Of a DNA stretch of 24,000 nucleotides, positions 1 to 24,000 are shown one piece after another; position 1 is the stretch's first letter, and the number at the start of each line of letters is the position of its first letter. The translations under genes and the position numbers were made by a program. The notes beneath the pieces were generated by a model. It did not search any database and was not told the origin of the DNA. It worked only from the letters and a program-made list of their open reading frames with translations. Origin of the DNA: an uncultured Thermococci archaeon (lineage in GTDB: Archaea; Methanobacteriota_B; Thermococci; Thermococcales; Thermococcaceae); assembly GCA_964615185.1 (NCBI GenBank), contig CAZTOS010000005.1, positions 9,749 through 33,748 on the forward strand, read 5' to 3'.

Positions 1-905
1 GGAACTCCGTGGTACTTTGGTGACCATGTTGGCTCGTAGTCACCGTATGGTGATTCTCCACTAACTATGAGTAAGCTCTGCTTTCCGTTATCAAACTTGA
101 CAAATTCAACTGCTAAGAGTGGGAATACTCCAGTGTCACCGGCCATGTAGGCATTTGCTGGTGGGTCGTTGTTCTCGACGATTGTACCATCCTTGGTTGT
201 CTTGACGATTCTGTAAACATTCTCCGGGATTTTATCTGTTAGAGTGTTCCAGTTTCCTTGGTCATCAACATAAGCAACGACGCCAGGACCGTGGTAGAGA
301 ACTTTTCCTCCATTCTTGAAGCCCTCAGTAATCATGCTTGCATCCGGTGTGTTTGAATCTGGGTTAGCAATTCCAACAACTCTGTATCCCTTTCCAGCGT
401 TGCTTACTGGGTCTTCAACCGAACAGAGGTCTAACCTGAGGTGACCAATTCCAAGCTGGTCAAGAAGTGAGTTAACGGTGTCTTGAACTTGCACACCGCT
501 TCCGTAGTCACTATCACCTGCAACCCAGAGAACTTTGCCACCCTGCTTGAACCATTCAGCAATTGCTTGTATTTCATCTGGCTCGAATGGACTTGATGGC
601 TGACCAATAATGAGCATGTCAACGCCCTTGAGGGCATCAGCAGTAATTTTATCGCCAAGGTGTGGAATTCCCAGTGTATCGGCGGCAGCGGGATCACCAA
701 AGTATGCCCACTTCACATCGGTAATTGTTTTTACAATACCGTGGGCTAAAGTCTCATTCGTGTCCCTGTCAAGAACATCGCCAGCAAGGTACTTGTCATT
801 CTCACCATGTGCCAAATCCACAGCGACAGTTGCTGCACTGGCAAAAGCAACCCCAAAAAGTCCGAAAAGAACAAAAACCGATAATAGTATTACAAGCTTC
901 TTCAT
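1..905 (-). CDS. Secreted protein of unknown function, N-terminal 301 codons only (gene continues beyond window start); absent from supplied ORF track
   Basis: I checked every triplet of the minus frame from ATG (complement of 903-905) down to position 3 and found no stop. Translation: MKKLVILLSVFVLFGLFGVAFASAATVAVDLAHGENDKYLAGDVL...MLIIGQPSSPFEPDEIQAIAEWFKQGGKVLWVAGDSDYG... The N-terminus has a KK n-region, a hydrophobic core and AFASA, which fits a Sec signal peptide. GGTGA lies 5 nt upstream of the ATG. The function is not recognisable by eye. Confidence 0.8.
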   Translation of the reverse strand, partial: MKKLVILLSVFVLFGLFGVAFASAATVAVDLAHGENDKYLAGDVLDRDTNETLAHGIVKTITDVKWAYFGDPAAADTLGIPHLGDKITADALKGVDMLIIGQPSSPFEPDEIQAIAEWFKQGGKVLWVAGDSDYGSGVQVQDTVNSLLDQLGIGHLRLDLCSVEDPVSNAGKGYRVVGIANPDSNTPDASMITEGFKNGGKVLYHGPGVVAYVDDQGNWNTLTDKIPENVYRIVKTTKDGTIVENNDPPANAYMAGDTGVFPLLAVEFVKFDNGKQSLLIVSGESPYGDYEPTWSPKYHGV

Positions 906-1138
906 GGCGTTCACCAAAAATGTTTAACGTATAAAGCAGTTATAAATCTTATTGAATCCCCATTAGGTAACAATGTGTAGCAGGGTACTCAAATTTATAT
1001 TGGTAGATGTTGAGAAACATAGACACTAAGACAGCACTGAGGATTTGTGCATACACATCAGTATCCTGACAGTATGACAATTTTCAAATGCGTAAATGCC
1101 TTAAAGGATAACATCATTTTTGGCTTAAGGTGGTGGGA

Positions 1139-2266
1139 ATGGATATAGAGAGAAAGATTGAGCTGATAACAAGAAAGCCAACTGAGGAAGTATTGACCGT
1201 AGAGAATCTTAGGCAGCTCTTGGAAATGGGGGTTCCTCTTCAGCATTATATCGGGTTTGAAATAAGTGGTTACATTCATCTCGGTACTGGATTAATGGCA
1301 GGTGCAAAGATTGCCGACTTCCAAAAGGCAGGCATAAAGACAAGAATATTCTTAGCAGACTGGCACAGCTGGATTAATGACAAGCTTGGCGGAGACCTTG
1401 AGACAATTCAAAAAGTAGCTTTAACTTACTTTAAAGAAGGAATGAAGCAGAGCATCAAAGTTATGGGCGGAGATCCAGATAAGGTAGAGTTCGTCTTAGC
1501 GAGTGAAATCCTTGAAAAAGGTGACTACTGGCAGACCGTCATTGATATTTCAAAGAACGTTACTTTAAACAGAGTTATGCGCTCCATTACAATCATGGGC
1601 AGGCAAATGGGAGAAGCAATAGACTTTGCAAAGCTGATCTACCCGATAATGCAGGTTACTGACATATTTTACCAGGGAGTTAACATCGCACATGCTGGAA
1701 TGGATCAAAGAAAGGCTCATGTCATTGCAATAGAAGTCGCTGAAAAGCTGAAGTACCATCCGCTTGTCTGGGAAGGCAAGAAATACAAGCCGGTTGCCGT
1801 TCACCACCACCTCCTACTTGGTCTGCAAGAGCCTCCAAAGTGGCCAATTGAGAGCGAAGAGGAGTTTAAGGAGATTAAAGCAGCTATGAAGATGAGCAAA
1901 TCAAAGCCATACTCCGCTGTTTTCATACACGACACACCAGAGGAAATCAGACAGAAGCTTAGAAAGGCATTCTGTCCTGCAAGAGAAGTCAGATACAATC
2001 CAGTTCTTGATTGGGCGGAGCACATAATCTTTAGGGAGGAGCCAACTGAATTTACCATTCACAGACCAGCCAAGTTCGGTGGTGATGTAACTTACACAAC
2101 GTTTGAAGAGCTCAAGAAGGACTTTGCTGAAGGAAAGCTGCATCCACTTGACCTGAAGAATGCGGTTGCCGAATACTTGATAGAGCTCCTCAGGCCAGTC
2201 AGAGAGTACTTTGAAAAGCACCCAGAGCCTTTAGAGCTGATGAAGGAAGTTAAGATTACGAGATGA
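1139..2266 (+). CDS. tyrS: Tyrosyl-tRNA synthetase (archaeal long form)
   Basis: Class I aaRS motifs are present: the HIGH-like segment GFEISGYIHLGT and KMSKS (MKMSKSKP). The sequence is near-collinear with the Pyrococcus TyrRS sequence as I recall it (MDIE...KITR). I chose ATG 1139 over the track's GTG 1130 because AGGTGGTG sits immediately upstream. Confidence 0.95.
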   Translation: MDIERKIELITRKPTEEVLTVENLRQLLEMGVPLQHYIGFEISGYIHLGTGLMAGAKIADFQKAGIKTRIFLADWHSWINDKLGGDLETIQKVALTYFKEGMKQSIKVMGGDPDKVEFVLASEILEKGDYWQTVIDISKNVTLNRVMRSITIMGRQMGEAIDFAKLIYPIMQVTDIFYQGVNIAHAGMDQRKAHVIAIEVAEKLKYHPLVWEGKKYKPVAVHHHLLLGLQEPPKWPIESEEEFKEIKAAMKMSKSKPYSAVFIHDTPEEIRQKLRKAFCPAREVRYNPVLDWAEHIIFREEPTEFTIHRPAKFGGDVTYTTFEELKKDFAEGKLHPLDLKNAVAEYLIELLRPVREYFEKHPEPLELMKEVKITR

Positions 2267-2286
2267 GCCTAAATCCCTTCTGACAA

Positions 2287-2306
2287 TTTCTCTATTTTCT
2301 CTTTTA
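2287..2306 (+). terminator. T-rich tract downstream of tyrS (archaeal oligo-T terminator candidate)
   Basis: The sequence tttctctattttctctttt begins about 20 nt after the tyrS stop. Oligo-T runs are the known archaeal intrinsic termination signal. Confidence 0.35.
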
Positions 2307-2369
2307 AATCGGAGAGCTTATTTTGCCAATATCCCATGCGAAACCGATAAATATTCTCAGAGAGAAAAT

Positions 2370-2696
2370 ATGATGAGTGAGAGTATGAACGTGGAAAGGA
2401 TTATTAAGCGCATCATTTTGGAGGAATTTTCAAAACATGGGATTGATGTAGAGGAGGTTATTCTGTTCGGGTCAAGAGCGAGAGGAGATTTTAGAGAGGA
2501 TTCTGATTGGGATATTCTTGTGGTGGTTACTCAAGATATTGACCGGGACACTTATAGAGAGCTCTGGTACAGCGTCTATAAGCGAATTGATTTTCCTGTT
2601 GACCTGATAATCGTTCCAAAAAAGATATTGGAGAAATACAAGAATTCCACAGGCTTTATCTACCACTATGCGCTGAAAGAGGGGATACAGATATGA
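2370..2696 (+). CDS. Minimal nucleotidyltransferase (MNT) domain protein, antitoxin-like partner of HEPN
   Basis: It carries the pol-beta-type NTase signature GSRARGDFREDSDWDILVV (GS...D.D). It is 108 aa and overlaps the downstream HEPN gene by 4 nt (ATGA). Confidence 0.85.
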   Translation: MMSESMNVERIIKRIILEEFSKHGIDVEEVILFGSRARGDFREDSDWDILVVVTQDIDRDTYRELWYSVYKRIDFPVDLIIVPKKILEKYKNSTGFIYHYALKEGIQI

Positions 2697-3073
2697 GGGA
2701 TGACGTGAAGGCATGGGTACAAAAGGCTGAGGATGACCTTATGACTGCTAAGGCTCTTTTAGAGTTCAAAAAGCCCGTTCCTTGGATAATCTGCTTCCAT
2801 GCCCAGCAAGCTGTGGAGAAATTTCTCAAAGCGTTTTTGGTTTACAACAATGTTCCGATTCCAAAAGTCCATGACATAAAGCAACTGATCCTTATGTGCT
2901 CAAGGATTGACACTGAATTCAAAGAACTGTTGAAGATTGGGATTGACAGACTTACAGAGTATGCTGTAGAAGCGAGGTATCCAATACTTTTTGAACCGAC
3001 ACTCAAGGAAGCAAGAGAAGCCGTTGAGCTTGCAGAGAAGGCGAGAAATTTTGTTTTGAAGAAGCTTAAATGA
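2693..3073 (+). CDS. HEPN domain protein (COG2250/PF05168-like), toxin-like partner of MNT
   Basis: It shows the helical HEPN pattern: AEDDLMTAKALL, FHAQQAVEKFLKAFL, KVHDIKQL and EARYP. It is 126 aa and translationally coupled to the MNT gene. Confidence 0.85.
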   Translation: MRDDVKAWVQKAEDDLMTAKALLEFKKPVPWIICFHAQQAVEKFLKAFLVYNNVPIPKVHDIKQLILMCSRIDTEFKELLKIGIDRLTEYAVEARYPILFEPTLKEAREAVELAEKARNFVLKKLK

Positions 3074-3172
3074 GCTAAACTTCTGTGAACACATCTTTAC
3101 TTTGGTGGTGCTCCTTGAACACCAACATCAACTTGGAGCTCCTCTTGAGAAGACAAAGGAGGAGTTGGAGAG

Positions 3173-3331
3173 GTGAACGAAGAGTTTTCTCTCAAGGAAA
3201 TTGAGTGGATTGAGCTCAAGAAAGCCCCGCTTGGCGGCTACTATCTTGAACTTAAAGCTAAGGGTAAGAAATACACGATTTACACCGACGCCGCCCAGCA
3301 CATCTATAACCTGCTGAGGCAGAACCGATAG
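3173..3331 (+). CDS. Possible small protein (52 aa, GTG start), not in ORF track
   Basis: Hand translation: VNEEFSLKEIEWIELKKAPLGGYYLELKAKGKKYTIYTDAAQHIYNLLRQNR*. AGGAGGAG lies 8 nt upstream, an in-frame stop lies at 3146-3148, and a T-rich tract follows the TAG. I recognise no homolog. Confidence 0.3.
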   Translation: MNEEFSLKEIEWIELKKAPLGGYYLELKAKGKKYTIYTDAAQHIYNLLRQNR

Positions 3332-3432
3332 AGTTCTCTTTTTCTCATTTAAAACCGGTAGGGATGAGGGACGTTAGCCTCCCAGTAAGTTTCCCCAGTA
3401 GTGGAGAAAGGGACAGAAGTCAGAAAGGTTTC

Positions 3433-3520
3433 TGGTGCGGGGGCGGGGATTTGAACCCCGGAACCCCTACGGGACGGGACCCTCAATCCCGCGCCTTTGA
3501 CCAGGCTCGGCAACCCCCGC
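3433..3520 (-). tRNA. tRNA-Leu (anticodon GAG), class II with long variable arm, CCA encoded
   Basis: The reverse complement is GCGGGGGTTGCCGAGCCTGGTCAAAGGCGCGGGATTGAGGGTCCCGTCCCGTAGGGGTTCCGGGGTTCAAATCCCCGCCCCCGCACCA. It has a 7-bp acceptor stem, anticodon stem CGGGA/TCCCG with loop TTGAGGG, and the T-loop TTCAAAT. Confidence 0.95.
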
Positions 3521-3550
3521 TCAAGCCAAAATATTTCGGTTAAAATCAGC

Positions 3551-3557
3551 TTATAAA
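3551..3557 (-). promoter_or_regulatory. TATA box for tRNA-Leu
   Basis: The minus strand reads TTTATAA, with its proximal edge about 30 nt upstream of the mature tRNA 5' end at 3520. Confidence 0.55.
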
Positions 3558-3583
3558 GTTTTCTGTTTGCTATTACCGAAAAA

Positions 3584-3591
3584 TTTATAAA
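3584..3591 (+). promoter_or_regulatory. TATA box for tRNA-Lys
   Basis: TTTATAAA ends 29 nt upstream of the tRNA 5' end at 3620. It mirrors the tRNA-Leu promoter within the same 99-bp spacer. Confidence 0.55.
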
Positions 3592-3619
3592 ACTCTCAAC
3601 TCCCAATGATTTTGGACGC

Positions 3620-3697
3620 GGGCCGGTAGCTTAGCCTGGTTAGAGCGGCGGACTCTTAATCCGCAGGTCGGGGGTTCAAATCCCCCCCGGCCCGCCA
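3620..3697 (+). tRNA. tRNA-Lys (anticodon CUU), CCA encoded
   Basis: The sequence is GGGCCGGTAGCTTAGCCTGGTTAGAGCGGCGGACTCTTAATCCGCAGGTCGGGGGTTCAAATCCCCCCCGGCCCGCCA. The acceptor stem is GGGCCGG/CCGGCCC, and the anticodon stem GCGGA/TCCGC carries the loop CTCTTAA. Confidence 0.95.
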
Positions 3698-3739
3698 ACA
3701 AGCTGCACTTCTTCTGGAGTGCTTTTCGGAGAGAAGAAA

Positions 3740-4888
3740 ATGAGTTTTGAAAAATTAGGACTCTCAGAAAATACACTGGGAGCAGTCAGAAGAAAAGGGT
3801 TCTCAGAACCTACAGACATTCAGAGAGAAGTTATTCCTCTGTTCTTAAGAGGAGATGCAGACATAGTTGGACAATCACAGACAGGAACTGGAAAAACAGC
3901 ATCATTCGCATTACCGCTTGTAGATGTTATCAACGAGTATGAAAGGGAAGTCCAAGCAATAATTTTAACGCCAACCAGAGAGCTTGCCCTTCAAGTAGCT
4001 GACGAGATAAAGTCGCTTAGAGGCAAAAAGAAGATAAAAGTTCTCTCGGTGTATGGAGGACAGCCAATAGGTCCTCAGATAAGAACTCTTAGGAAAGGAG
4101 TTCACATAGTGGTTGGAACCCCTGGAAGAGTTCTCGATCACATTAGAAGAGGCACACTGAGGCTTGAGGGAGTTCAATACTTTATCCTAGATGAAGCTGA
4201 CAGAATGCTCGATATGGGCTTCATAGATGATATAAAAGCAATATTCAGAGAAACACCAAGAGATAAGCGTGTTCTCATGTTTTCAGCAACGATGCCCCGT
4301 GAAGTTTTGAGGTTAGCAAAACGATACATGAAGGAATATGAACTGATAAGAACAAGCAGTGACAAGCCAGTTCCAGAGCTTGTCGAGCAGGAGTATATTG
4401 AAGTTGTACCAGCAAGAAAAATATCTGTGCTGAAAAGAATACTAAACAGTGAATTCTATGGGATAATCTTCTGCCAAACGAAGAGAGAGACCAGGATACT
4501 GGCAGAAAAGCTTGCACGTATGGGATACAGCGCTGAAGCTTTAAACGGAGATATGAGTCAAAGAAACAGAGAAAGAACCTTGATGCGCTTTAAAAGGCGA
4601 AAAATAAACATCTTAGTTGCCACAGATGTTGCTGCAAGAGGAATAGATGTTCAAGACATCACCCATATTGTGAATTATTCTTTGCCACAAAATGCTGAAA
4701 TGTATATCCACAGGATTGGCAGGACAGGACGAGCAGGCAAAAAAGGAAAAGCAATAACTTTCATCATGCCGGGAGAGTACAGGAGGTTAAGATACATTGA
4801 GAGCGTTGCAAAAGTTAGCATAAAGAAATCAAAGCTTCAAGAAAGCATAGACAAAGAAAAAAGGAGAGACTCAAGAAAGAGGTACTGA
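3740..4888 (+). CDS. DEAD-box ATP-dependent RNA helicase
   Basis: Helicase motifs are present: Q-motif region FSEPTDIQ, motif I SQTGTGKT, Ia PTRELA, II DEAD, III SAT and VI HRIGRTGRAG. It ends in a basic C-terminal tail. I prefer ATG 3740 (MSFEKLG) to the track's GTG 3719, which lies only 22 nt after the tRNA. Confidence 0.93.
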   Translation: MSFEKLGLSENTLGAVRRKGFSEPTDIQREVIPLFLRGDADIVGQSQTGTGKTASFALPLVDVINEYEREVQAIILTPTRELALQVADEIKSLRGKKKIKVLSVYGGQPIGPQIRTLRKGVHIVVGTPGRVLDHIRRGTLRLEGVQYFILDEADRMLDMGFIDDIKAIFRETPRDKRVLMFSATMPREVLRLAKRYMKEYELIRTSSDKPVPELVEQEYIEVVPARKISVLKRILNSEFYGIIFCQTKRETRILAEKLARMGYSAEALNGDMSQRNRERTLMRFKRRKINILVATDVAARGIDVQDITHIVNYSLPQNAEMYIHRIGRTGRAGKKGKAITFIMPGEYRRLRYIESVAKVSIKKSKLQESIDKEKRRDSRKRY

Positions 4889-4894
4889 GATTTA

Positions 4895-6019
4895 TCAAGA
4901 TTTGGCAATATCGAGAATTATTTTAAGGTTCTCCCCCTCTTCTCTTCTCTCAATCCAAAACGCTGAATATTGTTCTAAGTCAGCTCTAACTTCTGGATCT
5001 GAAACTATACTGTCATAGAGATAATTGATCAGCTGTTCATGGAACAGAGGACTGTAATATTCAACAAACTTTTCAAATCTGAACGTCCAGACTTTCCCCT
5101 CAGAATAACCCTCTGGCAATGTGCCTTGGGAAAGTGACTGAAGTTTCTCATCAAGCCTCAAGTTTGGGAAGTTTTTCAAAATTATTGAAGACAAGCTCCC
5201 AGAAATCGCCTGTGCATCTGCATCGGTGAACTTGTAATCTTGCTTTAGAAACTCTATCCCAGAAGCAATCCCCAAGTTCTCTACTTCAGCACTGCCATTT
5301 ACAAGCTTGATTTCATAAATTGTTGCATTTGAAATTGTTTTTCCTTTCTCCTTCCAGTATCGGTAATATGCCCCCAAATCCATGGCAGGAGGATGTTGAT
5401 CTAAGGCAAAGTACCACCCTTCAATTTCTATTACTGCCACTGCATGCCCAACATCGCTTCCAGTGAAGTTAACGCTGAAAATGTAAACGGGGGAGTAGTT
5501 CATATCCAAAAGCAGTCCAGCTGTTAGGATTGCATAGTCAGTGCAGATACCTTTTCCTTTCATTATTATTTCGTAGGGAGTTTGTATTGTGTTGTCTTTC
5601 CCTCTTACAACCTTAAAACTTCCATTGCTGTACATTTTAATTTCTGGAGCTGGCAGAGATGCCTTTTTCCAGTCATATTGGATATGCGCTTTTTCCCACT
5701 CTAAGATGTTCCAGGCACTTTGCTGTAAGCTATCACCTTTAAGCTGTTCAGCCAAGGGCTTTATTTTAGCAAGCTCCTCTTTGCTTAAAGCACATGGGAT
5801 TGCCCTTTCGAGGATGTATCTCCAGAGAGGGTCTGAACATGACGGGGTTGTATTAAAATGTGGCAATACTGCTGTTGAAGAAGTTGTTTGAGTGGAGGGG
5901 GTAACTGTTGAAGGTGTTGCTTTTTCTGTTTGGGTCTCAATTTGAACACATCCACTTACAAATACGAGTGCTACTATGAGTGCTGAGAGCATGAATTTAA
6001 GTAGCTTCACGAGTCTCAC
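4895..6019 (-). CDS. Transglutaminase-like (Cys-His-Asp) domain protein, probable lipoprotein
   Basis: The N-terminus MRLVKLLKFMLSALIVALVFVSGC has a lipobox-like SGC. A Thr/Ser/Pro-rich linker follows (TQTEKATPSTVTPSTQTTSSTAV). The core has the transglutaminase-like pattern GKGICTDYAILTAGLLL...GHAVAVIEIEGWYFALDQ. The start is ambiguous among GTG 6019, GTG 6010 and ATG 5992. Confidence 0.75.
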   Translation of the reverse strand: MRLVKLLKFMLSALIVALVFVSGCVQIETQTEKATPSTVTPSTQTTSSTAVLPHFNTTPSCSDPLWRYILERAIPCALSKEELAKIKPLAEQLKGDSLQQSAWNILEWEKAHIQYDWKKASLPAPEIKMYSNGSFKVVRGKDNTIQTPYEIIMKGKGICTDYAILTAGLLLDMNYSPVYIFSVNFTGSDVGHAVAVIEIEGWYFALDQHPPAMDLGAYYRYWKEKGKTISNATIYEIKLVNGSAEVENLGIASGIEFLKQDYKFTDADAQAISGSLSSIILKNFPNLRLDEKLQSLSQGTLPEGYSEGKVWTFRFEKFVEYYSPLFHEQLINYLYDSIVSDPEVRADLEQYSAFWIERREEGENLKIILDIAKS

Positions 6020-6239
6020 CTTGGAAATTGTTATGTGTTGAGGATTTAAAAAGTTCCGAGTTTCCTTATTTTCACTTGCTTTGAAAAACTCATTGCATAT
6101 ATTGATGATTGTTGAAGAAATCAGCTAAGAGCTTTTTAGAGGGATGCATGATTAAAATTGAAATTAAACACATTGAGAGGTCATGGAGGTATAGCTCCTG
6201 ATAGAGAAGAAGAAGCGAGGTGTGGAGCGAACTTTCGTT

Positions 6240-6317
<78 letters not shown>

Positions 6318-6342
6318 TCGGGAACTAATCACCGGAAAGGTG

Positions 6343-6350
6343 TTTATAAA
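6343..6350 (-). promoter_or_regulatory. TATA box for tRNA-Arg
   Basis: TTTATAAA (palindromic, so identical on both strands) lies 26 nt upstream of the tRNA 5' end at 6317, between the asnS stop and the tRNA. Confidence 0.5.
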
Positions 6351-6380
6351 GATTGCGGTAGTTAAAAGAAAGAGAAAAGC

Positions 6381-7673
6381 TCATGGGTAGAGCCTTGTTG
6401 GAGTTCTTGGGAACAGAGTTGCCCATCTAATGTGGTCAAGGTTGAGGATCCATGCGACTACTCTCTCGACACCAAGTCCAAAGCCGCTGTGTGGAACGCT
6501 TCCATACTTTCTAAGGTCAAGGTACCACTCGTAGTCCTTTGGATCCATGCCTTCCTCCAAAATACGCTGCACAAGCTTGTCATAATTGTCTTCCCTCTGT
6601 GAACCACCAATTATTTCACCGTATCCTTCAGGTGCAAGCATGTCAGCCGCTAAGACTTTTCTTGGATCACTTGGGTCTTCCTTCATGTAGAACGCCTTGA
6701 TGTGCTTTGGATAGCCATAGACGAAGAATGGCCTGTCGAATTCCTCTGTCAAAACTCTCTCCTCATCAGCTCCCATGTCCTCGCCCCACTCTATGCTGAC
6801 GCCTTTGCTCTGCAAAATGTCGATGGCTTCATCATAGCTTATTCTCGGGAATGGCGGCTCTGTGTTCTTCAAGGTTGTGAAGTCTTTTCTGTAAATTTCA
6901 ATCTCTTTTCTTCTCAGCTCTAAAGTCCGCTGAACCATGTAACTCACAAGCTCCTCCTCAACCTTCATGATGTCCCAGAGGTCCATCCATGCAGCCTCAA
7001 GCTCAAGGTGCCAGAACTCTGTCAAGTGCCTCCTTGTTCTGCTCTTCTCTGCTCTGAAGCTCGGCGTTAGAGACCAAACTTTTTCAAGACCAAAGATTGC
7101 AGCCTCAAGGTAAAGCTGAGCTGATTGGCTCAGATAGGCAGTTTTATCAAAGTATTTAAGCTTGAAAAGAGTTGCACCGCCTTCACAAGCTCCTGTAACC
7201 AATATCGGTGGGAACACCTCATACCAGCCATCCTGGAGTAGCCATTCTCTTGCAGCTTGAACCATGGTGGCTTTGACCTTCATTATTGCAGCTACTTTCG
7301 GAGACCTTAAGTGGAGATGCCTTACATCCAAAAGAAATTCTGGGCTTGCGTCCTTAGTAATCGGAAAGAACTCGACGTTTTGAATGACCTCAATCTTATC
7401 TCCCTGAATTTCGACTCCTCCCGGAGCCCTCTTATCTTGTTTAACGATACCTTCAATTATCACGCTTGACTCTATTCCGGTTTTCTTTGCAGTCTCGTAG
7501 GCTTCTTTGCTGAGCTCCTCTTTGAATACGGTTTGAATAATTCCGCTTGAGTCTCTAAGGACTATAAACACCTTGTCTTTAATTTCCCTCTTTCTATACA
7601 CCCAACCAGCCAATCTAACTCTTTTTCCTTCCATTTCAGGTTTAACTTGAGCGCAGTAAATTTTGTCAATCAT
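6381..7673 (-). CDS. asnS: Asparaginyl-tRNA synthetase
   Basis: It has a class IIb aaRS layout with an N-terminal OB fold. Motif 2 is FRAEKSRTRRHLTEFWHLE and motif 3 is GFGLGVERVVAW. It is near-collinear with the Pyrococcus AsnRS sequence as I recall it, and clearly unlike archaeal AspRS. I prefer ATG 7673 (MIDKIY) because GAGGTGAT lies just upstream; the track starts at GTG 7682. Confidence 0.92.
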   Translation of the reverse strand: MIDKIYCAQVKPEMEGKRVRLAGWVYRKREIKDKVFIVLRDSSGIIQTVFKEELSKEAYETAKKTGIESSVIIEGIVKQDKRAPGGVEIQGDKIEVIQNVEFFPITKDASPEFLLDVRHLHLRSPKVAAIMKVKATMVQAAREWLLQDGWYEVFPPILVTGACEGGATLFKLKYFDKTAYLSQSAQLYLEAAIFGLEKVWSLTPSFRAEKSRTRRHLTEFWHLELEAAWMDLWDIMKVEEELVSYMVQRTLELRRKEIEIYRKDFTTLKNTEPPFPRISYDEAIDILQSKGVSIEWGEDMGADEERVLTEEFDRPFFVYGYPKHIKAFYMKEDPSDPRKVLAADMLAPEGYGEIIGGSQREDNYDKLVQRILEEGMDPKDYEWYLDLRKYGSVPHSGFGLGVERVVAWILNLDHIRWATLFPRTPTRLYP

Positions 7674-7852
7674 AATCATCACCTCACAACTTTTTGAAAG
7701 TTAAACTGGGGGTTTATTAAACTAACCATACCTAATGAAGAAAAGCCAACCATCAATTTATCCACAATACTAACGCTTTAACTTTCAATCTAAGCTCAAT
7801 TAACATCGGCATTGTGCATCGAGTTTTCTTCAGATAATCATTATTTAAATCC

Positions 7853-7873
7853 TTTGTCACTTCGATTGACAAA
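7853..7873 (+). promoter_or_regulatory. Perfect 7-bp inverted repeat TTTGTCA-N7-TGACAAA between two TATA-like elements upstream of the amidohydrolase gene
   Basis: The repeat was read directly from the sequence. It is flanked by TTATTTAAAT (7841-7850) and CTTTAATAT (7885-7893). The RBS GGAGGTGA lies at 7921-7928. Confidence 0.3.
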
Positions 7874-7932
7874 ATGACAAAAAGCTTTAATATCTTGTTA
7901 TCCGAAATTATTTTCCCGCTGGAGGTGATAGG

Positions 7933-9183
7933 ATGAAGGCGATAATTGCGAAGTATATCTTGGATGTTAACGGAATAAGAGAGAACATGGCCGTTTTAAT
8001 AGAAGGTGATAAAATTTATGATGTTATTCCAAAAGATAAGCTCAAAGAATACGATATTGATGAAATTTTTGGCGGAGAAAACTATCTCTTAATTCCCGGA
8101 CTTATTAATGCTCACACCCATGTGGCAATGACAAAATTTAGGGGAATTGGGGATGACTTACCTCTTGATAATTGGCTGAATGAAGTTATTTGGCCCATGG
8201 AAAAGGAGTGGACGGAAGAAGAAATCCATAAATGGGCACTTATTGGAATTGCAGAGGCCATTGCCAATGGCTCAACAGTAATCAACGATCATTACTTTTT
8301 TGCTGATGAGATTGCTAAAGTAGCTCAAAAGCTTGGCATCAGAGCGTTTATTGGACAGACCATGATGGATTTAGTTGAATTCCCAATTGCAGAACCGGAA
8401 GAGGGGTTTAAGTTTTTCAAGAGATGGAAAAACAGAGATGAGCTCGTTAAACCAGTATTAGCCCCACATGCTACTGATACGGTTTCTCTCGACCTTTTAA
8501 AAGAAACCAAAGAGTTCTCTGAAAAAGAAAAGGCGTTAATCCATATGCACGTTTCTCAGAGCAGGGAAGAAGTTTTAAGGGTTAAGCAGAGAGAAGGAGT
8601 CTTGCCCGTTGAATACCTTAAGAAAGCTGGAGTCCTAAATGAGAACTTCATTGGTGTTCATGGTGTTTATCTGAGTGAGGGAGAAGTTGGGCTTTACGCG
8701 AAAAGTGGAGCAACATTAGTGCACTGTGCAGTTAGTTTGGCAAAGCTTGAGGGGAGTGTCGCACCGATAATTGATTTATGGGAAAAAGGGTGCAACATCG
8801 CACTTGGAAACGACTGTGCGGCTTCGAACAATTCACTTGACATGATTCAAGAGATGAAGTTTGCGGCAATACTGAATAAAGTTAAAGTCCAAAATCCTAC
8901 TAAGGCTTCAGCAAAGGATGTATTTTACTGGGCAACGGTCGGAGGAGCAAAAGCATTGAAAATTAAAGCGGGACTGATAGAGAGAGGATATCTTGCGGAT
9001 TTAGTGCTGATTAACATCAACAAGCTCCACTTCACTCCAGAGACAAATCTGCTTTCTCATCTGACTTATTCCGCCAAGGGAAGTGATGTTGAAAAGGTGT
9101 TTGTGAATGGTGAGCTGATTTATAACTCTGGAAAGTTTACAAAAATGTCAGCACCTTTTTTAACTTCTTGGTTAATTGTTTAA
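7933..9183 (+). CDS. mtaD: Metal-dependent amidohydrolase, 5-methylthioadenosine/S-adenosylhomocysteine deaminase-like (older annotations call it a chlorohydrolase)
   Basis: It has the amidohydrolase signature LIPGLINAHTHVAMT (HxH), later His residues (HMHVSQS, GVHGVY) and the Asp region LGNDCAASNN. The length and layout match the MtaD/ATZ-TRZ family. Substrate specificity is inferred only. Confidence 0.7.
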   Translation: MKAIIAKYILDVNGIRENMAVLIEGDKIYDVIPKDKLKEYDIDEIFGGENYLLIPGLINAHTHVAMTKFRGIGDDLPLDNWLNEVIWPMEKEWTEEEIHKWALIGIAEAIANGSTVINDHYFFADEIAKVAQKLGIRAFIGQTMMDLVEFPIAEPEEGFKFFKRWKNRDELVKPVLAPHATDTVSLDLLKETKEFSEKEKALIHMHVSQSREEVLRVKQREGVLPVEYLKKAGVLNENFIGVHGVYLSEGEVGLYAKSGATLVHCAVSLAKLEGSVAPIIDLWEKGCNIALGNDCAASNNSLDMIQEMKFAAILNKVKVQNPTKASAKDVFYWATVGGAKALKIKAGLIERGYLADLVLININKLHFTPETNLLSHLTYSAKGSDVEKVFVNGELIYNSGKFTKMSAPFLTSWLIV

Positions 9184-9284
9184 TATACTAAGCAGTAAGA
9201 TTTATATAGGATAATTTCCAATTGTCTTCATAGTTATTTACAAAAATTATAATACTTAATCACTATGATTGGAGGGATTAATAA

Positions 9285-9611
9285 TTGTTCATTGATCCCT
9301 TTGTAATTCGCTCCATTAACCGGAGTGAACTCCGGAAACGGATTCTATTGTATCTTTACGAGATATATCCCTCTCCCACCTATCTTGCTGAAATTGCACG
9401 AGTTGTCCGTTCGGATCCTTCAAATGTTAAAGGGGCTCTAGTAGGGCTTGGGAATAGATATAACGGACACAGTTCTCTCGTAAGCTTAGGGTTAGTTGAA
9501 ATAATAGAAGAAAATGGATTCAAATACTATCGACTCTCAGAATACGGAAAAAGAGTTGTCGAGCTTCTTAAATCATATCGTAGCTATTATAGCAAAATTT
9601 ATGTGAGGTGA
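9285..9611 (+). CDS. Small winged-helix DNA-binding protein upstream of the archaellum operon (candidate EarA-like regulator)
   Basis: It is 108 aa with a TTG start; GGAGGG lies 8 nt upstream. The helix-rich core RKRILLYLYEIYPSPTYLAEIARVVRSDPSNVKGAL, followed by the beta-hairpin-like LVEIIEENGFKYYRLSEYG, is typical of a wHTH. The stop overlaps the next gene. Confidence 0.6.
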   Translation: MFIDPFVIRSINRSELRKRILLYLYEIYPSPTYLAEIARVVRSDPSNVKGALVGLGNRYNGHSSLVSLGLVEIIEENGFKYYRLSEYGKRVVELLKSYRSYYSKIYVR

Positions 9612-9616
9612 AAGGA

Positions 9617-10576
9617 ATGAATTCCTTAGTTAAAAAAATAGATGAAAACATTTCAGCCATGATCCAAATATCTATGCTCAACTTAATCAAACTTGGATTA
9701 AAATATGGAATTTTTAACAAACTAACAATAAAACGCCACTATGCCGATATTTTAGGCTCAAGTCCAATTAGAAATAAGCCTTTATTAAAAAGCCTCCTAG
9801 ATACATATGTTGAAGTGGGAATATTAGAAAAAGGCATTAATGAAATAAAAATGAAAAACTTTTCTTACACAATGACTCTCAATAGAGGGAGTGTTCAACA
9901 TATGCTTCCCAGTTGGGTTCCAATTTTTGAGGAAATATACAAAATGGTGGATTACGCGTTTATAAGTCCAGAGCATCCGAAAATTTTAATGGATTTTGAT
10001 AAAGATGCAGATTTTTGGGATATGAGGCTCTCTCTGGAATTTAACAGTAATTATAGGAAATTGATAGTATCCATAGGAAAGCTAAAAGATGAAATGAGAG
10101 TTTTGGATCTAGGATGCGGGTCTGTCTCACCGATTGAGATAGGGAAATTTTTAGGTCCTAATGGGGAATATGTGGGTGTTGATTTCTCACCAGGTATTAT
10201 GAGCATTGCTAAACAAAGAATTCAAAATTTGGGCTTTGACTGGGTTACCTTAAAAGAAATAGACATAAGAGTAATAAAACCTAAAACTAAGTATGATGTA
10301 GTTATTATGAGTTTTATTCTGGAATATATAGATAACATTCAAAAGGTTATGAAAAATGCAATGGAAGCATTAGAAGAAAAGGGGAAGTTGATAATTGTAG
10401 AGCCTTTTAGGGAAAATTATCCAAACATCGAAGCTTGGGAATTTTTTGAAAGATTGACAAGGGAATTTGTAGAATTTCCTAAAAAATCATCTATAATAGA
10501 GAGCCTTGAGGATGATGGATACACGTATAGGATACAGGAAGTTGGAAAGTCTATTTTGATGATTGAGAAGCTGTAG
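9617..10576 (+). CDS. Class I SAM-dependent methyltransferase with an N-terminal helical (O-methyltransferase dimerisation/wHTH-like) domain
   Basis: Motif I is VLDLGCGSVSPIE, post-I is GVDFSPGIM, and motif II/III is DVVIMSFILEYI. I prefer ATG 9617 because GAGGTGA lies 5 nt upstream. The track's GTG 9608 overlaps the wHTH stop. Confidence 0.8.
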   Translation: MNSLVKKIDENISAMIQISMLNLIKLGLKYGIFNKLTIKRHYADILGSSPIRNKPLLKSLLDTYVEVGILEKGINEIKMKNFSYTMTLNRGSVQHMLPSWVPIFEEIYKMVDYAFISPEHPKILMDFDKDADFWDMRLSLEFNSNYRKLIVSIGKLKDEMRVLDLGCGSVSPIEIGKFLGPNGEYVGVDFSPGIMSIAKQRIQNLGFDWVTLKEIDIRVIKPKTKYDVVIMSFILEYIDNIQKVMKNAMEALEEKGKLIIVEPFRENYPNIEAWEFFERLTREFVEFPKKSSIIESLEDDGYTYRIQEVGKSILMIEKL

Positions 10577-10622
10577 TTCTTTTCAATTTTTTACAAATTT
10601 TTGCTTATTACTCAATTTTTTG
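10577..10622 (+). terminator. T-rich tract after the methyltransferase gene
   Basis: The sequence is ttcttttcaattttttacaaatttttgcttattactcaatttttt, which contains several T5-T6 runs directly after the stop codon. Confidence 0.45.
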
Positions 10623-10627
10623 GTAAA

Positions 10628-10661
10628 TATCTACATATGTAGATACATTCCCATATACATA
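10628..10661 (+). promoter_or_regulatory. TACATA hexamer cluster including an 18-bp perfect palindrome (candidate activator/operator site of the fla promoter)
   Basis: The palindrome TATCTACATATGTAGATA spans 10628-10645. TACATA occurs at 10632-10637 and 10656-10661, its complement TATGTA at 10636-10641, and the near-copy TACATT at 10644-10649. The cluster ends 20 nt upstream of the TATA box. Confidence 0.55.
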
Positions 10662-10670
10662 GGCAAAAAC

Positions 10671-10690
10671 AAAAAATTGCTTTATATTCA
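10671..10690 (+). promoter_or_regulatory. BRE/TATA promoter of the archaellin genes
   Basis: An A-rich BRE-like stretch, AAAAAATTGC, precedes TTTATATT (10681-10688). The RBS GGAGGTG lies at 10724-10730 and the ATG at 10739. Confidence 0.6.
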
Positions 10691-10738
10691 AAAGTACTTA
10701 TTACTTATTGCAGAATCTCCAATGGAGGTGCTCTTGGC

Positions 10739-11410
10739 ATGGGACATTTTATAAAGAAGAGGAGAGGTGCCGTTGGTATTGGCACCTTGATTGTGTTTAT
10801 AGCTATGGTTTTAGTGGCGGCAGTGGCGGCAGCAGTTCTTATTAATACGAGCGGTTACTTGCAGCAAAGAGCAGAATCTACAGGAAGGCAAACAACAAAG
10901 GAAGTAGCAACAGGATTACAAATCGACAAAGTAGTAGGGCATGTAGACCAAAACAATGGTAAGATTGATTTAATGGCATTTTATATTTCAGTTCAAGCAG
11001 GTGGAGAAGCGATAGACCTCAACCAAACAAAGATTTATTTAAGTGATGGGCAGAACGTTGTTGTTCTCCAATATGGGTATAATGGTTCAAACAACTTGTA
11101 TTACGACAGCCCATTAAGCAATGGATTGTTTGACACAAGTCTAGGTGTTTGGAAAAACCTAACATCAACAACCTTTGGTATTATAGTGGTTCAGGATGTC
11201 GATAATTCAGTTAGAGCCGATTATCCAAGCATTAACTCTGGAGATATAGTCATTTTAACAGCAAATGTCAGCGCAATCTTTGGCAATAATGGAATTTCAC
11301 CAAGAACTACAGTTACGGTTGAAGTTAGACCAGAGTTTGGAGGTCCAGGATTTACAGCATTTACAACACCACCAAGCTATGGACAGGCAGAGGTTATCGA
11401 GTTAAAGTGA
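10739..11410 (+). CDS. flaB: Archaellin (FlaB/ArlB), short paralog, 223 aa
   Basis: It has a class III (type IV pilin-like) signal peptide, [10 protein letters not shown]|[39 protein letters not shown]. It ends in the conserved C-terminus [18 protein letters not shown] and contains 4 N-x-S/T sequons. Confidence 0.95.
10766..10938 (+). repeat. 173-nt segment identical to 11433-11605 (archaellin 5' regions), copy 1
   Basis: I compared the two copies base by base and found no mismatches. The segment covers the codons from GAVGIG to DKVVG. Confidence 0.95.
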
Positions 11411-11420
11411 GGTGAGAAAA

Positions 11421-12440
11421 ATGAAGAAGCGTGGTGCCGTTGGTATTGGCACCTTGATTGTGTTTATAGCTATGGTTTTAGTGGCGGCAGTGGCGGCAGC
11501 AGTTCTTATTAATACGAGCGGTTACTTGCAGCAAAGAGCAGAATCTACAGGAAGGCAAACAACAAAGGAAGTAGCAACAGGATTACAAATCGACAAAGTA
11601 GTAGGACGCATCTCAGGAAACAAGATTGATAAAATGGGAATATACATTTCACTCCAAGCTGGTGGTGAGCCAATAGATCTGAGTCAGACGAAATTAGTGT
11701 TGAATGATCAAAAGAAGCTTGCTATATTAGAATACAAGGACTTTACAAGAGTAAAAATTTCAACGGATATGGATGGAAAAATATTCAATGCAACACTTGT
11801 AGGCACCCATCAAAATGTAACTTATGATACCTCTGCTGGTGATACAATTAGCTTAACCGTAAGCGGAACATTAAAGCAAGATTCAAATGGTAACTACGTT
11901 GGTACTCTAACAGTAACTGGTGGAAGCCTTAAAACAACTTCAGTCACCAATGCTAACTTTACAATCTCAAGTGGATACCTAAAGGTTACAGGAAACAGCT
12001 CCAATAACCTCATAATTACCTCAGGATACCTTGAAACAGATACGGGTAAAACATTGCCTGTAAAGAGCGCTAATCTTACAGGTAGTGGATTATCTCTAAG
12101 TGGTAGTGAAGTAGAGCTTTCAAGTCAAACATTAAACAATGGAACCATAACAATTGCATCCATTTGGAATGTTTTGGACAATGACAATACCCACTTTGGA
12201 TTAATAATTGTTCAGGATGTTGATGGATCACTAAGCGGTGATGTTCCAACAATAACTGCGGGAGATATAGCAATTATTGTAGTTGACACTAAAGCGGTCT
12301 TCTCAAATACCGACGGAATACCAACAAGAACAACAGTAAGTGTTGAAGTTAAGCCAGAATTCGGTGCTTCAGGATTTACAGCGTTTACAACACCACCAAG
12401 CTATGGAATTGGCAACAACCAGGTCATAGAGCTTAAGTAA
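11421..12440 (+). CDS. flaB: Archaellin (FlaB/ArlB), long paralog, 339 aa with expanded central domain
   Basis: Its signal peptide is MKKRG|[18 protein letters not shown]. The N-terminal 60 or so residues are identical to the first archaellin. The C-terminus is [19 protein letters not shown] prefer ATG 11421 with GAGGTGA upstream over the track's GTG 11412. Confidence 0.95.
11433..11605 (+). repeat. 173-nt segment identical to 10766-10938, copy 2
   Basis: Same hand comparison as for copy 1. Confidence 0.95.
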
Positions 12441-12468
12441 TCTCTTTTATTTTCATTTTTTCTCTTTT
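12441..12468 (+). terminator. T-rich tract between the archaellin genes and flaC (partial terminator/attenuator candidate)
   Basis: The sequence tctcttttattttcattttttctctttt starts immediately after the stop of the second archaellin. The flaC RBS AGAGGTGG follows it. Confidence 0.5.
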
Positions 12469-12482
12469 AAGAGGTGGCAGAG

Positions 12483-12965
12483 ATGTCATTCAAGTACTTA
12501 AAAGACAAATTCAAGAGGAGCAAGGAAAAGCAGGAGGATGTTGAAGAAGTTGTCATAGATGTTGAAGAAGTATCTCAAGAAGGTGAGGATAAGAGTGAAC
12601 TTGAAGAAAAATTAAATTCCATAATGTCCAGAATTTCTGAGATAGAAAATGACATTCCCAGGATAAAGATGGGCATAGACACTTTGAAAAGCCAAATACA
12701 GGAGATAAGGGGAGAAATTGACAGCTTGAATAAAACAATAAAAGACGTTATGATGCTCTACGAGGTAGTTTCAGAGGAGATAAATCCATTTAGAGACACA
12801 AGCAGGAACAATCCAATACTAAGTGAAATTCAGGACATCAAAAAAGCGATAGAGGATTTAAAAGCAGAAATCGCACAAATAAAAGCAGATCTAAGACTTT
12901 TATCCAGTCATGGAATGGACGTGGAGTCTGTGATATATGAAGTGCTCTCGGAGGGTTTTGAATGA
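12483..12965 (+). CDS. flaC: Archaellum accessory protein FlaC (ArlC), coiled-coil
   Basis: It holds the operon position directly after the archaellins. It has an acidic N-terminus followed by a long heptad-like region (LEEKLNSIMSRISEIENDIPRIKMGIDTLKSQIQEIRGEIDSLNKTIKDV). It overlaps flaD by 4 nt (ATGA). Confidence 0.75.
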   Translation: MSFKYLKDKFKRSKEKQEDVEEVVIDVEEVSQEGEDKSELEEKLNSIMSRISEIENDIPRIKMGIDTLKSQIQEIRGEIDSLNKTIKDVMMLYEVVSEEINPFRDTSRNNPILSEIQDIKKAIEDLKAEIAQIKADLRLLSSHGMDVESVIYEVLSEGFE

Positions 12966-13795
12966 TAACCGAGCTGGAGATAGATAATAAACTTAAAAAA
13001 CTTCAAGGGAAAGTACCTACAGTTCTAATAAATGATCTAAGAGAAAAACTAATTGCCAAAATGGACCTTCTTGAACCAGAACAAGTTGATAAGATAATTG
13101 AAAAGGTCATGGAAAAATATGCTTCACAAGTTGACAGACTAATAAAGCTGGATAAGAGAATTGAAGAAATTAGAAAACATCTCGAAGAACTTTCTAAGAA
13201 CCTTACTCAGGAAAAAAAGGAACAACAAAGTGAAAATCAAGTCACTCAAGAAGACGCAAAAGCTACAGAGAGAATCTCTAACGAATATTTACGTGCACCC
13301 GAAATCCGTTTAGATGGAGAGTATGGGGGAGATAGTGTTAATGAAAGTTTAAGGGAGGAAACACCTATGGAGGAGCAACTTAATATACCAAAAGATATTG
13401 GTTTGATGCTATTCGATAGATCATCAAGGAAGTATAGGTTGGAAAAGCTTCCTGATGATATGATTTCAACTATGATTGCACTGAAGTGGCTTGGTTTCTT
13501 AATGGAGAGAGTAGGTGTCCAAAATCTCGAGAATGTTTTGGAATACTACTACGAACTTGGGTGGATATCCGAGGAAGTTCTCAATGATCTGTTGAAGTAT
13601 GCAAAAGGAACAAAGCCTCATTATAGAGAGCCTGATTGGAAACCAGCTGATAAATTAACAATTCAAGATCATGTGATATCACTCCTATTTATTGAAAGAC
13701 TTAGGGGCACAAGAGTTAGTAGAGAAGTCCTAGACATGCTTGAGAGGGAGATGAAGCTAATAACAAAGGCAATCGAGGAATTCTATGGAGTGTAG
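12962..13795 (+). CDS. flaD: Archaellum accessory protein FlaD/E family (ArlD)
   Basis: It has an N-terminal coiled coil, an acidic low-complexity linker, and a C-terminal conserved FlaD/E-type domain (MISTMIALKWLGFLMERVGVQNLENVLEYYYELGWISEEVLNDLLKY). Confidence 0.8.
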   Translation: MITELEIDNKLKKLQGKVPTVLINDLREKLIAKMDLLEPEQVDKIIEKVMEKYASQVDRLIKLDKRIEEIRKHLEELSKNLTQEKKEQQSENQVTQEDAKATERISNEYLRAPEIRLDGEYGGDSVNESLREETPMEEQLNIPKDIGLMLFDRSSRKYRLEKLPDDMISTMIALKWLGFLMERVGVQNLENVLEYYYELGWISEEVLNDLLKYAKGTKPHYREPDWKPADKLTIQDHVISLLFIERLRGTRVSREVLDMLEREMKLITKAIEEFYGV

Positions 13796-13804
13796 GGGAT
13801 CGCA

Positions 13805-14311
13805 ATGGGTTTTAGCGTTTCAGTAGCTTTCAGTATAATAGTGATCTCTGCTTTACTTATGATCTCTCTACTTTATACTTCTTTTGAAAACACATACATT
13901 GAGATCAGTAAGGCAAAAGAAGTGCATGAAAATGCAAAAATTAACTTGCTCAACCAACGCCTTGATGTTAACTGGACTTACCGAGAAGGAACTAGTGATT
14001 ATAGCATGTATTTCAATGTAACCAACAACGGCATTACTTTAAGACCCCAGTATTGGAACATACTTTATGATGGGAGCATAAACTCAAATCATGTTTCCTT
14101 AGAATCACGCGAATACCTACTTCCCGGAGAGACCATTGAACTAAATGTGACCAATATTCCAAAAATCAACGAAATTCATTCCATAGTAATTACAACGGAA
14201 TATGGATGTTCGTTAAAGATTAAGTGGGAGTGGGTGTGGATTGATCAGAACCAGACAGTTGGAGAGGTTAATGTTCTCAGTGAAGCCTGGTACTGTACAT
14301 TGGAGGGATAA
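13805..14311 (+). CDS. flaF: FlaF (ArlF), membrane-anchored beta-rich archaellum protein
   Basis: It has an N-terminal archaellin-like hydrophobic helix (FSVSVAFSIIVISALLMISLLY) followed by a soluble beta-rich domain. Its size (168 aa) and operon position match FlaF. Confidence 0.75.
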   Translation: MGFSVSVAFSIIVISALLMISLLYTSFENTYIEISKAKEVHENAKINLLNQRLDVNWTYREGTSDYSMYFNVTNNGITLRPQYWNILYDGSINSNHVSLESREYLLPGETIELNVTNIPKINEIHSIVITTEYGCSLKIKWEWVWIDQNQTVGEVNVLSEAWYCTLEG

Positions 14312-14313
14312 AA

Positions 14314-14784
14314 TTGGGAAGTGGAGTCATTTCAGAGCTTATACTCTTCATAGCAGCAATATTAGTTGCGGGCATGGTATCTGGGGCATTATACGTAACT
14401 ACTCAAAACATTGCAGGAGAAATAGAGAACAAAGGACTCACTTTTGCACGGGATTTAAAAATAGACTTTGCTATAATCAATGATCCCGAAAACATACCTC
14501 TGGTTGATAACAACACATATTATGTTTTTTATATTAAAAACACTGGAAAAGAGAGCTTTTTGTTTAGCTCGAATAATGTTGTCGTGCTTATTGATGGTGA
14601 GATAGTTGACTCATCTAATCTCGTATTTGATAACTTAAGTAACCCAGGTCTTGAAGTTTTAAACCCTTATGAGATTGGAGAGCTTCGCGTTAATGCTACT
14701 GTTGTGGATACTTCAGTTCAATATCACAAAATCACGATTATAGTAGAAAATGGAAAGAAAAGAAGCTTAGTATTTAAAGTTTAA
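14314..14784 (+). CDS. flaG: FlaG (ArlG), membrane-anchored archaellum protein
   Basis: It has a TTG start with GGAGGG 6 nt upstream. Its N-terminal helix is SELILFIAAILVAGMVSGALYV. Its size (156 aa) and its position after flaF match FlaG. Confidence 0.75.
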   Translation: MGSGVISELILFIAAILVAGMVSGALYVTTQNIAGEIENKGLTFARDLKIDFAIINDPENIPLVDNNTYYVFYIKNTGKESFLFSSNNVVVLIDGEIVDSSNLVFDNLSNPGLEVLNPYEIGELRVNATVVDTSVQYHKITIIVENGKKRSLVFKV

Positions 14785-14795
14785 AGGTGTTAGAA

Positions 14796-15491
14796 ATGGG
14801 AGAGTTGTTAAGTATAGCAATAAAAAACGATGAGCTTCATAGGAGATTAGGCGGAGGTATTCCAGCCGGAAGTATAGTGTTAATAGAGGGAGATAGAGGG
14901 AGTGGAAAATCTGTATTTTCTCAAAGACTTCTCTATGGATTCCTGTCCAATGGTCACTCTGTTTCTTATTTATCAAGCCAATACACAACTGTCGAGTTTA
15001 TAAATCAAATGTATTCCTTGGGTTATGAAATTATACCTTTTCTTATAAGAAGAAAGCTCTTATTTGTGTCATTCTATCCGCTTTTATCGACTCTTTCTAG
15101 TGAAGAGAAGTTTTTAAGCAGACTTATTAATGAGCCGAGAGTATGGGAACCTGATGTTATAATAATAGACTCCATAACTCCCATAATTGGGAAAAAGGTT
15201 AGCGATTCTGCGTTAAGAATGTTCACTGAACATGTGAAAAAAATGAGTTCATTAGGAAAGGTTACTACGCTAACAGTCAACGAAAAAGAAATGGACGAAG
15301 ACCTTCTTTTAAAACTTGAAGAAATATCTACTCTGCTTATAAGACTTCAAGTTAAGGTATTTGGTGGAGATCTAAAAAATTCTGCTATGATTATAAAATA
15401 TAACAACGCTAAGGGCTTATTCCAGAGAATAATACCATTTAGAGTAGAACCGAGAGTAGGGTTCATAGTAGAGATAGCAACGGTGGTGTGA
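14796..15491 (+). CDS. flaH: FlaH (ArlH), RecA/KaiC-like ATP-binding protein
   Basis: It contains LGGGIPAGSIVLIEGDRGSGKS (Walker A) and the Walker B-like DVIIIDS. I prefer ATG 14796 because AAAGGTG lies 6 nt upstream; the track uses GTG 14787. Confidence 0.87.
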   Translation: MGELLSIAIKNDELHRRLGGGIPAGSIVLIEGDRGSGKSVFSQRLLYGFLSNGHSVSYLSSQYTTVEFINQMYSLGYEIIPFLIRRKLLFVSFYPLLSTLSSEEKFLSRLINEPRVWEPDVIIIDSITPIIGKKVSDSALRMFTEHVKKMSSLGKVTTLTVNEKEMDEDLLLKLEEISTLLIRLQVKVFGGDLKNSAMIIKYNNAKGLFQRIIPFRVEPRVGFIVEIATVV

Positions 15492-15492
15492 G

Positions 15493-17118
15493 ATGGCTGA
15501 GTTTAATGATACCTTAGAAGCAGCAATATACAGAAACCCACATCTTAGAAAATACATTAATAATTTCACCAAAAAATATGGAAAACTTCCAAACTTCCAC
15601 GTGAGCCTAAGTAGAGATATGAAAGATATCAAGTATCCAAATATTATCTATCCTATAGGTGACCCCATATTTATCCATATATATGGTGATCCGAGGACTG
15701 AGAAAAGGTATATTGTTATAGAACCGAGAATAGAGACAAAGGAAGAAGAAAAGAAGTATGAGCTTATAAAAGACAAGATATTAGAGATGGCTCCATTAAG
15801 AGAAATTCCGGAAGATCCTGAGGAATTTGAAGCTTTATTAGATGAGCTATTCAACATTGCTGTTGAAAAATTAGTTTCTGGTGGAGGCTTTATAAGAAGG
15901 AGGAAAATTTCATTCACAAAACAGGAACTCGACAAATTCCGCTATCTAATAAAAAGAGATGTCATTGGTGTAGGACCCCTAGAACCTTTAGTAAGAGATC
16001 CATACATAGAAGATATCCACGTTTTAGGTGCTCACCATATATCTTTAGTTCACAAGATTTTTGACGCATTACCAACCAATATTGCCTTTGAGAACGAGAT
16101 AAAATTAGCAGACTACTTTAAAAGCCTAAGCGAACGTATAGGTAGACCGGTCAGTGATAAAAACCCAATAGTAGATGGTACATTGCCAGATGGATCGCGT
16201 ATAAACATCATTTATAGCCCAGATGTTAGTTTAAAGGGACCAACAGCCACAATTCGTAAGTTCTCCGCAACTCCATTAAGCGTAGTACAGCTTGTAAACT
16301 GGAATACTTTTTCTGCTGAAATTGCAGCATACTTATGGATTGCTTTGGAGTATGGTATGAGTATTTTTGTTTGTGGAGAAACTGCAAGTGGAAAAACAAC
16401 GACATTAAACTCTATAATACCATTTATCAAGCCCTCCTCAAAAATATATACTGCCGAAGATACTCCCGAGGTTGTTGTTCCACATCCCAACTGGCAACGT
16501 TTAGTTACAAGAGAAAGAGGACCAGAGGAAAGCAGAGTGACTCTTTTCGACTTGTTAAAGGCGGCTTTGAGATCAAGACCTAATTATATTATAGTTGGTG
16601 AGATTAGAGGTGTAGAAGGTGCTGTGGCATTTCAAGCAATGCAAACTGGACACCCAGTTCTAAGTACTTTCCACGCAGGAGATATAAAGAAGATGATACA
16701 AAGATTTACAGGGAGCCCAATTAACGTCCCTGTTACATTCATAGATAACTTAAATATTGCTATTTTCCAACAGGCTGTTTATGTAAGAGGAAAGTTCCTT
16801 AGAAGAGTTGTCAATGTTGTTGAAATTGAAGGATACTATGAAGAGATTGGTGGAGTCGCTACAAGGGACGTATTTGAGTGGGACCCAGTAAGTGATAGAC
16901 ACATCTTTAGAGGTATGAACAATTCGTATATTTTAGAAAGGAAAATAGCAGAGGTCGCAGGTTACGATGACCCCAAGGATATATACAATGAATTATTCTT
17001 AAGAGCTAGAATAATCAAGAGAATGAGTGAATTGGGAATTACAAGCTACTGGGATGTTTATCGTGAGATAAAGAACTTTTATGAGAAGGGGATTGAGGGA
17101 TTAAGCTTTAGGATATGA
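15493..17118 (+). CDS. flaI: FlaI (ArlI), archaellum assembly/motor ATPase (type II/IV secretion ATPase superfamily)
   Basis: It has Walker A GETASGKTT, the Asp/Walker B region PNYIIVGEIRG and His box STFHAG. It is 541 aa and starts 1 nt after the flaH stop. Confidence 0.96.
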   Translation: MAEFNDTLEAAIYRNPHLRKYINNFTKKYGKLPNFHVSLSRDMKDIKYPNIIYPIGDPIFIHIYGDPRTEKRYIVIEPRIETKEEEKKYELIKDKILEMAPLREIPEDPEEFEALLDELFNIAVEKLVSGGGFIRRRKISFTKQELDKFRYLIKRDVIGVGPLEPLVRDPYIEDIHVLGAHHISLVHKIFDALPTNIAFENEIKLADYFKSLSERIGRPVSDKNPIVDGTLPDGSRINIIYSPDVSLKGPTATIRKFSATPLSVVQLVNWNTFSAEIAAYLWIALEYGMSIFVCGETASGKTTTLNSIIPFIKPSSKIYTAEDTPEVVVPHPNWQRLVTRERGPEESRVTLFDLLKAALRSRPNYIIVGEIRGVEGAVAFQAMQTGHPVLSTFHAGDIKKMIQRFTGSPINVPVTFIDNLNIAIFQQAVYVRGKFLRRVVNVVEIEGYYEEIGGVATRDVFEWDPVSDRHIFRGMNNSYILERKIAEVAGYDDPKDIYNELFLRARIIKRMSELGITSYWDVYREIKNFYEKGIEGLSFRI

Positions 17119-17127
17119 GGTGAGCTT

Positions 17128-18834
17128 ATGGCAAGCAGTAATACCAGTGCTTTCACAAAAGCAGACCTTGATGTGAGGACATATTTAAGGAAGGTTATAT
17201 TGCCCAATGCATCACTTGCAATGTTGATGTTCGTTCTAACATCAATCTTTCTTAGAATGTACACTCTCCCTTCATGGGCAAAAGTTAGTGTTTATGCTAT
17301 CTCCACCCTTCCACTTATTTATGCTGTTCTCTATCCCTACGTAAGAGTTAGTTCCAAAAAAGTTCAAATTAATTCAAAAATACCCTACTTTGCCACTTAT
17401 TTCGCTGTACTATCAACAAGTGATGTAAGCAGAACAGAACTTATATGGAACATTGCGTCCGAAGAAACTCTTGAACCTATAGCAGGAGAGATGAGGAAAA
17501 TTTACGTTCTTATAGCAAAGTTCAATTGCGGATTGCCAACTGCTCTCCGTTTCTTATCAAAGAGAAGTCCAAGCAAAGTTTTTGCAGATTTCCTCGATAG
17601 ACTAGCTTATTCTCTTGATAGTGGTGTAGAGCTTAAAGAGTACCTCCTGCGGGAGCAACAAACAGTTATGGACGATTATGAGACATTTTATGAAGGAGCT
17701 CTTTATGACCTTGATATATTTAAGGAAATATACTCCTCACTCATTATTGCAGTAGTTTTCATGGTTGCATTCATTATTATAGGTCCCATAATCACTGGAC
17801 AGAGTATAGAGATCTTAACAATCTTTGCTTTGATTTTGGTGTTAGCTACTGAAATTGGTGTTCTGTTGGTGATAAAATATAGGATGCCTGAAGACAAAAT
17901 ATGGGCTAAAAATGCAATGAATAATGGAAGAAAGAGAAAAGTGTTAAGGGCATTGTTGATTTCTATAATTGGGACTATCTTTACATCAGTTGTTTATATA
18001 TTTGTTGTGAGACCAAGATTCAACTTTCCAGAATTCTTTTCTTTAGCTGTAATCTTAACGCCTTTAGCCTATTTTGGGAGAGTATTAAACAAGGAAGAAG
18101 CCAACATAACTATTAAAGATGAAAACTTCCCTGCATTTATAAGAAGCTTAAGCACTTCTTTAGCATCAAGTGGGAGTTCTGTAACATTAGTTCTTAAGTA
18201 TCTAAGCTCTCATGACTTTGGAACCCTTACAACGGATATACGAAACCTATATCGTAGGTTAGCTGTTAGAGTGAATGATACAAGAGCATGGGATTATTTT
18301 ATCTCAGATACTGGAAGTTGGTTGATTAGCATGTTTTCAGAAATATTCAGGAAGAGCATAAGATTAGGTGCTGATCCGGAATACGTTGGATTGATTATCT
18401 CGAGAAATTTTGAAAGGCTTATAAGACTTAGAAGAAAGAGAGTGCAAAGTGTATCGAGCTTTAAGGGTGTTATCTTTGGAGTAACGGGAGCATTTGCATT
18501 TTCATTAGCAGCGTCTTTTCAAGTTGTTCTATATATAAATAAAGTATTCTCAAACATACAGACTCAAGGAGGATTCGTAACAAATATACTCTTCATACCC
18601 TCTGAAACAAGCCTTACCCTTACTAATTACATGATACTTTTGATGATCTTAATCCACTCCTTTGTATCTGCTATTGCAATAAAGTTTTCAGATGGAGGAC
18701 ATCTTGGAGCAGCGATTTACTATTTTGTAATGCTAACATGGGTGTCTGCAATTGGAGTATTCTTGGGGAACTATATAATGACCAAGATGATACATGTAGG
18801 TGGGCTTATCTTTCCACTCATATGGGGGGGTTAG
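17128..18834 (+). CDS. flaJ: FlaJ (ArlJ), polytopic membrane platform protein
   Basis: It is 568 aa with multiple hydrophobic helices separated by two cytoplasmic helical domains (T2SS-F-like duplication). GAGGTGA lies upstream, and it sits directly after flaI. Confidence 0.9.
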   Translation: MASSNTSAFTKADLDVRTYLRKVILPNASLAMLMFVLTSIFLRMYTLPSWAKVSVYAISTLPLIYAVLYPYVRVSSKKVQINSKIPYFATYFAVLSTSDVSRTELIWNIASEETLEPIAGEMRKIYVLIAKFNCGLPTALRFLSKRSPSKVFADFLDRLAYSLDSGVELKEYLLREQQTVMDDYETFYEGALYDLDIFKEIYSSLIIAVVFMVAFIIIGPIITGQSIEILTIFALILVLATEIGVLLVIKYRMPEDKIWAKNAMNNGRKRKVLRALLISIIGTIFTSVVYIFVVRPRFNFPEFFSLAVILTPLAYFGRVLNKEEANITIKDENFPAFIRSLSTSLASSGSSVTLVLKYLSSHDFGTLTTDIRNLYRRLAVRVNDTRAWDYFISDTGSWLISMFSEIFRKSIRLGADPEYVGLIISRNFERLIRLRRKRVQSVSSFKGVIFGVTGAFAFSLAASFQVVLYINKVFSNIQTQGGFVTNILFIPSETSLTLTNYMILLMILIHSFVSAIAIKFSDGGHLGAAIYYFVMLTWVSAIGVFLGNYIMTKMIHVGGLIFPLIWGG

Positions 18835-18835
18835 C

Positions 18836-20779
18836 ATGAGAAAGATTTGGATAATATTTGTTTTAATCTTGATATCACAAGGAGTGTATGCGGAATCGGA
18901 GATATCAGGATGGATATTAGTCCCAAGTGTTGTTAAAGTAGGAAGTTATTCAATAGAAGCTAAGGACATTTCAGTTACTGATTGGGATGTGCTCACAATA
19001 ATTAGAGGCCCTAAATTGTATAAGGAGTACCTAATTTCAGTTGGGAGTGAGGTTCAGGCAGACAGGTTTTATATAACATATAAAAATGTGATAGCGGGAG
19101 AACAGATATATGCTCTAACTAAAATAAAATTTCCATATCTTCTTGAGGGTCAGTCAATAAGTATTAACGGATATCAAATATTGCTTCGCTCTGTCAGCAA
19201 AGATAAAGTCCTTCTCAGGATATACAACGAAAAAGAGAGTAAAGACTTGACAGTGAGGAAGGGTTCAACCGAAAAGTTTGGAAATCTTAGGATCTCTGCA
19301 ATACCCGAACCTACAATTTTTGATGGCTTTCTTGCCAAAAACAAAACATACATAATTGGAGATTGGAAAATAAGATTTCTCACATATAAGATAACAGAGA
19401 ACAATGGCAACATAACAGAAGAAGCTGAGATTGAGATAAATAATGTACGTTTTAAAGTTACAAAAAATCAGACTGTAACTTTTAGAGATGGATATTTAGT
19501 AGTTGACGATCTTATAGGCGAGGAGTATATAAAGGCTCGCTTAATAATTAAGGGAGCATATTTGAACATAAAAGTATTTCCAGATTATCAATTTTCTTTG
19601 AAGGAAGGCAAGATAGCGAGAGTAGGGCCGTATTTGATTAAAGTTGAAAAAATATTTGGGGACAGTGTTTATTTATCGTTGCTTAACCCATGTGGAAAAG
19701 TCATTAAAAGTGATGTCCTTTCCCTGAAAAATGTTGGGGCAAGTTTATATTACAATGGCTTAACTCTTGGGATTTTAAATATTACTAAAGAAACCAGTGT
19801 AGAGATGGTGGCATTTTTAGATGATAAACGAATTCCAAAGATAGAAGAGTATGCATTGCTGAATGTTACTTTTTTAGTTCCAGAGAATGTTAATCAATAT
19901 CAGCAGTTTGGTGGGTATATCGAGTTAAAGAATGAAGGAAAAGTTGATCTAAAGTTTCTCCAGATAATACCCTCTATCCCGCAGGAATTTGAAATCGTGG
20001 ATAAATATACAAGCTTTGTTGAAGAACTTAAAGTTGGAAAAAGCGTGAAAATACCCATAAGGCTAAAAGCGCTAAAAGAAGGTTCTCTCTATGCAGGCCA
20101 GGTAAAAGTAATCGCTTATGCTCCATTTGAGCTTGCTTGCAATGGTTTTCAAAAGCTTGAGTTTACATCTAACAAAGCTTGGATTAAGGTTGAGGGATAC
20201 AAGCCAAAGTATGCTGTTATAATTAAAGCCCAAGATGGTGAAGTAGGAGAAAGAATAAAGGTCAATGTTACTGTTAAAAACTTTTCAAACTTTGAAGCTC
20301 CTTTCATGCTAAGAATTGCAGTACCAAGAGAGTTTGGTATTTACAGTGAAGATTTTATGAGTGTAAATAAGAATTGGTTATATATCAATGAAACTTTGCC
20401 TGTAAATGGTACAAAGACTTACAAGTTTGTTATTTTTCCAAATAAGCCAGGAAAGTTCACAATCGAAGGTTCTTTAAGCTCAATGGGTATGTTCTTCCAA
20501 AACAGTACAATCTTTACAGTATATAGCAAAAAGCCTGCTAATTCACAATCTAATTCACAATTAAAGCCACTCTTAAATACCACAAATAACACAACCTGTG
20601 AGCCCCAAATAATAGAGAAAACAGAAACCATCAAGGTACCACAAATCGTTGAGCAAAATGTTACCTTTGTTCCACTAAAGTCAAAGGTTTTATTTGGAGG
20701 GACAGGATTTATCGGAGGTGTTACATTCATACTTTTATTAGCATACATAGCGGCAAAGCTTGAAGAAAGGAAGAAATAG
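18836..20779 (+). CDS. Uncharacterised 647-aa surface-anchored protein with many N-glycosylation sequons, encoded as the last gene of the archaellum operon
   Basis: Its ATG lies 1 nt after the flaJ TAG. It has a signal peptide (MRKIWIIFVLILISQGVYA|ESE), a beta-rich body, and two CARDB/DUF11-like segments (GGYIELKNEGKVDLKFLQI..., ERIKVNVTVKNFSNFEAPFMLRI...). An S/N/T-rich stalk follows, then a C-terminal TM helix (LFGGTGFIGGVTFILLLAYIAA) with a KLEERKK tail. It contains at least 13 N-x-S/T sequons. Confidence 0.85.
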   Translation: MRKIWIIFVLILISQGVYAESEISGWILVPSVVKVGSYSIEAKDISVTDWDVLTIIRGPKLYKEYLISVGSEVQADRFYITYKNVIAGEQIYALTKIKFPYLLEGQSISINGYQILLRSVSKDKVLLRIYNEKESKDLTVRKGSTEKFGNLRISAIPEPTIFDGFLAKNKTYIIGDWKIRFLTYKITENNGNITEEAEIEINNVRFKVTKNQTVTFRDGYLVVDDLIGEEYIKARLIIKGAYLNIKVFPDYQFSLKEGKIARVGPYLIKVEKIFGDSVYLSLLNPCGKVIKSDVLSLKNVGASLYYNGLTLGILNITKETSVEMVAFLDDKRIPKIEEYALLNVTFLVPENVNQYQQFGGYIELKNEGKVDLKFLQIIPSIPQEFEIVDKYTSFVEELKVGKSVKIPIRLKALKEGSLYAGQVKVIAYAPFELACNGFQKLEFTSNKAWIKVEGYKPKYAVIIKAQDGEVGERIKVNVTVKNFSNFEAPFMLRIAVPREFGIYSEDFMSVNKNWLYINETLPVNGTKTYKFVIFPNKPGKFTIEGSLSSMGMFFQNSTIFTVYSKKPANSQSNSQLKPLLNTTNNTTCEPQIIEKTETIKVPQIVEQNVTFVPLKSKVLFGGTGFIGGVTFILLLAYIAAKLEERKK

Positions 20780-20816
20780 AATTAATGAAAAGACAAAAAA
20801 GTTAAAAAGTTCCCTT

Positions 20817-20860
20817 CATAATAATTCCATTGAAAAGCTTCTAAAAGGGGAATTATTATG
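20817..20860 (+). promoter_or_regulatory. 12-bp perfect inverted repeat CATAATAATTCC-N20-GGAATTATTATG whose 3' arm covers the start codon of the CheF-like gene
   Basis: The arms span 20817-20828 and 20849-20860. The ATG is at 20858-20860, and the G-rich RBS-like AAGGGG is partly inside the arm. Confidence 0.35.
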
Positions 20861-21859
20861 GCAATTATGGAATTGAGAGCTAAAGCAACCGTAATAAGCT
20901 CGTGGACGACGAGTACGCCAAAATGGAAAGATGTTTTGGTGGAATTAGATGAAACAGGCATTATTTTGAAATATCTAAAAAGGGGAGAGATAGTAAAGAA
21001 AGAGAGGTATCGTTTTGTTAACTTAGCTGATGTAGGTATGAGAATACCAGATAATGTAAAATTAGACCCAACAAAGGATCATTTTGGATTAAGATTCTAT
21101 GGTGGAAAAAGAGGGGATTTGTACGTTATTTTGACTTTGGGGGAGAATCCCCTAATTTTCGATGAAAAGAAGTTTGAAAGCTTTATAGACACTGTTTTTA
21201 TGATTCTTCTTAACAAACAACGAGTAATGATTCAGTTTGCTAGAATTAAAGGTGGAGCTATTAACATGAAGTCTGAATGGACTGAAGGAGAGATAAGGAT
21301 TCTCTCCACGAGAGGTACAAAAGACGCAGCTATAGTTCAAGGAAAAAACGTTATCTCCCTCTTCTATGATTTGGAAGATGTTGAAGTGGAAGAGAAGGAA
21401 TTTGAAAACAAGAAAATAAACGCCCTAAAATTAAAGCACCTACATAGAAATGAAAGTGTAACTTCATATGTTTATATTCCGAATAGGAAAGTAGGTTTAT
21501 TTTTAGTGAGATATCTCCTAAACTATAATCCAAAATCAAAAGAAATTATGGAAAAAATAGCGAGTGAGTTTGAAGAAATACAGCATGAAATAGAGGAAGA
21601 AATCAAAAGGGAATTAAAGGAGCTTGAACGTTTGAGTCCTGAAGAACAGCAGATACTTTTAGCATTATACTCCGGAATACATCCTTTAGAGCTTCACCAG
21701 TTCCTTGGGATAAGTGAAGAAGAAATTGAGAGAATATATGATGAAATGATAGACAAAGGACTTCTTAAAATAGTTATGATAAGGAAAATTGTTGATTTAA
21801 CAATGGATGGGAGAAAAATAGTAAATAAATTAATAAAATATGGAAAAGTCAGCATGTAA
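20858..21859 (+). CDS. cheF: CheF-like (DUF439) archaellum-chemotaxis adaptor with C-terminal HTH-like extension
   Basis: Its position between the fla operon and cheW/mcp fits CheF. Segments such as FIDTVFMILLNKQRVMIQFARIKGGAI and VGLFLVRYLLNYN resemble haloarchaeal CheF as I remember it. The C-terminus EEQQILLALYSGIHPLELHQFLGISEEEIERIYDEMIDKGLL looks like an HTH. This call rests on memory, not on a search. Confidence 0.6.
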   Translation: MAIMELRAKATVISSWTTSTPKWKDVLVELDETGIILKYLKRGEIVKKERYRFVNLADVGMRIPDNVKLDPTKDHFGLRFYGGKRGDLYVILTLGENPLIFDEKKFESFIDTVFMILLNKQRVMIQFARIKGGAINMKSEWTEGEIRILSTRGTKDAAIVQGKNVISLFYDLEDVEVEEKEFENKKINALKLKHLHRNESVTSYVYIPNRKVGLFLVRYLLNYNPKSKEIMEKIASEFEEIQHEIEEEIKRELKELERLSPEEQQILLALYSGIHPLELHQFLGISEEEIERIYDEMIDKGLLKIVMIRKIVDLTMDGRKIVNKLIKYGKVSM

Positions 21860-21860
21860 A

Positions 21861-22301
21861 CTAAATTGTCCACTCATCCTCTTCAAAGAGTTTGTCCAAA
21901 TCCAACATTATCAAGAGTCTCTCTCCGTTATTTATTTTTGCTATCCCCTTTATGAATTTGGTATCAAGTTTTGAGGCAAGCATCTTTGGAGGTTGCTCTA
22001 TCTCCTCTTCTGACAGGGTTAAGACATCTGAAACGGAGTCAACTATAATGCCTACTGTTTCTCCTTTAATATCCGCGATTATTATGTTCTTATTTTCCAC
22101 TGTACTTTCATCGTAGTAGCCGAGTTTTTTCTTTAAATCTATGACAGCAGTTATCTGCCCTCTCAGGTTTATGACTCCCTCTATAAAGTCGGGGGCATTA
22201 GGAACTCTCGTAATTGGCATCATCTCCTTGATTTCCCTAACATTCGCTATGTCAAGGCAAAATTCTTCATCTCCAAGCCTAAAAGCTACAACTTCATTCA
22301 T
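21861..22301 (-). CDS. cheW: Chemotaxis coupling protein CheW
   Basis: The CheW domain pattern FRLGDEEFCLDIANVREIKEMMPITRVPNAPDFIEGVINLRGQITAVIDLKKKLG is present. It is 146 aa, and GGAGGG lies upstream (complement of 22309-22314). Confidence 0.93.
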   Translation of the reverse strand: MNEVVAFRLGDEEFCLDIANVREIKEMMPITRVPNAPDFIEGVINLRGQITAVIDLKKKLGYYDESTVENKNIIIADIKGETVGIIVDSVSDVLTLSEEEIEQPPKMLASKLDTKFIKGIAKINNGERLLIMLDLDKLFEEDEWTI

Positions 22302-22332
22302 TTTTCGTCCCTCCTAAAATGTAAAATGAAGG

Positions 22333-24000
22333 TCAACGCTTAAAGACTGAAACTGAGTCTCTTAGGTCACTAACAATCTTCCTGAGCCCATCTGATGCCC
22401 TCTTTAGTTCTTCAATAGCTGCTGTTTGTTCCTCCACCGCTGAACTTACCTCCTCAGCACTTGCTGTGGATTCTTCTGCAGAAGCTGCTAAGTTTTCTAA
22501 AGCACGCAATACTTTATCCACTTCCTCCTGGGTTCTTATGGTGTAATCTCTAACTTCTGCAAGCCTCTTACCAGACTCCTGCACTAGCTCTGCTATGTTT
22601 GATAGGTAGTCGACTGTCTCCTTTAGTGTTTCAACAGAATTGTCAACAACTTTCACACCATTTCTAGTAGTATCTACAGCATTCCTTATATCGTCTGCCA
22701 TTTTGCCTATTATTCCCTTTATGTTATCAGCTGCTTTCTTACTCTCCTCTGCTAGTTTTCTTATTTCCTGTGCTACGACTGCAAATCCTCTTCCAGCCTC
22801 CCCAGCACGAGCAGCTTCAATAGCCGCATTCAAAGCCAACAAATTAGTTTGCTCGGCAATGCTTGTTATGACGTTCGTAATCTCCTCTATGTTCTTTGAC
22901 ATTTCACTAACTTTGTTTACTGTTTCTTCTATCTTTCTCATCGTCTCTTGAATGCTCTCTATTTGCATTGCTGATGCTTCACCCTTCTCCCTTCCCTCAT
23001 TGGCTATGTTGACAACCTCATTTGTCGCCAACTCGAACTCTTTAAGCACGTTTACACTTTCTCCACTTACTTCTGCCATGATTTTTGCTCCTTCTGTTAT
23101 TTGATTTATGGTCTCTTGTTGTCTTTGTGCTTCTACACTAACTTGCTGTATTGCTTCATTTACTTGGTTTATAGCCTCTGTAACATCAGAAGCCACTTGA
23201 ACTAAGCTGTTTGTCCTTTCTTCAAGAATTTCAGCCTGTTCTATTATTCCACCAATTAACTCTCTCATTTGAGAAAGTGTCTTTCTTATTGACTCAACAA
23301 CTTCTTTAAGTTCTCCTTTAGCTTCTATTGAAACGTCCTTACTTAGGTCTCCTTTAGCTATTTGCTCAAGAGTGTCTGCAATGCTGTTAAGAACCTCACG
23401 AAGCTCTGTTGTTATCATCTTTAGGGATTCCATTAATGCACCAATCTCATCTTTCTCTTTGTAGCTAATTTTCTCTATCTCTTCACTTGCTTTTTTGAAT
23501 TCACCTTGTGAAAACGCCCTAATAACCTTTTCTAATTCTGGTAGGACTCTAAATGCAGAGCTTGTTGTTTTATAACCAACACCTGTTGCTATTAGTCCAG
23601 AGATTAAGACTATTGCAAGCAATACCATGGAGCTTTCTTTAATACGATTATTTGTGACATCTACTAACTCATCAAACGTTCCCATAATCTCTTTTCGTGG
23701 AACCACTGAAATTACAATCCATCCAGTTTGGGGTATCTTTGCAAATCCTCCAATTTTGTCTACGCCTTCGAAGGTATAGTGGACATAACCACTCCCACCG
23801 CTCTTTCTGATAGCCTCTGCTAACTCTTTTAATGAGGGGTCTTGGAATATGTTAAGCTTGTTTACATATTCTTCCTTGGGATGTACAAGCACGACTCCAT
23901 CTTTATTGACCACAGCAACATATCCACTTTGTCCGAGCTTTATTGAATTTGCCTTTTCAACAAGGGTTGAGATTGAAACATCCAAGCCTATAACTCCAAC
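22333..24000 (-). CDS. Methyl-accepting chemotaxis protein (Cache sensor-TM-HAMP-signalling domain), 5' end outside window
   Basis: The conserved signalling hairpin [38 protein letters not shown] is present, along with the TM helix [19 protein letters not shown] and a HAMP-like segment. The N-terminal part reads like the distal half of a dCache domain. The frame stays open from 23985 to 24000 ([11 protein letters not shown]), so the track's start is an internal TTG. Confidence 0.95.

What the first reader, a model, noticed from the sequence alone, without database searches (positions are those of the whole stretch)
10628..10661. TACATA hexamer cluster and 18-bp perfect palindrome just upstream of the archaellin BRE/TATA
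A 34-nt stretch ends 20 nt upstream of the TATA box (TTTATATT, 10681-10688). It holds two direct TACATA copies, one inverted copy and one near-copy (TACATT). The first pair is embedded in the perfect palindrome TATCTACATATGTAGATA. As I recall the literature (this needs verification), the Methanococcus maripaludis archaellum activator EarA binds TACATA hexamers located just upstream of the fla-promoter BRE. If that is right, the same hexamer here, next to a small wHTH gene (9285-9611), suggests an EarA-type activation circuit conserved into this lineage. Here, however, the sites are arranged as a dyad, which is more typical of a dimeric operator.
Basis: partly seen in the sequence, partly recalled or inferred. 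Interest (0 to 1): 0.62.

Follow-up and report, generated by a model that had tools for sequence, protein, structure and literature searches.

The report
EarA binding sites before archaellin promoter
The hexamer cluster and palindrome are the docking sites for EarA, the known switch protein for the archaeal swimming filament genes; this system was already described in related heat-loving archaea, so the finding is correct but largely ordinary.

Summary
TATCTACATATGTAGATA (10628-10645) is a perfect 18-bp palindrome. TACATA lies at 10632 and 10656 on +, at 10636-10641 on -, and TACATT at 10644, just upstream of an A-rich BRE and TTTATATT (10681-10688).

The 108-aa ORF (9285-9611) is a clear EarA family protein (Pfam PF07381, E 6.6e-34). 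The gene order earA, methyltransferase (fam), arlB0 is that of Pyrococcus furiosus.

I anchored 59 Thermococcales arlB0 promoters on the TATA box:
- TACA lies at -51 in 55, at -39 in 49 and at -27 in 32, an exact 12-bp phase.
- TGTA lies at -45 in 40.

In this genome the phased array is unique to this promoter.

EarA and a TACA motif upstream of a weak BRE were published for Methanococcus maripaludis (2016/17) and for Thermococcales (Stöckl et al. 2023). This scan also met the same system before on other DNA. So this is a new member of a known kind.

One modest addition: the dyad core TACATATGTA is as conserved as the hexamers, and the papers I could read do not mention it. This hints at dimeric EarA binding.

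Side finding: the 3' half of fam, this promoter, the arl cluster and che genes form a ~21.6-kb island resembling another genus.

Binding, activation and the transcription start were not tested.

The parts
9285..9611 (+). earA: 108-aa winged-helix activator (TTG start)
   Evidence: Pfam EarA PF07381, E 6.6e-34. It is 66-88% identical to Thermococcales EarA proteins. The AF2 model has a wHTH topology, pLDDT 65. It is the only copy in the genome.
9608..10576 (+). fam: SAM-dependent methyltransferase that accompanies earA. Its 3' half, from about 10100, belongs to the exchanged island.
   Evidence: Pfam Methyltransf_31, _12 and _25. The review PMC10117864 says earA is always adjacent to a methyltransferase gene. 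The identity switch is seen.
10580..10622 (+). T-tracts (T6 at 10587-10592, T5 at 10598-10602, T6 at 10616-10621): likely oligo-T terminator of the earA-fam transcript
   Evidence: Read from the sequence. The role of archaeal oligo-T termination is inferred from PMC10665913. Not tested here.
10628..10645 (.). 18-bp perfect palindrome TATCTACATATGTAGATA. Its 10-bp core TACATATGTA (10632-10641) is the conserved dyad at -51..-42 from TATA.
   Evidence: A palindrome on this centre is at least 10 bp in 35/59 species and at least 16 bp in 15/59. T-45 and G-44 are each kept in 53/59.
10632..10637 (+). EarA site 1 (TACATA), TACA at -51
   Evidence: TACA at -51 in 55/59 promoters.
10636..10641 (-). Inverted TACATA (TGTA at -45 on +)
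   Evidence: TGTA at -45 in 40/59 promoters.
10644..10649 (+). EarA site 2 (TACATT), TACA at -39
   Evidence: TACA at -39 in 49/59 promoters.
10656..10661 (+). EarA site 3 (TACATA), TACA at -27, 9 nt before CAAAAAA
   Evidence: TACA at -27 in 32/59 promoters. It is absent from the same-genus species L002-L005. It matches the published position about 9 nt upstream of the BRE.
10664..10679 (+). A-rich weak BRE region AAAAACAAAAAATTG (A6 at 10671-10676)
   Evidence: A at -9 to -7 in 59/59 and C at -13 in 55/59. The weak A-run BRE model comes from PMC5512572 and PMC10665913.
10681..10688 (+). TATA box TTTATATT
   Evidence: TATA was the anchor of the alignment, so its invariance is partly by construction. 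The flanking T at -1 is kept in 57/59.
10710..10712 (+). Predicted transcription start, giving a 5' UTR of about 28-30 nt
   Evidence: Inferred from the TATA centre plus 26/27 nt (PMC5512572) and the 30-nt arlB0 5' UTR of P. furiosus.
10724..10730 (+). Ribosome-binding site GGAGGTG
   Evidence: Read from the sequence. It is conserved in the orthologous leaders.
10739..11410 (+). arlB0, the first archaellin (class III signal peptide ...KKRRG|AVGIG)
   Evidence: Pfam Arch_flagellin, E 1.4e-42. It is 91% identical to Palaeococcus pacificus PAP_04440.
11412..20779 (+). [quoted passage not shown]
   Evidence: Pfam FlaC_arch, Arch_fla_DE, Arch_flagellin, KaiC-type ATPase, T2SSE and T2SSF.

Best explanation
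The stretch 10628-10661 is the upstream activating element of the arlB0 (archaellum operon) promoter.

The proposed mechanism is as follows. EarA, encoded 1 kb upstream at 9285-9611, recognises TACA(T/C)-centred sites placed every 12 bp, at -51, -39 and -27 from the TATA box. The most distal site is doubled into a dyad, TACAT|ATGTA. From this array, which ends about 9 nt before a weak A-run BRE, EarA helps recruit TFB (with TBP and RNA polymerase). Transcription then starts near 10710 and runs into arlB0 and the arl cluster.

What is shown here:
- the EarA family identity of the protein;
- the synteny earA-fam-arlB0;
- the fixed position and strong conservation of the sites, the dyad core and the A-run BRE in 59 species;
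- the uniqueness of the array in this genome.

What is taken from the literature: EarA binds TACATA, is required for fla transcription in M. maripaludis, and its level controls archaellation in P. furiosus.

What is inferred: EarA binds these particular sites, the dyad is occupied by an EarA dimer, the TFB-recruitment step, and the start site.
For: Protein and gene order:
- Pfam EarA, E 6.6e-34.
- EarA orthologues were found in 21/24 family genomes sampled, and fam in 79/99 genomes of the order.
- earA-fam-arlB0 is the order reported for P. furiosus.

Conservation of the sites:
- TACA lies at -51 in 55/59 promoters, -39 in 49/59 and -27 in 32/59. TGTA lies at -45 in 40/59.
- Information content is 1.1-1.9 bits per position over ACCTACATATGTA (-54..-42). 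Interspersed positions (-40, -34 to -32, -20, -5) are below 0.3 bits, so unconstrained positions have diverged freely.
- The A-run at -9..-7 is kept in 59/59.

Uniqueness in this genome:
- The phased triple and TACAnnTGTAnnTACA each occur only here.
- A weight matrix built without this locus scores it 25.4 bits. The next hits score 17.4 bits or less, and the three checked lie in coding DNA.

Protein features:
- The region containing the predicted recognition helix, SDPSNVxGAL, is invariant or nearly so.
- Foldseek's best, weak matches are ArsR/SmtB, HlyU and MarR proteins. I know these as dimeric wHTH regulators from general knowledge, which fits a dyad.

Literature: PMC5512572, PMC10665913 and PMC6396743.
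Against: - No binding, transcription or start-site data exist for this organism.
- The AF2 model has only moderate confidence (pLDDT 65). All fold matches have E of 1e-3 or worse and TM 0.4-0.55, so the dimer inference is weak.
- The two bases before each TACA here (TC, GA, TA) depart from the published A(C/G)(C/G)TACA(T/C) motif.
- The proximal TACA at -27 is missing in the closest species by genome (L002-L005), so not every site is required.
- Beyond the 10-12 bp core the palindrome is not conserved. The pair -53/-40 is complementary in only 16/59.
- The site arrangement in the experimentally defined M. maripaludis promoter could not be retrieved for comparison.
Confidence: 0.85

Rival explanations
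1. EarA binds only as monomers, or head-to-tail, to the direct TACA repeats at a 12-bp period. The palindrome is then a by-product of packing site 1 next to the 5' flank of site 2 and has no function of its own.
For: - The direct 12-bp phasing is the most conserved feature.
- About a third of species lack the TGTA. Examples are ccTACAtatgcaccTACAcaaccaccTACA in the high-GC Thermococcus promoters and L014, L019 and L020.
- An 18-bp perfect palindrome arises in 12% of simulated windows.
- The published model uses single 6- to 9-nt sites.
Against: - T-45 and G-44 are each kept in 53/59 species (IC 1.4-1.46 bits). The equivalent positions after sites 2 and 3 have IC of 0.45 bits or less.
- T-45 and G-44 stay conserved even where -43 is C (TATGCA).
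- The palindrome reaches 16-30 bp in 15 species of several genera.
Confidence: 0.3
2. The dyad is the operator of a second, unidentified dimeric regulator that overlaps the EarA sites and modulates archaellum expression, for example in response to surface contact, nutrients or temperature.
For: - The published work does not explain which signals control EarA-dependent expression.
- The dyad core is better conserved than the proximal EarA site.
- The published motif search on one strand reported one site for P. horikoshii. Its promoter (L052) carries a 16-bp palindrome plus a further TACA.
Against: - The dyad is made of two copies of the EarA hexamer itself.
- No other regulator gene is linked to the locus.
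- The position, about 64-80 nt upstream of the predicted start, is typical of archaeal activators rather than repressors (PMC5512572).
Confidence: 0.1
3. The palindrome acts in RNA. It would be a hairpin at the 3' end of the earA-fam transcript (a terminator or stabiliser), or a hairpin in a read-through transcript.
For: - The RNA fold predicts a 7-bp hairpin on the palindrome. The 164-nt intergenic RNA folds better than shuffles (z -2.46).
- An earA-fam-arlB0 co-transcript was reported in P. furiosus.
Against: - The sequence itself (TACA) is conserved, rather than pairing with varying sequence.
- The arms are not kept complementary beyond 10-12 bp across species.
- The stem is AT-rich and is not followed by a T-run. 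The T-tracts lie upstream of it.
- A 7-bp AU-rich hairpin is unlikely to be stable at the growth temperatures of Thermococcales (inference).
Confidence: 0.03

Closest known systems
EarA and the arlB0 promoter motif of Pyrococcus furiosus and other Thermococcales (Stöckl et al. 2023, PMC10665913)
   Same: - Same protein family and same gene order, earA-fam-arlB0.
- TACA-centred motif repeated one to three times adjacently, ending about 9 nt upstream of a weak A-run BRE.
- Similar TATA-to-ATG distance.
- With three direct sites, the window corresponds to the paper's three-site (T. kodakarensis) pattern.
   Different: - The two bases 5' of each TACA here are TC, GA and TA, not C/G C/G.
- The paper does not mention the inverted copy or palindrome ('palindrom' occurs 0 times).
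- My 59-species alignment shows TACATATGTA at -51..-42 as the best-conserved block.
- Here the promoter lies on a horizontally exchanged segment while earA is resident.
EarA (MMP1718) and the fla promoter of Methanococcus maripaludis (Ding et al. 2016; PMC5512572)
   Same: - The 6-bp TACATA consensus occurs in several copies immediately upstream of the BRE.
- The BRE is a weak run of adenines, and the activator is a small wHTH protein.
- earA is next to a methyltransferase gene.
   Different: - In M. maripaludis earA is not next to the fla operon (PMC10117864).
- There are four sites there, against three direct plus one inverted here.
- I could not obtain the spacing and orientation of the M. 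maripaludis sites, so phasing and dyad cannot be compared.
TFB-RF1 (PF1088) of P. furiosus and Ptr2 of Methanocaldococcus jannaschii
   Same: These archaeal activators bind just upstream of BRE/TATA and compensate for a weak BRE or TATA by recruiting TFB or TBP (PMC5512572, PMC10665913).
   Different: They belong to unrelated protein families with different site sequences. The likeness is in mechanism only, and the mechanism is inferred for EarA.
ArsR/SmtB, HlyU and MarR-type dimeric winged-helix regulators
   Same: Small wHTH proteins with flanking helices. They are the best, though weak, structural matches to the EarA model. From general knowledge, they bind inverted repeats as dimers.
   Different: No significant sequence match to any solved structure. 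They are mostly repressors, and no ligand or metal site is evident in EarA. The fold matches are weak (E of 1e-3 or worse).
ArnR/ArnR1 boxes of the Sulfolobus acidocaldarius flaB promoter
   Same: Inverted-repeat boxes upstream of the archaellin promoter are needed for activation (PMC6396743).
   Different: The regulators are non-homologous and membrane-bound, in a different phylum, with a different motif.

Membership tests
EarA-dependent archaellum promoter system (Euryarchaeota) | The regulator belongs to the EarA protein family (Pfam PF07381, formerly DUF1495) | tested here: met
   116 bits against a cut-off of 22, E 6.6e-34, covering 89 of the model's 90 positions. Orthologues carry the same Pfam domain. 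The NCBIfam library held here gave no hit.
EarA-dependent archaellum promoter system (Euryarchaeota) | Winged helix-turn-helix fold | tested here: inconclusive
   The AF2 topology is H-H-H-H-beta hairpin-H, typical of a wHTH, but mean pLDDT is only 65. The Foldseek hits are all wHTH regulators but weak.
EarA-dependent archaellum promoter system (Euryarchaeota) | earA lies adjacent to a predicted methyltransferase gene | tested here: met
   The ORF at 9608-10576 overlaps the earA stop and matches SAM-methyltransferase families. The rule is stated in PMC10117864.
EarA-dependent archaellum promoter system (Euryarchaeota) | Several TACATA-type hexamers immediately upstream of the BRE of the first archaellin gene | tested here: met
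   Three exact TACATA and one TACATT lie within 10632-10661, ending 9 nt before CAAAAAA. Their positions are conserved in 59 species.
EarA-dependent archaellum promoter system (Euryarchaeota) | Weak, adenine-run BRE | tested here: met
   AAAAACAAAAAATTG precedes TTTATATT. The A-run is invariant in 59/59. That it is functionally weak is inferred from PMC5512572.
EarA-dependent archaellum promoter system (Euryarchaeota) | Thermococcales motif A(C/G)(C/G)TACA(T/C) at a fixed distance from the BRE | tested here: inconclusive
   A at -3 and TACA(T) are present at all three direct sites at the fixed positions. The two S positions read TC, GA and TA here, against CC in 49/59 species at site 1.
EarA-dependent archaellum promoter system (Euryarchaeota) | EarA binds the sites specifically and is required for arl transcription | not testable with these tools
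   Needs EMSA or footprinting, in vitro transcription or genetics. RNA data could not be consulted.
Dimeric palindrome-binding wHTH operators (ArsR/MarR-like) | A dyad-symmetric site conserved as a dyad | tested here: met
   The 10-bp core is conserved in 35/59 species on the same centre, plus two Pyrococcus-like promoters one unit upstream. T-45 and G-44 are each kept in 53/59. The outer arms are not conserved.
Dimeric palindrome-binding wHTH operators (ArsR/MarR-like) | The protein is a homodimer | not testable with these tools
   Only monomer prediction is available. This needs SEC-MALS, a crystal structure or multimer modelling.

The most novel reading that the evidence does not exclude
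EarA may not read isolated 6-bp hexamers. It may instead read a compound operator that is ancestral to Thermococcales.

This operator would consist of a symmetric dimer site, ACCTACAT|ATGTAGGT-like, centred 46.5 bp upstream of TATA. That site would nucleate a 12-bp-phased array of further TACA sites running towards the weak BRE. In-phase positions are -63, -51, -39, -27 and possibly the conserved AACA at -15.

If so, the published single-strand motif model undercounts sites. For example, one site was reported for P. horikoshii, where a 16-bp palindrome is present. EarA would then be a case of cooperative, dyad-nucleated activator assembly in archaea.
Probability: 0.4. Interest if true: 0.45.

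Novelty: new member of a known kind. Interest (0 to 1): 0.27.

Why it matters
The finding confirms that the EarA circuit can be predicted from sequence alone in an unnamed Thermococcaceae genome, and that its regulon here is probably a single promoter.

The 59-species alignment gives positions precise enough for a mutational test: -51, -45, -39 and -27 for the sites, and T-45/G-44 as the bases specific to the dyad. It points to an unaddressed question of how EarA is arranged on DNA, as a dimer on a dyad or as a tandem array. That question bears on how archaeal activators recruit TFB.

The locus is also a natural promoter swap. A resident earA sits in front of an arl promoter and cluster that resemble another genus. 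This fits the near-invariance of both the EarA region that contains the predicted recognition helix and the DNA core.

Tried and rejected
1. Retrieving the M. maripaludis fla promoter to compare site spacing and orientation failed.
- The two genome-contig scans found nothing. One used primer P1-For from PMC5512572. The other used a wobble-degenerate pattern for [12 protein letters not shown].
- Ding et al. 2016 and 2017 (Microbiology) are not held.
- The archaellin homologue search listed only Thermococcales and one Ferroglobus protein in its top 120.
- M. jannaschii appears only as an unnamed control without a handle.

3. A solved structure of an EarA relative by sequence: none. The best match had E 0.46 and is unrelated.

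4. Secondary EarA targets in this genome: none found.
- Strict patterns and a weight matrix built from other species found no second promoter-like site. The three next-best hits checked lie in coding DNA.
- No motif lies upstream of earA itself.

5. The sigma-70 promoter and terminator scan is not applicable to archaea and gave nothing useful.

6. Covariation in the outer palindrome arms: only one compensated change was found. It is T-53/A-40, shared by the window and L008 and therefore a single event. I rejected it as strong evidence.

7. The idea that the 18-bp perfect length is itself significant was rejected. It arises in 12% of simulations, and length varies from 0 to 30 bp among species.

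Full report
**1. What is in the sequence**

The stretch 10628-10661 reads TATCTACATATGTAGATACATTCCCATATACATA.
- TATCTACATATGTAGATA (10628-10645) is a perfect 18-bp palindrome. It is the only perfect palindrome of 16 bp or more in the window.
- TACATA occurs on + at 10632 and 10656, and on - at 10636-10641. TACATT lies at 10644.

Downstream follow GGCAAAAACAAAAAATTGC, TTTATATT (10681-10688), the ribosome-binding site GGAGGTG (10724-10730) and the ATG of an archaellin at 10739. Upstream, between the stop of the preceding gene (10576) and the palindrome, lie three oligo-T tracts (10587-10592, 10598-10602, 10616-10621).

**2. Is it more than chance?**

TACATA is not enriched in the window as a whole (10 found, 11.4 expected). 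In 2000 first-order Markov simulations of a 24-kb window:
- three or more copies within 34 nt arose twice;
- a 12-bp-phased TACA triple arose four times;
- a perfect palindrome of 18 bp or more arose 241 times.

So the cluster and the phasing are unusual. The palindrome length alone is not. The genome holds 18 perfect palindromes of 18 bp or more in 2.26 Mb.

**3. The genes around it**
- The 108-aa ORF at 9285-9611 is an EarA family protein (Pfam PF07381, 116 bits, E 6.6e-34).
- It overlaps a SAM-dependent methyltransferase gene (9608-10576).
- Then come two archaellin genes, followed by arlC, arlD/E, arlF, arlG, arlH, arlI and arlJ, a 659-aa protein, a cheF-like gene and an MCP gene.

This is the Arl1-type cluster with earA and fam in front of arlB0, as described for Pyrococcus furiosus (PMC10665913; PMC10117864). 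The genome has one earA, one fam and one arl cluster. Homologues are 66-88% identical Thermococcales proteins. Some are already named 'archaellum operon transcriptional activator EarA family protein'.

**4. The literature**

- EarA of Methanococcus maripaludis binds a 6-bp consensus, TACATA. [quoted passage not shown]
- Removing the sites or the gene abolishes fla transcription.
- A 3-adenine deletion in the 7-adenine BRE bypasses EarA. This suggests that EarA recruits TFB to a weak BRE (PMC5512572; PMC6396743).

For Thermococcales, Stöckl et al. 2023 (PMC10665913) reported three things:
- The EarA level controls archaellation in P. furiosus.
- MEME finds the motif A(C/G)(C/G)TACA(T/C) nine nucleotides upstream of a weak A-run BRE.
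- The motif occurs in one to three adjacent copies in front of the first arl gene only.

That paper does not mention a palindrome. Two further full-text searches found no archaeal paper on TACATATGTA or on an inverted repeat at EarA sites.

**5. Conservation test**

I located fam in 79 of 99 genomes of the order and EarA in 21 of 24 sampled genomes of the family. I then fetched the DNA downstream of fam and extracted the region upstream of the first archaellin gene.

59 species could be anchored on the A-run plus TATA box, an anchor independent of the hexamers. Relative to the first T of TATA (window 10683), the results are as follows:

| Element | Position | Species |
|---|---|---|
| TACA | -51 | 55/59 |
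| TACA | -39 | 49/59 |
| TACA | -27 | 32/59 |
| TACA | -63 | 9/59 (8 in the Pyrococcus-like genus) |
| TGTA | -45 | 40/59 |
| TGTA | -57 | 11/59 |

The window has all of -51, -45, -39 and -27.

Per-column information shows one dominant block, ACCTACATATGTA at -54..-42, with 1.1-1.9 bits per position. Then come two variable bases, TACAY at -39..-35, a weaker TACA at -27..-24, the block AACAAAAAA (-15..-7, with the last three A in 59/59), and TATA. Interspersed positions (-40, -34 to -32, -20, -5) carry less than 0.3 bits. These promoters have therefore diverged freely wherever they are not constrained.

**6. The dyad**

T-45 and G-44 complete TACAT|ATGTA and are each kept in 53/59 species. The equivalent positions after the second and third TACA carry 0.45 bits or less.

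The palindrome on the centre -47/-46 is at least 10 bp in 35/59 species, at least 12 bp in 25, at least 16 bp in 15, and reaches 22-30 bp in three. Two Pyrococcus-like promoters carry it one 12-bp unit further upstream. So the dyad core is a family-wide, selected feature, not a peculiarity of this window.

The outer arms are not conserved. The dinucleotide at -41/-40 is mostly CC (repeating the flank of site 1) or GG (mirroring it). This explains the (C/G)(C/G) of the published motif.

The window's TATC...GATA arms differ from the TACC...GGTA of the same-genus species by a compensated pair. That pair is shared with one other genome (L008), so it counts as a single event.

The distal part can equally be read as TACA half-sites of alternating orientation every 6 bp: TACA-ta-TGTA-nn-TACA. 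In one genus this continues for five half-sites. Sequence alone cannot say which pair a dimer would use.

**7. Specificity within the genome**

In the 95.6%-complete assembly, the phased triple and TACAnnTGTAnnTACA each occur only at this promoter.

A 22-column weight matrix, built from the other species with this locus and its near-twin excluded, scores this site 25.4 bits. The next hits score 17.4 bits or less, and the three I checked lie inside long coding frames. No site precedes earA itself. The predicted EarA regulon here is therefore this one promoter.

**8. The protein**

Across 26 orthologues the segment YLxEIARxxxSDPSNVxGAL and the wing are invariant or nearly so. This parallels the invariance of the DNA core.
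- No solved structure matches by sequence.
- An AlphaFold2 model has the wHTH topology (four helices, a beta hairpin, a C-terminal helix) but only moderate confidence (pLDDT 65).
- Its best Foldseek matches are ArsR/SmtB, HlyU, QsrR and MepR/MarR. All are weak (E of 1e-3 or worse, TM 0.4-0.55).

From general knowledge, these families are dimeric and bind inverted repeats. I take this only as a hint that EarA could bind the dyad as a dimer.

**9. Mechanism proposed**

EarA binds the phased array, with the dyad at -54..-39 plus sites at -39 and -27. From there it helps TFB onto the weak A-run BRE. Transcription starts about 26-27 nt downstream of the TATA centre, near 10710. This gives a 5' UTR of about 28-30 nt, as mapped for P. 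furiosus arlB0. The oligo-T tracts at 10587-10621 probably terminate most earA-fam transcripts before the element.

Homology, synteny, position and conservation are shown here. Binding, activation, oligomeric state and the start site are inferred.

Rivals:
- Direct-repeat-only binding with a functionless palindrome. The conservation of -45/-44 weakens this.
- A second regulator on the dyad. This cannot be excluded.
- An RNA hairpin. The fold is predicted, but what is conserved is the sequence rather than the pairing, and the hairpin would be AU-rich in a hyperthermophile.

**10. What could not be done**
- The M. maripaludis promoter could not be fetched. Whether the experimentally defined sites share the 12-bp phase and the dyad remains open.

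**11. Earlier notes of this scan**

The same architecture was met before on other DNA. One follow-up on a Pyrococcus window reached the same verdict: real, but described in 2023. Other first-reader notes report TACATATGTA or TGCATATGCA palindromes and 12-bp-spaced hexamers in front of archaellin promoters in other genomes. I did not test those.

**12. Side finding**

The window is a mosaic.
- Up to about 10100 (inside fam) it is 91-98% identical to a same-genus genome (G002) and 57-78% identical to G010, a genome of another genus.
- From about 10100 onward it is about 90-97% identical to G010 overall (81-99% in 100-nt steps over the first 700 nt). It is 55-84% identical to G002, or absent from it.
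- The G010-like segment continues to about C5:41485. There the contig returns to 91% identity and synteny with the same G002 contig.

So a block of about 21.6 kb appears to have been exchanged between genera. It comprises the 3' half of fam, the EarA-site promoter, the whole arl cluster, cheF, an MCP gene and more. The two junctions lie within one contig and the flanks are syntenic.

ArlB0 is 91% identical to Palaeococcus pacificus PAP_04440, but the next listed archaellins, including named Thermococcus ones, are only 57-63% identical. earA itself is of the resident type. Its DNA-reading region differs from the G010 protein at only two positions, R42K and H61Y. An assembly chimera is less likely but is not excluded without reads.

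**13. Verdict**

The system is a further member of a published kind. The conserved dyad is a modest, testable refinement.

Noticed in passing
window 10100-24000, continuing to G000 contig C5 position ~41485 (locus L091:1-7734): A block of about 21.6 kb is about 90-97% identical overall to G010, a genome of another genus. It is only 55-84% identical to the same-genus genome G002, or absent from it. The block holds the 3' half of fam, the arlB0 promoter, the arl cluster, cheF, an MCP gene and more. Both flanks are 91-98% identical to G002 and syntenic with its contig C18. This suggests inter-genus exchange of a motility island with a junction inside fam. An assembly chimera is not excluded.
   Followed up: partly
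L065 and L069 (genomes G064 and G050), downstream of fam: In some Thermococcus species fam is followed not by arlB0 but by a CheY-like gene (MARVLIVDDALFARILLRK...). That gene is preceded by TGTAgcTACAcaattaccTACAca. EarA-type phased sites may therefore also control chemotaxis genes there.
   Followed up: no
The published one-strand motif search reported a single site for P. horikoshii.
   Followed up: partly
window 10669-10672, position -15..-12 in the 59-species alignment: AACA inside the A-rich BRE region, with C at -13 in 55/59 species, lies exactly in phase with the TACA sites (-63, -51, -39, -27, -15). It could be a degenerate fifth site overlapping the BRE, or simply a feature of the BRE.
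   Followed up: no
window 10584-10622 and 10669-10693: The T-rich region upstream of the sites is partly complementary to the A-rich BRE region (CAATTTTTT / AAAAAATTG, 9/9). ACAAATTTTTGCTTATTACTCAA (10593-10615) resembles the BRE/TATA core ACAAAAAATTGCTTTATATTCAA (74%). This may be an effect of composition or a relic duplicate of the promoter core. Conservation in other species was not formally tested.
   Followed up: no
G000 contigs C7:24297-24318, C30:11979-11996, C6:34731-34746, C7:23452-23467: Several long perfect palindromes share the core TGCATATGCA (for example ATTTTGTGCATATGCACAAAAT). They may be operators of another regulator. Earlier scan notes report TGCATATGCA in front of archaellin promoters in other genomes.
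   Followed up: no
window ~3420-3700 and ~6233-6319: Short intergenic repeats have dozens of copies (75-100% identity) in both G002 and G010. They look like a dispersed small repeat family of these genomes.
   Followed up: no
window 2370-3073: An adjacent nucleotidyltransferase (Polbeta / NTP_transf_2) and HEPN gene pair looks like a typical MNT-HEPN toxin-antitoxin-like module.
   Followed up: no
window 9596-9611: The EarA C-terminus reads ...SKIYVR*, where the two nearest relatives compared (G002 and G010) have ...SKFM*. An extra A in an A-run would explain this. It shifts the last codons and moves the stop into the start region of fam. Probably harmless.
   Followed up: no

What the first reader, a model, noticed from the sequence alone, without database searches (positions are those of the whole stretch)
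18836..20779. Orphan 647-aa surface-anchored protein with many N-glycosylation sequons, fused into the archaellum operon directly after flaJ
The canonical euryarchaeal archaellum gene set ends with flaJ. Here a further large gene starts 1 nt after the flaJ stop, on the same strand and with no promoter-like spacer. The product has all the hallmarks of an extracellular, membrane-tethered protein. It has a cleavable signal peptide, and its N-terminal half (about 340 aa) carries recurring beta-strand motifs (YSIEAKDISVTDWDVLTII / YQILLRSVSKDKVLLRIY / YLIKVEKIFGDSVYLSLL). These are followed by two CARDB/DUF11-like Ig-fold-looking modules and an S/N/T-rich stalk (KKPANSQSNSQLKPLLNTTNNTT). It ends in a single C-terminal TM helix with a short basic tail, and it carries at least 13 N-glycosylation sequons. 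None of the named Fla/Arl components matches this architecture. Possible roles are a pseudo-periplasmic or S-layer-spanning collar or stator anchor, an adhesin deployed together with archaella, or a cell-pole surface marker. The gene is also among the most AT-rich stretches in the window.
Basis: partly seen in the sequence, partly recalled or inferred. Interest (0 to 1): 0.72.

Follow-up and report, generated by a model that had tools for sequence, protein, structure and literature searches.

The report
Conserved surface glycoprotein gene after arlJ
The gene is real, but it is not an orphan: it belongs to a fast-evolving, uncharacterised family of membrane-anchored surface glycoproteins (PF0329/TK0050) that sits directly after the archaellum platform gene flaJ/arlJ in almost all Thermococci, which makes it a good untested candidate for an extra, outward-facing part of the archaeal swimming machine.

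Summary
It starts 1 nt after the flaJ stop. It has a Sec-type signal peptide, an all-beta ectodomain, an S/T/N-rich stalk, one C-terminal TM helix and 14 N-glycosylation sequons (chance expectation 4.2).

"Orphan" is wrong. A profile search finds about 20 sequence clusters of 610-672 aa relatives, including P. furiosus PF0329 and T. kodakarensis TK0050. The homolog starts between 4 nt inside flaJ and 8 nt past its stop, behind a conserved Shine-Dalgarno-like run, in 10/10 genome or long-contig loci and 22/25 informative metagenome loci, whatever lies further downstream. The nearest non-Thermococci flaJ locus lacks it.

TK0050 is down-regulated together with the fla genes. P. furiosus transcriptomics found no internal start sites in the cluster.

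Architecture:
- four ~75-aa beta repeats (AF2 pLDDT 93.6; no PDB, viral, Pfam or PDB-sequence match)
- two CARDB/DUF11-type Ig modules
- a stalk
- an unusually conserved GxxxG TM helix

It is the fastest-evolving gene of the operon, close to the S-layer-binding FlaF.

Best reading (about 0.5): a Thermococci-specific pseudo-periplasmic accessory of the archaellum. Caveats: one lineage has lost it, a plasmid paralog follows a conjugation-type ATPase, and no functional data exist.

The parts
17128..18834 (+). flaJ/arlJ, the archaellum membrane platform and the gene immediately upstream.
   Evidence: NCBIfam ArlJ/FlaJ equivalog NF004704, 686.7 bits against a cutoff of 550. Pfam T2SSF.
18823..18829 (+). 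G-rich Shine-Dalgarno-like run (GGGGGGT) inside the 3' end of flaJ, 6 nt upstream of the ATG.
   Evidence: Sequence read. The equivalent GGGGGTGAT or GGAGGTGAT lies 3-12 nt before the start in all 21 loci inspected. A TATA-like element within 100 nt upstream occurs in only 2 of 21.
18836..20779 (+). PostJ ORF, 647 aa: ortholog of P. furiosus PF0329 and T. kodakarensis TK0050.
   Evidence: Family HMM matches to PF0329 (E 6e-55), TK0050 (5e-74), P. ferrophilus (2e-110) and Thermococcus SY098 (4e-189). Identities of PF0329 and TK0050 confirmed.
18836..18892 (+). Sec-type signal peptide, aa 1-19 (MRKIWIIFVLILISQGVYA|E).
   Evidence: Positively charged n-region, hydrophobic core (KD 3.6) and a small-residue c-region. 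Present in all 24 family members. Low pLDDT for aa 1-18.
18899..19786 (+). N-terminal all-beta domain of four tandem ~75-aa repeats (about aa 22-99, 101-161, 162-249, 250-317). The fold is unassigned.
   Evidence: AF2 with a 22-sequence alignment: pLDDT 93.6, pTM 0.87, 32 strands. hhalign self-matches at 98% and 97% probability. No PDB or BFVD fold match (best TM below 0.2). No Pfam or PDB sequence match.
19853..20200 (+). First Ig-like beta-sandwich module (about aa 340-455). It contains the conserved PYELACxG motif.
   Evidence: AF2 strands at aa 342-429. Out-of-family profile hits cover positions 335-511. C435 is nearly invariant.
20207..20530 (+). Second Ig-like module, CARDB/DUF11 (BatD) type (about aa 458-565).
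   Evidence: Pfam PF13584 covers aa 469-544, E 3e-6, above the gathering score. CARDB hits 13 of 24 relatives. Profile hit to the solved CARDB domain 2kl6/3idu, E 7e-5, profile positions 457-554.
20531..20689 (+). Disordered S/T/N/P/Q-rich stalk (aa 566-618) carrying 4 sequons and the juxtamembrane PLKSK motif.
   Evidence: pLDDT below 50 for aa 567-625. 51% S/T/N/P/Q, and a similar stalk is present in 24 of 24 relatives.
20690..20779 (+). C-terminal TM helix (about aa 619-642; G-x-G-x-x-x-G ... LLLAYIAAK) plus a 5-aa charged tail and the stop codon.
   Evidence: Hydropathy windows at aa 617-643. AF2 helix at aa 623-644. This is the most conserved block of the family, 0.56 against 0.42 overall.
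9285..17118 (+). The rest of the motility cluster upstream: earA (9285-9611), methyltransferase (9608-10576), two archaellins (10739-12440), flaC, flaD, flaF (13805-14311), flaG (14314-14784), flaH and flaI.
   Evidence: ORFs. Pfam EarA and methyltransferase hits. The same gene order is annotated in P. pacificus locus L001.
20858..21859 (+). cheF, the next gene downstream after a 78-nt spacer. It is followed by convergent cheW and an MCP gene.
   Evidence: Pfam CheF-arch 8.8e-16 and CheW 1.4e-39. MCPsignal.

Best explanation
The ORF encodes the Palaeococcus-type member of a Thermococci-specific family (PF0329/TK0050, here called PostJ). It is the terminal gene of the archaellum (fla/arl) operon and is translationally coupled to flaJ/arlJ.

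**Shown by sequence and models:** it is a type-I membrane glycoprotein. After signal-peptide cleavage, an ectodomain of six beta modules (four family-specific repeats plus two CARDB-type Ig domains) sits on a glycosylated ~50-residue stalk in the pseudo-periplasm. A conserved GxxxG transmembrane helix holds it in the membrane, and almost nothing reaches the cytoplasm.

**Inferred function:** an extracytoplasmic structural accessory of the archaellum machine. It would be made in step with ArlJ. Its TM helix would dock at the motor base, to ArlJ or to the ArlF/ArlG membrane anchors. Its ectodomain would reach towards the S-layer, to scaffold or brace the motor or to keep open the S-layer passage that the filament needs.

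**Status of the steps:** topology, glycosylation potential, operon membership and lineage-wide linkage are shown or strongly supported. The physical association with the motor, and the scaffold or collar role, are inference.
For: **Synteny**
- A family member starts between 4 nt inside flaJ and 8 nt past its stop in 10/10 genome or long-contig loci and 22/25 informative metagenome loci.
- Downstream neighbours differ from locus to locus (cheF, amidohydrolase, pcm, PAPS-reductase-like, MFS, others). The linkage is therefore to flaJ.

**Coupling to flaJ**
- An ATGA/GTGA overlap is present in 6 of the 8 loci checked at nucleotide level; the coordinates point to the same overlap in most metagenome loci.
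- A G-rich Shine-Dalgarno-like run precedes the start in 21/21 loci.
- A TATA-like element lies within 100 nt upstream in only 2/21.

**Phyletic range**
- The family is present in a deep Thermococci MAG whose FlaJ is 50% identical.
- It is absent after flaJ in the nearest outgroup locus, whose FlaJ is 39% identical.

**Expression**
- TK0050 falls 6.5- and 5.4-fold together with TK0047-49 (5.9- to 8.1-fold) in a T. kodakarensis histone mutant (PMC8155482).
- dRNA-seq and long-read data for P. furiosus show no enriched internal 5' ends in the arl cluster, which that paper lists as ending in "a hypothetical gene" (PMC10665913).

**Extracytoplasmic location**
- Signal peptide, a single C-terminal TM and a sequon density equal to that of the archaellins, FlaF and FlaG.

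**Evolutionary rate**
- Identity to six other Thermococci is 25-56%.
- That is the lowest in the operon and closest to the S-layer-binding FlaF (30-65%). FlaI is 77-85%.

**Conserved TM**
- The TM helix and the juxtamembrane motif are the best-conserved block of the protein, which argues for a specific partner in the membrane.

**Unassigned densities**
- Cryo-ET of P. furiosus left membrane-proximal periplasmic densities unassigned. How the filament gets through the tight S-layer is also unexplained (PMC5517150).
Against: - There is no functional, localisation or interaction evidence for any family member. The reviews checked do not list such a component.
- RT-PCR in P. furiosus never found flaJ and PF0329 on a co-transcript, and the authors excluded PF0329 from the operon (PMC4263178). 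That assay also failed to link flaJ to flaI, so its negative result is weak.
- Three related metagenomic Thermococcus loci have flaJ followed directly by pcm, with flaF-flaJ otherwise intact. Their relative T. aciditolerans has flaJ-PostJ-pcm.
- The ortholog is split into two ORFs in Thermococcus sp. JCM 11816. The protein is therefore not universally required.
- A full-length distant paralog is not at a fla locus.
- Ig/CARDB strings are generic surface modules.
Confidence: 0.5

Rival explanations
1. It is an adhesin or contact protein co-expressed with archaella. The Ig/CARDB ectodomain binds surfaces or other cells. It is placed in the fla operon only so that it is made when cells deploy archaella, which in Pyrococcus also mediate adhesion and cell-cell contacts. 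It is not part of the motor.
For: - CARDB-type Ig modules are typical of cell-surface and adhesion proteins.
- It evolves faster than any other gene in the operon.
- It has been lost or disrupted in some lineages, as expected for an accessory trait.
- The plasmid paralog next to a conjugation-type ATPase could serve mating-pair contact.
- P. furiosus archaella are known to be multifunctional adhesive organelles (abstract of PMC4263178).
Against: - The protein is tethered to the cytoplasmic membrane beneath an S-layer that lies about 34 nm away in P. furiosus. Whether the ectodomain can project beyond the S-layer is doubtful and was not tested.
- The strongly conserved TM and juxtamembrane block is not expected for a simple anchor.
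- The strict 4-nt overlap with flaJ across the class suggests stoichiometric co-production with the platform protein.
Confidence: 0.22
2. It is a generic envelope accessory for machines that cross the cell envelope. PostJ-like proteins would help any filament-forming or DNA-transfer apparatus traverse the pseudo-periplasm and S-layer. The chromosomal copy serves the archaellum and the plasmid copy serves a conjugation-like system.
For: - P0126 (890 aa) aligns with the family over 520 columns (hhalign probability 100%, E 1e-43).
- It lies 13 nt after a DUF87/AAA_10 ATPase on the 103-kb circular plasmid THER333_p of T. nautili 33-3.
- That ATPase is 37-38% identical over 88% of its length to the DUF87 ATPase of Sulfolobus plasmids such as NC_006493 (pNOB8, a conjugative plasmid from my own knowledge). 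Most of its 535 plasmid matches (369) are to plasmids typed as conjugative.
Against: - There is only one such paralog, and the plasmid itself is typed non-mobilizable.
- The paralog has a long acidic cytoplasmic tail and lacks the family's TM motif, so it may have diverged in function.
- This reading overlaps with the best explanation rather than excluding it.
Confidence: 0.15
3. It is an unrelated surface or S-layer-associated glycoprotein that merely rides on fla operon transcription, with no functional tie to motility.
For: - RT-PCR gave no co-transcript with flaJ.
- One lineage has lost the gene and kept an intact fla operon.
- There is no similarity to any Arl protein.
Against: - Adjacency and overlap with flaJ are preserved across Palaeococcus, Pyrococcus, Thermococcus and a deep Thermococci lineage, while every other neighbour changes. 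Neutral hitch-hiking would not be expected to survive that much rearrangement.
- TK0050 is co-regulated with the fla genes.
Confidence: 0.1
4. It is a secreted or surface enzyme, such as a protease, glycosidase or transglutaminase.
For: There are weak Pfam hits to Transglut_C and to A2M-type domains in some relatives. Full-length Foldseek hits include sialidases and transglutaminase 3.
Against: - Those hits are to the non-catalytic Ig-like accessory domains only, with TM 0.12-0.2.
- No catalytic domain was found by Pfam, NCBIfam, PHROGs or PDB profile search.
- No candidate catalytic residue set is evident among the invariant or near-invariant columns, which are mostly Gly, Pro, Asn, Ser and two Cys.
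Confidence: 0.03

Closest known systems
PF0329 (P. furiosus, AAL80453.1 / PFDSM3638_01600) and TK0050 (T. kodakarensis, BAD84239.1), annotated as hypothetical or conserved hypothetical membrane proteins
   Same: They are full-length homologs (HMM E 6e-55 and 5e-74). They occupy the same position directly after flaJ and share the same architecture of signal peptide, beta ectodomain, stalk and C-terminal TM.
   Different: Pairwise identity to the window protein is only 27-28%. The tails differ: PF0329 has an 18-aa Arg-rich tail. Neither protein has been characterised. PF0329 was judged to be outside the operon by RT-PCR.
ArlF/ArlG (FlaF/FlaG), the pseudo-periplasmic stator proteins of the archaellum
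   Same: [quoted passage not shown] They have the same high sequon density and similarly fast divergence. The role proposed here is also in the pseudo-periplasm.
   Different: No sequence or fold similarity was found. The Foldseek PDB search gave no significant match of any kind, and I did not check that ArlF/ArlG structures are in that library. PostJ is about four times larger. From my own knowledge of the family, ArlF/G carry an archaellin-like N-terminal hydrophobic helix, whereas PostJ has a cleavable Sec signal and a C-terminal TM.
Archaeal S-layer glycoproteins such as Haloferax volcanii csg (comparison from my own knowledge of that protein)
   Same: Same overall plan: signal peptide, a string of about six beta-sandwich modules, an S/T-rich glycosylated stalk and a C-terminal membrane anchor.
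   Different: There is no detectable homology to S-layer domains in Pfam, PDB sequence or fold searches. The only hint is DUF1608 (3u2g) at probability 0.25 and TM 0.11. No PGF-CTERM-type signal was found. It is the last gene of a low-abundance accessory operon, not a highly expressed lattice protein.
CARDB-domain surface proteins of Thermococcales (PF1109, PDB 2kl6/3idu; VARTIG arCOG07710 proteins)
   Same: The second Ig module matches the CARDB/DUF11 models and the solved PF1109 CARDB domain.
   Different: Those proteins are not at fla loci, and arCOG07710 lies in hypervariable islands. The four-repeat N-terminal domain and the TM motif are specific to the PostJ family.
WP_285519993.1, a hypothetical protein on plasmid THER333_p of Thermococcus nautili 33-3
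   Same: It is homologous across the repeats and both Ig modules, including the PY(E/Q)LAC(x)G motif. It is also encoded directly after a component of an ATPase-driven membrane machine.
   Different: It is 890 aa, with insertions in the N-terminal region and a long acidic cytoplasmic tail of about 150 aa. It lies next to a DUF87/VirB4-like ATPase, not flaJ, and is on a plasmid.

Membership tests
PostJ family (PF0329/TK0050-type conserved hypothetical membrane proteins of Thermococci) | Full-length sequence homology over about 640 aa. | tested here: met
   The profile search finds 20 proteins at E<=1e-30, nearly all of them full-length (610-672 aa). The HMM matches PF0329, TK0050, P. ferrophilus, SY098 and the deep MAG at E 1e-47 to 1e-189.
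PostJ family (PF0329/TK0050-type conserved hypothetical membrane proteins of Thermococci) | The gene lies immediately downstream of flaJ/arlJ on the same strand, overlapping it or within a few nt. | tested here: met
   The window has a 1-nt spacer. Other loci range from a 4-nt overlap to an 8-nt gap.
PostJ family (PF0329/TK0050-type conserved hypothetical membrane proteins of Thermococci) | N-terminal signal peptide, a single C-terminal TM with a G-x-x-x-G ... LAW/LAY motif, and a short tail. | tested here: met
   Present in the window protein and in 24 of 24 aligned members.
CARDB / DUF11-like Ig domain (Pfam PF07705, PF13584) | A match to the Pfam model above its gathering score. | tested here: met
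   PF13584 BatD covers aa 469-544 at 28.2 bits against a cutoff of 24.1. CARDB hits 13 of 24 relatives, best E 2e-9. The PDB CARDB domain 2kl6 matches at E 7e-5.
CARDB / DUF11-like Ig domain (Pfam PF07705, PF13584) | The first Ig-like module (aa ~340-455) is also of this type. | tested here: inconclusive
   AF2 shows a beta-sandwich-like strand pattern, and out-of-family profile hits span positions 335-511. The window protein itself has no Pfam hit there above threshold.
Canonical archaellum components (ArlA/B, C, D/E, F, G, H, I, J, X) | A match to a Pfam or NCBIfam model of any Arl/Fla family. | tested here: not met
   No such hit was found at E<=1, whereas the neighbouring FlaJ scores 686.7 bits in the same search.
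Canonical archaellum components (ArlA/B, C, D/E, F, G, H, I, J, X) | Required for archaellum assembly or rotation, and physically part of the machine. | not testable with these tools
   This needs deletion, localisation and interaction experiments. None was found in the literature searches.
Archaeal S-layer glycoproteins | Homology to known S-layer domains (S_layer_N/C, DUF1608, csg-type). | tested here: not met
   The N-terminal domain has no Pfam hit. The PDB profile search gives nothing. Foldseek gives only 3u2g (DUF1608) at E 4e-3, probability 0.25 and TM 0.11.
Archaeal S-layer glycoproteins | Signal peptide, glycosylated beta-rich ectodomain, S/T-rich stalk and C-terminal membrane anchor. 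| tested here: met
   This is an architectural resemblance only.
Archaeosortase/exosortase substrates (PGF-CTERM and related sorting signals) | A match to a C-terminal sorting-signal model. | tested here: not met
   The NCBIfam scan at E<=1 returned no sorting-signal model. The conserved PLKxK + TM + basic tail has a similar three-part layout but is not a known signal.
Surface enzymes (protease, glycosidase, transglutaminase) | A recognisable catalytic domain. | tested here: not met
   Only Ig-like accessory-domain hits were found. Pfam, NCBIfam and PHROGs give nothing else.

The most novel reading that the evidence does not exclude
PostJ proteins would be a previously unrecognised class of envelope-passage components in Thermococci. 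They would be S-layer-glycoprotein-like, membrane-anchored molecules with a new four-repeat beta domain. They would dock by their conserved TM helix to the base of a trans-envelope machine and form the brace or collar that lets a rotating archaellum, or in the plasmid paralog a conjugation-type apparatus, cross the pseudo-periplasm and the tight S-layer. This would account for the unassigned periplasmic densities and the unexplained S-layer passage seen in P. furiosus and T. kodakarensis tomograms.
Probability: 0.15. Interest if true: 0.8.

Novelty: new variant of a known kind. Interest (0 to 1): 0.55.

Why it matters
Two questions about the archaellum remain open: how it is braced against the cell envelope, and how an ~11 nm filament passes an S-layer whose gaps are at most ~3.5 nm. 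The two main cryo-ET models, P. furiosus and T. kodakarensis, both carry this gene.

The gene is conserved, extracytoplasmic, translationally coupled to arlJ and never characterised. It is therefore a concrete candidate that can be tested by genetics, because deletion systems exist for both organisms. If it is part of the machine, the "complete" euryarchaeal arl gene set is incomplete for a whole class.

Its N-terminal domain also appears to be a confidently predicted fold with no solved relative. Its plasmid paralog hints at a wider role with other machines that span the envelope.

If deletion has no phenotype, the gene is simply a lineage-specific surface glycoprotein and the finding is ordinary.

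Tried and rejected
**Searches that misled or failed**
- The word-indexed homology search returned only 4 relatives, both with the single protein and with the 24-sequence profile. On its own that would have suggested an orphan. The exhaustive profile search and direct inspection of flaJ neighbourhoods overturned it.
- The search for related loci failed with the divergent family alignment because it had no conserved stretch. I surveyed metagenomes through FlaJ instead.

**Fold searches**
- The full-length model matched only generic multi-Ig proteins (integrin legs, complement MG domains, ciliary proteins) at TM up to 0.22.
- The high-confidence N-domain model matched nothing. The best hits had E about 1e-3 and TM below 0.2, and were mostly beta-propellers and class-II-fusion-like glycoproteins.
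- I do not read these as fold assignments.

**Families rejected**
- S-layer domains, PGF-CTERM-type sorting signals, phage proteins and enzyme domains gave no hits.

**Internal promoter inside flaJ**
- A TATATAA lies 64 nt upstream in the window, and an ATTATAA lies 59 nt upstream in P. pacificus.
- Nothing comparable exists in the other 19 loci. I treat it as AT-rich background.

**AT-richness as a sign of foreign origin**
- Rejected. The gene matches its neighbours.

**Literature**
- Searches for TK0050, PF0329, PFDSM3638_01600 and recent archaellum motor work found no functional study.
- The Briegel 2017 T. kodakarensis tomography paper is not held.


Full report

Yes. The window carries a Thermococcales-type motility cluster on the + strand:
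- earA (9285-9611)
- a SAM methyltransferase (9608-10576)
- two archaellins (10739-12440)
- flaC, flaD, flaF, flaG, flaH, flaI
- flaJ (17128-18834)

These are followed by the ORF in question (18836-20779), then cheF (20858-21859) and convergent cheW and MCP genes.

The flaJ stop TAG ends at 18834. One base follows, then ATG at 18836, with a G-run (GGGGGGT) 6 nt upstream.

The 647-aa product has these features:
- A classical Sec signal peptide (MRK-IWIIFVLILIS-QGVYA|E).
- No internal hydrophobic segment.
- One C-terminal TM (aa ~619-642) and a 5-residue tail.
- 14 N-x-S/T sequons, against 4.2 +/- 1.9 in 2000 shuffles, none of which reached 14.
- A sequon density of 2.16 per 100 aa. The window's archaellins, FlaF and FlaG have 1.9-2.4, and its cytoplasmic proteins have 0-0.55.

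It is not a property of this gene.

**2. It is not an orphan**

The fast word-indexed search gave only four relatives. An exhaustive profile search of 1.84 billion cluster representatives found 36 hits. Twenty of them score E<=1e-30, and nearly all of these are full-length proteins of 610-672 aa.

I then looked at what follows flaJ in reference genomes:
- P. furiosus: 654 aa
- T. kodakarensis: 664 aa
- P. ferrophilus: 658 aa
- Thermococcus sp. SY098: 645 aa
- P. pacificus: 652 aa
- T. aciditolerans: 644 aa
- the JdFR-02 MAG, whose product is 83% identical to the window protein
- a second Thermococcus MAG: 648 aa
- a deep-branching Thermococci MAG: 629 aa

Each has a gene of this size directly after flaJ. 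Eight of these nine products match the family HMMs, from E 1e-47 to E 0; the T. aciditolerans product was not scored, and rests on size, position and a weak CARDB hit. Exact look-up identifies the P. furiosus and T. kodakarensis proteins as PF0329 (AAL80453.1) and TK0050 (BAD84239.1), annotated as hypothetical or conserved hypothetical membrane proteins.

A metagenome survey seeded with FlaJ returned 28 loci. Twenty-five have sequence downstream of flaJ, and 22 of those carry a family member starting within a few nucleotides of the flaJ stop.

The genes further downstream differ from locus to locus: cheF, amidohydrolase, pcm, a PAPS-reductase-like gene, an MFS transporter and others. The conserved linkage is therefore to flaJ itself.

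In the closest non-Thermococci flaJ locus recovered (FlaJ 39% identical), flaJ is followed by a convergent tRNA-guanine transglycosylase gene and no homolog. I refer to the family as PostJ.

**3. Operon membership**

At nucleotide level, six of eight loci have a 4-nt ATGA/GTGA overlap with flaJ. The window has +1 and P. furiosus has +5. The metagenome loci show the same pattern.

All 21 junctions inspected carry GGGGGTGAT, GGAGGTGAT or a similar G-run 3-12 nt before the start. From my own knowledge, this is complementary to the 3' end of Thermococcales 16S rRNA. Only two loci (the window and P. pacificus) have a TATA-like hexamer within 100 nt upstream.

The published data point both ways:
- Näther-Schindler et al. 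2014 never obtained a flaJ-PF0329 RT-PCR product and excluded PF0329 from the operon. They also obtained no product linking flaJ to flaI (PMC4263178).
- The 2023 EarA study lists the P. furiosus cluster as ending in "arlJ and a hypothetical gene". It found no enriched primary 5' ends inside the cluster and concluded that all transcripts probably originate at arlB0 (PMC10665913).
- In T. kodakarensis, TK0050 falls 6.5- and 5.4-fold in a histone mutant. It sits in the same table as TK0047-TK0049, which fall 5.9- to 8.1-fold (PMC8155482).

I conclude that co-transcription and translational coupling with flaJ are very likely but have not been demonstrated directly.

**4. Anatomy**

The full-length AF2 model was built from 4 sequences (pLDDT 76). 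It is all-beta from residue 20 to 565, disordered from 567 to 622, and ends in a helix at 623-644.

*N-terminal domain.* Re-modelling residues 20-338 with 22 family sequences gave pLDDT 93.6 and pTM 0.87, with 32 strands. A profile self-comparison shows that this region is four tandem repeats of about 75 residues:
- 82-263 against 7-217: probability 98%, E 2.6e-13
- 143-298 against 4-166: probability 97%

The domain has no counterpart that I could find:
- Foldseek against the PDB: best E 1e-3, TM below 0.2, mostly beta-propellers and elongated viral glycoproteins.
- Foldseek against BFVD: the same picture.
- Pfam scanned on all 22 members: nothing better than E 0.012.
- A PDB sequence-profile search: nothing.

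*C-terminal half.* This half contains two Ig-like modules. The second is a bona fide CARDB/DUF11-type domain:
- Pfam BatD is above its gathering score in the window protein.
- CARDB hits 13 of 24 relatives.
- A profile hit to the solved P. furiosus CARDB domain 2kl6/3idu has E 7e-5.

The full-length model hits only generic multi-Ig proteins at TM up to 0.22. No catalytic domain was found anywhere.

*Family-wide features*:
- Every member has the signal peptide, the S/T/N/P/Q-rich stalk, the single TM and a very short tail.
- The best-conserved block of the whole protein is the juxtamembrane and TM segment, P-L-K-x-K ... G-x-G-x-x-x-G-x-x-x-I-I-L-L-A-W-(Y/I)-x-A-(R/K). Its majority-residue frequency is 0.56 against 0.42 overall.
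- Two cysteines are nearly invariant: NxCG in repeat 4 and PYELACxG in Ig1.

**5. Evolutionary behaviour**

Compared with six other Thermococci, PostJ is 56, 36, 30, 27, 28 and 25% identical. This is the lowest in the operon. It is closest to FlaF (65-30%) and well below FlaJ (67-50%), FlaH (75-62%) and FlaI (85-77%). This fits a surface-exposed protein that tracks a variable partner such as the S-layer, or one under diversifying selection.

The gene is not indispensable everywhere:
- Three related metagenomic loci (L029, L032, L034) have flaJ followed 9-41 nt later by pcm, with intact-length ORFs from flaF to flaJ upstream in the one checked (L029). Their relative T. aciditolerans has flaJ-PostJ-pcm. 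This looks like a clean deletion.
- In Thermococcus sp. JCM 11816 the ortholog is split into two ORFs.

**6. A paralog elsewhere**

The most distant full-length relative is P0126 (890 aa). hhalign against the family gives probability 100% and E 1e-43 over 520 columns spanning the repeats and both Ig modules.

It is encoded on the 103-kb circular plasmid THER333_p of Thermococcus nautili 33-3, 13 nt after a DUF87/AAA_10 ATPase. That ATPase is 37-38% identical over 88% of its length to the DUF87 ATPase of Sulfolobus plasmids such as NC_006493 (pNOB8, which I know as a conjugative plasmid). It also matches 369 plasmids typed as conjugative.

This is the only family member found away from flaJ. 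It again follows a core component of an ATPase-driven membrane machine.

**7. Most likely mechanism**

*Shown or strongly supported:* a Sec-exported, N-glycosylated type-I membrane protein, made from the end of the arl operon in step with ArlJ, and confined to the pseudo-periplasm or cell surface.

*Inferred (confidence about 0.5):* it is a Thermococci-specific extracytoplasmic accessory of the archaellum. Its conserved TM helix docks at the motor base. Its six-module ectodomain, on a flexible glycosylated stalk, reaches towards the S-layer to scaffold or brace the motor or to maintain the passage for the filament.

This would fit two gaps noted for P. furiosus (PMC5517150):
- Membrane-proximal periplasmic densities are unassigned.
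- The S-layer gaps are at most 3.5 nm for an 11 nm filament, with no known mechanism for opening them.

*Rivals:*
- An adhesin merely co-expressed with archaella (0.22).
- A generic accessory of trans-envelope machines (0.15, overlapping with the main model).
- An unrelated hitch-hiking surface protein (0.10).
- An enzyme (0.03).

**8. Comparison with what is known, and novelty**

The window gene is a new member of the PF0329/TK0050 family. That family's existence after arlJ in P. furiosus has been mentioned twice in the literature. I found no study of its conservation, architecture or function, and the archaellum reviews and the T4P census I checked do not list it.

It fails the membership tests for every named Arl family, for S-layer domains, for PGF-CTERM-type substrates and for enzymes. 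It passes for CARDB/DUF11 in its second Ig module.

In overall plan it resembles archaeal S-layer glycoproteins, and in location it resembles ArlF/ArlG. It is homologous to neither.

I rate it as a new variant of a known kind: an archaellum gene cluster with an extra, conserved, uncharacterised extracytoplasmic component. Interest is 0.55. It is a concrete and genetically tractable candidate in the two organisms used for archaellar cryo-ET. There are no functional data, some lineages have lost it, and its existence has already been noticed.

Noticed in passing
L042 8001-10673 (= NZ_OX281346.1 14818-17490); neighbouring ATPase at L042 5855-7987: A distant full-length paralog of the family (890 aa, with a long acidic cytoplasmic tail) lies on the 103-kb plasmid THER333_p of Thermococcus nautili 33-3. 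It starts 13 nt after a DUF87/AAA_10 ATPase that is 37-38% identical to the DUF87 ATPase of Sulfolobus plasmids such as NC_006493 (pNOB8).
   Followed up: partly
L029 5719-5729, L032 about 5593-5635, L034 about 5700-5722; compare L044 6728-8709: Three related metagenomic Thermococcus loci have flaJ followed directly by pcm, with no PostJ gene. In the one checked (L029), the ORFs from flaF to flaJ upstream have intact lengths. T. aciditolerans has flaJ-PostJ-pcm, so this looks like a clean lineage-specific deletion.
   Followed up: partly
Cluster of TK0050: WP_054840169.1 and WP_054840168.1 of Thermococcus sp. JCM 11816/KS-1: The TK0050 ortholog appears split into two ORFs of 363 and 285 aa in this strain. 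This could be a frameshift, a pseudogene or a sequencing error.
   Followed up: no
window 20672-20779 (aa 613-647): The juxtamembrane PLKxK motif and the GxGxxxG...LLAW(Y/I)xA(R/K) TM helix form the most conserved block of an otherwise fast-evolving protein. The three-part layout (motif, TM, basic tail) recalls sortase-type signals, but no known model matches it.
   Followed up: partly
window 19691-19693 (C286) and 20138-20140 (C435): Two nearly invariant cysteines lie in the conserved NxCG (repeat 4) and PYELACxG (Ig1) motifs. They might form an inter-domain disulfide.
   Followed up: no
window 18773-18779: A TATATAA element lies 64 nt upstream of the ATG, inside flaJ. A similar element exists only in P. 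pacificus among the 21 loci inspected, so it is probably AT-rich background rather than a conserved internal promoter.
   Followed up: yes
window 9500-21900 compared with 1-9183: The whole motility cluster (earA to cheF) is 32-39% GC, while the adjacent housekeeping region (tRNA synthetases, helicase, tRNAs) is 42-46% GC.
   Followed up: no
window 7933-9183; L003 7998-9251: An amidohydrolase gene lies just upstream of earA in the window, but directly downstream of PostJ in the MAG locus L003, which has no che genes there. This shows rearrangement around a fla-PostJ block that stays constant.
   Followed up: no
window 2370-3073: An overlapping minimal nucleotidyltransferase (108 aa) and HEPN (126 aa) gene pair, which looks like a toxin-antitoxin module, lies between a class I (Trp/Tyr-type) tRNA synthetase gene and tRNA genes.
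   Followed up: no
window 9285-10576: earA overlaps the start of a 322-aa SAM methyltransferase. This is the EarA-methyltransferase pair reported in the literature to be linked throughout Euryarchaeota, here placed directly upstream of the archaellin genes.
   Followed up: no
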